Part shown: positions 1 through 64,000 of the stretch, in pieces | Numbering within the stretch: the first letter of the stretch is position 1 | Layout: each line of letters starts with the position of its first letter | Assembly: GCA_044360075.1 (NCBI GenBank) | Contig: JBIKLA010000011.1 | Span: 26,668-90,667 of the forward strand | Direction: 5' to 3' | DNA length: 64,000 bases | Source of the DNA: Bdellovibrionota bacterium | GTDB lineage: Bacteria > Bdellovibrionota_C > UBA2361 > OMII01 | The notes under the pieces: generated by a model | The model's input: the letters and a program-made list of their open reading frames with translations, nothing else | Told to the model about the DNA's origin: nothing | The model's database searches: none | Made by a program: the position numbers and the translations under genes

Positions 1-71
1 AGGGGTCCTTTAAGCGCCAACCTGCACTTGCCAAACCCCTGTGGTTGTTCTACTCAACAAGCCTAGTGTGA

Positions 72-146
72 TGCCCGGTAGCCAAGTGGTAAGGCAGCGG
101 ATTTTGATTCCGCCATACGCAGGTTCGACCCCTGCCCGGGCAACCA
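72..146 (+). tRNA. tRNA-Gln (anticodon UUG)
   Basis: Cloverleaf read directly: 7-bp acceptor stem TGCCCGG/CCGGGCA, anticodon stem GCGGA/TCCGC with loop TTTTGAT (anticodon TTG), T-arm GGTTCGA, 3' CCA encoded. Sits upstream of prs, as in many bacteria. Confidence 0.85.
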
Positions 147-300
147 TCGTGTGCTCATGGCGGCGTTCTTTTGGCGTGAACCCTTTACGCCCTGCTGCAT
201 GAGTGGGGACCTGCGGCAGCCGCGCCTCCGCCGCTCACTCGGCGAGGATGTACTCGCGTGGGTTCCAAAAAAGGGGAACGGTTATCTCCAAGGAGCTCCC

Positions 301-1245
301 ATGTCCCGACCTCTTCTCGTGTTCTCCGGTCGCTCAAATGCAAGCTTCTCTGAGTCAGTGGCGTCGACACTGGGCGTTTCTCTCGGCGCGCTCGAGGTGG
401 TTCAGTTCGCCGACGGCGAGCTCTCGGTCGAGATCGGGGACAACGTGCGGGGGGGGGATGTCTTTGTCCTGCAGAGCACGAGCACTCCGGGCAATGACCA
501 CCTCATGGAGCTCCTGATCATTATAGACGCTCTCAAGCGATCTTCGGCGGGGCGTATCACGGCCGCGATTCCGTATTTCGGCTACGCCCGCCAAGACAGG
601 AAGATCAAGCCCCGCGTTCCGATCACCGCCAAGCTCATATCTGACATGATCACAACAGCCGGGGCAGATCGCGTTCTTACGATGGACCTTCACGCCGGCC
701 AGATGATGGGCTTCTTCGACATTCCGGTAGATAATCTATACGCGCTCCCGATCATGGTCCCGTACCTCAAGTCAAAGTACGGCACCAATGGGGTCACGAT
801 CGTGTCTCCGGACGTGGGCGGCCTTGAGCGCGCCAGGTTTCTTGCAACGCGCCTCGACAACGCACCTCTTGCCGTCATCGACAAGCGCCGCGGCGGCCCG
901 AACAAAGTGGACTCCATGACAGTCGTGGGCGAGGTCGAGGGTGACATCTGTATCATCGTCGACGACATGGCTGACACGGGAGGAACGCTCCTTAAGGCTG
1001 CCGAGACGCTTATGAAGGCCGGGGCCAAGAAGGTCATAGCCTGCTGCGTTCACGCCGTTCTCTCGGGAGACTCGCGCAAGAGGCTCAACGAGTCTCTGAT
1101 AGAAGAGGTAATCGTGACCGACACGATCGCCCACGCCAAGGGCTCGCTGGGTAACAGGATCACGACTCTCTCGGTGGCGCCGCTCTTTGCGGAGGCCATC
1201 CGGCGCATCCACTCGGACGACTCGGTTAGCAGCCTATTCCGCTAA
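301..1245 (+). CDS. prs: ribose-phosphate pyrophosphokinase
   Basis: Prs-family motifs throughout (FSGRS..., PYFGYARQDRK, DLHAGQ, DDMADTGGT). The ATG at 301 is preceded by a GGAG ribosome-binding site; the ORF track extends to 151 in the same frame. Confidence 0.9.
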   Translation: MSRPLLVFSGRSNASFSESVASTLGVSLGALEVVQFADGELSVEIGDNVRGGDVFVLQSTSTPGNDHLMELLIIIDALKRSSAGRITAAIPYFGYARQDRKIKPRVPITAKLISDMITTAGADRVLTMDLHAGQMMGFFDIPVDNLYALPIMVPYLKSKYGTNGVTIVSPDVGGLERARFLATRLDNAPLAVIDKRRGGPNKVDSMTVVGEVEGDICIIVDDMADTGGTLLKAAETLMKAGAKKVIACCVHAVLSGDSRKRLNESLIEEVIVTDTIAHAKGSLGNRITTLSVAPLFAEAIRRIHSDDSVSSLFR

Positions 1246-1388
1246 CCAATTGGTTTTGCTGAGCTTTCAGCAGAACCACAAGTTCTCTGAGAGTTCGTGG
1301 TGGGCGGTAAACGTAAGGATGGCGGCTCTTTACCTTGGGCGGGGCTTCTGGTACGTTTCCGGCTCGTTTTTACTAAGGAAGTACAGCC

Positions 1389-2096
1389 GTGGAACAGTTC
1401 ACAATTGAAGTTACCGAGAGAGTTAACACCGGAAAGGGCTCAGCTAACAGGAGCCGCAAGCAGGGCTTGATACCGGGAGTAGCATACCATCGCCACGACG
1501 AGCCGACGCCGATCGAGATGCCGTCGAAGGAGTTTACGCTCCTGGCGCGCAAGGCGCGTCGCTCTCAGGTATTCACTTTCAAGAGCACTTCGGATTCTCT
1601 CAACGGCAGGGCGGCGATCGTTAAGGAGATCCAGCAGGACTACCTTAGGGGCGTGGTAACGCACGTTGACTTCCAGACTCTCAAGGACGACGAGCAGATC
1701 ACGGTCGACGTACCGGTCAAGATCGTAGGCGAAGCGCCGGGCGTGAAAGTTGAGAAGGGCATTCTCACGATCGTCACCCACGAGGTATCGGTGCGCTGCC
1801 TTCCGAAGAACATTCCAGTTGTCATCGAGGTTGATGTCACCTCTCTCAACCTGGGTGAGTCACTTCACGCCGACCAGCTCAAGCTTGGTACGGGCGTCGT
1901 CCTTGCCGACGATGCGCAGGAGACGATCGTAAGCGTGGTCATTCCGCGTGCGGTTGAGGAGGAGGTCAAGGCAGGTGCGGAAGCTGGTGCTGAAGGCGCA
2001 GCCGCTCCGGCTGCGGGCGCGGCTCCGGCTGCGGCTGGAAAAGCTCCGGCTGCGGCTGGAAAAGCTCCAGCTGCGGGCAAGGCACCAGGAAAGTAA
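1389..2096 (+). CDS. rplY: 50S ribosomal protein L25 / general stress protein Ctc, with a C-terminal Ala/Pro/Lys-rich repeat tail
   Basis: L25/Ctc N-terminal and beta-barrel domain pattern, and the prs-ctc-pth gene order. GTG start with AAGGAAG ribosome-binding site. The tail is AAPAAGAAPAAAGKAPAAAGKAPAAGKAPGK. Confidence 0.85.
   Translation: MEQFTIEVTERVNTGKGSANRSRKQGLIPGVAYHRHDEPTPIEMPSKEFTLLARKARRSQVFTFKSTSDSLNGRAAIVKEIQQDYLRGVVTHVDFQTLKDDEQITVDVPVKIVGEAPGVKVEKGILTIVTHEVSVRCLPKNIPVVIEVDVTSLNLGESLHADQLKLGTGVVLADDAQETIVSVVIPRAVEEEVKAGAEAGAEGAAAPAAGAAPAAAGKAPAAAGKAPAAGKAPGK
1975..2096 (+). repeat. imperfect tandem ~21–24-bp repeats (gctccggctgcggctggaaaa...) encoding the AP/K-rich tail of L25
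   Basis: Direct tandem repetition visible in the nucleotide sequence near the 3' end of rplY. Confidence 0.7.
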
Positions 2097-2116
2097 CCTA
2101 AAAGCACCAGGTTCGT

Positions 2117-2782
2117 GTGAGCGTTGAGTATCGCACAGTGGTGGGGCTTGGAAATCCAGGCTCGCGCTACGCTGCAACACGCCACAACATCGGATATGCG
2201 GCAGCAGATCTGCTGCGCTCGGTGTCAGGTGCATCAAGCGACGACGAGCTTCAGTCAAGGCTCACACGTGACGCCGCAGCAGCCCTGCGGGGAGACCTAG
2301 ACCGTTCCGGATGGCAAGAGCGGGATGGACGGCTTGAGTCTTCAGTGTCGATTAACAACTGGAGCGGAACGCTCATCAAGCCCCAAACGTTCATGAACAG
2401 AAGCGGAGAGCCGCTTCAGAGCTTCCTGTCTTTCAAGAAGATCCCCATAGATCACGTGATCGTTGTTCATGACGAGATAGACCTCCCGCTTGGAGCCGTT
2501 CGAATTAAGGTGGACGGAGGAGAGGGCGGACACAACGGACTTCGATCGATATCTCAGTGCTGCGGTGGGCGGGGCTATGTCCGCGTCCGAGTGGGGATCG
2601 GCAAGCCTGCGCCCGGAAGCCCCCTGGCAGGCACGGAGGACGGCATCGCCACCTGGGTCTTGAGCCGATTCTCTACGGAGGAGCAGCCGTTCGTGGAGGA
2701 GTTGGTTGTTCGCGCTTCTCTGGCAGTGGTGGCCGTCGCCCGAGAAGGACTGAGGGCGGCTCAAAACCGATTCAACCGCTAG
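2117..2782 (+). CDS. pth: peptidyl-tRNA hydrolase (carries an internal ~35-aa insertion relative to typical Pth)
   Basis: N-terminal VGLGNPG..RHNIG motif, VVHDEIDLP motif, and the ctc-pth gene order. GTG start. Confidence 0.85.
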   Translation: MSVEYRTVVGLGNPGSRYAATRHNIGYAAADLLRSVSGASSDDELQSRLTRDAAAALRGDLDRSGWQERDGRLESSVSINNWSGTLIKPQTFMNRSGEPLQSFLSFKKIPIDHVIVVHDEIDLPLGAVRIKVDGGEGGHNGLRSISQCCGGRGYVRVRVGIGKPAPGSPLAGTEDGIATWVLSRFSTEEQPFVEELVVRASLAVVAVAREGLRAAQNRFNR

Positions 2783-3029
2783 AATCCCTAACTACTTGAT
2801 ATCTGTGCCGCACGGACTGTACCGCCGCCCCAGCTTTTTCCCCCAAGCGCCCTGGATTAGTTGTCTTTTTGGCTCGATCTGTTAGACTCCCCCGGCTTTT
2901 GCGTCTGCGCCATCGCTGCTTGCAGGATCGCCTGTTTTTGCTGCATGGCTCCGTTTTCCCGGAGGGTTTGCGCAGGTCGGGCGTGAGGCGCGTAAGGCTA
3001 GTTTAGGAAACAAGAAGAAGGACAAGGCC

Positions 3030-3416
3030 ATGGAAGTTCGCCGTTACGAGTCGGTCGTAGTTTTTAATCCCCGCTTGAACGACTCTCAGCTTAAGGATGA
3101 GATAAAGAAGGTAGAGACAATTCTAACCTCTAACAAGGCCACGATCAGTGGAGTTGATCAGTGGGGAAAGAAAGAGATGTCCTTCGCTTTCCAGAAGCAG
3201 AAGTTCGGTGTCTTCGTCTCGTTCAATTATGAGTCGGCCAACCACGATGCCCCGAATGCGCTTCAGTCGATCCTACGCATCACTGACTCGGTCCACAAGT
3301 TTCAGACTCACCTGATCAGGACCAAGACCCGAAAGTTCAAGGGCAATCCGAAGCGCCTCACGCAGCCTCGCGGAGAGGGCGATGAGTTTGATTTCGGCGC
3401 AGAGTCATTCGAGTAA
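3030..3416 (+). CDS. rpsF: 30S ribosomal protein S6
   Basis: S6-like sequence (RRYESVVVFNP...), size 128 aa, adjacent to rplI. Confidence 0.85.
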   Translation: MEVRRYESVVVFNPRLNDSQLKDEIKKVETILTSNKATISGVDQWGKKEMSFAFQKQKFGVFVSFNYESANHDAPNALQSILRITDSVHKFQTHLIRTKTRKFKGNPKRLTQPRGEGDEFDFGAESFE

Positions 3417-3461
3417 GCAGAGCCCAACGGAATAGGGAAAGGAATTTAGAAGGAGTTAGCC

Positions 3462-4055
3462 ATGGAAGTTATTTTGCGTGAAGATTACCTGTCGCTCGGC
3501 TACGTCGGGGACACGGTTCGTGTGAGGCGCGGCTACGCGCGGAATTTCCTCATCCCACGCGGCATCGCAGTAGAGTCTTCTGCCTCGAACGACCGAGTCC
3601 TCAAGCACAAGCTCTCGGCCATCGTGGCAAAGCGCCTCAAGAAAAAGGCTGAGGCGGAGCAGTTTGGTAAGATCCTTGAGCAGGTCATCGTTGAACTTAC
3701 GCTTAAGATCGGCGCGAAGGGCAAGAGCTTCGGCTCAGTAACGACCAAGGACATCGAAGCGGCTCTCAAGGCGCTCGGGTACGAGGTTGATCGCCGCCAG
3801 ATCCGCATACCTGACGCTATCCGGGCTGCCGGCGCGCACAAGGTGGAGGTTAAGCTGCACTCCGAGGTAGCGGTGCCCCTTCAGGTTAAGGTAATCGCCC
3901 AGCAGGCTGCACCCGTTGCGGCATCAGAGGGCGAAGCAGACGCCAAGGGCAAGCGCAAGAGCCGCAAGAAGGTGGCCGCTGAGGGACAGGCTGACGAAGG
4001 TGATCAGTCGGCGTCCGAGGAAGGAGCAGCTGCGGCAGAGGCTACCGAAGAGTAG
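3462..4055 (+). CDS. rplI: 50S ribosomal protein L9 with an acidic Ala/Glu-rich C-terminal extension
   Basis: N-terminal L9 signature (MEVILREDYLSLGYVGDTVRVRRGYARNFLIPRG). GAAGGAG ribosome-binding site upstream. Confidence 0.9.
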   Translation: MEVILREDYLSLGYVGDTVRVRRGYARNFLIPRGIAVESSASNDRVLKHKLSAIVAKRLKKKAEAEQFGKILEQVIVELTLKIGAKGKSFGSVTTKDIEAALKALGYEVDRRQIRIPDAIRAAGAHKVEVKLHSEVAVPLQVKVIAQQAAPVAASEGEADAKGKRKSRKKVAAEGQADEGDQSASEEGAAAAEATEE

Positions 4056-4081
4056 TCGTCCAGCAGCCCGGCCAACGGGAG

Positions 4082-5059
4082 ATGTGGCGGAGTGCCAACG
4101 GCGTCGCTCGAGTGCTTGTCGTTAGGACGTTGCGCATGGAAAAGACAGACGCGAAGGCAGGAACACCCATGCGGGGGCTCCAAAGCCCGATTGTCGGGCG
4201 GCCTGGCTTCTCGCGCTCGCGGCTCGTTCTTGTACTAAGCTTCTCTGCCTCTTTTATAGCTGCGTATTTCGCGTTCACGTTTATAGCCTCGTTCTGGGCA
4301 GCACGGTCCGGCTCTTCATTCTCGATTGCCACCGATCACGACGGCGATGAGGTGTTTTCCGATGCACTTGTTCTCAAGGGGGCGTCGAATGCGGTCCGGA
4401 TTGCAGACGCGCCAGGCCTCAGCCCGGTCGCAGACACGGACTTTATCTTTTTCTTGTGGTTCAAGATGCGTGAGCAGCTTGCCAAGGAGGAGCGGGTATA
4501 TTTGATGGGCAAGTTTGCCCCCGAGTCGAAGGAGCGCATCGGCTACGGCCTCGCGCTGGCAAGCGGCCCTGATGGCATCCGTCCTCAGGTGTACTGGCAG
4601 CCCTCATCGGGCTCCGGCAAATGGTACACCTTTGCGGCGGCTCCCCTGCGTCCGCAGCAGTGGTACCTCATGACTCTTTCTTTTCGTGATCATAAGTACC
4701 TCGGCGTTCACCTGGTTCCTCTCGGGCCCGGGGGCGATCCACTGGTTCTCGGCGGCTACGGCGTTGACTCGCCTAACCTTCCCGCCTCGCCGGCAGACCT
4801 GGTCGTTGGCGCGTTTGGGCAAACAACCTTCAAGGGCAGGATTGGTCCCTTCGGAGTCATCCAGTCGAAGGCATTTTCGGATGATATACCGGCATTTCTC
4901 AGGCTGATTGCAGCCGAGCCCCTGACCCTTCCGGAAGCGATTGACCCCAAGGAAGTGGCGCTGTGGGCCTCTCCCCGCAAGGACCGGGGGCCTCAAGCCC
5001 TTAAGATCCTCAGCGCGCGCACCGGGCGCGAAATACCCTCCAAGCGAGCGGAGGAATAG
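4082..5059 (+). CDS. membrane-anchored hypothetical protein, possibly a LamG/concanavalin-like jelly-roll domain
   Basis: N-terminal hydrophobic segment (LVLVLSFSASFIAAYFAFTFIASFWAA) followed by a beta-rich domain. The start codon is uncertain (alternative ATGs at 4136 and 4169). Confidence 0.45.
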   Translation: MWRSANGVARVLVVRTLRMEKTDAKAGTPMRGLQSPIVGRPGFSRSRLVLVLSFSASFIAAYFAFTFIASFWAARSGSSFSIATDHDGDEVFSDALVLKGASNAVRIADAPGLSPVADTDFIFFLWFKMREQLAKEERVYLMGKFAPESKERIGYGLALASGPDGIRPQVYWQPSSGSGKWYTFAAAPLRPQQWYLMTLSFRDHKYLGVHLVPLGPGGDPLVLGGYGVDSPNLPASPADLVVGAFGQTTFKGRIGPFGVIQSKAFSDDIPAFLRLIAAEPLTLPEAIDPKEVALWASPRKDRGPQALKILSARTGREIPSKRAEE

Positions 5060-5069
5060 GTCAGACCAC

Positions 5070-5675
5070 CTAGCGGGCTGCAGCAACCACGTCGAGAACC
5101 TGGCCGCTAAAGCCCGACTCAACGGCATACACATACGTCTGGGCGACAATGTCCGCCGGAGTTCCGCTGGAGGGATCCATGTTCAGCGCGAGCAGCGTCT
5201 CTCTGACCCAGCCGGGCGCCACTAGGTTGATTCGGATGTGCCGTGGCAGCTCAATCGCAGCCGCGCGCACGAAGCCCTCCAGGGCCGCGTTAACCATGCT
5301 TACCGCAGCGCCACCAGGCATTGGGGCGCGGCTCAGGAGCCCCCCGGATAGTGTAAATGACCCGCGATCGTTCAAGAAGTTGATGCCATGCCGAACCAGA
5401 TTGACCTGGCCCATGAGCTTGCTCTTCAGGCTCAAACTATAGTCCTCGTCTGACAGCGATACGAGCGGACGAAAGGTTGCATGCCCGGCCACGCTCACAA
5501 CGGCGTCGACCTTCCCGACCTTTTTGAATAGCTGCTCAATCGATGCAGGATCTGAGATGTCCACCTTGAGCTGGGCGCGCGAATGGCTCGCCTTGATAAC
5601 TTCATACTTATCCTCAAGCGCGTGGGTAACTGGAGTTCCGATCGTTCCGGTTGAACCGATAACTAGTACCTTCAT
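5070..5675 (-). CDS. NAD(P)-dependent short-chain dehydrogenase/reductase family protein
   Basis: Rossmann motif MKVLVIGSTGTIGT at the N-terminus; 201 aa. Confidence 0.7.
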   Translation of the reverse strand: MKVLVIGSTGTIGTPVTHALEDKYEVIKASHSRAQLKVDISDPASIEQLFKKVGKVDAVVSVAGHATFRPLVSLSDEDYSLSLKSKLMGQVNLVRHGINFLNDRGSFTLSGGLLSRAPMPGGAAVSMVNAALEGFVRAAAIELPRHIRINLVAPGWVRETLLALNMDPSSGTPADIVAQTYVYAVESGFSGQVLDVVAAAR

Positions 5676-5677
5676 GG

Positions 5678-7294
5678 TTGCTCCGCATCACATACAGCCG
5701 TTGCTCTGGAGCTTACACAGAAGGTCCCACCCAAGCCATCCATTTTGTGGCCCCTCGTCCCGCAACATCGGTTGGCCACCTCCGAACTCACGCAGGGGGC
5801 AGGCGCATGGCTCAGGGGAAAAAATCACTGGCGATACTTCGTGTGCATGCCCCGGCGGTGCCCTATGCCGCCTGCATCGCATGCGGACAGCTGGCGGCTT
5901 GGGCAGCCGGTTCACACATCTCCCTCGCTATCGTGGTGGTGCTCGCGTTCCTGCTCGCCGTGCGCGAACGAGGGCGCATCGCGCCACATGCCGCGCTGCT
6001 CGTCGGGGTCCTCTCGTGTCTGCCAGCTCTCTTCCGGCCCCTTCCTGGCAATTCAAACGAGGACCGCAGCACGCTCGTGCTCGTGAGCGGCGACATCCGG
6101 CGCAGCCAGCCGGGTCAGGTCACGTTTGAGGCGGTAGACATGCTGGGGCAACATCGGCTGAGGCTCACCTGCAGGGCGGTTGAGCTGCCGTGGCGCAACG
6201 CCGGCAACCTGCAGCCCGGTGACATCGTGTGGGTGCGCGGACGATTTGAGCCTGTCGAGCGACAGCTAAGCCCATGGGCGTGGGAGAGCTGGCTGTGGAG
6301 GAGGGGCATCTCCTGGCAGGTGAAAGCGCGATTCATCTCTCGTCCCGTTGCACACACCCATCCGGGATCCTTGAGCGAGGCGCGCGCGTGGCTCAAGGAG
6401 CGCGTTGAGCGGCTGGCCCCCAACCGGCGCGGCGCAGCGGTCTTGCTTTCGATGGCGCTGGGGTATCGCGATGTCCTGAGCGAGCCGGTCGAACGGGCTT
6501 TCACAAGCCTAGGCCTGACCCACCTGCTTGTCGTTTCCGGATATCAGGTGAGCATGGTCTTCGCGGCTGTGTACGGGATGCTGGTGCTCGTAGGCGCCAA
6601 AAGCCTGCGCGTCAGAGGGCTGCGCGCCGCCGTTGCCGCCGTGTCCCTCTCCGCTGCGCTTGCATACGTGCTCTTTATCGGCGCAGAGATGTCCGCGACT
6701 CGAGCCATCATCGCCGCGACATGCGCCTGCCTTGAGGTGCTGTGCGAAGGCGGAAGGCGCTTCGCGCAGCGGTGGGGCGTCGCCCTGCTTATCATGCAGA
6801 TACTGTGGCCATGGGCGATCCTTGAGGTTGGCGTGCAGCTCACCTTCGCCGCGCTGGCTGGCATAGGACTCGGCGCCGTCCTCGGCTTCGGGAGCGCCAC
6901 GAGAACCTTCTTATGGGTGCAGCTATCAGTATGGCTGCTGACCTCAACTATAGTCGCGGCGTGGTCGGGAACGGTCTCGTTGAGCGGGCTGCTGCTCAAC
7001 GTCCTGGCTGCGTCAGCGTGGTCTGCCTTTAACTGTACCGTAGGGCTGCTGGCGCTCACGGTGGCGATGATAAACGGCCCCTTCGGGCTTCCCCTGCTTG
7101 AGGGGGTCATGCGGGCAAATGAGGCACTCACTGCTACTATCCTAGTGGTAACCGAGTGGACGGTATCCCGCTGGGAGCTAGTCGGGACGTCACGTTGGCT
7201 GGCGACAGGGCTTCTGTTTTGGGCGTCGGCCGCCGTCGCCCGGCGCGCCCACTTGCGGCACCGGGCCGCGATGATTGCCGCCCGTGCGCACTAG
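5678..7294 (+). CDS. comEC: ComEC/Rec2-family membrane protein (competence-domain only)
   Basis: Conserved ComEC block SLGLTHLLVVSGYQVSMV and a polytopic membrane profile. The start may be the internal ATG near 5807. Confidence 0.7.
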   Translation: MLRITYSRCSGAYTEGPTQAIHFVAPRPATSVGHLRTHAGGRRMAQGKKSLAILRVHAPAVPYAACIACGQLAAWAAGSHISLAIVVVLAFLLAVRERGRIAPHAALLVGVLSCLPALFRPLPGNSNEDRSTLVLVSGDIRRSQPGQVTFEAVDMLGQHRLRLTCRAVELPWRNAGNLQPGDIVWVRGRFEPVERQLSPWAWESWLWRRGISWQVKARFISRPVAHTHPGSLSEARAWLKERVERLAPNRRGAAVLLSMALGYRDVLSEPVERAFTSLGLTHLLVVSGYQVSMVFAAVYGMLVLVGAKSLRVRGLRAAVAAVSLSAALAYVLFIGAEMSATRAIIAATCACLEVLCEGGRRFAQRWGVALLIMQILWPWAILEVGVQLTFAALAGIGLGAVLGFGSATRTFLWVQLSVWLLTSTIVAAWSGTVSLSGLLLNVLAASAWSAFNCTVGLLALTVAMINGPFGLPLLEGVMRANEALTATILVVTEWTVSRWELVGTSRWLATGLLFWASAAVARRAHLRHRAAMIAARAH

Positions 7295-8373
7295 GCAGCG
7301 AGGCAGACGCGCTTGAGGCTGTCGATGTTCTCAACGACCCTTCCGACACCGCGCACCACGCAGGTAAGCGGGTCAGAGTCGCGCACAAAGTTAATGCCGG
7401 TCTTTTCGGTAAGCTTTTCTGCAAGGCCGCGCAGCAGCGCCCCACCGCCGGCCAGGTGCACGCCGTTGGCGAGGATGTCCTGAGCCACCTCTGGATTGAC
7501 GTTCTCAAGCGCTGTGTAGATCGCACCAACGATCGCGCACAGCGGCTCCTGAAGCGCCACGCGCACAACCTCATTTGTGAGCTCCATCGAGCGTGGCATG
7601 CCGGTCGACACATCGCGCCCGAACACGGTCATGACGAGGGGAGGGGTGTGATGCAGAAGCGAGCCGATCGTGACTTTGACCCTCTCGGCCTCGAAGATGC
7701 TGATTTCAAGACCGCAACGCTGGCGGACGTAGCGCTGAATCGCCTCGTCCATCTCATCGCCAGCGACGCGAATCGCATACGAGTAGACGGTGCCGCCGAG
7801 GCTTAGAATCGCTATCTCGGTGGTTCCACCGCCGATGTCGACAACCATGCTGCCGATTGGCTGGTCGATAGGGAGACCGCTCCCAACTGCAGCGGCCATC
7901 GACTCCTCTACGAGGAATACTTGGCGAACCCCGGAAGAGAGCGCCGCATCGAGCACGGCACGCTTCTCAACCTGGGTAATATCGGAGGGAACCCCGATAA
8001 CGGCCCGCGGACGCACAATCGACCAGCGGCGGCGCACCACCTTGAGCATGTGGCGAATCATCTCGGTCGTCACGCCAAAATCAGCGATAACGCCATCCTT
8101 TATCGGGCGGACGCACTTAATGCGGCGCGAGGTCTTTCCGTACATCTGCTTGGCGGCAAGGCCGACTGCGAGGAGCTCATTAGTGTCCGCATCAAGCGCA
8201 ACAACCGACGGCTCATTGAGCACAAGCCCCTCTCCTTTAACGTACACCAGGGTGTTTGCTGTCCCGAGGTCGATGGCGATATCAGCGCTTAGGAACGCCG
8301 AGAGACGCTTCCATAACGCGGAGCCTTTAAGCGAAGCTTTTTCCGGTAGCTTAAGCACGATTACCTCCAACAA
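7291..8373 (-). CDS. mreB: rod-shape-determining actin homologue MreB
   Basis: IDLGTANTLVYVKGEGLVLNEPSVVAL and other actin/MreB phosphate and adenosine motifs. The N-terminus is longer than E. coli MreB, so the start is uncertain. Confidence 0.85.
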   Translation of the reverse strand: MLEVIVLKLPEKASLKGSALWKRLSAFLSADIAIDLGTANTLVYVKGEGLVLNEPSVVALDADTNELLAVGLAAKQMYGKTSRRIKCVRPIKDGVIADFGVTTEMIRHMLKVVRRRWSIVRPRAVIGVPSDITQVEKRAVLDAALSSGVRQVFLVEESMAAAVGSGLPIDQPIGSMVVDIGGGTTEIAILSLGGTVYSYAIRVAGDEMDEAIQRYVRQRCGLEISIFEAERVKVTIGSLLHHTPPLVMTVFGRDVSTGMPRSMELTNEVVRVALQEPLCAIVGAIYTALENVNPEVAQDILANGVHLAGGGALLRGLAEKLTEKTGINFVRDSDPLTCVVRGVGRVVENIDSLKRVCLAA

Positions 8374-9373
8374 CCACAGACGGGGCGGCTTTTGTTGACG
8401 TTGCAGCAGCGCTGGGGCGCTGCTGAAGTATCAGATCGAGATCGAACCCTTGGGCACGGGCCAATCGGGCCGGGAAGCCCTGCAGGGAAACCGAGAACGG
8501 GCGAGCCCCCGAGTTTAGGTGGTTCGCCAGCGTCTTGAGCTTATGCTGAAAAAAAGCGCTCATCATGTTGTCGAGCGCGATGAGGATGTCCCCGTTCGGA
8601 AGCCTGACGAGGGGAAAGTGTGGGGGAAGGGCCTGTTGAACGAGGCGCATAAACTGCTCGCTCTGCTGAACCGCGGCAGACACGCCGCACTCCCGCTCAA
8701 CCTGCGCGAACGTCGCCACGGAGATGCGAATAATCTCGATCGACTGGGCGCCGATAGCATCAGCCAGCTGGTCCAGCTTCAGCCGGAAACTCTCCCACGA
8801 GGATTCAACCGAGGTCGTATCACGCTTAACGAGCGCCCAGAAAAGGAGGCGCGACACTTGTACCGCCAGATCCTCCAGGTGCTTTATCTGCACCTTGGTA
8901 AAGGAGACCGCCCTGCGGCTGTCACACATGAGCACTCCGGCTGGAGTCGGGGACGAAATGCGGCCCTCAGACTCGCCTGAGGGCATCGGAATGGGAACGG
9001 CTACAAGGCTCTTAATCGCCTCAGCATCGGAGTAAAGGCCGAGTGTAGAGCTGTCGAGGTCAAAGGGGGCTACGTGGATCGACCTGCCGTGCTGAGCTAC
9101 CCAGCCGAGAAGGCCGCCACCGACCTGGATGCGGCAGTCACGCGAGAGCCCCTGCGAAAGCGACTGAACCGCGACGAGCTCGATGCTCCTTGTAGCTTCG
9201 CCATCACCCGACGACCCGGCGCTCGGTGCGCTTCTGTCAATGAGCCCAGTCGGAAGAAATATGGCACTCGTGTGAGCTTCGGAGATGTTGGCACCCAACC
9301 TGGCGAGTTTTTTGAGATCTTCGCGTATCTGGTTGATGTACATCATGAAAGTGGCCCAGCACAGCTCGCGCAA
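8351..9373 (-). CDS. GAF-domain-containing hypothetical protein
   Basis: GAF-like segment (GLLGWVAQHGRSIHVAPFD). The remainder is alpha-helical with no recognised catalytic motif. Confidence 0.45.
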   Translation of the reverse strand: MRELCWATFMMYINQIREDLKKLARLGANISEAHTSAIFLPTGLIDRSAPSAGSSGDGEATRSIELVAVQSLSQGLSRDCRIQVGGGLLGWVAQHGRSIHVAPFDLDSSTLGLYSDAEAIKSLVAVPIPMPSGESEGRISSPTPAGVLMCDSRRAVSFTKVQIKHLEDLAVQVSRLLFWALVKRDTTSVESSWESFRLKLDQLADAIGAQSIEIIRISVATFAQVERECGVSAAVQQSEQFMRLVQQALPPHFPLVRLPNGDILIALDNMMSAFFQHKLKTLANHLNSGARPFSVSLQGFPARLARAQGFDLDLILQQRPSAAATSTKAAPSVVVGGNRA

Positions 9374-9491
9374 ACCGCCGCGAGCCCCGTTACTTTAAGC
9401 AGGCTAAAGCTAACAGAGAGCCCTCGAGAGGGCAACCGGGATAGTGCCGATCCATCCCCGTTGCATGGAGTTTTTTTTCTTACCGAATGCT

Positions 9492-11081
9492 TTACTTTGC
9501 CGAAGCTGTTTGCTCATCCGAGGTCTCGGCCTGCTTACCTCGATCCCCTTTTCCTCGCGAAGAGGTGGAAGGGGGTTCGGGCGGAACCTCGCGAGCCGCG
9601 GCGTGAGAACGAGTGCCCTCCATCTCGAAGGCATATTCATCCGGGCGCAAGCGCCCATCGGGAAGAATCAGTATCTGAACCCCGTGCTCAGCCTCAAGCT
9701 GCGCGATCTCGGCGCGCTTGTTGTTAAGCAGGAAAAACGCCGGCATGGAGCTCAGGCGCGTCTTTACCTTGGCGACGTGACCCACTACGACCGCGGCCTG
9801 AATCTTGCGCAGTGCCTCAAGTGCCACAAGCTCCGGGTTCTTGATGCTGCCCGTGCCATGACAGTGGTCACATTTAATGTGGCTGTGGCTCGTAAGCGAG
9901 GACCGAAGGCGCTGCCGAGACATCTCAAGGAGCCCAAACTGGGAGAGTCGCCCAAGCTCGATACGGGCCTTATCCTCCGAGAGCGAGTCCTGGAGCCGGC
10001 GCTCAACGGCGCTGCGGTGCCGCTTGTCGATCATGTCGATGAAATCGATAACGACCAGGCCCCCAAGATCGCGCAGGCGCAACTGGCGGGCGATCTCCTC
10101 AGCCGCCTCAAGGTTGGTCTTGTAGGCCGTTTCCTCGATGTTTTGGCTGTCCGTGGCTTTGCCTGAGTTAACGTCGATCGCCACGAGCGCTTCAAGCTGC
10201 TCGATGACGATGGCGCCGCCCGAGCGGAGCTTCACCTCGCGGGCGAGGGCATCATGAACCGCCTGGTCCATTCCGAAGTGTGTGAAGATCGGCTGCTTCT
10301 CCTCGTAGAGGCGGATGCGCGAGCGGTAGCGCGGCATCACCTGGCTGACGAACTCCTTCACGTTGCGGAAGGTCTTGACGTCGTCAATGATGATCTCGCG
10401 CACGTCCGGCGTAAAATAGTCTCGAATAACGCGGGTCGTGAGATTGTTGTCCTTGAATAGAAGGCAGGGGGCCTGGGCGGTCTGGTTGGCGCTCAGGATG
10501 CTCTCCCAAAGCTTGAGTTGGAGGGTGAGATCCCGCGAGAGCTCACTCTGTGAGCGGTCGAGGCCTGCTGTCCTGATAATCATGCCGATGCCGGCCGGCA
10601 TCTCAAGCTCCCGTGACAGCCTGCGCAAACGCACCCGCTGCTCGTTGTCGTTAATCTTTCGCGATATGCCGCCCCGATCGCTGCCCGGCATAATGACTAG
10701 GTATCGTCCAGGCAAGGAGAGATAGGTCGTAAGGGTCGCGCCCTTGAGATCCCGCTCCTCCTTAACGATCTGCACCACGAGCTCTTGGCCTGGCTCAAGG
10801 ACGTCTTGGATTCGCACTTTGCCGGACCGGCCAGGGGCGTTCTTGAAACACGAAGGATGAACGTCGTTAATCTGGAGGAAACCGTTTCTGTCGGTGCCGA
10901 TGTCGACGAAGGCCGCCTGCAGGCTGGGCTCAATCCGCGAAATCCGCCCGCGGTAAATGTTCCCCTTGGCTTTCTTGCCTACGTTCGACTCAAGCTCGAG
11001 CTCAGCTAGCTGCGAGCCCTCGATAATAGCGATGCGGCACTCCTCGGGGTGCACCGCATTGATAACCATTCTCCGGTCCAT
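9492..11081 (-). CDS. rng: ribonuclease G (RNase E/G family, catalytic domain only)
   Basis: S1 domain at the N-terminus (IYRGRISRIEPSLQAAFVDIG), DNase I-like domain and Zn-link CxxC (CDHCHGTG); 529 aa. Confidence 0.85.
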   Translation of the reverse strand: MDRRMVINAVHPEECRIAIIEGSQLAELELESNVGKKAKGNIYRGRISRIEPSLQAAFVDIGTDRNGFLQINDVHPSCFKNAPGRSGKVRIQDVLEPGQELVVQIVKEERDLKGATLTTYLSLPGRYLVIMPGSDRGGISRKINDNEQRVRLRRLSRELEMPAGIGMIIRTAGLDRSQSELSRDLTLQLKLWESILSANQTAQAPCLLFKDNNLTTRVIRDYFTPDVREIIIDDVKTFRNVKEFVSQVMPRYRSRIRLYEEKQPIFTHFGMDQAVHDALAREVKLRSGGAIVIEQLEALVAIDVNSGKATDSQNIEETAYKTNLEAAEEIARQLRLRDLGGLVVIDFIDMIDKRHRSAVERRLQDSLSEDKARIELGRLSQFGLLEMSRQRLRSSLTSHSHIKCDHCHGTGSIKNPELVALEALRKIQAAVVVGHVAKVKTRLSSMPAFFLLNNKRAEIAQLEAEHGVQILILPDGRLRPDEYAFEMEGTRSHAAAREVPPEPPSTSSRGKGDRGKQAETSDEQTASAK

Positions 11082-11410
11082 GAATCCTCTCCGTTAAGGG
11101 AGGCGCTTCGAGCGACGCAGCTCCTGACACACGTCCCGCAGAACGCGCGAGCGCGCTTCCGCATAGCACAGCCGAAGGGCAGAGCCTTCGTCCTGTTATC
11201 GTGCCGTCAGATGGGTAATTCATATCACTCATTGGAACGCTGCAGTCTCAAGGAGCTATCGCTCCGTCTCGTCTCAGTCGCTTAGGGCAAGTCGCCACTA
11301 AACACCTGCGATTTGAGCACCTTCCGTACTTTTAAAAATCTGTTGTTGGATAACCCCAACCAGCCTCGGACGGTAACACACTTCCGAAGTCAGGGGTACA
11401 TTTAACTACG

Positions 11411-11788
11411 TTACGCCGTTTGCTCCTTTTTAAAAAACAAGGCTTCGACCTGACAAGCCAAGTCCTTGAATTTACAAGGCTTTACAATCACTTTCGTGCA
11501 TCCTGCCTGCTCTGCCTCCTGGTGCGCCTGGGGATCATCGAGGGCTGTAAACGCCACAATCGGCACGGTAACACCGCGATTGCGCATCTCCCTGACGCAC
11601 GCCTGACCCGTCATCGCCGGCATCATCAGATCGATGATAATAACGTCCGGCCGCGATGACCCTAATTCGCGCAGGGCGGAGACTCCATCGCAGTGACGGA
11701 TAACCTCAAATCCGCGCCCTTCGAATATAGTGTTTACTATGTCGAGGGCCGACGCGTCGTCGTCGATGACAAGGATGCGGCTACTCAT
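11411..11788 (-). CDS. stand-alone response-regulator receiver (CheY-like) protein
   Basis: Receiver motifs ILVIDDD, phospho-acceptor D in IIIDLMMP, and the conserved T and K positions; 125 aa. Divergent from the T3SS-like operon. Confidence 0.8.
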   Translation of the reverse strand: MSSRILVIDDDASALDIVNTIFEGRGFEVIRHCDGVSALRELGSSRPDVIIIDLMMPAMTGQACVREMRNRGVTVPIVAFTALDDPQAHQEAEQAGCTKVIVKPCKFKDLACQVEALFFKKEQTA

Positions 11789-12023
11789 GGCAAAACCAGA
11801 TGGCGAAAGACAGCAGTCGCCCAGATTGTAACTATTACTCCCAATAGAGATGCATCTCTCGGGATCTAGGATACAAATTACTCCAGGCAGTTGAGCCTTT
11901 TAGCAATTTTATAAATATGTTTGACGCTATCTTCTTGAAAACTATGGACCGTTAGCCGATATGACCCCTTAGGAAGAAGTACTAGGGATTTCCCACTCTA
12001 TAAGTGCCCGAAACGGTTGTGTT

Positions 12024-12043
12024 CATTGCAGACGTCTGCAATG
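12024..12043. promoter_or_regulatory. perfect 20-bp palindrome CATTGCAGACGTCTGCAATG overlapping the ATG of the first FHA gene
   Basis: The sequence equals its own reverse complement. It lies at the head of the FHA/T3SS operon, directly after the AT-rich intergenic region 11789–12016. Confidence 0.6.
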
Positions 12044-13426
12044 AAGCGGAGCCCCTGGGCAAAGCGGATTGCGTGCATGTTTGCGCTTGAGATCACTTTT
12101 AAGGGCGAAAAGCCCTCCACGGAGACGGTTTTCATCCGTCGTCCGTTGGCTGTTATCGGCGCAGATGAGGCGGCGCACGTGATCGTCGATGAGATGCGCT
12201 CTCTCGGATACAACCTGCTTATTAGTCGCGATGTAGGGAGAAAGTTCACCCTCACGCCGATCAACACCTCAAGCGACGGCGCCCAACCCTCCTTTCTTGA
12301 CGGCGTCTACGAGGGGGAATCGAGTGTCGACCTCGGCCCGGTCAAGTTTCACTTCGTGGCGATCGATGGCGACCTGATGCTTCGTGAGACTGAGGCTCCT
12401 GATAGGGCTGGGGCGAGAATTCTGCGCCAGGCAGCAACGAGCAAGGCACCCCTGTACCCGGCGCTCATCGTCACCTCCCAGCCGCGCGTTGTTGTGTCGT
12501 TCTCTCCAGATCAGCCGGTGCTCGTTGGGCGATCGCGCCAATGCTCGCTCCGGCTCGATAATTCTGCTATCTCTTCGCGCCACGCCCGCGTCGGCTACGA
12601 GGGCGGAAAGTTTTGGGTGGAGGACCTGGGCTCAAGCAACGGAACCTTCGTCAACAACCAGCAGATCAGCGGCCGCGTTAACATAGACCCAGGCGCTCAC
12701 ATTTCGTTTGGCAAGGAGGTCACCGCGCGCGGAGTCGTATCCTCAGAGCAGGCCTCGGACGTCTCTGCAGGCGTAAGCCTCTCAAGCCCCAAGGCAGTCA
12801 GCAAGGAGAAGCGCTACCCGATTCTGGTCTCGCTCTCAGAGAGCGCCCGGCCGGCCAAGATTGTGCTCAATGCAGGTGCGGTCATCTCGCTTGGCCGGGA
12901 TCCGTCGAGCGACATGTGGCTCGGGGCTCCTCACGTGTCTCGGCGCCACTGTGCCGTCGAGGTGACGAAGAACGGCGTCGTTCGAATCACGGACTGCAGC
13001 ACTAACGGCACGGCTTACGACGGCGGCATGCTGCGCCGCGACCAAACTTTCGAAAGCTCCGACAAGCCAATCGTGCTCGATTTCGGGGGCAATGTGACTG
13101 TGGCCCTGTGCTTCTCGGAGAAGGACGAACAGGCGTTCACCAATGCGGGCGGCTCAAGCGCGACCTTCCGATTGCCACAGGGTGCGGAAGCAGCATCTTT
13201 CGGCAAACGTGCGGCGAACACCCGCTCGCGGCGGACAACCGCCTGGCTTCAGACCCCGGCGGAGCTCCTCGCCTTGGGAGAAGACACCGGCAAGCGTGGG
13301 GGCTTACGGCAGCTCTACGCGCGACTGTCCTGGCAGGGAAGGCTCGTGCTCGGACTGGCCGCCGTAGGATTAATAGGCGTGTTCGCCCTCGTAGTGGCTA
13401 TTTTAGTTTTGGGATTTCAGAGGTGA
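12041..13426 (+). CDS. double-FHA-domain protein with a C-terminal transmembrane anchor (SctD-like cytoplasmic module?)
   Basis: Two FHA signatures (GR..C...L......SRRHA...-N-SSNGTFVN and GRDPSSDMWLGAPHVSRRHCAVEV...TDCSTNGTAYDG). Single C-terminal TM segment (LVLGLAAVGLIGVFALVVAILVLGF). The ORF-track frame opens at TTG 12017; the ATG at 12041 is preferred. Confidence 0.7.
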   Translation: MKRSPWAKRIACMFALEITFKGEKPSTETVFIRRPLAVIGADEAAHVIVDEMRSLGYNLLISRDVGRKFTLTPINTSSDGAQPSFLDGVYEGESSVDLGPVKFHFVAIDGDLMLRETEAPDRAGARILRQAATSKAPLYPALIVTSQPRVVVSFSPDQPVLVGRSRQCSLRLDNSAISSRHARVGYEGGKFWVEDLGSSNGTFVNNQQISGRVNIDPGAHISFGKEVTARGVVSSEQASDVSAGVSLSSPKAVSKEKRYPILVSLSESARPAKIVLNAGAVISLGRDPSSDMWLGAPHVSRRHCAVEVTKNGVVRITDCSTNGTAYDGGMLRRDQTFESSDKPIVLDFGGNVTVALCFSEKDEQAFTNAGGSSATFRLPQGAEAASFGKRAANTRSRRTTAWLQTPAELLALGEDTGKRGGLRQLYARLSWQGRLVLGLAAVGLIGVFALVVAILVLGFQR

Positions 13427-13500
13427 CGTGCGGTTTTTGGCTAAGGGCTGTTCGTAAGGAACATCTACCGGTTTGTGTGATACTGAGTGAAAGGTGAACT

Positions 13501-14742
13501 ATGGCGAGCGAAACGAGCGATCTGACATTTGTGCGATGCCCCTCATGCAGGAGCCTCGTGCCCGCGAGCGCAACCCGCTGTCGCATCTGCAACAACCCGC
13601 TCGACGCCCTCAACAAGGATGAGGGCGAAAGTGAGGCGCCCAAGCCAAGCGGCGGCCGAGTGCGCCAAAAGACGATCACCGCCTCTCCGCAGGAGGTTGA
13701 AGCGGCGATTCAGTCCGCGCAGGCCGCGCGCCCAGCGCCGCCACCACCCCCTGCGCCTCAGCGGACGGCAGCAGCTCCTGCGCAGGATGCTGTCGATGAT
13801 CTGGACCCGCTTGGGGCTTACCTTCAGGAGATGGAGACTGGAGCTCCCGCAGAGGCTCCCGTCAGGGAGCCCGCTCAGGCGGCATCACCGATGCCCGCGG
13901 CGGACGATGATGACGACCTATTCGACCTCGACATCTTCGACGACCCCATAGGCGAGGGGCCGGCACCCATCCTGAAAACGACGCGAGAAGAGGATCCCTT
14001 CCGGGCGGAGCTTCCGCTCGACGAGCCTCCCGCTGCACCGGAGCCGCCAGCGCGCAAGCCAGTCGAGGCGACTCCGCGTCCCGCCGAGCGACCGCGCCCT
14101 GCTGCGCCGCCGCAGCAGGCCAAGCCAGCAAATAACGAGCCTCGCCGAAACGAAGGCCGGCCACAGCACGATTCCCAGCAGGGGCAAAACCGCAGCGACC
14201 GAATGCAGGATCAGCGGCAGACAAAGCCATCCTCCGCACCGCAGCAGCGCTCACCTGAGCCGAACAGGCCTCGCCGGGATGACAGGGACAATCGCCGGCC
14301 AGAGCGGCCACCTCGTCAGGATCCGCCGAGGCGGGAGCCTGAGCGCCGGGAGGAGATGAGCGACCGCGCCGCAGTGACTGGTCCGAAGACTGGCAAGATG
14401 CGCCCAGGCCGCCTCTTCGGCTGGCTCGTGAGCTACGAAAACCCCGACGGTCGTGCCATCGAGCTGCGCGAGGGCAAGTTCTTTGTTACTGCCTCGAGCA
14501 TCAAGGGCTCCGACCTCGTGCTTGAGGATCCTAGCATCTCCACCCCGCACGCCCTCATGTCGATCAGCGATTCGGGTCTGCTAGTGCAGGACCTCATGAG
14601 CGACAACGGCGTGTTCGTGCGGGTCCACGGCGACGGCGACTACCGCAGGGAGGACGGCATCATTCGGGTGGCGCACGGCGACTGGATTCGTTTCGGCGAC
14701 GTCGATTTCCTGGTTATCGTCGTTCCGTCGTCTGCGAAGTAG
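13501..14742 (+). CDS. zinc-ribbon / proline-rich / FHA-domain protein
   Basis: N-terminal CPSCRS...CRIC zinc ribbon, a long Pro/Ala/Arg-rich linker, and a C-terminal FHA domain (GKFFVTASSIKGSDLVLEDPSISTPHALM...DLMSDNGVFV). Confidence 0.7.
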   Translation: MASETSDLTFVRCPSCRSLVPASATRCRICNNPLDALNKDEGESEAPKPSGGRVRQKTITASPQEVEAAIQSAQAARPAPPPPPAPQRTAAAPAQDAVDDLDPLGAYLQEMETGAPAEAPVREPAQAASPMPAADDDDDLFDLDIFDDPIGEGPAPILKTTREEDPFRAELPLDEPPAAPEPPARKPVEATPRPAERPRPAAPPQQAKPANNEPRRNEGRPQHDSQQGQNRSDRMQDQRQTKPSSAPQQRSPEPNRPRRDDRDNRRPERPPRQDPPRREPERREEMSDRAAVTGPKTGKMRPGRLFGWLVSYENPDGRAIELREGKFFVTASSIKGSDLVLEDPSISTPHALMSISDSGLLVQDLMSDNGVFVRVHGDGDYRREDGIIRVAHGDWIRFGDVDFLVIVVPSSAK

Positions 14743-14756
14743 GTTATAAGGATCTC

Positions 14757-15611
14757 ATGCGTCCAGCGCGTTTTCTCCTGACTTGTCTTCTCACCGCATC
14801 TGTTCTGGGATGCAGCGAGTCTCAGGTTGCGGACGACCTGGCGCAGCGAGACGCAAACCGCATCGTGGCCGAGCTCCGCTCGCGAGGAATCGAAGCCGTC
14901 ACCTCGAAGGAAAGGGGAGCCAAGGGCCGATACTCAGTGTCTGTGCCCAGCTCCCGCTTCGGCGATGCGGCGATGATCCTCAACGATCTAGGACTCCCTG
15001 GCGAGGCGAAGCCCTCATTCGCAGACCTCGTTGCAGCCTCGGGAATACTACCCAGCTCCCGCGAGGTCGAGGCGATGCGCCTCGACCGGGCGTCAGCCGC
15101 GGAGGTGGAGAGCCTTCTCGCAGAGCACCCGGCAGTCGTTTCGGTGGGGGCTATAGTCCGCATGCGGTCGCTTCAGGGCAGCGACGCCCCGTCGGTATCG
15201 GTCATCATCCAGAAGCGCGAGGGATCGGCGCTTGACGAGCTGGCAGTTCGCGATATTGTCCTGCGCTCCGTTCCGGGGATGAAGCCGGAAGCGCTTATGG
15301 TGACGATCGCAGAGCAGCGCCCGGCGCCGACGTTAGTGGGAATTCCGGCGGCGGACTCGCTTGTTCCATTCCTTGTTTTTTGGCGGGTGCCCCAAGAGGA
15401 CTACGGGGGACTCTCGATCCTGCTGCTCGGCCTGCTCGCCGCGATATCTGGCTTGGCAGCTCTCGGGGGCTACATATTCGGGCAATATAACCTGAGCCGG
15501 CATACGGATGCGCTGCGGCTCGAGGCGATTGAGGCCACGAAGGGCGATCCTGAGTTTAGGTATCTCGACTCTCGCGGAGAGAGGAATGAAGATGAGGAGG
15601 ACGAGCCATGA
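14757..15611 (+). CDS. sctJ: type III secretion inner-membrane ring lipoprotein, SctJ (YscJ/PrgK/EscJ) family
   Basis: Lipobox LGC. The N-terminal domain aligns position-by-position with PrgK/YscJ (ANRIVAELRSRGIEA..KGRYSVSVP...FGDAAMILNDLGLP). C-terminal TM helix present. At 284 aa it is far shorter than FliF. Confidence 0.8.
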   Translation: MRPARFLLTCLLTASVLGCSESQVADDLAQRDANRIVAELRSRGIEAVTSKERGAKGRYSVSVPSSRFGDAAMILNDLGLPGEAKPSFADLVAASGILPSSREVEAMRLDRASAAEVESLLAEHPAVVSVGAIVRMRSLQGSDAPSVSVIIQKREGSALDELAVRDIVLRSVPGMKPEALMVTIAEQRPAPTLVGIPAADSLVPFLVFWRVPQEDYGGLSILLLGLLAAISGLAALGGYIFGQYNLSRHTDALRLEAIEATKGDPEFRYLDSRGERNEDEEDEP

Positions 15612-15832
15612 GCGCATCGGCCTGGGAGCAACTGAATCCGCTCGAGCGCGCCCTTGTGGCGGTTGCGGTGCTAATCGACGGCGGGGACGCGGGCAGCATA
15701 CTGCTGCTCGACTCAAAGCGCGGCGAGCTGCTAAGGGAAGCGGCGCTGTACTTCGGCGGCTTGGATCTCGACGCGCGACTTCCATATATGGGAACGCTCC
15801 TGCGCCGGGCTATTGAGGATCAGGAGGAATAG
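15608..15832 (+). CDS. small hypothetical protein (74 aa), translationally coupled to sctJ
   Basis: ATGA overlap with the sctJ stop codon. Helical prediction. Positional candidate for a small T3SS component (SctI/SctK-like), with no sequence proof. Confidence 0.35.
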   Translation: MSASAWEQLNPLERALVAVAVLIDGGDAGSILLLDSKRGELLREAALYFGGLDLDARLPYMGTLLRRAIEDQEE

Positions 15833-16193
15833 GGATGTGGCCAACGAGCGGGACGATCTCGAATCCTACCGTGCACAGGTCGTCGCGGAGCTTGAGTGCC
15901 GCGTCGATCGGGTCAAGCGCATCGATGGCGAGATCGCAGCCGCTGATTTTCGCCTTGAGTCGCTTCGGGCAGGAGCCAGAATTCCCTCCGGCAACACTGG
16001 CAGGTTGCTTACCCAGGTGGCGCTGCGCGACAAGATCAGGCGCGAGAGGCTGCAACTGGAGCGCGAGCGCACGGAGGCTGTGGAGGACGTCAAGCGCGCC
16101 CAAGAGAGGCTTGAGCAGGTGGACGGTGAGATTGAACAGGGGGACGGCGGCTCGCATGAGCTCGACGATGCCCCAGAGGGAGACGAGGACTAA
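15813..16193 (+). CDS. charged coiled-coil protein (126 aa); positional candidate for an SctO/FliJ-like stalk protein
   Basis: Heptad-rich Arg/Glu sequence directly upstream of sctQ, ending 1 nt before the sctQ start. In Ysc-type operons yscO precedes yscP-yscQ. Confidence 0.35.
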   Translation: MRIRRNRDVANERDDLESYRAQVVAELECRVDRVKRIDGEIAAADFRLESLRAGARIPSGNTGRLLTQVALRDKIRRERLQLERERTEAVEDVKRAQERLEQVDGEIEQGDGGSHELDDAPEGDED

Positions 16194-17231
16194 GTGAGCG
16201 GGCAAGAGCCGATAGAGAGCGGAGAGGCACAAGAGGTTCAGCCCTGGGAGCCCCAGCGCATGCTGAGGCGTATCTCAGAGCTGGAAGCGGCGCTGTCGCG
16301 TGGCTTCCTCAGGTGCCGGCCGGAGAAGTGGTTCCCGGGGCTCTCCACCCAATGGATGCCGGTGGCGCACGCCTTCGGCTGCGAGATCGCCGTGACGGAC
16401 ATAAAGCCGGTGCTGGCGGAGCCGCCGAGCAGTGATGCCGCTTTTGTTGGCGTTGTGTCGGGCGAGGAGATGACGCTCGTGCTCGACGCGGACTCCTCCT
16501 CGGCAATGCTTGGCGAGGCGCTTCCGGGCACTGACGGCTTCGCGGCATCGGTGGCACAGGAGTACCTCATGCGGAGGCTGTTCTACTCGCTCGTGACCTC
16601 TTGGACGGGCCCTGAGATCTCATCCGTTTCGTTCCAGGGAAGGCTTGCCTCGCAGCCTGTCAGGACGGCAGGAAGCGTCAAAGTCACGTGCTCGCTTAAC
16701 ACCTCGCAGGTGGTTATCTGGTTCGGGCTAGGAGAACGGATGCTCGCAACCCTCGACGGGCTGTGGCGACGCCAGGTTCAGTCGACTGCCCGCGCCGGCG
16801 CCGGCAGCTCGCAGATTCGGCTTGAGGTGGCGCAGCTCGGGGTTCCGCCGCAGATGCTCTCGGACTACCTAAAACCGGGAACCGTCATCGATCTAGAGGT
16901 ACGGGCGAGCGACATGCTTACGGTTCGCGCGGGCGGCAAGGCCTGGATGCCTGGCCGCATGGTCAACGTGAACGGCAAGCTCGGATGCGAGATAGTGCCC
17001 GGTGCGGTCGCGGCGCCCAGTGTAGCAGAGGGAACTACCCGCCTTTCGATCGAGCTGGGCAACCTGCCCGTCGAGGGTAGCCAGATAGCTGAGTTCGGCC
17101 AGGTGGGTGCCGTAATCGTTACAGGAACCCAGATTGGGCAGGAGGTTGTGCTCTCAATAAACCAGGAGCCGGTGGGTCGCGCTCGGCTGTGCGTATACGA
17201 AGGCCGTTTCGCCATCGAAGTTATCCCGTAA
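16194..17231 (+). CDS. sctQ: type III secretion cytoplasmic-ring protein SctQ (YscQ/FliN family) with tandem SpoA domains
   Basis: C-terminal SpoA/FliN signature (RLSIELGNLPVEGSQIAEFGQVGAVIVTG...EVVLSINQEPVGRARLCVYEGRFAIEVI) and a second internal SpoA-like repeat (QIRLEVAQLGVPPQMLSDYLKPGTVIDLEV...). GTG start. Confidence 0.75.
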   Translation: MSGQEPIESGEAQEVQPWEPQRMLRRISELEAALSRGFLRCRPEKWFPGLSTQWMPVAHAFGCEIAVTDIKPVLAEPPSSDAAFVGVVSGEEMTLVLDADSSSAMLGEALPGTDGFAASVAQEYLMRRLFYSLVTSWTGPEISSVSFQGRLASQPVRTAGSVKVTCSLNTSQVVIWFGLGERMLATLDGLWRRQVQSTARAGAGSSQIRLEVAQLGVPPQMLSDYLKPGTVIDLEVRASDMLTVRAGGKAWMPGRMVNVNGKLGCEIVPGAVAAPSVAEGTTRLSIELGNLPVEGSQIAEFGQVGAVIVTGTQIGQEVVLSINQEPVGRARLCVYEGRFAIEVIP

Positions 17232-17391
17232 GCCTCGACAACAGCTTGATATAACAACACTATCGATCAAGACCCCCAGAACGAAAGCGGGATGCCCCTT
17301 CTCGGCGTGCTGCGTTTCGTGCTACCTAGAGGCATGTGGGGGAGGTAGATGTCTGCGCCCCCTATTCAGTATCTTTCATTCGGGAGGTGTG

Positions 17392-18114
17392 ATGGTACGC
17401 GCGTTCTTTTCAAGCTTAAGCTCACTGGTGTCGGTCTCCGCTGCCGTTGTAATTGGAACGGGGCTGGTGGGATGCCGGGCTTCAGCCGCTCCCGACGCGG
17501 GCTTCATCGATCAGCCTCAACTCATGCACCAGGACGACAAACTGCCTTTTGACGCGGTTTGGTTTAAGGACGGGATTGATTACTCGAAGTTTAAGACGGT
17601 GTACATCGCTCCCGTAGACACGACTCACCTTCTCCAGCAGGACTGGTGGGACAAGGCCAACTTTGCTGCGGGCAGCCAGGAACAGCAGGCCGAGGAACTC
17701 GCTGAGTACCTGCGGAATGAGGTAAAGCAGCAGTTCGTGGATGATGATGAGAACCGCTACTCGGTGGTGGACACGCCGGCCAACGATAGCCTCATAGTTG
17801 AGCTGGCGATCGTAGAGGTCGTCCCGACCAAGGTATGGCTCAACGCGATCGGGTACATCGTCCTGGGCCCTCTTGATCAGGGCGTCACGGCGTTCGAGGG
17901 CCGCTTCCGGGATGGCGCAACCCAGGAGGTCATCGCCGAGTTTAAGGACCGCGAGTTTGGGCAGATGGATATCGTCAGTATCGCCGACCTTCAGTGGAAC
18001 AGGCACTCGCGCCATACCTGCGAAGCCTGGGGCGATCAGCTCGAGGAGGTTCTGTACCGCAAGCCTGGCGAGACCGTCTCGCGCATGTCGACGGTAACGC
18101 TGCGCCCCTGGTAA
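17392..18114 (+). CDS. lipoprotein of unknown function inserted between sctQ and sctR
   Basis: Signal peptide plus lipobox (VVIGTGLVGC). GGGAGG ribosome-binding site 4 nt upstream of the ATG at 17392. No recognised domain. Confidence 0.55.
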   Translation: MVRAFFSSLSSLVSVSAAVVIGTGLVGCRASAAPDAGFIDQPQLMHQDDKLPFDAVWFKDGIDYSKFKTVYIAPVDTTHLLQQDWWDKANFAAGSQEQQAEELAEYLRNEVKQQFVDDDENRYSVVDTPANDSLIVELAIVEVVPTKVWLNAIGYIVLGPLDQGVTAFEGRFRDGATQEVIAEFKDREFGQMDIVSIADLQWNRHSRHTCEAWGDQLEEVLYRKPGETVSRMSTVTLRPW

Positions 18115-18177
18115 GCGGCGATCCGGCCACCACATTCCGTCTAGGCGGGGCGCTCCATCAGCTCTAGTATAGAGCGC

Positions 18178-27118: not shown

Positions 27119-27916
27119 TTAACCTGAGGCTCCACGCAACACGTCAGTGAAGGGCCCCTTGGAGCCCTCCTTCTTCAATTTGGCAGTAAGGGTCTTGAGC
27201 CCAGGGCGAACCTTCGGCAAGGGCGCTGGCTTGCCCATCGCCATGCTCTTCTGCAGGTAGGCGATCAGGACCTTGTGCTCACGCATCACGTTAAGCCCGT
27301 CCGTATCCCACTCCGTGGCGACCGTGCGCAAGGACAGCCCATCCCAGTAAACCTTGTACAGGAGCCACTGGTGGAGGGGCTCAAGCGAGGCCATGACCCC
27401 CACCATTCGACGGTAATCGATGAGATCATCTGGAAGGGGATCCGTAGCAACTGCCTGCCTCGTCGCCACGATGCTGGCGCCAACGAGGAGTTCCCGGATC
27501 GCCGATCGCGTGTCGGAGTCGTCATTGCCGCTCGATTCATGCACCGGCAGCCGCCCGTCGCGAAGCTCTGGGAAAACCCCATAGAGCTCTGCAGATATCT
27601 CTCGGGCCTTGGCCTCGGGGGAGCCCTTGCTGGAGCTGCGCGTCCAGCCCTTGGACTTTCGGGCGGCATCAGTGGAAGCCTCGTGAATTCGCTTGCGGGC
27701 GTATCCCTTAAAGGGGATGCCCCGGCTGGGATCAAAGCGTCGGGAGCAGAAGATCAGGGCCTCCATAGCCGCGCCGTCCAGACCATCGAGGCGCCAATCG
27801 AGGTTCCATGACCGCGCCACGGAACGGGCTATGCTTTCAGCCCAGCCGTGGTGCTCGACCACCAGGTTGTTTGCATCCTCTTCTGATAGCCTCTGGCGCT
27901 CAGTCGCACTTCCCAT
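27119..27916 (-). CDS. sigma-70-family sigma factor, group 3 (FliA/sigma-28-like)
   Basis: Region 2 (FDPSRGIPFKGYARKRIHEA) and region 4 helix-turn-helix (LYKVYWDGLSLRTVA); 265 aa. Confidence 0.7.
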   Translation of the reverse strand: MGSATERQRLSEEDANNLVVEHHGWAESIARSVARSWNLDWRLDGLDGAAMEALIFCSRRFDPSRGIPFKGYARKRIHEASTDAARKSKGWTRSSSKGSPEAKAREISAELYGVFPELRDGRLPVHESSGNDDSDTRSAIRELLVGASIVATRQAVATDPLPDDLIDYRRMVGVMASLEPLHQWLLYKVYWDGLSLRTVATEWDTDGLNVMREHKVLIAYLQKSMAMGKPAPLPKVRPGLKTLTAKLKKEGSKGPFTDVLRGASG

Positions 27917-28168
27917 GATTCCCCCTGCGGAGGGCCGTCCCGTTAGACTGCTGCATCTCCACCTTCCAAGATTCCTATCGGCTTAATTCACCAAAAACCT
28001 TAAGCACTTATCTCTCTATCATAGGGGCAAGTAGCAGTTTTTCCAAATACTTATCTTTTTTTAGAAGCACTTATTAATTCCTCGCAGATGAGGGGGTGAA
28101 CGTGCGGTTCGCTCAAATGACCGCATGAACGGTTTTAGCGGGACACACACCACATCGCGAGGAAAACA

Positions 28169-29059
28169 ATGAAGGCATCTCCAGTAACGGCAACGAAGGC
28201 AAAGGTCAGCAACAAGCCATCCAAGAAGCTGGCCGGCCCGGACCGCAATTCCAAGAGCCCTGGAAAGCTCAAGCTCGTAAAGCCGGCGAAGACTGAGGGG
28301 GACGGCGCTCCGACTCCGCTTCAGCAAGAGGCCCTGATCATCAAGTACCGACTCAAGGCGCAAAAGCTCGGCCGCAGCATCATGCGCCGCTGGCATGCGC
28401 GCATGGACCTCGACGAGGTGGACAGCCTCGTAGACCTGTCCCTGTGTGAGGCCGTCAAGCGCTTCAATCCCACCAAGGGAGCGAGCTTTATGACCTTCCT
28501 GTTCTACCACCTCAAGGGAAACCTTGTTCGCTCCGTTGCTGCAGCCGCAGCCGCAAACTCGCTCCCGACCGGGCTCCTCGATGATGAGGGTAGCCCGCGC
28601 GGCATGGGAGATATGATGGGCGAGCTCCAGCTGCGCAGCATCAACTCTACCGAGATCGCGGAGGCGGTAACGAGCCAGGACTCGCCGACACCAGACGAGG
28701 CCCTGTGGCGCAAGCAGCTCCACAGCCAAAGCTCACTGGCGTGCGAGAAGCTCGACCCGCTTGAGCGGGAGATCATCAAGCGTATCTTCATCCAGGAGCA
28801 GCAGATTATGGATATCGCAGCCTCCCTCGGGTACAGCCGCTGCCACATCTCGCGAGTAAAGAAGAAGGCGCTGGAGACTCTCTACGACGAGCTGCGCGGT
28901 TCGATGAATAATGATGACCTCGGACAGCGCCCGTCCTTTGAGGACGATAGCGAGGAGGAGGTCGACCAGCGCATCGCTTGCCGCAAGACCATTCACCGCC
29001 GCCGGCCGCGATCGCGCGCCAAGCGGATCCAGGAGTTCGTCCCGGCTGAAGCGGCTTAA
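28169..29059 (+). CDS. sigma-70-family sigma factor, group 3 (FliA/WhiG-like) with a basic N-terminal extension
   Basis: Region 2 (EAVKRFNPTKGASFMTFLFYHLKGNLVRS) and region 4 (LDPLEREIIKRIFIQEQQIMDIAASLGYSRCHISRVKKKALETL). Confidence 0.7.
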   Translation: MKASPVTATKAKVSNKPSKKLAGPDRNSKSPGKLKLVKPAKTEGDGAPTPLQQEALIIKYRLKAQKLGRSIMRRWHARMDLDEVDSLVDLSLCEAVKRFNPTKGASFMTFLFYHLKGNLVRSVAAAAAANSLPTGLLDDEGSPRGMGDMMGELQLRSINSTEIAEAVTSQDSPTPDEALWRKQLHSQSSLACEKLDPLEREIIKRIFIQEQQIMDIAASLGYSRCHISRVKKKALETLYDELRGSMNNDDLGQRPSFEDDSEEEVDQRIACRKTIHRRRPRSRAKRIQEFVPAEAA

Positions 29060-29112
29060 CGAAAAGCTCAGCCCCCTACAAAAGCTCCCCCGGAGAAGGA
29101 AGGCCACAACGC

Positions 29113-29790
29113 CTACTTCACTCGGGGGAGCTGTTTGCTTGTTTGGAGGACTTTCGGGATTACGATGACGTGTCGCTCGATGTCACTGCCCGGAAGTACG
29201 CAGGCGTGAACCGACGGAGCGCCGCCCCCAAGGTCCCGCAGGAGTCCCTCAGTTCCCGCCATCTCGTCCTCGTAGCCGCTGCCCTTCAGCGCAACGGCAA
29301 CCCCGCCCACCCGGACGAGCGGCAGCATCCACTCGATCAGGACGGGGAATCCCGCCACTGCCCGCGATGTGACGACGTCATAATGCTCACGGTGCTCTGC
29401 CGAGTGGGCCAGCATCTCAGCCCTTCCGTGGATGCCGGAAAGATTGGCGAGACCACAGCTCCGCCCAGTGTCGCTAGCAAAGCGCACCTTTTTTGCCGTT
29501 GAGTCGAGCAGGGTCACGTGGCTGTCGGGCCGGAGTGCAGCGATGGGAATTCCCGGAAAGCCTGCCCCCGTGCCGATATCGATGATAGAGAGGCCAGCGC
29601 CCTTCGGGATTACCTGCAGCGCAACAAGCGAGTCGAGCAGATGCAGCCGCACAAAATCGCTACGCGGAATGCGCGTGAGGTTAAACGACTGGTTGGTGCG
29701 GTCGAGGTACTCAAGGTATGTGAGCATGGCATCGACCTGCTCATCAGAGGCCGAGAGGCCAAGCGCCTCAATACCTTGCTGCAGCTCCAT
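29113..29790 (-). CDS. rsmG: 16S rRNA (guanine527-N7)-methyltransferase RsmG/GidB
   Basis: GidB motifs (LSIIDIGTGAGFPGIPIA, LLDSTAKKVRF). The start is taken at MELQQG; the ORF track extends further upstream. Confidence 0.85.
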   Translation of the reverse strand: MELQQGIEALGLSASDEQVDAMLTYLEYLDRTNQSFNLTRIPRSDFVRLHLLDSLVALQVIPKGAGLSIIDIGTGAGFPGIPIAALRPDSHVTLLDSTAKKVRFASDTGRSCGLANLSGIHGRAEMLAHSAEHREHYDVVTSRAVAGFPVLIEWMLPLVRVGGVAVALKGSGYEDEMAGTEGLLRDLGGGAPSVHACVLPGSDIERHVIVIPKVLQTSKQLPRVK

Positions 29791-29801
29791 GCGCTCCTCA
29801 C

Positions 29802-31028
29802 TCACGTGATCCTCTCCGCAATAACAGCCCACGGCTTGCCCTGCCACGGCAGCAGGAAGACTACCCCGAATGGGCTCTCGTGAGAATGATCAGGCAGCTT
29901 CATCTCAGCCCGCACTGCCTCGGGGTCAAGCGGTACGGCGCGCTTCTTGAATTCGGTTCGATTGCTCCAGCGCAGCATCCCCAACGCGGCCTTAAGCTGC
30001 TTGGGCTGAAGGGGAATAGCGGAAAGAATTAAGAAGCGGGAGAGGAACGGGGAGGGGGCGGGCAAACGGCTCGCTATGCCGTACGCCACATCGGGCGCAA
30101 CACAAGCGATGCCGAGCCCAGCAAAAAACGACTGCAGGTGTTGCGAGCGATTCATGACAGCATGAGCCTCGCAGATATATCCCTCAAGAGCCTGTGCCTC
30201 GGCCGGCTCAGGCTGCAACGCAGGAGGAGCCCAAGCCGCATCAATATCAGCCAGTAGCACGCTTGAGTCCACCACATCGGTGCCGAACCACAGCGTCTGC
30301 TCAAGGCATTCAGCTCCCACGCCAACGAACTGCCGAGCGCATCCCTGCGGTAGCGGCTCCACGAAGAGGCCCGGACTCACCTTAATGGCCCTCACCCCTT
30401 TAACCTGAAGACCCAAAACCCACGAAAGGGGCGGGGAGTATTCCTCGGCATCCTTGACCCGCTGGCCCGCCCTTGAGCGGCGGGCAGGATCCGCAAAGAG
30501 GGCATCGCAGGAAGCCACGATGGCAGGGAGGAGCTCTTGGGCATCCCCGGTCTGGAAGGTCACGTTTGTGATTCCAAGCAGCTGAAGGTTCCGGCGAGCC
30601 AGCTCAGTTGTCGCCGCATCGGCGTCAATAGTCGTTACGTGGGCAGACACCCGCGCCAAGGCCGCCGTGTCGCAGCCTGAGCCGGTCCCGATCTCAAGCA
30701 CGTGGCGGCTCCCCGCGAAGCGCCGTGCCCGACACGCGGCGACGGCCGCACGGGAGGCCTGCTGCAGCACCCCCAGCGAGAAGTATCCCTGAGAGGCCCA
30801 AGCACCGAGCTTCTCGGGCGCAAGAGACCTCGCCGAAAATATCTCGGCGGCGAGGCTCAGGCTTTCCGGGCTCGCGTGCGGGAACCTCTTCTTAAGCTTA
30901 AGCACAAGCGCCGGGAGCTCATAGCAGCCGGGCAACTCCCCAAGAAACGAGAGCGCAGATTCAAGCATGTCGGGGTCTATGTGATGGGATTGTCCCACGA
31001 GGTCTCCGAATTCGGGCGTGTACCACAT
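29802..31028 (-). CDS. class I SAM-dependent methyltransferase with an N-terminal extension
   Basis: SAM-binding motif I (VLEIGTGSGCDTAAL) and post-I acidic residue (TTIDAD). Confidence 0.65.
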   Translation of the reverse strand: MWYTPEFGDLVGQSHHIDPDMLESALSFLGELPGCYELPALVLKLKKRFPHASPESLSLAAEIFSARSLAPEKLGAWASQGYFSLGVLQQASRAAVAACRARRFAGSRHVLEIGTGSGCDTAALARVSAHVTTIDADAATTELARRNLQLLGITNVTFQTGDAQELLPAIVASCDALFADPARRSRAGQRVKDAEEYSPPLSWVLGLQVKGVRAIKVSPGLFVEPLPQGCARQFVGVGAECLEQTLWFGTDVVDSSVLLADIDAAWAPPALQPEPAEAQALEGYICEAHAVMNRSQHLQSFFAGLGIACVAPDVAYGIASRLPAPSPFLSRFLILSAIPLQPKQLKAALGMLRWSNRTEFKKRAVPLDPEAVRAEMKLPDHSHESPFGVVFLLPWQGKPWAVIAERIT

Positions 31029-31079
31029 TGTGCTGGAGTTTAGGGGCTCGATGCAACCCAGCAGCGTCGGACAGACGAC

Positions 31080-32000
31080 TTACTGAAGAGCGCTCTTGGT
31101 GACTGGAAGCTTGGCCCAAGTCTTGAGGCTGTCGCCAAGCTTTTCCTCGAATTCCTCCAGCGAAAGGCCGAAGGTCACCTCGAATGCGAGTGGCTTCTCG
31201 ACCCCCTTTCTCAGCAGGGCCAGGTATGCCCCGATCTTCCTGAAGCCGAACGCCTGAATCATCGCCTTGCTGGCAAGCAGCGACTCGGCATACGCAGAGG
31301 GGACCATCGCCGGGTCGAGCTTGGTAAAGCCCCCTTGCAGCAAGTTGAGCGGCACGGGCTCGTTCTTTTGGAGCCACTTGCGGAGCGCCTCACGCAGGGC
31401 CGGGTGTTCGTAGCCCTCCGCCCACTGGGCGACGCCCTCATCAAGCCACCCCGGTATCTGCCCGCCCGACATGGACGACAGCACAGCGTGAGTGAATTCG
31501 TGCTTTACCGAGCGCTGCAGGTTCTCGAGATCGACCGGCTGGGTTTCGGAGAGCGGGATTATAATCTCGCCCCTGAAAAACATCGCATTCGTCCACGATG
31601 GCGCTCCCGTCAGCTCATAGAATGCCTGCTCATCCATCAGGCGAATAGAGCTCTTGAAAGCGGGAATGTCAGAGAAGAGGGCAGTATACTCATCATGCGC
31701 GTCGTGCAGCGACTGCGCGAGATCTTCGGCAAGGTCAGACCAGCGAGAAGGAGAGATGAGAGTCAGCTTGCTGCCGTTCGACAGGTCCATCGGTGTAAAG
31801 CGCAGCGTGCTACCTTGCTCATCGGGCGCCGCATAGCGGGCGCGTTCGCGCGGCTTCGTGTCTGCAAACGCCAAACTGACATACAGCAAGATGCCGAGCG
31901 CAAGCGATAGGGAAACCGTTCGTAGGGCGCTGACAATATGCGGAGCCTGAAGCCAACGTTGCATCAAAACCTCTCTAAACGTGGGGAATGGAGGCTCCAA
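31080..32000 (-). CDS. membrane-anchored zincin-like peptidase (peptidase-MA-like, HExxH)
   Basis: HEFTH...E zinc-binding arrangement (VKHEFTHAVLS...WLDEGVAQWAEG) and an N-terminal TM/signal segment. Confidence 0.55.
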   Translation of the reverse strand: MEPPFPTFREVLMQRWLQAPHIVSALRTVSLSLALGILLYVSLAFADTKPRERARYAAPDEQGSTLRFTPMDLSNGSKLTLISPSRWSDLAEDLAQSLHDAHDEYTALFSDIPAFKSSIRLMDEQAFYELTGAPSWTNAMFFRGEIIIPLSETQPVDLENLQRSVKHEFTHAVLSSMSGGQIPGWLDEGVAQWAEGYEHPALREALRKWLQKNEPVPLNLLQGGFTKLDPAMVPSAYAESLLASKAMIQAFGFRKIGAYLALLRKGVEKPLAFEVTFGLSLEEFEEKLGDSLKTWAKLPVTKSALQ

Positions 32001-32304
32001 GAAACGGCTTACTACTGGAGAGCAAGCATCCCTTCCTTAGGGTTTGTTTCGGCTTTTCAGGCAGAAAACATGAGTCGCGATCTGTTCTCCCGAGCGGCGC
32101 GGAAGCGGCATATTCTGCCCTTTGCTCAAGCGGAATAGCGCCTAAGTCCCACAAACAGGTAGAAGATTGCCGCTGCGAGCTTGTTATCAGGGCCTTTTCT
32201 TCAGTATACTAGGGGTCTTACATGGGCACTCGCCGACCCCTAGCAGACGTCAGGTGATTGGTGGCCCGAGGAAGCATTAACTTGAAACGAACAAGGAACA
32301 CGTT

Positions 32305-32718
32305 ATGAGTGCAAGCGCTGGTTCATGTGGTAGCGGCTGCGGACCGAAGAATGTTACGGCTCAGCTTAACGAAGACTTTAGCCCAACAGATACTCAACCG
32401 GTCCTGTTCACCCCCTCGGCGGTAGAGGCGGTTGCGAAGGCGATTAAAGATGAGGGAGAGCCCGGTGACTTCCTTCGCATTTCTGTTGTCGGAGGCGGAT
32501 GCTCCGGTTACCAGTACGGCCTCGACTTCGACAAGGAAGAAAGGTTGGGCGACATCTCGATGCAGTTCGAGGAGGTTAAGGTGGTCGTTGATCCGGTGAG
32601 CGCAGGCTACCTGCGTGGAACGGTCGTTGATTACGTGACCGGACTGCAGGGCACGGGCTTCCAGTTCAAGAACCCAAACGCCAAGCGCACGTGCGGCTGC
32701 GGTAGCTCATTTAGCTAA
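32305..32718 (+). CDS. HesB/IscA-family iron-sulfur cluster insertion protein with a Cys-rich N-terminal extension
   Basis: The three conserved cysteines of the IscA/ErpA family (GGGCSG...TCGCGSSF) at the C-terminus. Confidence 0.8.
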   Translation: MSASAGSCGSGCGPKNVTAQLNEDFSPTDTQPVLFTPSAVEAVAKAIKDEGEPGDFLRISVVGGGCSGYQYGLDFDKEERLGDISMQFEEVKVVVDPVSAGYLRGTVVDYVTGLQGTGFQFKNPNAKRTCGCGSSFS

Positions 32719-32867
32719 GCCGCTAAAGAGGTTAGTCATGAAGCGCCGGGGGACGATTACTCTTCCTCCGGCGCTTTTTATTGCGCCGCGTGCGCTAGGG
32801 GCACATTTCGGATAGCTCTTGCTTGAGGGGCTTGCCTCGCGGAAACTTGCAGTGAACCAAAACTAAG

Positions 32868-33380
32868 GTGCTCTCTGCCATGAGACATATCGCTTTTCTT
32901 GCCGTCATCATTCTCGCATCGGCGTGCGCTTCGAAAGCGCCCCGCTCGGGCTCAATCGCAGACGTTGTGGGCGCCACTGACGCCAACCTCGAGAGCGAAG
33001 CTACAGCGGTCGAGCTGGAGCGTGACGAGATCCTTCGAAGCCCGCTTGAGTTTGATGTGTCGATCGACGATGACCGCTACTCGTGGGAGCGCACAACCCT
33101 CTTCCTCGAAAACTACGTCGACCCCGCTCGGGCGCCACTGCGGCCGATCACCAAGGTCATAGGCTCCCGCTGGGGATTGGCGAGCCCGCCTGTTCAAGGG
33201 GGGTTGGTCTACGAGGTGTGGAGAGAGGAGATTCCCGAGGGCTTCCACTACAAGGTGCAGTGCCTTGTCAGTGGCACAGCGTCTCCTCAGCAGGCGCGCC
33301 TAAACGCCGCCAACCTGGCCCGCTTTATCAGGGACGGAAAGCTTGAGGTATCGCTCCTCCCCGGGAACACCCCGCGATAG
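32868..33380 (+). CDS. lipoprotein of unknown function
   Basis: Signal peptide with lipobox (VIILASAC). Confidence 0.5.
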   Translation: MLSAMRHIAFLAVIILASACASKAPRSGSIADVVGATDANLESEATAVELERDEILRSPLEFDVSIDDDRYSWERTTLFLENYVDPARAPLRPITKVIGSRWGLASPPVQGGLVYEVWREEIPEGFHYKVQCLVSGTASPQQARLNAANLARFIRDGKLEVSLLPGNTPR

Positions 33381-33622
33381 GCCCACCGCACGAGGTGCCG
33401 CATCCTCGGGCCGCGGGGCTGCCCGGCCATACGAGCATCTCGTACATGGCTGCAGCATCAGGGCCTTAGCCTAGCATTGCGTGAGCGGGATCGCGCCACT
33501 ACCCGGCAAATCAGCACATAGCCCTTAAGTTCTGGCACTTAAAGGCCGATTGCTGCCTATGCGGCGGGTTACTAGACCCGATCACGCGGCCTCGATAGTG
33601 GGGCCGCAATCGAACGCTGGTA

Positions 33623-36052
33623 GTGTTGATGACTCAACGAGCGATGTGTTGCAATCGGTGCGCACTCTCTCTGCTCCTCGCAGCGGTGGCGGGCTGGCTT
33701 GCTGCCTCGACAGTCCCCGCTCTCGCTGAGCCACCGAAGGTCTTTCCGGGCGAGTATGTAGTTACGCTTCCGTCGAGTCAGGGACACGCCGGCGCCTTCT
33801 CTCTGGCCGCAAGCCCCTCATTCAGCTCCAGGGTGGGAGACGTCGTCGAGGTAATTAACGCAAAGACCTTAAAAGTCTCCGTGGCTGAGCCCCAAGGCGC
33901 AGCTCGCGCTCTTGATTCGGATTCCGGCGGCGCTATTCCGTATGACCCGCAGCAGGACCGCTGCAAGGATATCTTGGCGGAGGGCTTAGCAGAAACCTGC
34001 TCACCTAACTACCTCCTTAAGGCCTCGGAACTCATGCCCAACGATCCCTCCTTCGGCCAGCTATGGGGAATGTCAGATGCTCAGGGGATCTCAGCCCCCC
34101 GCGCCTGGAGCAGCTTCGTCGGCGCTTACGCCGTAGTTGTCGCAGTGATTGACACCGGCATCGACTACAACCATCCAGACCTCGTGGCAAACATGTGGCG
34201 CAATCCCGGCGAAAGCGCCGGCAACGGGGTTGACGATGACGGGAACGGCTACGTCGACGACGTGCACGGCATCAACGCGATTACCTCCGCGGCAAACCCA
34301 GGCAACCCCATGGATGATCACTTTCACGGCACTCACGTGGCCGGAACCCTAGGGGCTGTGGGAAACAACTCAAGAGGCGTCGCCGGGGTTAATCATCGGG
34401 TAAAAATCATGGCCGTGAAGTTTCTGTCGAGCAACGGTAGCGGAAGCCTCTCTGATGCGGTGCGGGGTATCGATTACATGACAATGATGAGGAGCTCCTA
34501 CGGGATTAACATCCGCGTGGCCAACAACTCATGGGGAGGAGGGGGCTACTCCGGAGCCCTTGAGCAGGCCATCGCCAGGGCCCGCGACGCGGGGATAGTC
34601 TTCGTCGCGGCTGCCGGCAATGACGGGATAGACACCGACGCCTCATCATCATACCCCTCCGGCTATGAGGTCGACAACGTAGTGTCCGTCGCCGCAATAG
34701 ACCGGAACCAGAACCTCGCGAAATTCTCTAATTACGGAGCCACGACCGTCGACATCGCGGCACCTGGTGTGGACATCCTGAGCACCGCCCCGGGTGGTGG
34801 CTATCAGAAGCTCTCCGGAACCTCGATGGCCACGCCGCATGTATCCGGAGCGCTCGCCCTGCTCCTCGGGCGAAATCCGGGGTTGAGCTACCTTCAGGCT
34901 ATTAACACAATGTACCTCTCAGGCCGGTATAGGGCATCCCTCGTCGAAACCAGCGGCGGGCTGCCGCTCGTGCGCACCCAGCGAGTCATCAACGCGGGCC
35001 GGATGATGTTTAATGAGACCGTTCCTCTGCCAACTCCGCCAGCCGCCCTGCAGCCTTGCGGATACGATTTCCGGGCGTCCAACCTGCTAACAAGCGGCAC
35101 GGTTGATACTTCGGCCGACAACGGACTCCTGGTAAACCAGTCAGACGAAGGGAACTTCTACAAGGTCGACCTGCCGTTCTCCTTCCCGTACTTCCGCGAG
35201 AGCGTAAATGCAATCTGGGTCTCTCCGAATGGCCTTGTGTACATGCAGCAGCCCTCGCTTATCGACTACCAGCATGGCATACGGGCGCCAAAGAATTCTA
35301 TCGCCGTGCTGCAGACTGACCTGGTTCCGCGCGACACAACCCAGGGTGTGCGGGTTGCAGTGGGGGCGGATAAGGTCACCGTAATGTGGAGGACCGAGCA
35401 TTACAGCTACCCGGGACAGGGGGTCATTGTCGCGCGGCTGACGATTAACTCAAGCGGCGTCATAGCAACGTCTCTCCACTTCGGCGATGACGGCAACCTG
35501 TCCGATCTACGGGCAAAGGTGGTCGGCGACCCCTTCGCAGCTCCTGCGGTTGAGCCGAAGGCCCTCATGGGCCTTTCAGGGCTGGCGTCGATGTTTTCGT
35601 CGACGGTAGACCTCGCAACGTCGCAACGGGCGCTCATTTCGGCTGCGCAGGAGCCGCTGGCACTCGGCGTGGAGATGACGACTAACTGCAAAACCATTCC
35701 GCCGACCGACCGGGGCGACCGCGAGGGGCCAGTGGTTTCCTGGATTACCATCTTCAAGGAGCCCAAGCGCAGGAAAGAGATACCTATCAACGTGGTTTTT
35801 GGCGCGACGGGAACCGGCGCTATTCCCGTTCGGTTTTCGATTAACAACGTGGCCTGCCGCCGCACCATCAGGGTACCGCTGCGCTCCGGAATCGGCCGCA
35901 TGACCGCCCGCATACCCCGAGGGGTGCAGTCTTTCGGGGTCAGCTCGGGCGCGGTTTCCAAGAAGACTGCCTTTGCCAGCAATCCGCCGGGGCGCACCAA
36001 ATACACAAATAGGGAGCTGTGCGAACTCACGCTCCAGACGATCGCGAAATAG
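33623..36052 (+). CDS. secreted subtilisin-like serine protease (peptidase S8) with a long C-terminal extension
   Basis: Catalytic triad blocks VAVIDTGIDYNHPDL (Asp), HGTHVAGT (His) and GTSMATPHVSGA (Ser), plus a signal peptide. Confidence 0.85.
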   Translation: MLMTQRAMCCNRCALSLLLAAVAGWLAASTVPALAEPPKVFPGEYVVTLPSSQGHAGAFSLAASPSFSSRVGDVVEVINAKTLKVSVAEPQGAARALDSDSGGAIPYDPQQDRCKDILAEGLAETCSPNYLLKASELMPNDPSFGQLWGMSDAQGISAPRAWSSFVGAYAVVVAVIDTGIDYNHPDLVANMWRNPGESAGNGVDDDGNGYVDDVHGINAITSAANPGNPMDDHFHGTHVAGTLGAVGNNSRGVAGVNHRVKIMAVKFLSSNGSGSLSDAVRGIDYMTMMRSSYGINIRVANNSWGGGGYSGALEQAIARARDAGIVFVAAAGNDGIDTDASSSYPSGYEVDNVVSVAAIDRNQNLAKFSNYGATTVDIAAPGVDILSTAPGGGYQKLSGTSMATPHVSGALALLLGRNPGLSYLQAINTMYLSGRYRASLVETSGGLPLVRTQRVINAGRMMFNETVPLPTPPAALQPCGYDFRASNLLTSGTVDTSADNGLLVNQSDEGNFYKVDLPFSFPYFRESVNAIWVSPNGLVYMQQPSLIDYQHGIRAPKNSIAVLQTDLVPRDTTQGVRVAVGADKVTVMWRTEHYSYPGQGVIVARLTINSSGVIATSLHFGDDGNLSDLRAKVVGDPFAAPAVEPKALMGLSGLASMFSSTVDLATSQRALISAAQEPLALGVEMTTNCKTIPPTDRGDREGPVVSWITIFKEPKRRKEIPINVVFGATGTGAIPVRFSINNVACRRTIRVPLRSGIGRMTARIPRGVQSFGVSSGAVSKKTAFASNPPGRTKYTNRELCELTLQTIAK

Positions 36053-36164
36053 CTCTGCGAACAATCATCGTCATTCGTGCTAGACGGGCAACGCAGTTCC
36101 CCCTGCCTACGGGGCGCCTCTCATGGTATGGAGGGCAGAAACACTACGGAGACACCACAGGCCT

Positions 36165-37439
36165 ATGCCAGAGATAGCAGCCCCATTCCATCCCGATCTC
36201 AAAGAGCAGCTCTTGCGCTATGCAACCCTGATCGCCGCCCACGGGCTCAATGTCCAGGAAGGGCAACTCGTGCAGGTCTCCAGCGAGGTCTTTCACCGCC
36301 CGCTCCTTGATGCCCTCGTCTCGGAGCTGTACCGGCGAGGAGCGGGATTCGTTCACGTTGAGCTCTCTGATCCGATCCTACAGCGGCGCCGCATTCAGGC
36401 CTCTAGGCCGGAATTTCTCTCTATGACCCCAGCCTTCTACACAGCCAAGTTTCGGGAGCTGGTGGATTGCACCGCCGCAAACCTCAAGATCCTGGGGCCA
36501 GAGTTCCCCACCTACCTGAGCGACCTCGACCCGATGGCGGTCAACGAGGTGCGCAAAGCCGCCTACCAAGCCGCCAAGCACTTCTACAGCGAGGGTATAG
36601 AGCGCTCCAAGGTGCACTGGTGCGTTGTTGCAGCCTCGACCCCGGGCTGGGCATCGCGAGTGTTTCCCAAGCTCCCTCTGGCGGAGGCCGAGACCCGGCT
36701 GTGGGAGGAGATATTCAGAATATGCCGGGTTGATAAGCCGGATTTCCTTGAGCGGTGGGCCCAGCACAACGAGGTGCTTAGCGTTCGGGCTCGGAAGCTT
36801 ACGGGCCTTAAGATATCGGAGCTCCGGTTCGTCGGTCCAGGCACCGACCTTACGGTGGGGCTCTCAAGCCGGGCGGTGTTCAAGGGGGGCGCAGACCGAA
36901 CTCCGCAGGGCACTAGCTTCGAGCCCAATCTGCCGACCGAAGAGTGCTTCACGACCCCGGACTGGCGCAGGACATCCGGAACGGTGCGGGCAACGCGCCC
37001 CTTTCTGGTAAACGGAACCCTCGTTAGGGAACTGGTGCTTCAGTTCAAGGATGGGGCGATATCTCACTTCGAGTGTCAGGAGGGCAAGGCTGCCCTCGAC
37101 TCGTACCTCAAGAGCGATGAAGGCGCCAAACGGTTGGGCGAGGTGGCTCTCGTGGGCACCGATTCGCCTGTATTTCAGAGTGGTTTGGTGTTTGAGGAGA
37201 TCCTCTTCGATGAGAATGCGGCGTGTCATATCGCGGTAGGCTCGGCGTATAAGGGATGCCTTCAGGGTGGCGAGACGATGAGCGACGCCGAATGCGTTGA
37301 AATCGGCTGTAACGCCAGCTCAGTCCACACCGACATCATGATCTCGTCAGAGGAGGTGGACGTATTTGCAAATCGTGCGTCGGGAGAGTCCCTGCAGCTC
37401 ATCTCAAAGGGGAGATGGAGCGGCGATTTCGCCCTCTGA
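36165..37439 (+). CDS. aminopeptidase, M29 (AmpS/PepS) family
   Basis: M29-family organisation and conserved C-terminal metal-site region (HIAVGSAY...VHTDIMIS). The ORF track opens at 36123. Confidence 0.65.
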   Translation: MPEIAAPFHPDLKEQLLRYATLIAAHGLNVQEGQLVQVSSEVFHRPLLDALVSELYRRGAGFVHVELSDPILQRRRIQASRPEFLSMTPAFYTAKFRELVDCTAANLKILGPEFPTYLSDLDPMAVNEVRKAAYQAAKHFYSEGIERSKVHWCVVAASTPGWASRVFPKLPLAEAETRLWEEIFRICRVDKPDFLERWAQHNEVLSVRARKLTGLKISELRFVGPGTDLTVGLSSRAVFKGGADRTPQGTSFEPNLPTEECFTTPDWRRTSGTVRATRPFLVNGTLVRELVLQFKDGAISHFECQEGKAALDSYLKSDEGAKRLGEVALVGTDSPVFQSGLVFEEILFDENAACHIAVGSAYKGCLQGGETMSDAECVEIGCNASSVHTDIMISSEEVDVFANRASGESLQLISKGRWSGDFAL

Positions 37440-38102
37440 TGATGCGCGATCGGTTGATCTTCGAGCCGAGACTCGCATGCGTGAATCTCTTTCGACTCAA
37501 CTCATCATCAAATAAGTACTTGCCAACATGAAGAAGCGGTGTCAACCTGAGCCCAATGTTGAGCGCTTCGCTGCTCACTGACTAAGCCTCGCGCTTCTGA
37601 GAGCGACGAAGGATGGTGAGTGAGCGACGAAGTGAGAGAAAGGCGCGAGCATCAGCACCGACCTTCTCTTAGACAACAGACTCAATCAGCGGCAGCGCGC
37701 AGTAGGATGTTGCCGGTGAAGTTGAAAGAAGGTTGGTCGGTAGCGACGCGGTGGGGGAGGTAGCAGTAAATCCCTCCGGTGCTATCGAGAGCTGCGTAAC
37801 GGATCGTCTCGGAGAGAAAACTCTTTCCTTCGGCGAAAAAATTATGCAGCATTCGTAGAGCAGAAATGTCAAGCTCTGAATCTTATCGTTCGATAAGACA
37901 GAGTAGGCAGTTCAGCGGAGACAATGCGCATCATCTTCTGCACAATTGGAAGTAGCGCGCGGTCTTTTGCTGAATATAGTTTCGGCCGAGCCCAGTTTGT
38001 TCGGTGAAGGTTTTCCTTCATCAACAAGTGTTGGCTGGGCCGGTAAACAAACGTAGATAGCGGAAAGAACTTGTTCTTACGCGATCAACACTGGAGAAAA
38101 AA

Positions 38103-38183
38103 ATGGCTAAGAAAGCAAAGAAGACCACCAAGAAGGCAGCTGCTAAGAAGAAGACCACCAAGAAGGCTTCTAAGAAGAAGTAA
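38103..38183 (+). CDS. 26-aa lysine-rich mini-protein MAKKAKKTTKKAAAKKKTTKKASKKK (histone-H1-tail-like or ribosome-associated basic peptide?)
   Basis: Canonical GGAG ribosome-binding site 6 nt upstream of the ATG, and a hairpin plus T8 tract immediately after the stop. Too short for the ORF track. Confidence 0.5.
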   Translation: MAKKAKKTTKKAAAKKKTTKKASKKK

Positions 38184-38246
38184 GCAGGCGCCTAGCGTCT
38201 TATGGCGCCCTCCGGCACTCTCGAGTGTCGGGGGGCGTTTTTTTTG
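38184..38246 (+). terminator. probable intrinsic terminator (GGCGCC-loop-GGCGCC hairpin, second GC hairpin, T8 run)
   Basis: Stem GGCGCC/GGCGCC with an 11-nt loop, then ggcactctcgagtgtcgggggg followed by TTTTTTTT. Confidence 0.55.
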
Positions 38247-38354
38247 GACACAGCCAGCCCCTTCGGCTGCAACAAAAACATCAAATGCAAACGAAGTTCG
38301 AAAAAAACTTTGCATTATGAGCTTGTGCCCTGCAAAAACTTTGTGGCACTCGCC

Positions 38355-39863
38355 CTAGGGATTAAAGCTCTTCAAAAGCGTCCTGATCCATCCCTTCACA
38401 TCTCCCGGAGCCGAAGCTGAAGAACCAGCGGCTGGGAGGGTCAGGATCTGCGGCTCCGTCATGGCTGAACCCGATCGGCACGCAACCTTTACCATAAAGA
38501 GCACCTGCGTGTCGGACGAGGGATCCGAAGGCCTCGGGGCCGTAAACGCGAAAGAAGCGCCGGCATAGCCCGCCACAGACGTGACGTTCTGCACACTGAT
38601 GCGCCCAAAGGGCCCGGAAGGCCGACCCTTATCCATGGCGCGGACATACAGTACCGCCTTGCAGCTCTCCGCCACTGCGCTTGAGAGCGCAACGGTCGCA
38701 TTAAAGGCCTCCGCCGTGGTGTTAGCCAGCGAAAGCGATGCTTGGTGGTACGGCATTCGCTCAATACAACGCATCGAGCGCGAAATGGCCGTCTTCATCG
38801 TGGAACGGGCGCCCCCCGAAAAGTGGTCCATGGTCGGGGACAGGACCGGGTTCATTATCGAATTAGGCTCATTGTCATGGACCGCGCCGAGATTGTGTCC
38901 CACCTCATGCGCGAGCAGAAGGGGCTGCAGGGCGTCGGTGATGTAGCGAGAAAGCCCGATATTGAACCGCAGGTTCCCCGAGCAGGCGGTGCGCACATAC
39001 GCAATTCCAACCGTCCTGCCGACTAGCTCCCGGCCGGTAAAGAGATGGTAGAGATCGGCCCTCCCTTGCTCCCTCTTAAGCCCTTGGCGAAAAGCCTCAA
39101 GCAGCGCGCCCGCGTCTACCTCACCCGGCGAAGGAACCCCCGACGTCGCCACTCCCTGATTCGTGACGCGAAAGCGGATCCCCATCGAACTTGCGTAGAG
39201 CACCTCGCTGGCATGCAGCACTGCCGCGATATAGTCACCCGAGGCCTGGCCATACTTAAGAAAGAAATCGTAATCGGCACGGACTGCTATCTCGACTACC
39301 CGAGGCGGATTAAACGGCTGCGAATCGAGATCACCAAACGGTGAGACAACGCCGCGCGAAGTGCCGTTTTGCGCCCGCTCAACAGTATGCTCGCCACCGC
39401 TGCTGCCGCACGGCAGGGTGCGGGCGGACGCCTTTGAATACCGAACATTGCGCGCTGAGACTGTACCGTTCTCCTGCACAAGCCTGAAAGAAACCGAGGA
39501 GGGCACTCCGCGGCGCGATGAAGTAAAGAAGATAAGGGTCTTGGTGCCCATCCGCGTAGCAGCAACCGGCGAGTTCGAGCCGCGGCCCTTGCGCGGCCGT
39601 GACGCTCCCTTAAGGTGCACTGCGCTTGCCGTCCCAGGATTGTTTCCGTCAAGCTCAAGCTCAAACTGCTCAAGCCCGTACGGGGTCTCCACTGAGAAGT
39701 AGACATGCTGAGCCGGAGCCACTGTTGTTATGGTCGAGAACGTTCCGCGGACGGTTCGCTCTGCCGCGGCATCGGGAAGCCCAATAGCAAGGCCTAGAAA
39801 GAAAGCCCCAACGTTCCCCCAGAACCATCCGTGATGAGCAGCCATGATACATCTCCCTTGCAT
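38355..39863 (-). CDS. secreted metzincin-type zinc metalloprotease (reprolysin/M12B-like)
   Basis: Extended zinc motif HEVGHNLGAVHD with a downstream Met-turn region and a signal peptide. Confidence 0.75.
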   Translation of the reverse strand: MQGRCIMAAHHGWFWGNVGAFFLGLAIGLPDAAAERTVRGTFSTITTVAPAQHVYFSVETPYGLEQFELELDGNNPGTASAVHLKGASRPRKGRGSNSPVAATRMGTKTLIFFTSSRRGVPSSVSFRLVQENGTVSARNVRYSKASARTLPCGSSGGEHTVERAQNGTSRGVVSPFGDLDSQPFNPPRVVEIAVRADYDFFLKYGQASGDYIAAVLHASEVLYASSMGIRFRVTNQGVATSGVPSPGEVDAGALLEAFRQGLKREQGRADLYHLFTGRELVGRTVGIAYVRTACSGNLRFNIGLSRYITDALQPLLLAHEVGHNLGAVHDNEPNSIMNPVLSPTMDHFSGGARSTMKTAISRSMRCIERMPYHQASLSLANTTAEAFNATVALSSAVAESCKAVLYVRAMDKGRPSGPFGRISVQNVTSVAGYAGASFAFTAPRPSDPSSDTQVLFMVKVACRSGSAMTEPQILTLPAAGSSASAPGDVKGWIRTLLKSFNP

Positions 39864-39958
39864 GCGCTACGCTTGGCCTTGCACACCGTAGTGCGGCACG
39901 ACTTCTGGATATGTAACAGAGGGAGCGGGGCTAAGATAGTCGAGGGTAAAACCTTGAA

Positions 39959-41815
39959 TTAACGATCGAATCCCAGGCGGGCAGCGGCATTTTCAGGCCC
40001 GACTACCTCGCTTCGGAGGCGGGCGTTGAAGAGCTGGCCGGCGGCAAAGATGATACGAGGCTCACCTGCCTGGCTGCCATCTGGCCCATCGCGCAGGGGC
40101 ACCGCAACGTCGATCCGCACGATGCCTCCGCCCGTCGCTCGAGGGAAGCAGAAGCGCAGACCCACGCCCACGTCGCTGTAGACGTCCTGAGTAAACAGGT
40201 CGCCGAGGGAATTAGAGTTGGCTGCGCCGACATCGACGAAGGCAGCCGTGCCGAGGCTCACGAGCTGAAAGAGGTCATCCACCAGATGCGTTCGCTCCTC
40301 CAGGTTGAAGGAGAATCGCTTGTCGCCCGAAAACGTGTTGACTTCATAGCCACGAAGCCCGGTGTCGGCGCCAAGCAGGAGCTGCCGGTCCTTGTCGAGG
40401 TCCTCTCCCCAGTCGAGGTAAAACTGGCTGGCGAAGGTATGGCGGCCGAGGAAGAGATCCCCGGCAAACATGTCGCCTATAACGGAGTAGAACTTCGCCT
40501 CTCCACGCAGCAGGGTATTTTGAAAATCATTTTGAGCGACGCGGGTTGAGCCTCCGACCTCTCCGCGCAGGAATGACCGGTCAGATGTGCGCCAGCCCTT
40601 ATTGCGGTTTCCGGTAAAGAGCCCAGCGTTGTACATCGAGCCAAGCGATGTGGGTGCTGCCTGCGCGATCACGAGGGACTCATCACCGAGATTGTAGTCC
40701 TCAGGCCGATCGAAGCGGTCGATGTAGTTCATCGTAATGAACTTGGGCTCTACAGACTGGTACTGGAGCATGGGCCCTGAGAATCGTCGGTTCGCTGGCA
40801 CGCCCGATATGTTGTTGCTCACGGTCGAAGGGTTGAGGTCCAGATCCTCGTAGTCCTGCTCGGTGGCCTGGAAGAACGTGGCGTTGTCGTAGCCGTAGCC
40901 GACAGAGTAGCGCTGCGAGAGGATCGTTTGCCCCTTGTAGATTCCGGTGTAGGGGTCATCCTCCGCAGCCGGCTTAGCTGCCTTGCCCGCAAAAGTGTAC
41001 AGGGCGGTCACGTCATCGAGGTGCTGGCGGAAGATGTAGTTTTCGGTGCCCGCGTACCATAGCCGCCCGACCGTGTTCTGCTTGCCGGCATCGATCTGCC
41101 ATGCATCCCGCTGCTCAAGATCGCGGAACGGCAGCCCATAAATAAACTGGTAAACCTCGCCATCAGAACGGTCGGCAGCGGCGATGACCATGTTGTGCAG
41201 CGTGCTAAAAGCTTGTGGATCGGTAATCGCCACGCCGTAAGACTTTCGGGATGCGCTCTCCTGGTAGCGAGCCTCGACGCGAGTGGCGCCACCTAAAAGG
41301 TTCGAGTCTGCTATACCGACACCGCGATTATTCTGTCCCGTGCCTGACGAGTAGGCGAGGTAGGGTACGAGGGTCCAGCTGTCGCGGGCAGAGATCAAGA
41401 CATCGACGGCGTCGCCGTCGAAGGTCGGAACGACGCGAATCTCACGCAGGTAGCGTTGAAGGCGGAGGTTTCGCTCTGTCTGTTTAAGGAGGTAGGGATT
41501 GAAAGGATCGCCCTCTCGAAATCGAATCTCGTTTCGGATAACGCTCTCGTGTGTCTTGTACTTGATGCCATCTGCAACCTTGTAGGGGAGGGTTGAGTAG
41601 TCCTCGAAGATGTCCCCAACCTTGATCGTGATGGAGCGGATGTAGCGCTTGCCCGGCTTGACCACCCGCGGAGCTGTATCCTGCGCGGCTGCGTGCCGAG
41701 TCGCGACGATCAGCAACGCCGCAACGACCAGTAGATTTCGAAGCCGAAGCATCATGATTTTGAAAACCTTCGCGGGGCTCAGGGGGGCCGTGCCGAGGGC
41801 AGATTCCTCAGACAC
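39959..41815 (-). CDS. Omp85/surface-antigen D15-family outer-membrane beta-barrel protein (POTRA plus barrel; TamA/TpsB-like)
   Basis: Signal peptide, one POTRA-like domain, and a C-terminal Bac_surface_Ag-type barrel ending in an aromatic residue. At 618 aa it is distinct from the 768-aa BamA further downstream. Confidence 0.65.
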   Translation of the reverse strand: MSEESALGTAPLSPAKVFKIMMLRLRNLLVVAALLIVATRHAAAQDTAPRVVKPGKRYIRSITIKVGDIFEDYSTLPYKVADGIKYKTHESVIRNEIRFREGDPFNPYLLKQTERNLRLQRYLREIRVVPTFDGDAVDVLISARDSWTLVPYLAYSSGTGQNNRGVGIADSNLLGGATRVEARYQESASRKSYGVAITDPQAFSTLHNMVIAAADRSDGEVYQFIYGLPFRDLEQRDAWQIDAGKQNTVGRLWYAGTENYIFRQHLDDVTALYTFAGKAAKPAAEDDPYTGIYKGQTILSQRYSVGYGYDNATFFQATEQDYEDLDLNPSTVSNNISGVPANRRFSGPMLQYQSVEPKFITMNYIDRFDRPEDYNLGDESLVIAQAAPTSLGSMYNAGLFTGNRNKGWRTSDRSFLRGEVGGSTRVAQNDFQNTLLRGEAKFYSVIGDMFAGDLFLGRHTFASQFYLDWGEDLDKDRQLLLGADTGLRGYEVNTFSGDKRFSFNLEERTHLVDDLFQLVSLGTAAFVDVGAANSNSLGDLFTQDVYSDVGVGLRFCFPRATGGGIVRIDVAVPLRDGPDGSQAGEPRIIFAAGQLFNARLRSEVVGPENAAARLGFDR

Positions 41816-42095
41816 TTTTCCCCATGTTTATGATGCGATTACCGGGATTTACGATCCCTATAGGACGCCGACAAGACGCGTTTTTTCGACCATTTTCGGA
41901 GCAAAAAGGGGCCGCCCGAAGGCGCGCCCACTAAGAATCCAAGGGGCCGCGCACATGGCTGCTCAGCGGCTAAAAAGACACACCGCCTCAGCGCGCTTTC
42001 AAAGCCTTGTTTTACTGTCGAGGCGATGCCTCCGGAAGAATTATACTTCGGCGAATTCGTTGACGTATTTCAGCCAGATAGCTATCGTTCGCACG

Positions 42096-43379
42096 ATGAC
42101 CTCTTGGAGTTTCTCACGAAAGATAGCGCTGCGTTACCTGTGGAGTAGGCGCTCGGAGGCATTCATCTCGATCATCACAGTTATATCTGTAGTCGGCGTG
42201 GCGATCGGCGTGATGGTTCTTAACATCGTTATGGCCGTAATGACGGGCTTCGAGACGGAGCTCCGGGAAAAGATAGTCGGAACGGATTCCCACGTCGTTA
42301 TTAGCAGCAAGCACTCGGCATGGATAGACGATTACAAGGCCGTCGCATCCTCGGTTCAGGATGTGCCGGGAGTGCGGTCAGTATCCCCGTTCACCTACCA
42401 TCAGGTGCTGATTCGATCTGATTCCCGCGCGTCTGGGCTGCTGCTGCGGGGGATAGAGAAGGGCAGCGCCTCGGCTGATCAGATCAAGAGCTACCTCGGC
42501 CCCAAGCAGTCACTCGACACGCTCTTTAGTCCCCCGCCTGTGACGGTGCTCACGGCCTCGGGCGAGGAGAGCGAAGCCGCAATTCCGGGAATCCTCATCG
42601 GGCGGTCGCTGGCAACCTCCCTCGGAGTGTTCGCTGGCACGCCCGTGTCGATACTCTCGCCCCAGGTTACCTCGACGCCGTTTGGCCTTGTGCCGCAGTT
42701 CCGCCGTTTCGTGGTGGTAGGATCGTACAGCTCAGGTCTCGTCGAGTACGAGAACGGCGTGGCGTACATAAGCCTTGAGGAGGCCCAGAAGTTCTTCGAC
42801 ATGAAAGGCGGCGTAACCGGACTTGAGGTGCGGGTCAACGACGTCAACCAGGCGCCGGCTATCGCCAAGCGCATCCTTGAGAAGCTTGGCGGCGTGGGCT
42901 CAAACTTCCTGGTGCGCGACTGGACGGCCACGAACAGGCCGCTGTGGGACGCAATTCAGCTCGAAAAGCGGGTGTATTTCATCGTGCTGCTCCTTATTAT
43001 CGTGATGGCGAGCTTTTCGATTATCACCACCCTTATCATGATCGTCATCGAGAAGCGCAAGGATATCGCAATTATGAAGACGCTGGGCGCGTCAACGAAG
43101 AGTGTCAGCCGAATCTTCCGCATCCAGGGCGCAGTCATCGGCGGCGTCGGCACTGTGCTCGGCCTGCTTTTGGGATATGTGGGCTGCGTCGGCCTGCGCG
43201 AGTTCGGCTTCCCGATAGATGAGCGCATCTTCCAGATGTCGCAATTGCCCGTCGAGATAGAGCCTGTCAACTTCGCGGTGGTAGGCATCGCGGCATTCCT
43301 TATCTGCTTCTTTGCGACGGTGTATCCGGCACGCCGCGCAGCGCAGCTTGAGCCGAGCGAGGTGCTTCGCTATGACTAG
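42096..43379 (+). CDS. lolC: lipoprotein-releasing system permease LolC/LolE (FtsX family)
   Basis: IALRYLWSRRSEAFISIITVISVVGVAIGV N-terminus, FtsX C-terminal domain, and the adjacent lolD. The start is taken at ATG 42096. Confidence 0.85.
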   Translation: MTSWSFSRKIALRYLWSRRSEAFISIITVISVVGVAIGVMVLNIVMAVMTGFETELREKIVGTDSHVVISSKHSAWIDDYKAVASSVQDVPGVRSVSPFTYHQVLIRSDSRASGLLLRGIEKGSASADQIKSYLGPKQSLDTLFSPPPVTVLTASGEESEAAIPGILIGRSLATSLGVFAGTPVSILSPQVTSTPFGLVPQFRRFVVVGSYSSGLVEYENGVAYISLEEAQKFFDMKGGVTGLEVRVNDVNQAPAIAKRILEKLGGVGSNFLVRDWTATNRPLWDAIQLEKRVYFIVLLLIIVMASFSIITTLIMIVIEKRKDIAIMKTLGASTKSVSRIFRIQGAVIGGVGTVLGLLLGYVGCVGLREFGFPIDERIFQMSQLPVEIEPVNFAVVGIAAFLICFFATVYPARRAAQLEPSEVLRYD

Positions 43380-43421
43380 GGGCTTTCAACGGCCGTGGCG
43401 CCCCCTACCGCAGGAGGAACG

Positions 43422-44129
43422 ATGCGAGTAGAGCTTAAGAACCTCTCGAAGAGGTACAAGGATGCCGACCGAGAACTGACGGTTATTAATCGGCTGACCT
43501 TCTCCTTTCCCGAGCGGGGCACGGTGGCCATCATCGGCCGCTCCGGCATCGGCAAGTCAACCCTTATGCACCTTCTTGGAGGGCTCGACACTCCATCTGA
43601 GGGCCAGGTGCTGTATGGGGACGCTGACATTAGCGCCCTCGAATCTGACGCGCGCGCCGCATTTCGCGCGAAAAACGTTGGCTTTATCTTTCAGTTTCAC
43701 CATCTCCTGCCAGAGTTTTCCGCAGTAGAGAATGTGGCCCTGCCCCTCATCATGTCGGGCATGCGCGACGATGAGGCGCACGAACGCGCGTCGGCGCTCC
43801 TTGACCGAATGGGAATGAAGCCGCGCGAGGAGCACAGGCCATCGCAACTTTCGGGTGGGGAGCAGCAGCGCGTCGCGATAGCACGGGCGCTCGTGACACG
43901 GCCGCGAGTCGTGCTTGCGGACGAGCCGACGGGCAACCTCGACGTCGTCACGGCAGCCGAAGTGCAGGAGCTGCTCATGCAAATGAACCGGGAGCTTGAG
44001 AACACGCTTATCGTCGTCACCCACAGCCACGAGCTTGCCCGCACCATGGATCTCGTCGTCGAGATGCTTCCGGGCGGAGGATTAATTGAGCATCGCGCGA
44101 AGAATGCGGGACGAGAGGAGATAGGATAA
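43422..44129 (+). CDS. lolD: lipoprotein-releasing ABC transporter ATP-binding protein LolD
   Basis: Walker A GRSGIGKST, ABC signature LSGGEQQRVAIARAL, and Walker B VVLADEPTGNLD. Confidence 0.9.
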   Translation: MRVELKNLSKRYKDADRELTVINRLTFSFPERGTVAIIGRSGIGKSTLMHLLGGLDTPSEGQVLYGDADISALESDARAAFRAKNVGFIFQFHHLLPEFSAVENVALPLIMSGMRDDEAHERASALLDRMGMKPREEHRPSQLSGGEQQRVAIARALVTRPRVVLADEPTGNLDVVTAAEVQELLMQMNRELENTLIVVTHSHELARTMDLVVEMLPGGGLIEHRAKNAGREEIG

Positions 44130-46435
44130 TGCGGCTCTTCGCAAACATGCTTGGCCTGCTTGTGCCGTTGGCTATCTCCGCCGGAGGCATTTTGCCGCTT
44201 CCGGCTCATGCACAGGAGGCAAGATCTTTTGTTGTGCGGGACGTGGAGATTGATGGCAACCGGCGCATCGACACGGGTGCGGTGCGCTCCCAGATCGAGA
44301 ACCTCAGCGGCCGGGTCTCTGAGGCCCAGCTAAGCGAGGACGTAAAGACACTCTATAACTCCGGATATTTTGACCAGGTACTCTTAAGCATTCTGCCGCA
44401 CGGGGATGGGACCGTAACAGTAAAATTCACGGTCACCGAGAAGCCAATTGCTCGAAAGATACTCATCAAGGGCAACGACGAGGTTTCAGAGGATGACCTG
44501 GCCGATGTGCTTAAGCTGGAGGGCCGCCGCTTCGTTGACCGCAGCAAGATTCAGACCCTCATGCGCAAGGCACAGCGTTACTACCAGGCCCAGGGCTACT
44601 ACGACGCCACCCTCGACTACTCGTCGACCCCCGTAGGCGAAAACGAGGTTGACGTCACGTTCCATGTGAACGAGGGAAAGCGCTACTACGTGCGCGAGGT
44701 CGTTCTGCAAGGGGTGCACGACCTCGATGAGGATGAGATGCGAGCTCCGCTCCAGACCCAAAGATATAAGTGGTGGAGCTCGTGGCTTTTCGGGACGGGC
44801 AAAGTTAGTGAGGAGATGACGGAGGCGGACAAGCAGATCCTTAAGCAGTACCTTCTCGACCACGGGTATATCGAGAGCAACGTCGGAGACGCCTCGATCG
44901 AGAAGCGCGAGGACGGCTTGTACGTCGTATTCGACGTCGCCGAAGGGCAGGAGTTCAAAATTGGCAAGATTACGGCCAGCGGGGACCTCGTCGACGGGTC
45001 GAAGGAAAAGACCGTCGAGGACCTCAAGAGTGAGGGGGGAGAGGTCTTTAGCGCCTCGAACGTGCGGGCAGACATCTTTACCATCACCGACCGCTTCGGT
45101 GACGAGGGATACGCATTTGCCAACGTGGTTCCGAACACGTCTCTCAACAGGGACAATGGCACGGTCGATCTCGACTTCTCCAGCACCAAGGGCAAGCCAG
45201 TAAAGATCGGCAAGATAACGATTACGGGTAACGAAAAGACATATGACAACGTTGTCCGGCGCGAGATGCGCATTCAGGAGCAGCACCGGTATAGCGGAAC
45301 AAAGGTGCGCAAGAGCCAGACGATGCTTGAGCGGCTCGGCATCTTCGACGAGGTTACGGTCAACAACAAGCCAACCGCCGATCCCGCCGTTATCGACCTC
45401 GACGTGAACGTCAAGGAGGGCTCAACCGGAAGCTTTACTGCGGGAGCAGGATACTCCACCGCAAACGGCGCCGTCTTCAACACAAAGCTCTCCGAGAACA
45501 ACCTGTTTGGAACCGGAAACAAGCTTAACCTTAACCTCGACTTCGGATCCCAAATCTCCAACCAGGTGCTGTCCTTCGACAACCCGCGCCTGAATGACAG
45601 CCACTTCTCCTTCGGTGCCGACGTCTTGAGAACAACCCGGCAATACCAAGACTTTAACCGCGAGCTGGCTGGAGGCTCGACCTCTCTCGGATATCCGGCT
45701 GAGCTGGTGTTCGGCGAGTGGGCGCAGGACATCGCAATGACAGCGAAGTACGAGATACTCGCAACCGACATCCGCGATGTGGCAGATGACTCGGCGCAGC
45801 TTGTAAAGGACTCGGTCGGGCGATCATCGGCTTCGGCCGTGACCCCGGGACTCTCGCGCAGCACCCTCGACAACCCAGGCAATCCCACGAAGGGCTCTCG
45901 CCAAAACCTCACGGTTGAATTCGCGGGTCTGGGCGGCGACCAGCAATTTTATCTTTTCGAGGCGAGAAACGCGTGGTACTACCCGCTTCTTAAGGGCGAA
46001 TTCGGCGAGTTCACGCTGGCCGACCGTACCTCTTTCGGGTACGGGCAGAGCCTTAACGACGACCCATTTCCTCTCTACCGGCGATTCTTCCCTGGAGGCA
46101 TCAACTCGGTGCGAGGCTACCAGAACCGCACCCTCGGCCCTGCGGACATCAACGGCCAGGAGTATGGAGGCAGCAAGCAGTTCATCAATAACGTTGAGCT
46201 CATCTTTCCACTCGTAACCTCTGCCGGCTTGCGGGGAGTTGTTTTCTACGATGTTGGCCAGGCATACGATGACAATGAGGCATTCGAGGTAAGCGGCTTG
46301 CGGCAGGGCGTCGGCTACGGTATCCGCTGGAACTCCCCGATGGGCCCCATCCGCTTCGAGATCGGCTATCCTATAGCCCGCCAAGAGGGAGAGGCGGCTC
46401 AGCAGACGATGTTCTCCTTCGGCGGTCCGATGTAG
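44129..46435 (+). CDS. bamA: outer-membrane protein assembly factor BamA
   Basis: 768 aa with a signal peptide, five POTRA-sized repeats, and an Omp85 barrel ending ...FSFGGPM. Confidence 0.85.
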   Translation: MRLFANMLGLLVPLAISAGGILPLPAHAQEARSFVVRDVEIDGNRRIDTGAVRSQIENLSGRVSEAQLSEDVKTLYNSGYFDQVLLSILPHGDGTVTVKFTVTEKPIARKILIKGNDEVSEDDLADVLKLEGRRFVDRSKIQTLMRKAQRYYQAQGYYDATLDYSSTPVGENEVDVTFHVNEGKRYYVREVVLQGVHDLDEDEMRAPLQTQRYKWWSSWLFGTGKVSEEMTEADKQILKQYLLDHGYIESNVGDASIEKREDGLYVVFDVAEGQEFKIGKITASGDLVDGSKEKTVEDLKSEGGEVFSASNVRADIFTITDRFGDEGYAFANVVPNTSLNRDNGTVDLDFSSTKGKPVKIGKITITGNEKTYDNVVRREMRIQEQHRYSGTKVRKSQTMLERLGIFDEVTVNNKPTADPAVIDLDVNVKEGSTGSFTAGAGYSTANGAVFNTKLSENNLFGTGNKLNLNLDFGSQISNQVLSFDNPRLNDSHFSFGADVLRTTRQYQDFNRELAGGSTSLGYPAELVFGEWAQDIAMTAKYEILATDIRDVADDSAQLVKDSVGRSSASAVTPGLSRSTLDNPGNPTKGSRQNLTVEFAGLGGDQQFYLFEARNAWYYPLLKGEFGEFTLADRTSFGYGQSLNDDPFPLYRRFFPGGINSVRGYQNRTLGPADINGQEYGGSKQFINNVELIFPLVTSAGLRGVVFYDVGQAYDDNEAFEVSGLRQGVGYGIRWNSPMGPIRFEIGYPIARQEGEAAQQTMFSFGGPM

Positions 46436-46456
46436 CACAGGCCCGTTCGGTTTCCG

Positions 46457-47680
46457 TTACGCCGGGATAACCTCGGTGTCCGAGAGCTCCTTGTCTTGCT
46501 CGTCCTCGTGGGCAAGGAACGGGTTGCGAGCCCTGCGGCGCAAAAGCGAGAACGTGTCGTGGTATCCCACCTCAATCAGGAGGTTAAGGTACTCAGGGTC
46601 GAGCGCCACATAGGACATGACTTCGTAGGCAGCCTCCTCTCCCAGCTTAGCCTTGACCAGGGTGAAGAGTGGCCAGAGCGCGCCGCACGCGTCCATGAAG
46701 CGCTTGCGAGAGCTCCCTACAGCCTGCTTGAGATATCCCCCAAGGGCTCCAGGATTTCGGATGGTAAGCGTCTCCGGCGGCCGCAGGCAGAATGTATCAT
46801 CGCCAGCCGGCACCTCCCAGCTCGGGCGCGTGTCGTGCGCTTCCCCGTACTGGTCGAGCCACCACGATCGGCCGGAGATATCGATGACTACGATGCGATG
46901 TGCGCCCAGCCGCACAGCCGGGTCAACCGGAATGTTCTGAGAGATCCCGCCGTCAACAAGCCGAACCCTGCCGCGGTCCGTGTCGAGCTCCACCGGCGGT
47001 AATATTGAGGGCAGCGCAGCCGAGGCGAAGCCGTGGCGGGAGTTAAGCTCCTGCACATAACACACATCAAAGGTAGCTCCAGATAGCTCCTCCTCGCTTA
47101 GCTGATGGTGCGAACTCAGGAACAGGAGAGGGCGGCGCTGGCTTCCCTCCATGGTGGTCATGACACCCACTGCGCGCAGTGAAGCCGCGCGATTTTCTGG
47201 GCGCAAGCCTCCCTCCTGGTGTATGACCCCGTTGAGCCGATGCTCAAGCGGAGCGGGATTCAGGACCGAGGTTTTGGACCCGTGCGGACCTGGCGCCAGA
47301 TACTGCTGCGTGGCGATGCGAATTGCGCGTAGGAAGGCGAGGGTGCGCGAGCCGGAGAAGGTGTTGCTGAAGGTCCTCTCGCGCCACAGCTCCTCAAGCG
47401 TCTCCACCGAATAGGCCATGCCTTTCTTGAGGCACGCCGCGAGAACCAGGCCATTCACCGCCCCGATGCTGCTCCCCAGAACGATGGAGGTATTGTCTAG
47501 GTCCTTGCCAAGCACCTGCGCGACGGCCTTGAGCGCCCCCGCCTGATAGGCAGCGCGGACCCCGCCCCCAGACAATACGATCCCGATGTCACTGCTGTTG
47601 GGCTCAAGCGACTTTCGAAATTTGACCGCCTTCTGATCGTCGGCCTGAGGCCGTCTCCTCATAAAAACCTTGAATTCCAC
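46457..47680 (-). CDS. patatin-like phospholipase
   Basis: GGGVRA oxyanion motif and GSSIG lipase serine motif; DGG near residue 250. Confidence 0.8.
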   Translation of the reverse strand: MEFKVFMRRRPQADDQKAVKFRKSLEPNSSDIGIVLSGGGVRAAYQAGALKAVAQVLGKDLDNTSIVLGSSIGAVNGLVLAACLKKGMAYSVETLEELWRERTFSNTFSGSRTLAFLRAIRIATQQYLAPGPHGSKTSVLNPAPLEHRLNGVIHQEGGLRPENRAASLRAVGVMTTMEGSQRRPLLFLSSHHQLSEEELSGATFDVCYVQELNSRHGFASAALPSILPPVELDTDRGRVRLVDGGISQNIPVDPAVRLGAHRIVVIDISGRSWWLDQYGEAHDTRPSWEVPAGDDTFCLRPPETLTIRNPGALGGYLKQAVGSSRKRFMDACGALWPLFTLVKAKLGEEAAYEVMSYVALDPEYLNLLIEVGYHDTFSLLRRRARNPFLAHEDEQDKELSDTEVIPA

Positions 47681-47943
47681 TGACCCCTATCGTTTAGGGT
47701 CGGCTGTTTTGGACAAACCTTAATAAACGGTGTCGCTATCCCGTATTCTGGTTCTAATACGTACGATGCCGCAAGAGGTCGATTCGATTAAATAAAATAG
47801 CCCGAGACAAACTCTCAGAGAACTCCTGGCGGTAAGTCCATAAGGTGCCTAAGAGTTTGAAGTGCGTTTCTAGTGGGCTGTGAGGGGGTCGGGGGTGTGG
47901 TAGGTTGAAGGGGATGGGAGAGCAGATGGGTCAACGGGAAGGC

Positions 47944-48624
47944 ATGTCCCGGCAGGTTGTTACCGTCGATGGGCTCGGCGCTTCGGGTAAGAGCGCCCTG
48001 GCGCGCCATTTGGCCGAGCGGCTCGGGTATGCACACCTCAATTCTGGCCTCCTATACCGCTCCGCTGGATTCCTTGCCCACCGCGCCGGAATCCCACTCG
48101 ATGACGGGACACGCATAGCTGCCGAGCTCAAGCAGCACTCTATCATCCTACAACACGACCCCGTTCTCGGAGCTATCGTCGTAATCAACGACAAACCCTA
48201 CGAGGCCGAGCTCATGGCCCGTGACATCTCTGAGGCAGCCTCCCAAGTTGCCAAGCACGCCCAGGTGCGCGAGCACTTCCTTGGAATTCAGCGCGACGCC
48301 TTTGCCCCCATGGGTGTCGTAGCCGAAGGGCGAGATATGGGAACGGTGGTTTTTCCTGAGGCCCCGGTTAAGTTTTTCGTCGAGGCTCGCCTCGATGTTC
48401 GAGCTAAGCGGAGATTCGAGCAGCTCCTCAGCAAGGGCCAAGCCGCAGACCTTGAGTCGATTAGCCATGAGCTAGCAGAGCGTGACAACCGGGACGCCAC
48501 ACGCTCAACGGCACCAATGAAGCCGGCCCAGGACGCTGTTATCATCGACAACTCGGACACGCCGCTCGAGCAGACCGTCGATCGCATGCTCGATATCGTC
48601 ACATCACACGCCAAGGGCAACTAG
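47944..48624 (+). CDS. cmk: cytidylate kinase
   Basis: P-loop VVTVDGLGASGKSA and Cmk-like body. The ORF track opens at 47905. Confidence 0.8.
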   Translation: MSRQVVTVDGLGASGKSALARHLAERLGYAHLNSGLLYRSAGFLAHRAGIPLDDGTRIAAELKQHSIILQHDPVLGAIVVINDKPYEAELMARDISEAASQVAKHAQVREHFLGIQRDAFAPMGVVAEGRDMGTVVFPEAPVKFFVEARLDVRAKRRFEQLLSKGQAADLESISHELAERDNRDATRSTAPMKPAQDAVIIDNSDTPLEQTVDRMLDIVTSHAKGN

Positions 48625-48646
48625 GCAGGAGCAAAAGCTGCAGCTC

Positions 48647-49735
48647 CTAGCGCGGCGCCTCGGCTCCCAAGTTGAGAACAAGCGCAACCGCCCCCATGAG
48701 CAGGTTGGCCATCCAGGCTGCGAGCATGGGTGGCAAAAGGTCGGCCCGACCCATCGAGATGCTGAAGGAGTTAACCGCGTAATAGGCAAAAGCGATGCAG
48801 AGCGCAGCGAGCGAGCTCTGAGCCATACTGCCAGAGCGCGCCGGCAGGAACGTGAAGGGAAGCACTATCATCGCCACAACAAACACAACAAGGGGCGAGG
48901 CGAGCTTGCCATACATGTCGGGCAGGTACTGCGAGGTTGAGACTCCGTTGTTGCGCTGCTTCTTGATAAAGTGTCGAATCTCGCGGTAACTCATCGTTGT
49001 CGGCTCATCCTTAAACTCGTAAAAGTCCTCCGGAGACTCGCCCACGATCAGCGGAATCTCCGCGAAGTGCTCAACCGTCACCGGCTGGGTATCAAAATGG
49101 TACCGGGTGGCATTCAAGAGGACCCAGCCGAGGTCCTTCGAAATCCAGTTCGCCCTCTCAGCGTCAGTGCGCTTTACCGCAACCCAACTGTCGTCGATCT
49201 CGAATTGAGAAAAATCGTGGAGACTGTTGGTGCTGGAGTTGAAGAGGTCCGTCGTAAAAAAGCTGTTGCCGTTCCTCCACCAGAAGTCCGACTGGTTGTA
49301 GTTGCCCTTCTTGTCCTTCTTGCGGATATCGAGGTTGTACAGCTTTTTTTGCTTGCGCTCAGCAGCCGGGACGATGTGCTCCCCAAGCACAAACGAGAAG
49401 GCAGAGAGGATCAGGCTCAGGACGACAAGGGGGCGCGCCAGCCAAAACAGGGTAAGGCCGCTGGCCCGCATCGCCGTTATCTCGGCGCTCTTTGAGAGCA
49501 GTCCAAAGGTGAAGAGGGTGGCAAACATGAGCGCTATCGGCAGCATGAGGGATACCATGAGCGGTATCTTGAAGATGAAGTATTGGATGACCAACCATAC
49601 CGAAGCCTTCTCTGACAGCACATTGTCGAGCCTGTCAAAGAAGTCGACCATCAGGAACAGAAACACGAACATGGCGAGGCAGATGAAGAAGTTCTTCACC
49701 AAGATCGACAGGATGTAACGGTGCAAGATCTTCAT
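48647..49735 (-). CDS. lptG: LPS export permease, LptF/LptG (YjgP/YjgQ) family (second of the pair, therefore probably LptG)
   Basis: MKILHRYIL... N-terminus typical of the family and a 6-TM layout. Overlaps the upstream paralogue by 1 nt. Confidence 0.7.
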   Translation of the reverse strand: MKILHRYILSILVKNFFICLAMFVFLFLMVDFFDRLDNVLSEKASVWLVIQYFIFKIPLMVSLMLPIALMFATLFTFGLLSKSAEITAMRASGLTLFWLARPLVVLSLILSAFSFVLGEHIVPAAERKQKKLYNLDIRKKDKKGNYNQSDFWWRNGNSFFTTDLFNSSTNSLHDFSQFEIDDSWVAVKRTDAERANWISKDLGWVLLNATRYHFDTQPVTVEHFAEIPLIVGESPEDFYEFKDEPTTMSYREIRHFIKKQRNNGVSTSQYLPDMYGKLASPLVVFVVAMIVLPFTFLPARSGSMAQSSLAALCIAFAYYAVNSFSISMGRADLLPPMLAAWMANLLMGAVALVLNLGAEAPR

Positions 49736-50976
49736 TATGCGTCCTCTCGACCGCGGAATCTCGCCCATCGGGAGGAAAGGGCCTCCTGCATCCCACCGGA
49801 CACCGACTGCCATTTCTCGCTCGTAATCTTGTACACAAGGAAGACCGCGATGCTAGTCGCCACCACATTGGGAGCCCATAGCGCTACCCCGACCTGGAGG
49901 TGCCCACTGTCCGCAAGCGCCACGCCTATTGAGAAGATAGAATAATAGATAATGAACACGACCAGGCCCAAGGTCGCCGCAAATCCCGCCCCCCAGGTGC
50001 GTTGGGTGCGAGGAGACATGATTCCAAGCGCCATGCCGATGAAGGCCATGATGGTTGAGGCTATTGGCAGGGAGACGCGCTGACCATACTCGATCTTCGC
50101 CCGGCGGTACTTCTTCTCAACCTCCGGCCGCGTGAGTGTCTCGCCGAACGCATCAAGCTCCTCCGAATCCGAGCCCCTGAGAATAGCCTTGTACTCCTGA
50201 ATGGCCGAGCGCAGGCGCGACATACCAAGCTCCCTCACCGCTAGCCCCTTGCGGGTCTCGCTCTTTATTTCATTCGGGTCGACCGTCAGGCTGTTTGAGT
50301 TGAACTCAGTCCGGGAATACCGGCCATCGAGGGTCTCGTGCGCCACCCCATCTGCCAAGAGGAGAGATATGGTGCGACTTGAGTCGTCCGCAACGATCTT
50401 GCCCCGCTTTGCAATCACGACCTTGCGCTGCTCATCATCGCGCTTGTCATCGACGAGCACGCGTGTCAGCTCCCCCGTCTGATAATTGACCGTGTCGGCG
50501 TAGAGGGTAATCTCGCCGAGCTTGTTGAAAACACCCTCTGTTAGTCCCGACACGCTCTTCGAGCGGGCTATCTCGAAGAGAGCTCGCGAGAGGCTGTCAA
50601 AACCCCAGGGTCGTAGGATGCAAGACACAATCAGGCCGATTACGCCGATAGAGATCCCAAACACCGCTATCGGCTTGAGGAAGCTCGCAAGGCTCACTCC
50701 GCTTGCCCGCATGACCACGATCTCCGAGTCGCCGCACATGCGTGCGAAGGCTAGCATCACGCCCAAAAGGGTGGACATCGGTAGTGCAAGCTCCAAGAAG
50801 GTCGGAACGATTGAGACAAAGACCTTCGCTATCTGAGATATCTCAACTCCGCGGTTGATGATGAGCGACGTAAGCTGCAGCATGCGCAGCGTCAGGAGCA
50901 GCCCGGTGAATGCAGCCAGGCTGATGCCAAAAAACGAGACGATCTCGAACAAGACGTAGCGCGAAAGGATTTTCAC
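49735..50976 (-). CDS. lptF: LPS export permease, LptF/LptG family (first of the pair, therefore probably LptF)
   Basis: MKILSRYVLFEIV... and the conserved RASGVSL motif. Confidence 0.7.
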   Translation of the reverse strand: MKILSRYVLFEIVSFFGISLAAFTGLLLTLRMLQLTSLIINRGVEISQIAKVFVSIVPTFLELALPMSTLLGVMLAFARMCGDSEIVVMRASGVSLASFLKPIAVFGISIGVIGLIVSCILRPWGFDSLSRALFEIARSKSVSGLTEGVFNKLGEITLYADTVNYQTGELTRVLVDDKRDDEQRKVVIAKRGKIVADDSSRTISLLLADGVAHETLDGRYSRTEFNSNSLTVDPNEIKSETRKGLAVRELGMSRLRSAIQEYKAILRGSDSEELDAFGETLTRPEVEKKYRRAKIEYGQRVSLPIASTIMAFIGMALGIMSPRTQRTWGAGFAATLGLVVFIIYYSIFSIGVALADSGHLQVGVALWAPNVVATSIAVFLVYKITSEKWQSVSGGMQEALSSRWARFRGREDA

Positions 50977-51109
50977 GAACTGACCCTATGCATCTCCAGC
51001 AAGCGGCACAACGGTGCCGACCCAAGAATAGCCGTTTGCTGCACATGGCACACCTGGCACAAGGAACAAAAAAGGACCCCGGAGGGTCCTTTTTTGGCTT
51101 TACTGAGCC

Positions 51110-51478
51110 CTACATCAGCCCAGGTCCCTTTTTGAGGCGAGCCTCGTCCTTACGCTGCTTCTTGCGCGCCTCCTTCACCTTGCGCTTGCGGCGCTCCGAA
51201 GGCTTCTCGAAATAGCGGCGTGCCTTGAGCTCCTTGAAGAGCCCTTCCTTGATAAGCTTACGCTTGAGGATCTTCATCGCCTTTTCGATGTTATGGGATA
51301 CGGCTACTTCCATCGGGCCGGTCCGCGCGCGATCGTCGCCATGCGAGGACGAATGACGCGGCTCACGGGAGCGGGGAGCCTCTGAAACAGCACCCTCGCG
51401 GCTCTCACCTTCCGAACCACGCGTAGCGCCTTCAGGCTTCTCAGTGTTAACTTCTTCGTTCATAGCTCCCACTACCAT
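51110..51478 (-). CDS. rpsU: 30S ribosomal protein S21, possibly with a 55-aa acidic N-terminal extension
   Basis: C-terminal 68 aa is canonical S21 (MEVAVSHNIEKAMKILKRKLIKEGLFKELKARRYFEKPSERRKRK...). The in-frame upstream ATGs at 51478 and 51463 have GGA/GGGAG-like ribosome-binding sites, so the extension may be translated. Confidence 0.75.
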   Translation of the reverse strand: MVVGAMNEEVNTEKPEGATRGSEGESREGAVSEAPRSREPRHSSSHGDDRARTGPMEVAVSHNIEKAMKILKRKLIKEGLFKELKARRYFEKPSERRKRKVKEARKKQRKDEARLKKGPGLM

Positions 51479-51743
51479 TCCTTTTCCGTTTCGATATCTC
51501 TTCCGTTTCGGTATCCGCTAACGCTGGCGCCGGCCCGATTACCTCAGGCGTATCGCAACCCGTTCGTCTCGGCGACCTTCCCGACAAGCTGCCCGGGCCT
51601 AAACCCTTTTCTGGCGCTCTCTTTAGGAGACGAGGTTGTAGCAAAGGACGAGGGAACATGTAAAGAGATCGCGCTGTTGAGTCGTCAAGCCGCCATATTA
51701 TCGCTGCCAGCGCGATACAAGCAGATATAGTTATTACAAGTAC

Positions 51744-52691
51744 TTACGCTGTCTGCAGACGAAAAATGGTTACCTCGGGCGGACAATTCAACCGGAAGGG
51801 CACCCCAACGACCCCCAGCCCACGCGAGGTGTAGACCTGTTTACCTGACACCTCAACCATGCCCGAGACGAATCGCCGGTCGTTAACCGGCGCGGCCAGC
51901 CCGGTCATCCCCGGAAGGCAGATCTGCCCACCATGCGTATGGCCACACATCGCAAAACTAAACGCAGGGGTCTCCTGGCGCAGAAGCGCCGACACATAGT
52001 CCGGGTTGTGGCTCACCACAACCCGGCAGATCCTTTTCGGCACCTGCGGCACCGCCGGCAGCTCTCTCGGAATTCCGGTGAGGAAATCATCAGAGCCAAA
52101 CACCAAGAGCTGCTGCTCGCCGCGAACGATCGAGATCTCCTCATTTACGAGGACGCGAATGCCGGGGTGGGCATTGAAAGCCTTCCAGAAAAGGTCGATT
52201 GAGTTCCATCGCTCGTGGTTGCCAATCACAGCGACAACTCCATCGCGGGGGCGATACGTGGAGAGGAGCTCAGCCGCATCCGCAAACAGGAACGGTATCG
52301 AGTCAGAGACATCCATGCCGGCATAGCGCGGATTACGCACCCAACCCAGCATTGGCCAGAGAGGGTTCTCTGTCGCAAGGATGTAGTCTCCTCCGAGCAC
52401 CAAGAGGTCTGGCTTATGGGCCCGTATTCGGTCCAGTCCCGAAACGACCCACTCCGTGGGCACCCAGATACCAAGGTGGATGTCCGTGAAGAAGCCGATG
52501 GTGTAGCCATCAAAGGCCGCCGGCAGGTTCGGTATTGGCACCGTCACCACCTCCTCGCGAATCTGCCCAGCAGAGGCGTCAAGGCCCATCTCGCGGTAGC
52601 TCGACGCAAGCGCGGCACCGCCCAGCGCCAGCCCTGCGCCCGCGAGAAAGGCCCGGCGGCTTACCATTCGTTGAGTGCGCGGTCCGTTCAC
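51744..52691 (-). CDS. Tat-exported calcineurin-like metallophosphoesterase
   Basis: Twin-arginine signal (RRAFLAGAGLALGGAA) and phosphoesterase metal motifs (GDYI, GNHE, GHTH). Confidence 0.75.
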   Translation of the reverse strand: MNGPRTQRMVSRRAFLAGAGLALGGAALASSYREMGLDASAGQIREEVVTVPIPNLPAAFDGYTIGFFTDIHLGIWVPTEWVVSGLDRIRAHKPDLLVLGGDYILATENPLWPMLGWVRNPRYAGMDVSDSIPFLFADAAELLSTYRPRDGVVAVIGNHERWNSIDLFWKAFNAHPGIRVLVNEEISIVRGEQQLLVFGSDDFLTGIPRELPAVPQVPKRICRVVVSHNPDYVSALLRQETPAFSFAMCGHTHGGQICLPGMTGLAAPVNDRRFVSGMVEVSGKQVYTSRGLGVVGVPFRLNCPPEVTIFRLQTA

Positions 52692-52701
52692 AACTCCCTT
52701 C

Positions 52702-53226
52702 CTACCGAGAGCGAAGGGCTACCGCCCTGCGCGCGGCCGCGAGCTCACCCCGCTGCCGCTGCCAGAATCGGCGCGTCCTGTTGCTTCGAACCGCCATCGC
52801 CCAGCCACCCGACGCTATCCATGCGTGGAGCGCCCCGATGTCGGGATGGCGCTGCTCTAACTCCCGGAATTCAGCACCGTGCCACTGCCGCTTGCCGGCC
52901 CGCGATCGTGATACATCACGATCAATCACCGCGTGACACAGCTCATGGTACAGCACAGGCCCGATCCAGCGAACCGCGGCCGGCTCAAAGAGCTCGCGCG
53001 CAACCACGACCCGGCGCTCATGAATGTTGCAGGAAGCCAGCACTCGCTTCTGGGAGCGGTTGCTCCACACCACCCGGTAGCCATCCAGCTCGTGCCTCTC
53101 GGGAAAAAACTCCCTGCGCAGGCCGCACCACACCTCATAGAGAAAAGGATCGCTCTGCGGCTCCTTGCGACAAGGGGCCCGGCGGGGGGCGAGGAGAAGC
53201 TCTATTTGCCTTACGATCTTTCGCAT
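52702..53226 (-). CDS. SprT-like zinc-metalloprotease domain protein
   Basis: SprT motif with HExxH (YHELCHAV) and a downstream Cys/His cluster. Confidence 0.6.
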   Translation of the reverse strand: MRKIVRQIELLLAPRRAPCRKEPQSDPFLYEVWCGLRREFFPERHELDGYRVVWSNRSQKRVLASCNIHERRVVVARELFEPAAVRWIGPVLYHELCHAVIDRDVSRSRAGKRQWHGAEFRELEQRHPDIGALHAWIASGGWAMAVRSNRTRRFWQRQRGELAAARRAVALRSR

Positions 53227-53234
53227 GCAGCAGC

Positions 53235-53867
53235 CTAAGAGAGATCGTCATCCTTAAGGTCTATGAAAATGAGCCCTGCCGCAAAATCGAGCAGCTCATC
53301 GAAGCATATTCCTGCGTACGCGCCGGCAACGAGGAGGTCCGCGCCCAGCCCAACCTCTGCGGGGCACACCTTGCGGTCCGATGAGTCGACGTACAGCGGG
53401 CCGATTCCGAATTCATTGGAGGTCTCAAGGAGAAATGGTGCTCGCCTCCCAAAGTCACCAACCCGAACGGACATCGGCAGCATCTCGCGCACACCCGCCT
53501 CACCATACTCAGTGACCCGAACCACGGCACCAAATGATGGCCCCACCCCAACGTCGACGCGAAACACGTCGACCAGGTCAAGCACGCGGTTCGGAATATA
53601 GAGAAGGACCTGGGACCACCAGGGAGAGTTGTTGCCAACCTGCACTGATGGCAGATCCACCCAAGGAGCCTTCGGGCTGGCTGGAACGAGATCGATCATC
53701 GGCACCGGAATCGGGACCGGAACAACAACCTGGGCGCTCGCCGCAGCCGCCATCGGGCCGAGAAGGCTTGCTGCGCAAAAAAGAGCGAGGAGGATGCGCT
53801 TCATGTCCCAAACGCTATCACCCTCCACAGATGAGGGGTATCGCTTTTTTTTCGGGAGCGGCTGCAT
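53235..53867 (-). CDS. secreted hypothetical protein
   Basis: Signal peptide MKRILLALFCAASLLGPMAAAASA at the internal ATG (53804). Confidence 0.45.
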   Translation of the reverse strand: MQPLPKKKRYPSSVEGDSVWDMKRILLALFCAASLLGPMAAAASAQVVVPVPIPVPMIDLVPASPKAPWVDLPSVQVGNNSPWWSQVLLYIPNRVLDLVDVFRVDVGVGPSFGAVVRVTEYGEAGVREMLPMSVRVGDFGRRAPFLLETSNEFGIGPLYVDSSDRKVCPAEVGLGADLLVAGAYAGICFDELLDFAAGLIFIDLKDDDLS

Positions 53868-55142
53868 TTACGCGCGCTCTATACGCGCCACAAGCTCGCT
53901 GTGGTAGGTCTGAGGAAACATGTCGAGCACCTTGACGCTCAGCAGCCGGTAGCCCCGCTCCATGAGCGCCTGCACATCTCGGGCAAAGGTCGGAGGGTAG
54001 CAGCTCACGTACAAAAGATGCGGCGAAGCCTGCGCGGAGAGCCTCTGGCACACCTCTAGGGCGCCGCCGCGCGGAGGATCAAGCACAACGGTCTCGTCCG
54101 GGGTGAAGCTCTCAACCCACTTCTCACAGCTCTTGGTGTGAAACATCAGCCGCTCAGACAACCCAGCCTGCTCCGCGCGCACTTTTCCAAAAGCCACGAG
54201 CGCCGGGTCGACCTCGACCGCCGTGACAACATGCCCCGCCTCAGCGAGGGGAATCGATATGTTGCCAGCGCCAGCGTACAGGTCGGTGACCTTTTCGGTG
54301 GTAACATGCTGCTTGAGAAACTCAATCATGGCGTCGTTGGCGAGCTCATTGTTCTGGGAGAAATGGCCCACCGGAGGCGCGTCCGAAAGCTTCTCGCCTG
54401 GCCGATAGATCGTCCGGTGCCTGAAGTTAACCTGCAGGTTTGGTATCCGGTGTTCAAGCTGGCGAAAAGCCTCTTTCGGAAGGAGCGTTTCCAGGGCAGT
54501 GAAATTTCGCGGATGCGCCTCAAGCGCGAGGTACACCGTGCCGCCGTGGTCCTCAACTGTCACCGTCTCGATCTCCGGCGCGCACTCCTTGAGTAGCGCG
54601 AGGTTCTCTCCCAAGAACGAGTTAATAGTGTCGGTGGATATGGGGCAGTGAGAGAGCTCAACGATCGAGCGGCCATTCTTACGGTAAAGCCCGAACTCCC
54701 TCTTCTTGTTGATGTGAAACGACATGCGCCGCCGGTATGAGAATCCGGGGAGATCCGGCGCCAGCAGCGAGACCCCATCTTGAGCCTGAACGCCCCCGTG
54801 GACGAGGAGCAGATCCTCCACCATCTTCGCCTTGAGCAGGCGCTGCTCATGGAGCTCAATGTGCTGCAGGTCGCACCCGCCGCAGCTGCCGAACACAGGA
54901 CAGTTCGCCGTCCGCCGGGCGGCCGAGGCGCGCTGGATAGAAACGAGCTCACCCTCCACGAACGAGCGCTTATTGCGGGTGATGCGGGCTTCGACCAGCT
55001 CGCCGGGGGCGGTAAACGGGATGAATGCCTTCTTGCCCGCGTACTCCTCGGGACTTTGGATGGTGCCGACGCACGAACCTCCTGAAGCGAGGGCTGTCAT
55101 CTCTACGGTGAGCACGGGAGGCGTCTGGGATTCGGTCGGCAT
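53868..55142 (-). CDS. rlmD: 23S rRNA (uracil-5)-methyltransferase RlmD/RumA-type (TRAM, Fe-S and methyltransferase domains)
   Basis: TRAM domain at the N-terminus, four-Cys cluster (CPVFGSCGGCDLQH), and SAM-binding VTDLYAGAGNI. Confidence 0.8.
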   Translation of the reverse strand: MPTESQTPPVLTVEMTALASGGSCVGTIQSPEEYAGKKAFIPFTAPGELVEARITRNKRSFVEGELVSIQRASAARRTANCPVFGSCGGCDLQHIELHEQRLLKAKMVEDLLLVHGGVQAQDGVSLLAPDLPGFSYRRRMSFHINKKREFGLYRKNGRSIVELSHCPISTDTINSFLGENLALLKECAPEIETVTVEDHGGTVYLALEAHPRNFTALETLLPKEAFRQLEHRIPNLQVNFRHRTIYRPGEKLSDAPPVGHFSQNNELANDAMIEFLKQHVTTEKVTDLYAGAGNISIPLAEAGHVVTAVEVDPALVAFGKVRAEQAGLSERLMFHTKSCEKWVESFTPDETVVLDPPRGGALEVCQRLSAQASPHLLYVSCYPPTFARDVQALMERGYRLLSVKVLDMFPQTYHSELVARIERA

Positions 55143-55189
55143 AGGGGCGGAATGGTACCACGCCTTGCCACGTTTAGGAACGAGAGGAG

Positions 55190-56173
55190 CTAGCGGCCCG
55201 GAAGGGCCTTCACAAGCCTATCGATACGCGCTAACGCATCTTCGTAGGCTGACGCAGCGAGCCGCGAGCAGCCCCTGAGCGACTCGCACGCTTCTCCGTT
55301 TCCTTGGGCAGCATAGAACGACGCAGCATCCCGCACGAGCTTCTTGAAGAAGAGCGATCGCTTCGTGTGATCCTGCGCAAGCTCCCCAGCCGCGCCTTGC
55401 CGCGCACACGAAGCGACGATGTCGGGTGCCGCATGAAAGTACCACAGCGAATAGCGGGAGAAGGGCGAGGTATCGAGTCCGGCAAAACGCATCGCTTCGA
55501 GCGGCTGAAGGTTTCCAGCAGCAAGGTAGTCACTCACCACGCGGAACCCCTTTTCGAGGGCATCCTGAAGCATGCTTTCATCTCGGGATGCCGGCTGGGC
55601 GATGCCACGGGCGAACTCAAGCCACGTCAGCTCATTTCTCGCCACCTTGTTTCGCTTCGCGAAATCCTCCGACAGGACTACCGTCCACGGCTGCGTTGCG
55701 TAGGAGAGTGCCTGCGGGAGGTGCTCGTCCGCGCTCTGGAAGAGCCCCACCTCAGGCGCTACTTCGAGCAAGAGCTGCTGGTACCTGTTCGGCTCCGCAA
55801 CGGACATGATGGCGCGCCGTGACATCACATTTGAGCTATACGCATCGCGCAACCTGAGAAAGTAAGCCCCAAGGGGCGCAGCGATCTTCTCTTCGGGTAG
55901 CTTGTCGCGGCTGAAAAAGCTGCCTGCACTGCGCTCCGTTTCATTCCGTTGTCCCAGTGACGACCTCAGCGCCTCACGCGCTTCGCGATCAGGAAAGTGA
56001 ATAATGCCACAGGCAAACAGGAATGCCTGACGCGAGAGAACTATGTGGCCCGGAGACACCTCATGGCCAAGACCGCTCTTGGCGAAAGATTCGCGAGGAA
56101 GGACCCCCTCTCTCGCGGTGGGTGTGACTGGGCGTGGGGGATTGTTGGGTTCGGGTGATAACATACAGCTCAC
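55190..56173 (-). CDS. hypothetical protein (327 aa)
   Basis: Long ORF with consistent composition and no recognisable motif. Confidence 0.4.
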   Translation of the reverse strand: MSCMLSPEPNNPPRPVTPTAREGVLPRESFAKSGLGHEVSPGHIVLSRQAFLFACGIIHFPDREAREALRSSLGQRNETERSAGSFFSRDKLPEEKIAAPLGAYFLRLRDAYSSNVMSRRAIMSVAEPNRYQQLLLEVAPEVGLFQSADEHLPQALSYATQPWTVVLSEDFAKRNKVARNELTWLEFARGIAQPASRDESMLQDALEKGFRVVSDYLAAGNLQPLEAMRFAGLDTSPFSRYSLWYFHAAPDIVASCARQGAAGELAQDHTKRSLFFKKLVRDAASFYAAQGNGEACESLRGCSRLAASAYEDALARIDRLVKALPGR

Positions 56174-56250
56174 TAGCGGAAGAAGAGTATAGCGCCGCCA
56201 ACGGAATTAGTTAAGACAACCAAAGGCCAATGTAATGAACGCTTTAGGCC

Positions 56251-56697
56251 CTACGCTAAAAACACATCGGTTTCGCCAGGATTCCTGTCGTTCAGCCGGA
56301 AAGCCCTCACAACTGGCAGCCGGCCAAGAAGCTCATGCACCGCCGCTTGCACCCGGCCCGTGCCAAAGCCGTGCGTGATCTTCGCTTGTGCGCCTCCCGA
56401 GAGGATGACCCTGTTTAGATACTCCTCAACGGCGCGCGTCGCCTCGCCGACCGTCATTCCGTGCAGATCGAGCCGGGTAGGGGGCCGCGCTGACGGCTGC
56501 GCGAGAACCTTCACCTTCACAGGTGGCTCAGCTCTCGCCATCTCAGCAGGCGAGACCTGATCCACCGAACACACGATGGAAATCGAGCCCACTGCAACCC
56601 GCACCTTGCCGTCGGCAAATACCTTCTCCACAACACCGCGCTTTCGCAGCGAGGCGACGATCACCGCATCGCCCTCCTGGACTGGCCGCCCGCTCAT
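56251..56697 (-). CDS. Smr-domain protein
   Basis: Smr signature LDLHGMTVGEA...ITHGFGTG in the C-terminal half. Confidence 0.65.
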   Translation of the reverse strand: MSGRPVQEGDAVIVASLRKRGVVEKVFADGKVRVAVGSISIVCSVDQVSPAEMARAEPPVKVKVLAQPSARPPTRLDLHGMTVGEATRAVEEYLNRVILSGGAQAKITHGFGTGRVQAAVHELLGRLPVVRAFRLNDRNPGETDVFLA

Positions 56698-56709
56698 GCA
56701 CCCGCCCGA

Positions 56710-58074
56710 TTACCCTTCAACGCGAACGAGGTGATACTTCTTCTTTCCGCTGCGAAGCACAAGAAAACCATTCTCCACCACCTTCGTGTCTCGAATACGG
56801 AGCGTCTCGTCTGAAACGCGCTGATTGTCGAGGTAGATGCCACCGCCCTGGATGAGGCGCCGCGCCTCGCCCTTCGACTTGGCCAAAGTTGCGGCGAGGA
56901 GCGAGAGGATATCAAGTTCCTGAACCTCACTCATCGATAGCGTCGTTGTTGGGGCATCCGCGAAGAGCTCCGAAAGCTGATCTTTCGAGAGCCCCTCAAG
57001 CGAGCCCCCCCCGAAGAGCGCCCCTGCCGAGCGTTTTGCCTCCGCGGTCGCCTCGGCGCCATGAACGAGAGTGCAGACCGCATCCGCAAGGACGCGCTGC
57101 GCCTCACGCTGCTCAGGGTGCGCCTTAACCTGCTGCTCAAGCTGCTCGATGCGCTCACGGCTCTCGAACGTAAAGACCTTGAGCATCCGGATTACGTCCG
57201 TATCCGGCACGTTAAGCCAGAACTGGTGGAACGTGTAGGCGCTTGTCATCTCTGCGTTGAGCCACACGGCGTTGCCCTCGCTCTTGCCGAACTTGCGCCC
57301 CTCGGAGTTTGTGACGAGGGGGAAGCACAGCGCGTACGCCTCCTGGCTCAGCTTCCTGCGGATAAGCTCGAGGCCCGCCGTCAGGTTGCCCCACTGGTCC
57401 GAGCCTCCGATCTGAAGCTTGCAGTTGTGCTTCTGGTACAGGTGCAGGAAGTCAAAGGCCTGAAGAAGCATGTAGCTGAACTCAGTGTACGAAATGCCGT
57501 CACCGGAGAGCCTGCTCTTAACGGTCTCTTTGGCGATCATGTAATTGACAGTGAAGTGCTTCCCGATGTCGCGCAGGAAGTGGAGCATCGTGACGTCCTT
57601 AAGCCACGAGATGTTATTGACGAACGCCGGCGTTACATCACAGCCTGCACGCTGCCACAAAAGCTTTGCCTGCTCCTCCTGGAGCCTGGTGTTTGTGGCG
57701 ACCTGCTCTAGCTCAAGCAGATTTCGCTCGGCACTCTTGCCGCCCGGGTCGCCGATCATGCCCGTCGCTCCACCGAAGAGAAGTATCGGCTTGAGGCCAG
57801 CTTTGGTGAGGTGGATGCTCACAATGAGAGGCACGAGATTCCCCACCTGAAGGGATGGAGCCGTTGGATCAAACCCGACGTAGAAGCTGTCCCCTGGCTT
57901 TACCTTTGAGAGAGCCTCGGGATCCGATAGATCCTGAATGAGCCCGCGCCACTGCAATTCTTCTAAAAGGTTCATATCGCTCGCACTTGTAGATTTTTGC
58001 GTAAGGTCAAACATTTGATAGCATACGCCGCCACCCTTTAACACTGTCATCCCACATGAAAGCTTCGATCCCAA
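56710..58074 (-). CDS. tyrS: tyrosine--tRNA ligase
   Basis: HIGH-type motif (GFDPTAPSLQVGNL), KMSKS-type motif (KFGKSEGN), and C-terminal S4 domain. The start is probably MFDLTQ (58014). Confidence 0.9.
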   Translation of the reverse strand: MGSKLSCGMTVLKGGGVCYQMFDLTQKSTSASDMNLLEELQWRGLIQDLSDPEALSKVKPGDSFYVGFDPTAPSLQVGNLVPLIVSIHLTKAGLKPILLFGGATGMIGDPGGKSAERNLLELEQVATNTRLQEEQAKLLWQRAGCDVTPAFVNNISWLKDVTMLHFLRDIGKHFTVNYMIAKETVKSRLSGDGISYTEFSYMLLQAFDFLHLYQKHNCKLQIGGSDQWGNLTAGLELIRRKLSQEAYALCFPLVTNSEGRKFGKSEGNAVWLNAEMTSAYTFHQFWLNVPDTDVIRMLKVFTFESRERIEQLEQQVKAHPEQREAQRVLADAVCTLVHGAEATAEAKRSAGALFGGGSLEGLSKDQLSELFADAPTTTLSMSEVQELDILSLLAATLAKSKGEARRLIQGGGIYLDNQRVSDETLRIRDTKVVENGFLVLRSGKKKYHLVRVEG

Positions 58075-59180
58075 ACGGCATCTGCGAGGCGCTCCGAGAG
58101 CGCCGGGAGGAGGGTGCGCTTCGAACTCTCGTCAAGCCGGGAACGGGCATCGATCTCTGCTCTAATGACTATCTCGGGATATCGCGGCTGCTCGTGCCAG
58201 AAGCCGGGAGCGGAGCCACAGGCTCAAGGCTCGTAAGCGGCAACAGCGCCGAGCACGAAGCGCTTGAGGCGTTCCTGGCCGAATTTCACCAGGCAGAGGC
58301 CGCGCTTGTGTTCAGTTCTGGCTACGAAGCCAACGTAGGTCTGCTCGGGAGCATCGGTTCCCGCGGCGACACGATCATTTACGATGAGCTCGTGCACGCC
58401 TCCATGCGAGATGGGGTGCGGCTGAGCGCCGCCCGGTCGTTTTCATTCAGGCATAACGACCCCTGCGACCTGCGCAAGAAGATCGCACATGGACGAGGGG
58501 AGGTGTTCGTTGCGGTGGAGTCGATCTACTCCATGGATGGCCACGACGCCCCGCTACGCGAGCTCGTGGAGGTATGCCGGGAGCGCGGCGCTTTCCTCAT
58601 CGTCGACGAGGCGCATGCCACCGGCCTCTATGGCTCTCGGGGCGAGGGGCTCATTCAGTCCCTGAACTTGCAACCGGAAACCTTTGCCCGTATCCACACC
58701 TTCGGCAAAGCGCTGGGTTACCGCGGGGCTACGGTCGTTGGATCCAAGGAGCTGCGCGAGTACCTGATCAACTTCGCACGATCCTTTATTTACTCAACGG
58801 CGTGCGACAGCGCGATGGTGCGCACTATTCGCCGCGCCTACGATATTATGCGCGAGCTCAACCAGGAGCGCGCCGAGCTTTTCGACCGGGTGCAATTCTT
58901 CAAGCAGCTGCGAGAGCACAATCCGGGGCTGGCATTTCTCATCTCCGATTCCCCGATACAGGGTGTCATCATTCCGGGTAACAGCTCAGTTCTCAGGGCG
59001 GAGGAAGAGCTCAAGCGCCATGGCTATTTCGCACGCGGAATTCGCTCGCCGACCGTCCCGTCCGGCCAGGAGCGCATCCGTCTCTGCCTGCACAGCTTCA
59101 ACTCGCGCGAAGAGATAGCAGGCGCCGTTGGGCTGCTGGCCTCGCATGCCCGCCAGGGGGGGCTCTCACATGTCGCATGA
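58056..59180 (+). CDS. bioF: 8-amino-7-oxononanoate synthase-like alpha-oxoamine synthase (BioF family)
   Basis: Block-by-block match to BioF (SNDYLGIS, SGYEAN, ESIYSMDG, VDEAHATG, TFGKALG with the PLP lysine, IRSPTVP). Confidence 0.75.
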   Translation: MKASIPNGICEALRERREEGALRTLVKPGTGIDLCSNDYLGISRLLVPEAGSGATGSRLVSGNSAEHEALEAFLAEFHQAEAALVFSSGYEANVGLLGSIGSRGDTIIYDELVHASMRDGVRLSAARSFSFRHNDPCDLRKKIAHGRGEVFVAVESIYSMDGHDAPLRELVEVCRERGAFLIVDEAHATGLYGSRGEGLIQSLNLQPETFARIHTFGKALGYRGATVVGSKELREYLINFARSFIYSTACDSAMVRTIRRAYDIMRELNQERAELFDRVQFFKQLREHNPGLAFLISDSPIQGVIIPGNSSVLRAEEELKRHGYFARGIRSPTVPSGQERIRLCLHSFNSREEIAGAVGLLASHARQGGLSHVA

Positions 59181-60363
59181 GCCGCTTATCCTGCGCGGGC
59201 TTGCCACGCTCTCGCCACTCGGGGCCTCGGCCGAGGAGTGCGCCCGCTCCGTTCAGTGGCACGTCCCCGTGACTGAGCAGCTTTCAGGTGTTCCCACCTT
59301 TCCGCTTGCGGCGTCAGCCCTCGCCAAGCTACGTGAGGTGCAGCTGGAGCCTCGCTTCGAGGGTCTCGATCGAGCAGCGCTCTTGGCTATCGCCGCGGCC
59401 CGGGAGTCACGGCTCGCATGCGCGGGTCGCGTTCCGGTCCCGGGATGCGTCTCGATCGGCTCCGCCCGCGGCGCCACGCACTCGCTTGAGCGCACGATGA
59501 GGCAGCACCTGCTTGGCGAAGAAGCACTCGCTCCCCACACGTCCCCTCTCACAACCGCCGGCAACATCTCCTCATGGGTGGCACAGGATGGCTTCGGCCG
59601 CAGCACCAACGGTGGTGCAATCGCATCGATCGGCACTTCGATGACCTGCACATCAGCTTTCCACTCGCTCCTCATTGCCCACGCATTTGTGAGGTCCGGC
59701 ATGGCGTCATCAGCGCTCTTCGGCGGAACCGAATCGTGCCTCACCGAGTACACCATCGCGCAGCTCAAGGCCCTCCGCATCTACTCCCGCGGCGGCGCTT
59801 GGCCCTGCACGCCGTGCCTGCGCGCAGAAACGCTCGCCAACTCAGTCACGCTCGGCGAGGGCGCCGGCTGCGCGTTTCTCCTTAAGGCCGACGGAACTTT
59901 CGTGCCAGGTGACATGACACTGCTCGGCCTCGGCTGGTCTCTTGAGAGCACGCCGTCAGCCACGGGCATCTCAGAGGATGGAGAGGGGTTTGCAACAGCA
60001 ATGCGCAACGCCATCTGCGGTCTTCCTCCGGGGCGGCGCGTCGACTGCGTGGTCCTGCACGCACCGGGCACGAGCAAGGGAGACGAAGCAGAGCTGCGAG
60101 CCGTTAGGCGAGTGCTGCCTCATGCCCCGATGTGCACGACAAAACACCTGACCGGTCACACCTACGGCGCGTCGGGCATGGTGAGCCTCGCTTTGGCGCA
60201 GGCACTCTTAGGCGAGTGTGGATGGCCGGGCTTCCCATACCCCTCGCAAGCTGAATCGGTGCCTTTTGAGGCCCCAAGGACGGTGCTTATCAACACGGCC
60301 GGCTTCGGGGGCAACTCTATTGCCGTCATCGTCGGGGCCCCGAATCCGCTGCCCGCAAGGTAA
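59170..60363 (+). CDS. divergent beta-ketoacyl synthase (condensing enzyme; Cys-His-His triad retained)
   Basis: Active-site Cys (SMTCTSAF), His (HAPGTSKGD) and His (KHLTGHTYGASG). About 397 aa. Overlaps the 3' end of bioF. Confidence 0.6.
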   Translation: MSHEPLILRGLATLSPLGASAEECARSVQWHVPVTEQLSGVPTFPLAASALAKLREVQLEPRFEGLDRAALLAIAAARESRLACAGRVPVPGCVSIGSARGATHSLERTMRQHLLGEEALAPHTSPLTTAGNISSWVAQDGFGRSTNGGAIASIGTSMTCTSAFHSLLIAHAFVRSGMASSALFGGTESCLTEYTIAQLKALRIYSRGGAWPCTPCLRAETLANSVTLGEGAGCAFLLKADGTFVPGDMTLLGLGWSLESTPSATGISEDGEGFATAMRNAICGLPPGRRVDCVVLHAPGTSKGDEAELRAVRRVLPHAPMCTTKHLTGHTYGASGMVSLALAQALLGECGWPGFPYPSQAESVPFEAPRTVLINTAGFGGNSIAVIVGAPNPLPAR

Positions 60364-60534
60364 CCCCCTAATGCGCCTAATCTTACGCCCTGGGTGTTGC
60401 CACTGGTTCAGCTCGCGTAGCGGTTGAAACTTCCCCGGTTTTAAGCTACAACCCACGGTTCTGGAACGGGCGCGAAAGGCTAAACTTCCCCGATGGAAGA
60501 TTTTAGGGCGCCGAACAGGTGAGGGAAATACCGT

Positions 60535-60771
60535 ATGGCCAAGGCCGCAAAAGAGACTTTCTTCCTGATTTCATCCGAGGGAACGGGCTACTTCTATACC
60601 AACCGCAAGAACAAGAAGAAGGGCAAGGGCGAGAACAAGCTCAAGGTCCGGAAGTACGATCCGGTCGCCCGCAAGCACGTTCTTTTTGAGGACAAGAAGC
60701 TCTCCAAGCTTAAGAAGAAGTACGCGCCGAGCGCCGCCTCGGGTGACACCGAGCCGTCCAAGAAGAGCTAG
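60535..60771 (+). CDS. rpmG: 50S ribosomal protein L33 with a C-terminal Lys-rich extension
   Basis: MAKAAKETFFLISSEGTGYFYTNRKNKK... matches the L33 core; the extra ~25 aa are basic. Confidence 0.85.
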   Translation: MAKAAKETFFLISSEGTGYFYTNRKNKKKGKGENKLKVRKYDPVARKHVLFEDKKLSKLKKKYAPSAASGDTEPSKKS

Positions 60772-60800
60772 TAGGGCCGCCTAGAGCTTTAGAGGAGCCC

Positions 60801-62690
60801 ATGATTCTTGCCGCGCAGCCCCAACCCGGTTTGGCAAGCGGAACCGACGGCTCTCAATCCCCATCGGCTCCTTCGTCAAGCCAGGCACCCAAGACGGGCC
60901 CGCAACAGTCGGCGCACGCAGCAAGAGCTGTGAGAATTCATCCGGCAATCACGCAGCTTGCCGTAGGTATCGCCCTAATCGCTGCAAGTATTGTGGCCTA
61001 CTGGCTCACAGAATCTGGCCTTGACCAGGAGAGATTCTCTTTCTTGACGCTCTCTCTTGCCGGTCTTTCAGCGGTAGTGGCGCTGTTCGAGTCAACGCAA
61101 ATCTTGCTCAGCCGCGACCGCTTCTCAAACCCGCTCTCACTCTTTCCGGGCGCGGGGGTGGCCCTAATAAGCCTCGCCGCTGTCGCAACGGCGACCATCT
61201 CTCCGGGCCCAGCCAACTGGGCCATGACAACGGGCCCAGCTCTTGCTGCGGGAGTGTTCCTGGTTATCCGAGCATCGATCGTTCGCTACTGCAACACAGA
61301 TAGGAATGGCGGGCACCTCTTCTTCCCAGCCCACTACGTTCCCTCGCAGGTCAAGCTCGGGGATCTCTTTACCCTGCAGCCTGGGATGGTCGCGCCGGTC
61401 GATGCGCGCATCGACAGCGGCAGCTGCGCGCTCCTGGAGCGCTACCTGTCGCCCGAGCCGCACTTTACGGTGAAGGACGAGACCGATATAGTTTTCGCCG
61501 GCTCTGAGGTGGTCGGTGGTCAGGCCCAGCTCACCGCCCTCTCGGGCTACGAGGATTCCTGTCTGCGCAGCCTTGAGCGGCTCGTGGAGCCGAAGCTAGA
61601 GAAGGTCGGCACAAGCCTTCTTCAGGAGGACCTGCGGGCTCGCACGGCCACCGCTTACATCCTGCTCTTCATTTCAGTTGCTTCGGCCATCTTGTGGGAC
61701 GAGCGGGCCGGCAGGGCCTGGGAGGTCCTGAGCGCCGCTGGCCTCGTTCTCTTTTCCTCTGTGGTGTACCAGCTGGGCGACCTTCTCTTTGCGAGGCGCC
61801 GGGAGCTAGGCCGTTCGTGGGCACGTCGTGGGCTTGTCATTACCTCGGAGAGCAGCATTCGGAACCTATGCGCCGTCTCCAAGGTGCTCATCGACCCTAG
61901 CAGGCTTGATGTCGGTTCACTCATAGAAGCTCGCGAGCTTGAGATACTGGATGATCGGGTCGGGCGCGAGGAGCTGTGCGAATGCCTCGCGTCGGTTTTA
62001 GGCCGGGCGGAAGATCCTGCCCTCGCTGCGGCGGGCGATCTGTGCCAACGGGTAGCTGGCGCTATAACACCTGAGCGGGCTCTTTCATTCAAGGAGTACG
62101 GAGGCAGCGGTGCGAGCGGCACCGTAAGGGGAGTGCCCGTTACGATTGGCACGGAGGAGCTTCTCGTTGAGCGCGGAATTCTCATTCATCCCTCCGAGAG
62201 CAGTATTGAGGTGCCAGCCGATGAGCGCGCGCTCTTGGTGGCGATCGGGGGCGAGCTCGTGGCGCGCTTCTGGATTAAGTTTGGCCAAGCGGCTCTCTTT
62301 ACGGGGCAGGATGGGCGGAGCCCGTGGGAGCCCGGAGTTCAGGCAGGCATCTCGCAAGGGACGGTCGGCGAGGTGACGGCATCAACCCTGCTCGTGAGAG
62401 GCCAGGAATCTGACGTCCTAGGCCGGGGAGCTCCCGCCGAAGTTGCTCTCTTCAGCGGCGATCGGTTCGAGCTTCCAAAAGCGGCTGTCGTAGCCCTGGT
62501 TCCGAGGCTGTATGCGCTGCCGTCCCTACTGCGCGAATGCAACGCCCAGGCGAGGCTTATTGAGCGCGGCAGGGTCCTGATTGCGTTCGGAACCTTTGTG
62601 TCGATCTCGGTGGTCTTTCTGGGCTTCTTCTCGCCTCTGGTCGCCTCTCTAGCGGTAGCCCTGGTCGCTGCCGTCCTTTTTCTTCTGTAG
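60801..62690 (+). CDS. P-type-ATPase-like polytopic membrane protein with degenerate catalytic motifs (probable pseudo-enzyme)
   Basis: Actuator-domain-like block (LGDLFTLQPGMVAPVDARIDSGSCALLERYLSPEPHFTVKDETDIVFAGSEVVGG), but DKTGT is replaced by SKVLIDPS and GDGxND by SGDRFE. Hydrophobic segments are at positions typical of P1B ATPases. Confidence 0.5.
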   Translation: MILAAQPQPGLASGTDGSQSPSAPSSSQAPKTGPQQSAHAARAVRIHPAITQLAVGIALIAASIVAYWLTESGLDQERFSFLTLSLAGLSAVVALFESTQILLSRDRFSNPLSLFPGAGVALISLAAVATATISPGPANWAMTTGPALAAGVFLVIRASIVRYCNTDRNGGHLFFPAHYVPSQVKLGDLFTLQPGMVAPVDARIDSGSCALLERYLSPEPHFTVKDETDIVFAGSEVVGGQAQLTALSGYEDSCLRSLERLVEPKLEKVGTSLLQEDLRARTATAYILLFISVASAILWDERAGRAWEVLSAAGLVLFSSVVYQLGDLLFARRRELGRSWARRGLVITSESSIRNLCAVSKVLIDPSRLDVGSLIEARELEILDDRVGREELCECLASVLGRAEDPALAAAGDLCQRVAGAITPERALSFKEYGGSGASGTVRGVPVTIGTEELLVERGILIHPSESSIEVPADERALLVAIGGELVARFWIKFGQAALFTGQDGRSPWEPGVQAGISQGTVGEVTASTLLVRGQESDVLGRGAPAEVALFSGDRFELPKAAVVALVPRLYALPSLLRECNAQARLIERGRVLIAFGTFVSISVVFLGFFSPLVASLAVALVAAVLFLL

Positions 62691-62887
62691 GGTCCTACTC
62701 TAGGGCTCTGCGTAGCCTCCGGCTCCGTGGAATGGTCGGGCGTGGCCGTCAGTGGCTCTTCGTCGAATTATGCCTGCAATCTCACAATCAGACGGGGACA
62801 CACCCCCCTCATGAGAATCGAACCGAGGGCAGTGGCATCCGAATTATGAAGGTCTGATTCAGCTTCGGCGAGAGCCTTCTCGCTAAC

Positions 62888-63280
62888 ATGCTGGAATCTT
62901 TTATTCGGGAGGCGAGAATGACATACGGCGATTGTGAGGTTTTAAAGGGTTCTGATTCCGGTTTCGCCACATCGGTCATCGATGAACTTCTCGACGGTTC
63001 AAAGGGTTACGCAAACGGGCCAGAGAGGGCGCTTCTTTCCGCCCTGCTATTCGATGGGGTGCAAGCATACATTCATTATGCGCTTGCCTCGGCACCGAAG
63101 GAGAAAGCCCGCTATACGGAGGCTTTTCACTGGGTGATGGACACCGGCGTAGAATACGCCTTCTCATTCAACAACGTGTGCGAGGCTCTCGGACTAAACC
63201 CCGATTATCTTCGTTTCGGGTTGGCGAACGCCTCCACCAGCCTCCTTAGTGAGGCGGGCAAGTCCAGGCGAAACTTTTAG
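62888..63280 (+). CDS. hypothetical protein
   Basis: ORF only; probable start at the internal ATG (62918). Confidence 0.35.
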   Translation: MLESFIREARMTYGDCEVLKGSDSGFATSVIDELLDGSKGYANGPERALLSALLFDGVQAYIHYALASAPKEKARYTEAFHWVMDTGVEYAFSFNNVCEALGLNPDYLRFGLANASTSLLSEAGKSRRNF

Positions 63281-63498
63281 GAGTCCTCCTCATCCTGCCG
63301 ATCCGGCTCAGTTGTGGCCGGATCGGCAGCTATTTTGTAGCCCTCGTTAAACCACTTCGACAGGTCCTGCATTCGGCATCGGGCCGAACAGAACGGCCCA
63401 ATACCCTCGGAGCCCGGCTGAAGCGGCGCTCCGCACTGACGGCACGAGAGAGTCCGCGCGTGCTTGCGTTTCGGAGGGGAGTCTTTCTGAGAACTCAT
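63277..63498 (-). CDS. yacG: DNA gyrase inhibitor YacG (zinc-finger protein)
   Basis: CxxC...FCSxRCxxxDLxxW arrangement (CRQCGAPL...FCSARCRMQDLSKWF) and an acidic tail. Confidence 0.7.
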   Translation of the reverse strand: MSSQKDSPPKRKHARTLSCRQCGAPLQPGSEGIGPFCSARCRMQDLSKWFNEGYKIAADPATTEPDRQDEEDS

Positions 63499-63521
63499 GG
63501 AATCAAAGTTGGAACTGCGGT

Positions 63522-63815
63522 TTACTTGGTGCGAATTCTTAGCTCGCGTACGCCCGTGGCGTCTTGGGCAATAAGCTCAAGGTGCTGCAACGAGCCGCCC
63601 TTCTTAAAGTAGCCCTCGTCGTCCTCATTGGCAAATTCGATAAAGAGGATGTCTGACTCGAAATGGTAGGCCTTAACTCGTCGTACGCGGTCGAGAAGCC
63701 CCAACTGAAGCTTTTCATCTAATTCATTGACCAGTCTTTCCCAAAGGACGGGGTTGTTTCCTTTTGCTGATCCGCTGGTCATGGGGCACCCTTCAATATG
63801 CTTAACGCTGCTCAC
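63522..63815 (-). CDS. hypothetical protein (97 aa)
   Basis: ORF with an LWERLVNELDEKLQLGLLDRVRRVKAYHFE segment; no confident assignment. Confidence 0.35.
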   Translation of the reverse strand: MSSVKHIEGCPMTSGSAKGNNPVLWERLVNELDEKLQLGLLDRVRRVKAYHFESDILFIEFANEDDEGYFKKGGSLQHLELIAQDATGVRELRIRTK

Positions 63816-64000
63816 GTGCCGTTAAACCACGACCCGTAGTCAGTTATCATCACCGGCAATAGGTTCATACATCTCGCTCGCGTGGCGACCCGCCGACCAG
63901 CCGGGAAGCCCGGTCGCAGGGAACACGTGTCCGTCTGAGAGGTGAAACAAACACCCTCATATATTGATTATAACTTTTTAGGGAAGTTGCGGAAAAGGAG

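What the first reader, a model, noticed from the sequence alone, without database searches (positions are those of the whole stretch)
12041..14742. Three FHA domains in two proteins leading the secretion operon (SctD-like module without a periplasmic ring domain)
Protein 1 has two FHA domains and a single TM helix at its extreme C-terminus, with no periplasmic domain. Protein 2 has a zinc ribbon, an unusually long Pro/Arg-rich linker and a third FHA domain. FHA domains bind phospho-threonine and occur at the cytoplasmic face of SctD (YscD/CdsD), so these may replace or regulate the inner-ring component. This would put the machine under Ser/Thr-kinase control, although no kinase is in the window.
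Basis: inference. Interest (0 to 1): 0.65.

Follow-up and report, generated by a model that had tools for sequence, protein, structure and literature searches.

The report
FHA protein pair heading needle-less T3SS
Two conserved proteins carrying phosphothreonine-reader (FHA) domains, one anchored in the inner membrane by its tail and one soluble, always lead a stripped-down type III secretion-like gene cluster in uncultured Bdellovibrionota, which suggests the machine is switched by Ser/Thr phosphorylation, as some other bacterial contact weapons are.

Summary
P1 (12077-13426; homologues show the true start is 36 nt inside the reported one) has two canonical FHA domains, a third cryptic FHA-like N-terminal domain and a transmembrane helix at the extreme C-terminus. 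P2 (13501-14742) has an invariant CxxC...CxxC zinc ribbon, a 265-aa Pro/Ala/Arg-rich linker with conserved short motifs (including RxRxxT58) and a C-terminal FHA domain that lacks the canonical Arg.

The pair is an integral part of the operon. In species-level Bdellovibrionota MAGs with enough flanking sequence, P2 follows P1 in 61/61 loci and SctQ follows in 49/49.

P1 is not an SctD:
- no SctD model or SctD structure matches it;
- none of 145 family representatives has a periplasmic domain;
- its FHA2 and FHA3 resemble the signalling FHAs GarA/OdhI.

P2's FHA is instead closest to the FHA of chlamydial SctD (CT664).

The window holds no kinase. In sister clades the same cluster carries an intact Hanks kinase and a pseudokinase/HEAT protein directly upstream of P1, together with SctV and a Tad/Flp pilus gene set. 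This mirrors the Kil/T3SS* pair of Myxococcus.

Best reading: a phospho-dependent adaptor module for a needle-less T3SS-like exporter with no SctD encoded in the cluster. This is a new variant of a known kind.

The parts
11411..11788 (-). Stand-alone response-regulator receiver gene, transcribed divergently from P1
   Evidence: Pfam Response_reg 1.1e-24. It lies divergently within 1.5 kb of P1 in 47/68 loci, even where RNase G has moved away. In L053 a receiver domain is fused to the cluster's Hanks kinase.
11789..12076 (.). 288-bp A+T-richer divergent intergenic region, presumably the promoter region
   Evidence: Read directly. No sigma-70 consensus above background.
12077..13426 (+).
12077..12361 (+). 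P1 N-terminal family-specific FHA-like beta-sandwich (aa 1-95), without the GR/SxxH/NG motifs
   Evidence: AF2 models, pLDDT about 80-90. Foldseek best matches are EssC FHA 5fwh (E 5e-3) and YscD-N (E 0.075), none at E <= 1e-3. Only 145 proteins of 1.84 billion carry the domain, always at residues 1-126.
12461..12736 (+). P1 FHA2 (aa 129-220), canonical: G151 R152, S166-x-x-H169, N188 G189
   Evidence: Pfam FHA. PDB profile hits GarA/OdhI at 3.5e-11. Motif residues kept in 70-75 of 75 homologues.
12821..13111 (+). P1 FHA3 (aa 249-345), canonical: G273 R274, S288-x-x-H291, N310 G311
   Evidence: Pfam second stretch. Rad53 and Ki67 hits. Motif residues kept in 73-75 of 75 homologues.
13334..13426 (+). 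P1 C-terminal transmembrane anchor (aa 420-449) with about 4 residues beyond it, preceded by a basic, disordered linker
   Evidence: Kyte-Doolittle 3.06. AF2 helix 419-448, disordered 369-406. The anchor is at the extreme C-terminus even in members of 550-693 aa.
13501..14742 (+). P2: zinc ribbon, disordered linker and CdsD-type FHA domain, 413 aa, with no TM segment
13528..13602 (+). P2 zinc ribbon C13-x2-C16...C27-x2-C30
   Evidence: The four Cys are kept in 64/64 homologues. Nearly invariant block in A3.
13657..13683 (+). P2 conserved motif R53-V-R55-Q-K-T58-x-x-A61, a candidate phospho-acceptor and FHA ligand
   Evidence: R53 61/64, R55 58/64, T58 60/64. Invariant in A3 inside an otherwise variable linker. 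Phosphorylation is inferred, not shown.
13798..13944 (+). P2 short linear motifs DDxFDPLGAYLQELE and acidic DDxFDLDIFD within the linker
   Evidence: D102, P103, L104 and L108 are invariant in A3. P103 62/64.
14407..14727 (+). P2 C-terminal FHA domain (aa 303-409), with T-A/G in place of GR and S347-x-x-H350 kept
   Evidence: Pfam FHA 29.4 bits and Yop-YscD_cpl 28.3 bits. Both families match 34/34 members. The only significant PDB hit is 3gqs, CT664/CdsD FHA, at 8.8e-7.
14757..15611 (+). SctJ-like inner-membrane ring lipoprotein, with a TM at aa 215-242 and an acidic tail
   Evidence: YscJ_FliF 2.7e-11. TIGR02544 at 77 bits, below its cut-off. TM.
15608..16193 (+). Two small conserved ORFs (74 aa and 126 aa coiled coil). 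The equivalent second gene in L087 gives a weak FliJ hit.
   Evidence: The 74-aa ORF is present in 55/58 loci.
16194..17231 (+). SctQ-like protein (two FliMN_C repeats)
   Evidence: Pfam 9.6e-17. Present in 49/49 loci.
18178..20188 (+). SctR, SctS, an SctT-like ORF and a 198-aa membrane ORF at the SctU position
   Evidence: FliP 2.5e-23. Bac_export_3 5e-9. The last two ORFs have no Pfam hit in the window. In L048, the ORFs downstream of SctR (not aligned to the window's) are a 269-aa ORF with no Pfam hit and a 311-aa one matching Bac_export_2 positions 2-219 of 335.
20207..20889 (+). Conserved 82-aa ORF plus a TPR protein (LcrH-like chaperone candidate) closing the conserved block
   Evidence: TPR_19 3e-8. 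Synteny.

Best explanation
P1 and P2 are dedicated cytoplasmic-face components of a highly divergent, needle-less type III secretion-like apparatus (SctJ, Q, R, S, T, U-like) with no SctD encoded in the cluster. The apparatus belongs to an uncultured, largely freshwater Bdellovibrionota lineage.

Shown:
- P1 is anchored in the inner membrane by a C-terminal helix and exposes three FHA-fold modules to the cytoplasm. Two of them keep every residue needed to bind phosphothreonine.
- P2 is soluble. It combines a zinc ribbon, a long disordered linker carrying conserved short motifs (including an RxRxxT site) and an Arg-less FHA domain of the chlamydial CdsD type.

Inferred mechanism:
- A Hanks-type kinase phosphorylates threonines. 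Candidate sites are P2 T58, the basic TT-containing linker of P1, or the kinase/pseudokinase itself. The kinase is encoded in the cluster in sister clades and must lie outside this 64-kb window if this organism has one.
- P1 FHA2 and FHA3 read these marks.
- The resulting membrane-tethered P1-P2 assembly recruits or licenses the SctQ-based sorting platform and export gate.

In logic this resembles the T6SS threonine-phosphorylation pathway (PpkA-Fha1) and the FHA-rich Kil/T3SS* predation machinery of Myxococcus. P1 supplies the membrane tether and P2 the T3SS-type FHA surface that SctD's cytoplasmic domain normally supplies. Neither forms a periplasmic ring.
For: Architecture:
- Domains and topology.
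- Near-invariant GR/SxxH/NG in both P1 FHAs across 75 species.
- Sequence and structure closest to the pThr-binding FHAs GarA, OdhI, FhaA and DgcB.

Operon membership:
- P2 in 61/61, SctJ in 54/58 and SctQ in 49/49 loci.
- Short or overlapping intergenic gaps (74 nt, 14 nt, 4-nt overlap).
- When the upstream neighbourhood changes from MreB/RNase G/RR to Tad/SctV/pseudokinase, P1-P2 stay with the sct genes.

Kinase link:
- An intact Hanks kinase at the head of the cluster and a pseudokinase/HEAT protein immediately upstream of P1 in L084 and L087.
- The pseudokinase/HEAT protein is also directly upstream of P1 in 13 genome loci.
- A kinase-receiver fusion after the TPR gene in L053.
- PP2C, a kinase and a tail-anchored FHA next to SctV in L085.
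- A kinase and a Zn-ribbon/FHA protein next to SctV in Persicimonas caeni.

Other:
- The P2 FHA matches the CT664/CdsD FHA.
- T58 lies in an invariant RxRxxT motif.
- Precedents from papers: CdsD is phosphorylated by PknD (PMC2765968), and the Kil clusters are FHA-rich (PMC8460266).
Against: - No kinase or PP2C phosphatase lies in the 64-kb window, and the rest of this genome could not be searched.
- The kinase-like protein next to P1 in relatives lacks all catalytic motifs.
- Two of the four FHA-fold domains (P1 N-terminal, P2 C-terminal) lack the phosphate-binding Arg. Characterised T3SS FHA domains (MxiG, CdsD FHA-2) do not act as canonical pThr readers (PMC3162421).
- No physical interaction, phosphorylation or expression data exist.
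- No SctN or SctC was seen in any flank, and SctV only in the Tad-linked sister-clade loci, so even the activity of the apparatus is unproven.
- Absence of an SctD elsewhere in the genome is not established.
Confidence: 0.55

Rival explanations
1. P1 and P2 are purely structural, phosphorylation-independent scaffolds. Their FHA folds would be protein-protein interaction bricks, as in MxiG/PrgH/YscD of injectisomes or the tandem FHA of EssC in type VII secretion.
For: - The top Foldseek hit for whole P1 and for its N-terminal domain is the EssC tandem FHA 5fwh.
- P2's FHA and P1's N-terminal domain lack the canonical Arg.
- The protein next to P1 in relatives is a pseudokinase.
- No kinase lies in the window.
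- MxiG-N does not bind pThr (PMC3162421).
Against: - All six pThr-binding residues are kept in both P1 FHA2 and FHA3 in 70-75 of 75 homologues, down to 33-40% identity. Purely structural FHAs (MxiG, the Arg-less FHA-2 of CdsD) have lost part of this motif set (PMC3162421).
- Intact Hanks kinases and a PP2C phosphatase are co-encoded in relatives.
Confidence: 0.2
2. P1/P2 primarily regulate a Tad/Flp (Kil-like) pilus rather than the T3SS-like exporter. Their position next to the sct genes would then be a remnant of a composite Tad-T3SS cluster.
For: - In sister clades P1-P2 sit in one co-directional cluster with Flp pilins, TadZ, RcpC, CpaF and TadB/C.
- The Myxococcus kil clusters are enriched in FHA proteins, and KilF carries an FHA domain (PMC8460266).
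Against: - Where the cluster is split, as in the window and about 50 related loci, P1-P2 always remain with sctJ-sctQ and never with tad genes.
- No tad gene was found among the 43 window ORFs scanned with Pfam.
- P2-sctJ spacing is 14 nt.
- P2's FHA is of the T3SS/CdsD type.
Confidence: 0.12
3. P1 is the SctD orthologue that lost its periplasmic domain and still acts as the outer inner-membrane ring around SctJ.
For: - The topology matches SctD up to the membrane: N-terminal cytoplasmic FHA-fold, then a single TM.
- Pfam Yop-YscD_cpl exceeds its cut-off (55.6 against 33.2 bits).
- No other SctD candidate lies in the cluster in any locus.
- YscD-N appears among the weak structural hits of the N-terminal domain.
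Against: - No SctD model in NCBIfam and no canonical SctD chain (YscD, PrgH, MxiG) in the PDB matches P1; its only T3SS-related PDB match is a weak one (E 8.6e-5) to the FHA of CT664/CdsD.
- The FHA model scores twice as high as the YscD model.
- None of 145 family representatives has residues that could form a periplasmic ring.
- The Myxococcales 'short' T3SS locus already shows that such systems can lack SctD altogether (PMC3459982).
Confidence: 0.1
4. P1/P2 are general cell-envelope or cell-division FHA regulators, like mycobacterial FhaA/FhaB(FipA). They would belong with the neighbouring mreB-RNase G region and be unrelated to secretion.
For: - The best NCBIfam hit is FhaB/FipA, 94 bits and below its cut-off.
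- mreB, a GAF-like gene and RNase G lie just upstream on the other strand.
Against: - The upstream block is on the opposite strand and is replaced by Tad/SctV/pseudokinase genes in other clades, while the downstream sct genes are constant.
Confidence: 0.03

Closest known systems
Chlamydial CdsD (CT664/Cpn0712), the SctD with extra FHA domains that PknD phosphorylates
   Same: - FHA domains at the cytoplasmic face of an inner-membrane-anchored T3SS component, linked to a Hanks kinase (PMC2765968).
- P2's FHA is the closest sequence relative of the CT664 FHA in the PDB (E 8.8e-7), and both lack the canonical Arg.
- The CT664 FHA is also a good structural match to P1's FHAs (TM-score 0.84).
   Different: - CdsD is one polypeptide that keeps the periplasmic SctD ring domain. 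Here the functions are split over a tail-anchored protein and a soluble one, and no periplasmic domain exists.
- P1's two FHAs are fully canonical.
T6SS threonine-phosphorylation pathway (PpkA kinase, PppA phosphatase, Fha1/TagH)
   Same: A dedicated FHA protein encoded in a secretion-system cluster reads a kinase-made pThr mark to trigger assembly on contact (cited in PMC8460266). P1 gives a partial TagH match, TIGR03354 at 60 bits.
   Different: The score is far below the TagH cut-off of 120 bits. The architecture differs (triple FHA plus tail anchor), the machine is different, and no kinase or phosphatase lies in this window.
Myxococcus xanthus Kil (Tad-like) system plus needle-less T3SS*
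   Same: - A needle-less, secretin-less T3SS-like core with LcrH-like TPR chaperones, functionally paired with a Tad-like pilus rich in FHA proteins (PMC10433427, PMC8460266, PMC12428579).
- In sister clades of this family the Tad and T3SS-like genes are physically contiguous, with kinase and FHA genes between them.
   Different: - The M. xanthus T3SS* long locus encodes SctD, SctI, SctN, SctL and SctV (PMC10433427). Here no SctD, SctN or SctI was found in any flank.
- This is a different phylum.
- The P1/P2 families were not found in named Myxococcota in the top hits.
Canonical SctD (YscD/PrgH/MxiG/EscD)
   Same: A cytoplasmic FHA-fold followed by a single membrane helix, encoded with sctJ.
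   Different: No periplasmic ring-building domains, no HMM or PDB sequence match to a canonical SctD, three FHA-fold domains instead of one, and canonical pThr motifs that MxiG lacks (PMC3162421).
EssC N-terminal tandem FHA (type VII secretion), and FhaB/FipA (Rv0019c), which NCBIfam lists only as an FHA-domain protein
   Same: FHA modules at the cytoplasmic face of a membrane-bound secretion ATPase (EssC). Top Foldseek hit is 5fwh. Top NCBIfam hit is FhaB/FipA.
   Different: The resemblance is at fold or domain level only. Scores are below the family cut-offs, and the partners and domain order differ.

Membership tests
FHA domain superfamily (PF00498; canonical pThr-binding type) | FHA beta-sandwich fold recognised by the family HMM | tested here: met
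   P1 scores 112 bits with two stretches and P2 scores 29.4 bits, against a cut-off of 20.7. In the AF2 model, Foldseek TM-scores to OdhI, FhaA and CT664 FHAs are 0.77-0.88.
FHA domain superfamily (PF00498; canonical pThr-binding type) | GR after strand 3, SxxH before strand 5 and NG before strand 7 (motifs as listed in PMC3162421) | tested here: met
   Met for P1 FHA2 and FHA3: G151 R152 S166 H169 N188 G189, and G273 R274 S288 H291 N310 G311, kept in 70-75 of 75 homologues. Not met for the P1 N-terminal domain (no motifs). Not met for the P2 FHA, where GR is replaced by T-A/G and N is not conserved.
FHA domain superfamily (PF00498; canonical pThr-binding type) | Actual binding of a phosphothreonine peptide | not testable with these tools
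   Needs ITC, NMR or pull-down experiments with phosphopeptides.
SctD (YscD/PrgH/MxiG) inner-membrane ring protein | Periplasmic ring-building domains C-terminal to the membrane helix, contacting SctJ and the secretin | tested here: not met
   P1 ends about 4 residues after its TM. Among 145 family representatives, the nine longest (551-693 aa) were read; in them the extra length is a disordered cytoplasmic linker and at most about 12 residues follow the TM, while the rest, at 410-580 aa, are too short to add a ring domain. P2 has no TM.
SctD (YscD/PrgH/MxiG) inner-membrane ring protein | Sequence match to SctD family models or to solved SctD chains | tested here: not met
   No SctD model appears among the NCBIfam hits. 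No YscD, PrgH, MxiG or EscD chain appears in the PDB profile searches. The Pfam Yop-YscD_cpl match of P1 (55.6 bits) is outscored by FHA (112 bits) from the same clan.
SctD (YscD/PrgH/MxiG) inner-membrane ring protein | N-terminal cytoplasmic FHA-like domain followed by one TM, encoded within the sct cluster | tested here: inconclusive
   The topology and location fit P1. The N-terminal domain matches YscD-N only at E 0.075 and MxiG at 0.45, no better than generic FHAs. P2's FHA matches the CdsD FHA at 8.8e-7 but sits at the C-terminus of a soluble protein.
T6SS TagH/Fha1 (TIGR03354) | Full-length match above the curated cut-off, within a T6SS cluster | tested here: not met
   59.9 bits against a cut-off of 120.25, covering the FHA part only. 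No T6SS genes were found around it.
Needle-less T3SS* of Myxococcota (Abby & Rocha 'Myxo' type) | NF-T3SS core (SctJ, Q, R, S, T, U, V, N) without secretin, needle or translocon | tested here: inconclusive
   SctJ, Q, R and S are identified and T- and U-like ORFs are present. No secretin, SctF/SctI or SctN was seen in the window or in 80 loci, though the check for these was limited: a SctN motif regex and Pfam scans of selected ORFs. SctV occurs only in sister-clade clusters. The whole genome could not be searched, and no phylogeny was made.
Needle-less T3SS* of Myxococcota (Abby & Rocha 'Myxo' type) | Genomic or functional pairing with a Tad-like (Kil) system | tested here: met
   Met in the sister clades L055, L064, L072, L075, L084 and L087: RcpC, T2SSE, two T2SSF, Flp pilins and TadZ lie contiguous with SctV-P1-P2-SctJ. 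Not seen within the window itself.

The most novel reading that the evidence does not exclude
P1/P2, together with a Hanks kinase and a membrane pseudokinase/HEAT protein, form the phospho-relay that couples a Tad/Flp contact pilus to a needle-less, SctD-less T3SS-like exporter in a composite predation or contact machine of Bdellovibrionota. In this reading a tail-anchored triple-FHA protein plus a soluble CdsD-type FHA protein have taken over the sorting-platform docking role of SctD's cytoplasmic domain, and the periplasmic ring has been dispensed with. The Tad-T3SS* partnership known only from Myxococcota would then be ancient, physically encoded as one locus and kinase-gated.
Probability: 0.3. 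Interest if true: 0.8.

Novelty: new variant of a known kind. Interest (0 to 1): 0.62.

Why it matters
FHA-based phospho-control of secretion machines is established for T6SS, hinted at for chlamydial T3SS and suspected for the Myxococcus Kil system. How the needle-less T3SS* is docked, localised and triggered remains open (PMC12428579).

This family gives a clean, strongly conserved two-protein module with explicit, testable residues: P1 R152 and R274, and P2 T58. It sits between a kinase/pseudokinase and the sct core, and in sister clades it physically links Tad and T3SS-like genes in one locus.

The family also shows a T3SS-like core that is conserved across dozens of species with no SctD-type ring protein encoded anywhere in the cluster. 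This bears on models of how the injectisome evolved from the flagellar export apparatus (PMC3459982).

It extends the Tad/T3SS* pairing beyond Myxococcota, although a review describes Kil/T3SS* co-occurrence as restricted to Cystobacterineae.

Tried and rejected
- Promoter and terminator scan of 11300-21700: counts were at shuffle background, so nothing can be said about transcription units.
- Kinase and PP2C hunt in the window, using phmmer with PknB and PstP sequences written from memory: no hit in the window, and no PP2C in any of the 80 loci. The kinase hits in loci were then confirmed with Pfam.
- Regex hunts for SctN (GYPPSVF, Walker A) and for the SctU NPTH site: no SctN hit, and the four NPTH hits lie in minus-strand ORFs outside the SctU position, in all loci. 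The SctV motif led to L072 and then to the Tad-SctV block.
- Large inserts between sctQ and sctR in L018, L043 and L021 were checked as possible SctV/N/C genes. They are unrelated cargo: a GH3/SpoIID protein, an AAA/pentapeptide protein, an FG-GAP protein, a methyltransferase and others.
- Whether o788 (24335-26701) is the missing pseudokinase/HEAT protein: no similarity.
- Whether P1's N-terminal domain is related to P2's FHA: hhalign probability 0.2%.
- Whether P2 is orthologous to the Persicimonas Zn-ribbon/FHA protein: similarity is limited to the FHA domain and the CxxC pattern.
- The Thiery et al. 2022 T3SS* paper is not in the library, so I could not check whether the M. xanthus T3SS* locus holds P1/P2-like genes.
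As a result the complete MAG CP129486.1 (L048) could not be searched for kinases, SctV/N/C or an SctD.

Full report
**1. What is in the sequence**

The + strand between 12.0 and 20.9 kb carries a tight co-directional run of ORFs:
- P1: 12017/12041/12077-13426.
- P2: 13501-14742, 74 nt after P1.
- An SctJ-like lipoprotein: 14757-15611, 14 nt after P2.
- Two small ORFs: 15608-15832, overlapping sctJ by 4 nt, and 15813-16193.
- SctQ: 16194-17231.
- A DUF3313 lipoprotein.
- SctR, SctS, an SctT-like ORF and a 198-aa membrane ORF at the SctU position.
- An 82-aa ORF and a TPR protein.

The identifications come from Pfam and NCBIfam: YscJ_FliF 2.7e-11, FliMN_C 9.6e-17, FliP 2.5e-23, Bac_export_3 5e-9. 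The NCBIfam equivalogs for SctJ, SctQ and SctR all match well below their cut-offs, so this is a very divergent non-flagellar T3SS-like set.

A receiver-only response regulator (11411-11788) lies upstream on the other strand. Beyond it are RNase G, a GAF-like gene and MreB. The rest of the window is housekeeping. Among the 43 long ORFs scanned with Pfam (about half of the 85 ORFs of at least 150 aa, chosen by eye as the likely genes) there is no SctV, SctN, secretin, kinase or PP2C. A phmmer screen of all window ORFs of at least 80 aa found no kinase or PP2C either.

**2.

P1:
- It has two Pfam FHA stretches (E 1.7e-32) and a single hydrophobic segment at residues 420-449 of 449.
- All 120 listed homologues cover about 97% of the 461-aa query, the aligned ones all begin MFALEI..., and three independent gene callers give 449 aa. 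The start is therefore ATG 12077.
- AlphaFold2 on a 60-sequence alignment (pLDDT 83) gives three beta-sandwich domains (1-95, 129-220, 249-345), a helix at 108-121, a disordered basic linker at 369-406 and a terminal membrane helix at 419-448.
- Modelled alone, the N-terminal domain gives only weak but consistently FHA-type Foldseek hits: EssC 5e-3, Rv0020c, DgcB, YscD-N 0.075 and MxiG 0.45, with none at E <= 1e-3. It is best called a divergent FHA-like fold.

P2:
- It has a CxxC-x10-CxxC zinc ribbon whose four Cys are kept in 64/64 homologues.
- It has a 265-residue linker with 18.5% Pro, 14.3% Ala and 11.7% Arg.
- It has an FHA domain at 303-409.
- Inside the otherwise hypervariable linker three short motifs are conserved. 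These are R53-x-R55-x-x-T58 (T58 in 60/64), DDxFDPLGAYLQELE (P103 in 62/64) and an acidic FDLDIFD patch.

**3. The pair belongs to the secretion cluster**

A scan of one genome per species found 270 loci encoding relatives. The best 80 were kept, and 78 of them are clear P1-family loci. Nearly all titles that name a taxon say Bdellovibrionota, Bdellovibrionales, Oligoflexia or 'delta proteobacterium', and many come from lake-derived MAGs.

Among loci with enough flanking sequence:

| Feature | Loci |
|---|---|
| P2 directly after P1 | 61/61 |
| The 74-aa ORF | 55/58 |
| SctJ | 54/58 |
| SctQ | 49/49 |
| Divergent receiver gene within 1.5 kb upstream | 47/68 |

The upstream neighbourhood (MreB, GAF, RNase G) is replaced wholesale in other clades, while P1-P2-sctJ...sctQ stays constant. 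This rules out the idea that P1/P2 belong to the cell-shape genes next door. No promoter or terminator signal rises above shuffle background, so co-transcription is inferred from spacing and synteny only.

**4. What kind of FHA proteins these are**

P1 FHA2 and FHA3 are canonical. The three motifs that define phosphothreonine-binding FHA domains are GR, SxxH and NG (listed in PMC3162421). They are present in both domains and kept in 70-75 of 75 homologues, down to 33-40% identity.
- A profile search of PDB sequences returns GarA, OdhI, Rv1827, Rad53 and Ki67, and no canonical SctD chain such as YscD, PrgH or MxiG; its only T3SS-related hit is a weak one (E 8.6e-5) to the FHA of chlamydial CT664/CdsD.
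- Foldseek gives TM-scores of 0.77-0.88 to OdhI, FhaA, DgcB and CT664 FHAs.
- NCBIfam lists FhaB/FipA, TagH, OdhI and GltG, all below cut-off, and no SctD model.
- The Pfam Yop-YscD_cpl hit that might suggest SctD (55.6 bits) is outscored two-fold by FHA, from the same clan.

The N-terminal domain is family-specific. A profile of it finds only 145 proteins among 1.84 billion representatives. The domain is always at residues 1-126, in proteins of 410-693 aa. In the nine longest members that I read (551-693 aa), the extra length is a longer disordered linker and the membrane helix stays within about 12 residues of the C-terminus. The remaining members are too short to carry an added ring domain. 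P1 is therefore neither a truncated pseudogene nor an SctD that lost its ring in this one organism. It is a stable tail-anchored family that never has a periplasmic part.

P2's FHA is different. It lacks the Arg (T-A/G in place of G-R), keeps S347-x-x-H350, and matches Yop-YscD_cpl and FHA equally in 34/34 members. Its only significant PDB relative is 3gqs, the FHA of Chlamydia trachomatis CT664/CdsD, the chlamydial SctD (E 8.8e-7). The two share the same Arg-less 'VGSD / VTGSS ... D-h-V-L-x-D-x-S-I-S-x-x-H-A' pattern.

**5. The kinase question**

The window has no kinase, but relatives do.
- In L053 a bona fide Hanks kinase fused to a receiver domain follows the TPR gene of the cluster (Pkinase 4e-54, Response_reg 4e-20).
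- In a divergent clade of 13 loci, a protein of about 800-890 aa sits directly upstream of P1 and in the same direction. It has a degenerate kinase domain, a membrane helix and HEAT repeats.
- Look-ups of SctV homologues then revealed the full arrangement in two long contigs, L084 (a 1.87-Mb contig of a Bdellovibrionota MAG) and L087. The order is: Hanks kinase, TadZ-like ATPase, RcpC, T2SSE ATPase, two T2SSF, SctV, pseudokinase/HEAT, P1, P2, SctJ, a 75-77-aa ORF, a coiled-coil ORF (weak FliJ hit in L087), SctQ, SctR, SctS and SctT, with SctU called in L087 before the locus ends (L084's locus ends at the SctT position). In L084 two Flp pilin genes lie between the TadZ-like ATPase and RcpC; the small ORFs at that position in L087 have no Pfam hit.
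- The head kinases keep GxGxxG, VAMK, HRDLKPEN, DFG and SPE. The kinase/HEAT proteins have none of these motifs.
- In other lineages, SctV is flanked by a 149-aa tail-anchored single-FHA protein, a PP2C phosphatase and a giant kinase (L085).
- In the cultured predator Persicimonas caeni (Bradymonadales), SctV is flanked by a Hanks kinase and a Zn-ribbon/two-FHA protein.

FHA proteins and Hanks kinases recur beside SctV in the five lineages looked up. In the window's clade the cluster has been split, and the P1...TPR half sits next to a receiver gene. Whether this organism has the kinase/SctV/Tad half elsewhere could not be tested.

**6. Most likely mechanism**

Shown:
- The architecture, topology and conservation of P1 and P2.
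- Linkage to the sct genes.
- Linkage to kinases in relatives.

Inferred:
- P1 is a membrane tether that reads phosphothreonine through FHA2 and FHA3.
- P2 is a flexible adaptor. Its RxRxxT58 site, the TT-containing basic linker of P1 in some clades, or an autophosphorylated kinase, is the ligand.
- P2's CdsD-type FHA and acidic motifs contact the SctQ-based platform or the export gate.
- Phosphorylation would thereby license assembly or secretion, as PpkA-Fha1 does for T6SS.

The main rival is a phospho-independent scaffold, as in MxiG or EssC. The two degenerate domains and the pseudokinase favour that rival. The near-total conservation of twelve pThr-pocket residues across 75 species argues against it.

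'Replacement of the inner ring' in the literal sense is excluded, because nothing protrudes into the periplasm. Replacement of SctD's cytoplasmic docking role remains possible. A precedent for T3SS-like loci without SctD exists in the Myxococcales 'short' locus (PMC3459982).

**7. Comparison with known systems, and novelty**

The system works like:
- the T6SS threonine-phosphorylation pathway;
- the CdsD-PknD pair of Chlamydia (PMC2765968);
- the FHA-rich Kil/T3SS* machinery of Myxococcus, probably the closest analogue (PMC8460266, PMC10433427, PMC12428579).

It is not a member of SctD or TagH, because defining features were tested and not met. I found no description of T3SS-like clusters in Bdellovibrionota, or of this protein pair, in the searchable literature. 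A 2025 review states that Kil/T3SS* co-occurrence appears restricted to Cystobacterineae.

I rate it a new variant of a known kind. The principle, FHA/kinase gating of a secretion machine, is familiar. The implementation is new: a tail-anchored triple-FHA protein plus a Zn-ribbon/IDR/CdsD-type-FHA protein heading a T3SS-like core with no sctD in the cluster. In sister clades that core is fused to a Tad locus.

**8. Limits**

- Everything functional is inference from sequence, predicted structure and gene neighbourhood.
- The source genome beyond 64 kb, and the complete MAG CP129486.1, could not be searched.
- Two structure libraries were offline.
- E-values for the N-terminal domain fold are weak.
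- Whether the apparatus secretes anything is unknown. No SctN or secretin was seen in any of the 80 genome-scan loci, and SctV only in the Tad-linked sister-clade loci; for the secretin this rests on Pfam scans of selected ORFs only.

Noticed in passing
L084 1-22256; L087 1-22208; also L055, L064, L072, L075 upstream of P1: Sister clades carry one co-directional supercluster. The order is Hanks kinase, TadZ-like ATPase, RcpC, CpaF-type ATPase, TadB/C, SctV, pseudokinase/HEAT, P1, P2, SctJ and so on through SctR-S-T, with SctU called in L087; L084 also has two Flp pilin genes after the TadZ-like gene. Tad-like and T3SS-like systems are thus encoded as one locus in Bdellovibrionota, reminiscent of Myxococcus Kil plus T3SS*.
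   Followed up: partly
window 19592-20188: The ORF at the SctU position is only 198 aa, has no Pfam hit and has no NPTH autocleavage motif. In L048, an unaligned 311-aa ORF downstream of SctR matches only positions 2-219 of the 335-position FlhB/YscU model. The substrate-switch domain may be missing or encoded elsewhere (L085 has a 350-aa SctU next to SctV).
   Followed up: partly
window 11411-11788 (-); L053 15031-16296: A receiver-only response regulator is kept divergently next to P1 in 47/68 loci. In L053 a receiver domain is fused to the cluster's Hanks kinase, hinting at cross-talk between His-Asp and Ser/Thr signalling.
   Followed up: partly
L006, L008, L009, L012, L014, L015, L023, L054: These loci go from sctQ (or DUF3313) straight to the 82-aa ORF and the TPR gene, with no room for sctR-S-T. 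The export-gate genes are elsewhere or lost in these species.
   Followed up: no
window 17389-18114: A DUF3313 lipoprotein gene is inserted between sctQ and sctR in the window's clade only (52-77% identity in close relatives, absent in others).
   Followed up: no
window 22711-24153 (-): A 480-aa ORF with no Pfam family is 63-76% identical across many loci and stays next to the cluster's 3' end. That conservation is unusually high for an unannotated protein.
   Followed up: no
window 24335-26701 and 21663-22664: Large ORFs of 788 aa and 333 aa downstream of the cluster have no Pfam match and only weak, patchy conservation (o788 21-24%, o333 30-35%, each in a few loci). They may be candidate cargo or effectors, or lineage-specific accessories.
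   Followed up: no
L085 12078-12527 (-), 16081-16992 (-), 16997-22061 (-): In another lineage, a 149-aa protein with one canonical FHA domain and a C-terminal membrane anchor (a 'mini-P1') sits next to SctV. A PP2C phosphatase and a 1700-aa kinase/sigma-54-activator protein lie nearby.
   Followed up: no
L088 (Persicimonas caeni CP042468) 1387-2583, 10001-12112, 13149-14297: In this cultured Bradymonadales predator, SctV is flanked by a Hanks kinase and a zinc-ribbon plus two-FHA protein. This offers a genetically accessible analogue for testing FHA/kinase control of T3SS*.
   Followed up: partly
L018 16221-20838; L043 15087-20462: Unrelated cargo is inserted between sctQ and sctR in some genomes: a GH3/SpoIID protein, a pentapeptide-AAA ATPase, an FG-GAP protein, a methyltransferase, SRAP and a nitrilase. 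The cluster tolerates interruption at this point.
   Followed up: yes

Follow-up and report, generated by a model that had tools for sequence, protein, structure and literature searches.

P-type ATPases are regarded as pumps with obligate coupling, and the DKTGT motif is their defining feature. The locus at 60801-62690 of the 64,000-nucleotide stretch of DNA analysed here (the window), from a Bdellovibrionota bacterium, raises the question of what is encoded by a gene whose product resembles such a pump and lacks its signatures. Members of this family have existing annotations of 'hypothetical protein' or 'cation transport ATPase' only. A preliminary description of the locus had proposed an intact ORF of 629 codons encoding a pseudo-enzyme that has been retained, and not a pseudogene in decay. 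We confirmed that the ORF is intact and that its 629 residues and stop codon span exactly 60801-62690 on the plus strand, with a GGAG Shine-Dalgarno core directly upstream.

60801..62690, plus strand: ORF of the putative pseudo-P1B-ATPase (ORF listing, PF00122, 3rfu profile, hhalign, Foldseek)
60791..60797, plus strand: Shine-Dalgarno-like AGAGGAG, 3 nt 5' of the ATG, with the GGAG core at 60794-60797 (direct sequence reading)

Homology, predicted fold and membrane topology

The Pfam profile E1-E2_ATPase (PF00122) matched residues 182-299, corresponding to the actuator domain, scoring 42.8 bits (gathering cutoff, 28.1 bits), in agreement with the actuator block recognized earlier. The family profile matched LpCopA (3rfu, E=3.7e-13), and AfCopA could be aligned through the TM region. 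In hhalign, the match with true P1B pumps extended over residues 48-597 with a probability of 98.8% (E=4.5e-17). The AF2 model of the protein (pLDDT 84.7, pTM 0.77) displayed the fold of an A/P/N headpiece and a TM bundle. The top PDB matches of this model in Foldseek were ZntA, CopA, ATP7B and HMA4, followed by KdpB (E values of 1e-18 to 1e-14). The alignments to P-type ATPases covered 640-720 columns with a probability of 1.00, and the Na,K-ATPase was also matched. A P-type ATPase fold had been named as the structural check on the pseudo-enzyme reading, and the model passed it with the ZntA, CopA and ATP7B matches. These results indicate that the protein is homologous to P1B-type ATPases over essentially its full length. 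The Pfam scan gave no match to the hydrolase profile PF00702. The scores against the NCBIfam P1B profiles were all far below the trusted cutoffs: TIGR01525, 42.8 bits (cutoff 346); TIGR01511, 27.6 bits (397); and TIGR01512, 32.6 bits (313).

The membrane part and the N-terminal tail were assigned as follows.

60801..60938, plus strand: disordered N-terminal tail rich in A, S, Q and P, residues 1-46 (AF2, composition)
60939..61298, plus strand: four N-terminal TM helices equivalent to MA, MB, M1 and M2, residues 47-166 (AF2, hydrophobicity, AfCopA alignment)
61611..61826, plus strand: M3-M4 hairpin, residues 271-342 (AF2 helices, alignment to true P1B pumps)
62517..62687, plus strand: M5-M6 hairpin, residues 573-629 (AF2 helices 573-606 and 612-628, hydrophobicity, alignment)

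In the AF2 model, helices 48-71, 76-103, 111-133 and 140-165 correspond to MA, MB, M1 and M2, and together with hydrophobicity the model gives eight segments in the 4+2+2 order of P1B pumps, as the preliminary description had suggested. An N-terminal heavy-metal-associated domain with a CxxC motif is common, although not universal, in the P1B subfamily. Neither a CxxC motif nor a PF00403 match was found. The place of the metal-binding domain of real pumps is occupied by residues 1-46, where conservation and constraint are lowest in the protein, with a pLDDT below 50 for residues 1-45. At the CPC position the P1B alignment placed V321-V322-Y323 (within 61761-61778), M4 contained no Pro, and the metal-ligand residues of P1B pumps were absent from the M5-M6 hairpin. 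The earlier statements that the CPC site and the N-terminal metal-binding domain are missing were therefore both right.

Distribution of conservation along the protein

Conservation was highest in the N-domain, which contains the following elements.

61923..62300, plus strand: N-domain, residues 375-500, the most conserved region (domain conservation, lowest pN, motif columns)
61938-61961, plus strand: family-specific L-D384-D-R386 motif (N-domain motif columns)
62001-62021, plus strand: AEDPA at the SEHPL position (N-domain motif columns)

The domain also holds the G435-x-G437 loop and the element IG450-T-E452...ERG. The frequency of the majority residue was 0.64 in the N-domain versus 0.40-0.56 in the TM segments, and pN was 0.09-0.11 versus 0.17-0.27. 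Conservation reaches 95% or more throughout the superfamily at G437 (95%), G450 (100%), E452, D384 and R386. G1099, G1101, G1149 and N1150 of ATP7B contact ATP (PMC3203118). The GxG loop of the P1B N-domain (G435-x-G437) and the glycine of the G-N turn (G450) are retained here, with T451 as the counterpart of N1150. Since constraint is concentrated in an N-domain that keeps the glycine scaffold with which active P1B pumps contact ATP, the protein is likely to function through its cytoplasmic headpiece. The headpiece would then be a membrane-anchored binding module for a nucleotide, another ligand or a protein partner, and the main role of the TM bundle would be anchoring. Judged from the conservation pattern, such a ligand-binding scaffold or sensor is a mechanism that we consider plausible, at somewhat less than even odds. 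The conserved glycines could also be purely structural. Replacement of the SEHPL histidine by Asp or Glu is a counterpoint to nucleotide binding by the N-domain. In ATP7B, the H1069Q change left the Kd of the isolated N-domain unchanged (PMC3203118).

We also considered the possibility that the eight-helix membrane domain is the functional part, forming a channel-like or passive-transport remnant in which a vestigial headpiece acts as plug or gate. The P1B topology is preserved with all eight TM helices, and E98, P146 and the W299-D-E-R motif, all close to the membrane, are conserved in the close clade. On the other hand, no part of the protein but the disordered tail is less conserved or less constrained than the TM segments. 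Leaving aside the start Met, every residue conserved at 85% or more superfamily-wide is cytoplasmic and none lies in a TM helix, and the Pro/Cys of M4 that marks the ion pathway is gone. A channel remnant is improbable. Among the roles initially offered (scaffold, sensor or channel-like remnant), a scaffold or sensor fits better with a protein whose N-domain is most conserved and whose TM helices are least.

Catalytic motifs

The motifs of the catalytic cycle were located in the following regions.

61323..61610, plus strand: actuator (A) domain, residues 175-270 (PF00122, motif columns)
61827..61922, plus strand: first half of the P-domain, residues 343-374 (alignments, profile match, hhalign)
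62301..62516, plus strand: truncated second half of the P-domain, residues 501-572 (P1B/distant-family alignment, residue map, AF2)

TGES had been described as lost to SPEPH, and the alignment agreed, placing S217-P218-E219-P220 (codons within 61431-61463) at this position with Pro in place of Gly. The Glu of TGE is present as E219 in the window protein, and is found in 10 of 34 close relatives and in essentially none of the distant ones. DKTGT is converted to D365-P-S367-R-L, with Ser replacing the first Thr. The motif is degenerate, as had been claimed, but it is not entirely destroyed: the phospho-acceptor Asp remains as D365 (codon 61893-61895), invariant in 34/34 close relatives, and S367 is likewise invariant in the core clade. 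In the distant clade, Asp occupies the D365 position in only 68/112 sequences, and E, H, W or F in the others. SEHPL is replaced by AEDPA (residues 403-407), with His changed to Asp in 30/34 close relatives. In alignments with true P1B pumps and distant family members, TGD corresponds to Q519-G520 followed by a gap, and a deletion of about 27 residues takes out the lysine segment of motif III ('PEDK'). These last three changes had not been listed before.

As for the hinge, GDGxND corresponds in an ungapped alignment to V532-R533-G534-Q535-E536-S537 (within 62388-62426), so that the Mg-ligand Asp is replaced by Arg (R533). In the distant clade, R533 is replaced by S, N or D and E536 by T, S or L. 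The hinge motif is indeed lost, but its earlier assignment to SGDRFE was out of register: this segment (residues 552-557; within 62451-62477) lies after the hinge and aligns with the later 'aGtDvAlE' segment. Hhalign placed GDGxND with gaps on 'VLGRG', and we discarded this solution for the ungapped MAFFT alignment, in which VRGQES occupies the position. The latter is preferred because it agrees with strand 529-532 and helix 535-540 of the AF2 model, and because the following 'aGtDvAlEtADVaL' block then aligns with 'SGDRFELPKAAVVAL'. The statement that all catalytic signatures have degenerated thus holds for the motif losses and requires correction for the retained D365 and the hinge register; its conclusion is unaffected.

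With the Lys and both Thr residues of DKTGT, TGD, the motif-III Lys and the Mg-ligand Asp all gone, Mg-ATP-dependent formation of an aspartyl-phosphate would be precluded. The residue for dephosphorylation is also lost, as the TGE Glu is not conserved, along with the features for metal binding (the M4 Pro/Cys, the M5/M6 ligands and the N-terminal domain). Taking into account that the catalytic and metal-binding features are gone and that the scores fall far below the NCBIfam P1B cutoffs, we infer that the protein is not a pump and that it would not undergo E1P/E2P cycling.

The invariance of D365 in the close clade is a counterpoint to this non-catalytic reading, as it may leave room for residual or altered chemistry. 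A P-type ATPase or HAD-type phosphotransferase, substrate unspecified, could still be active with a remodelled site in which D365 is the nucleophile, S367 stands in for the Thr of DKT, R533 for Mg2+ or the motif-III Lys, and E536 and S537 are new ligands. D365, S367, R533, G534, E536 and S537 are invariant at the motif I/IV positions in the 34-sequence close clade, and the glycine scaffold of the N-domain is kept. However, the D365, R533 and E536 positions vary among the distant-clade orthologues at the same locus. The protein has also lost the motif-III Lys segment and TGD, and conservation does not extend to the TGE Glu. In addition, M4-M6 contain neither Pro nor metal ligands, the TM helices are poorly conserved, and PF00702 is not matched. 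We regard a remodelled enzyme as very improbable. Under the non-catalytic reading, a structural salt bridge between the invariant D365 and R533 may occupy the inactivated site in the window's clade.

Selection, family extent and comparison with known systems

A comparison with near-identical relatives revealed 15 synonymous versus 2 non-synonymous differences (P=2e-7). The dN/dS of the gene was 0.05-0.13, with 0.13 at 73% amino acid identity, values at or below those of the neighbouring genes (bioF, 0.07-0.18; KAS, 0.23-0.37). The protein nevertheless evolves faster than its neighbours, with 28-55% identity where TyrS displays 57-79%. In the distant clade TyrS is 57-58% identical and the pseudo-ATPase only 28%, at the same locus position. 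One search identified 25 full-length relatives, and an exhaustive search yielded 94 representatives at E<=1e-30, rising to 526 at E<=1e-10. Of the 150 best matches, more than 100 lacked all motifs, and true pumps appeared only from about E=1e-20. When clustered at 50% identity, the full-length relatives without motifs fell into about 35 clusters of close and more than 100 of distant members. When the distant clade was used to seed a word-indexed search, only three members were added (P0205 and P0206, which were new, and P0134, which had been found before), and the remaining matches were true pumps. The missing motifs and the faster evolution might suggest a decaying pseudogene or an annotation artefact (a chance long ORF in DNA of 60% GC), but this reading is refuted by the low dN/dS, the more than 140 intact full-length relatives and the conserved synteny, together with the confident AF2 fold and the Shine-Dalgarno sequence, and its probability is negligible.

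These results clearly revealed an ancient, single-locus, fast-evolving core gene of uncultured Bdellovibrionota that is under purifying selection. Both further checks proposed at the outset, dN/dS for purifying selection and the state of DKTGT in orthologues, came out in favour of the pseudo-enzyme reading: the orthologues are full-length, likewise lack the motifs and keep the chromosomal position. The protein combines the three elements of the operational definition of a pseudoenzyme, namely homology to an enzyme family, absence of the catalytic residues and purifying selection. We estimate a probability of about 0.7 that the product descends from a P1B-type (heavy-metal) P-type ATPase and is maintained by selection as a pseudo-enzyme; that it is a functional, non-pumping pseudo-ATPase is highly probable. 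The predicted fold, dN/dS and orthologues thus support a retained pseudo-enzyme, as first suggested, rather than a decaying pseudogene.

Two neighbouring genes were examined as possible functional links.

60535..60771, plus strand: rpmG, ribosomal protein L33 (TIGR01023, 51.1 bits)
62918..63280, plus strand: conserved helical protein of about 120 residues (synteny, 107-cluster family)

The rpmG product is a Cys-less form of L33 with a Lys/Ser-rich C-terminal extension. The gene lies 29 nt upstream of the pseudo-ATPase ORF on the same strand, and a promoter/terminator scan found no terminator-like site in the gap, the listed sites falling inside the ORF. The two genes are therefore probably co-transcribed. 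They are neighbours in every related locus, also in the distant clade, and the order tyrS, ..., rpmG, pseudo-ATPase is conserved in 11 GTDB genomes; the linkage may be merely positional. The protein of about 120 residues belongs to a lineage-restricted family of 107 clusters (AF2 pLDDT 78.8) and gave neither a sequence nor a fold match in the PDB. It adjoins the pseudo-ATPase gene downstream in the nearest and most distant clades but lacks this position in the middle clade, which makes it no more than a possible partner, and it was dropped as a functional clue. An Rfam scan of the window detected one tRNA only, and nothing near the pseudo-ATPase gene.

An ancient P1B pump would have been converted early in a Bdellovibrionota lineage to a non-pumping, membrane-anchored switch or scaffold. 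Motif loss would have come first, as seen in the distant clade; in a second stage, the window's clade would have lost part of the P-domain, and an Asp-Arg pair would have become fixed in the inactivated site. We found no description of the family in the literature on pseudo, inactive or degenerate P-type ATPases, FUPA families and Bdellovibrio. Taken together, a first recognized family of bacterial stand-alone pseudo-P-type ATPases, converted early from a P1B pump into a nucleotide- or ligand-sensing switch or scaffold, co-expressed with L33 and progressively degenerated, is a proposal that we put forward tentatively, with the odds against it. If it is true, the P-type scaffold would have a second, non-pumping use in which the catalytic and ion-binding machinery is discarded. 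The family would be a naturally inactive system in which to study the capabilities of the A/P/N headpiece without phosphorylation, and a conserved, mis-annotated core gene is flagged in an uncultured, probably predatory lineage. The impact is limited by the absence of a functional clue and of a cultured host.

The P1B pumps CopA, ZntA, CadA and ATP7A/B have in common with the protein the architecture of eight TM helices (MA, MB and M1-M6) and A, P and N domains. Kept from these pumps are the PxD...E...AGS core of the A-domain, the glycine G344 of 'GvLiK', and the GxG and 'vGn...e.Gi' elements of the N-domain. Gone are TGES, CPC, the K/T/G/T of DKTGT, the His of SEHPL, TGD, the motif-III Lys segment, GDGxND, the M5/M6 metal ligands and the N-terminal HMA domain. 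The best true-pump matches to the distant-member profile were Cu-ATPases of the CcoI/FixI type, which are P1B enzymes with a PF12156 N-terminal domain; by match ranking alone, these may be the nearest active relatives of the family. Unlike the window protein, these enzymes have the complete set of catalytic motifs and metal-binding domains.

The sole precedent that we found for a P-type module with altered motifs is the P4-ATPase (flippase) module of alveolate guanylate cyclases (P4GC). Modules with altered DKTGT/LDGET occur in Cryptosporidium, P4GC-beta, gregarines and Tetrahymena, and are suspected of having a changed or abolished ATPase activity, yet are still essential (PMC13466520). In both systems a P-type module is kept folded despite altered motifs of the phosphorylated Asp and/or the A-domain Glu. 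Whereas P4GC is eukaryotic, of the P4 type and fused to a cyclase, an obvious output, the protein described here is a bacterial stand-alone protein of P1B origin to which no effector is fused, and its motif loss is far more complete.

Gene, neighbourhood and predicted fold

The intact frame of 629 codons reported in the preliminary description was confirmed by the ORF listing of the window at exactly 60801-62690 (+), uninterrupted and with an ATG start. Reading the sequence directly, we found a Shine-Dalgarno sequence, AGAGGAG, whose 3' end lies 3 nt ahead of the ATG. The rpmG stop and the start of this focal gene are separated by 29 nt, a gap in which a site scan detected no terminator-like site; co-expression of the focal gene with L33 is probable.

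Genes at the focal locus
59128/59170-60363, +, beta-ketoacyl-synthase (KAS)-like protein, overlapping the end of bioF (58056-59180)
60535-60771, +, rpmG, ribosomal protein L33, 78 aa, Cys-less (non-zinc-ribbon) form
60801-62690, +, focal gene, 629 aa
62918-63280, +, helical protein of ~120 aa, directly downstream (AlphaFold2 pLDDT 78.8)
63277-63498, -, YacG-type zinc-finger protein (DNA gyrase inhibitor family, PF03884), convergent to the locus
63522-63815, -, conserved ORF of ~96 aa without a Pfam match, convergent to the locus

Invariably the immediate upstream neighbour of the focal gene, rpmG encodes in the window an L33 with a Lys/Ser/Pro-rich C-terminal extension of ~20 residues past the ~55-aa core. 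Coupling of the KAS-like gene to bioF is tight, and its synteny holds across all related loci. With a best score of 83.8 bits vs 407, its product falls far short of all NCBIfam KAS cutoffs; it may represent a divergent KAS reserved for pimelate/biotin precursor synthesis. The ~120-aa protein is highly conserved (47-93% identity over 107 clusters), is confined to the same uncultured lineage, and matched nothing in Pfam or NCBIfam, nor in the PDB by sequence or fold. Its gene adjoins the focal gene in the nearest and most distant clades and not in the middle clade (homologues: L001, 4268-4627; L018, 8185-8535; L019, 8197-8553). Synteny of the YacG-type gene and the ~96-aa ORF extends to the distant clade (loci L018-L020).

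Further genes of the window
5678-7294, +, ComEC
9492-11081, -, RNase E/G
24335-26701, +, 788-aa ORF, no Pfam family at E<=0.001
33623-36052, +, subtilase
38355-39863, -, reprolysin-like M12 metallopeptidase
44129-46435, +, BamA with five POTRA domains and Omp85

Apart from the 788-aa ORF, these context genes are in keeping with the chromosome of a diderm, possibly predatory, member of the Bdellovibrionota. The eight largest window ORFs scanned included no canonical P-type ATPase.

Pfam identified a single domain in the focal protein, the actuator (A) domain E1-E2_ATPase (residues 182-299, 42.8 bits vs a gathering cutoff of 28.1), and matched neither the hydrolase PF00702 nor HMA. NCBIfam P1B models scored weakly, well under their cutoffs (TIGR01525, 42.8 vs 346). 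The description of the protein as P-type-ATPase-shaped, with the A-domain alone recognisable, is therefore correct. The family profile matched Legionella CopA (3rfu, E=3.7e-13) across the A-domain, M3/M4, phosphorylation site and N-domain, and its match to A. fulgidus CopA covered the N-terminal TM helices. Profile-profile comparison with three true P1B pumps gave 98.8% probability (E=4.5e-17, residues 48-597). AlphaFold2, given the family alignment, produced a confident model (pLDDT 84.7, pTM 0.77). In it, residues 1-45 form a disordered tail; four TM helices follow, then the beta-rich A-domain, one TM hairpin, the P/N headpiece of alpha/beta structure and a closing TM hairpin, a layout consistent with the hydrophobicity profile. 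In a Foldseek search of the PDB, the model ranked ZntA, CopA, ATP7B, CadA and HMA4 at the top (E 8e-19 to 4e-15, 640-720 aligned columns), followed by KdpB and P2/P3 pumps. The possibility that structure prediction would reveal no P-type ATPase fold, raised in the preliminary description, was therefore not borne out.

Catalytic and transport motifs

Motifs were mapped in a MAFFT alignment of 157 sequences, ten true pumps among them.

Motifs of true P1B pumps and the aligned focal residues
PxDG: P199-V-D201-A
DES: L-E213-R
TGES: S217-P218-E219-P220
CPC: V321-V322-Y323, M4 without Pro
DKTGT: D365-P-S367-R-L, Asp kept
SEHPL: A403-E404-D405-P-A
GxG: G435-S-G437
vGn: G450-T-E452
TGD: Q519-G520-gap
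PEDK (motif-III lysine segment): absent through a ~27-residue deletion
GDGxND: V532-R533-G534-Q535-E536-S537

The protein has kept its fold and lost the residues for catalysis and transport. Our results bear out the earlier reading that TGES, the CPC metal site and an N-terminal metal-binding domain are all missing, residues 1-45 being disordered in the model and HMA unmatched. The feature is real and its interpretation as a retained pseudo-enzyme is supported, with two corrections of detail. DKTGT is indeed degenerate, but the phospho-acceptor Asp, thought destroyed, is kept; neither D365 nor S367 varies across all 34 close relatives. SGDRFE (552-557), taken for the hinge, aligns past it with the 'aGtDvAlE' block. 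A gapped hhalign placement of GDGxND was set aside for the ungapped MAFFT register, because the latter agrees with the modelled strand 529-532 and helix 535-540.

Family, constraint and selection

The family is larger than expected. A word-indexed search returned 25 full-length relatives (34-100% identity), and an exhaustive profile search of 1.8 billion representatives gave 94 matches at E<=1e-30 and 526 at E<=1e-10. These comprised about 35 'core' representatives of the window's clade (>400 bits), a few intermediates, >100 more proteins of a distant, 'outer' clade (640-750 aa, 90-190 bits), and true pumps with all motifs, first appearing at about E=1e-20. Whether relatives retain DKTGT had been left as a check; motif scan and alignment found no non-pump family protein with DKTGT, TGES, CPC, TGD, GDGxND or SEHP. 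Named sources are all uncultured MAGs of Bdellovibrionota, Bdellovibrionales or 'Pseudomonadota/delta-proteobacterium' from lakes and estuaries.

Majority-residue frequency by region (core; outer)
N-terminal tail: 0.24; 0.14
N-terminal TMs: 0.40; 0.27
A-domain: 0.55; 0.40
M3-M4: 0.56; 0.31
P-domain: 0.53-0.54; 0.33-0.36
N-domain: 0.64; 0.42
M5-M6: 0.51; 0.31

Constraint falls mainly on the cytoplasmic headpiece, the N-domain above all. Values of non-synonymous divergence (pN) are consistent with this pattern (N-domain 0.09-0.11, TM 0.17-0.27, A 0.14-0.25, P 0.15-0.31, tail 0.39-0.44). Besides the start Met, positions conserved at >=85% across core and outer proteins are D201, G207, E213, G234, S235 and G240 in the A-domain, G344, D384 and R386 (from the family-specific 'LDxR' where P- and N-domains meet), G437, G444, G450, E452, L455 and G459 in the N-domain, and A481, A488 and F551; none lies in a TM helix. 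A channel or transport remnant, with its TM helices poorly conserved, is accordingly improbable.

The order tyrS (-), bioF, KAS-like gene, rpmG, focal gene is present in all GTDB loci with sufficient flank. In the distant clade, where identity is only 57-58% for TyrS and only 28% for the focal protein, rpmG is still followed by the focal gene and homologues of the ~120-aa, YacG and 96-aa ORFs. Because this neighbourhood is kept, the outer proteins are divergent orthologues: one ancient gene, faster-evolving than its neighbours and never lost. Their P-domain is still full-length with the motifs absent; in the window's clade the Lys segment is additionally deleted and D365, R533, G534, E536 and S537 are fixed. 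Comparison of these sequences points to stepwise degeneration, motif loss preceding the deletion and fixation. The invariance of D365, S367, R533, E536 and S537 in the close clade would suit a remodelled yet still active enzyme, but these residues are variable among the distant-clade orthologues, and motif III has been deleted, making this slightly less probable still than a transport remnant.

The gene is under strong selection. Near-identical relatives differ by 15 synonymous and 2 non-synonymous changes (dN/dS ~0.05, binomial P=2e-7 against neutrality), and dN/dS is 0.13 against a 73%-identical orthologue (dS 1.4) and ~0.10 against a 61%-identical one (dS saturated), compared with 0.07-0.18 for bioF and 0.23-0.37 for the KAS-like gene. 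The dN/dS check proposed earlier thus revealed purifying selection, and with all relatives full-length, a decaying pseudogene is refuted, as the preliminary description had anticipated.

Proposed role and relation to known systems

We consider the focal gene to encode a functional, non-pumping pseudo-ATPase (probability about 0.85). Without the Mg ligands, motif-III Lys, TGD and a conserved TGE Glu, the protein would neither form nor hydrolyse an aspartyl phosphate, and without the M4 Pro/Cys and M5/M6 ligands it would neither bind nor occlude metal. In the window's clade, D365 may pair with R533, an Arg at a former Mg-ligand position, in a putative salt bridge filling the dead site. The most likely role would be that of a membrane-anchored binding module, a sensor or scaffold, with the N-domain as candidate binder of nucleotide, another ligand or protein; a specific mechanism of headpiece binding is tentative. 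In ATP7B, residues near ATP are G1099, G1101, G1149 and N1150, and H1069Q leaves the ATP Kd of the isolated N-domain unaltered (PMC3203118). Counterparts of these ATP-proximal residues are kept in the focal protein (G435, G437, G450, T451), and the SEHPL His is replaced by Asp.

True pumps ranking top against a profile of the distant-clade proteins carry PF12156, the CcoI/FixI-type Cu-ATPase N-terminal domain, which hints at an ancestor of that subtype. Although homologous to P1B ATPases, the focal protein fails every enzymatic criterion of membership, so that filing it as a P1B pump is unwarranted. We found no published account of the family under pseudo/inactive P-type ATPases, FUPA families or Bdellovibrio; our literature coverage was incomplete and an earlier description is possible. 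The family is well supported as such and would surprise a P-type ATPase specialist. The closest published precedent found is in some alveolate guanylate cyclases, which retain a P4-ATPase module despite altered DKTGT and LDGET (PMC13466520). Those modules are eukaryotic, P4-type and effector-fused, whereas the proteins described here are a stand-alone, bacterial pseudo-P1B-ATPase family.
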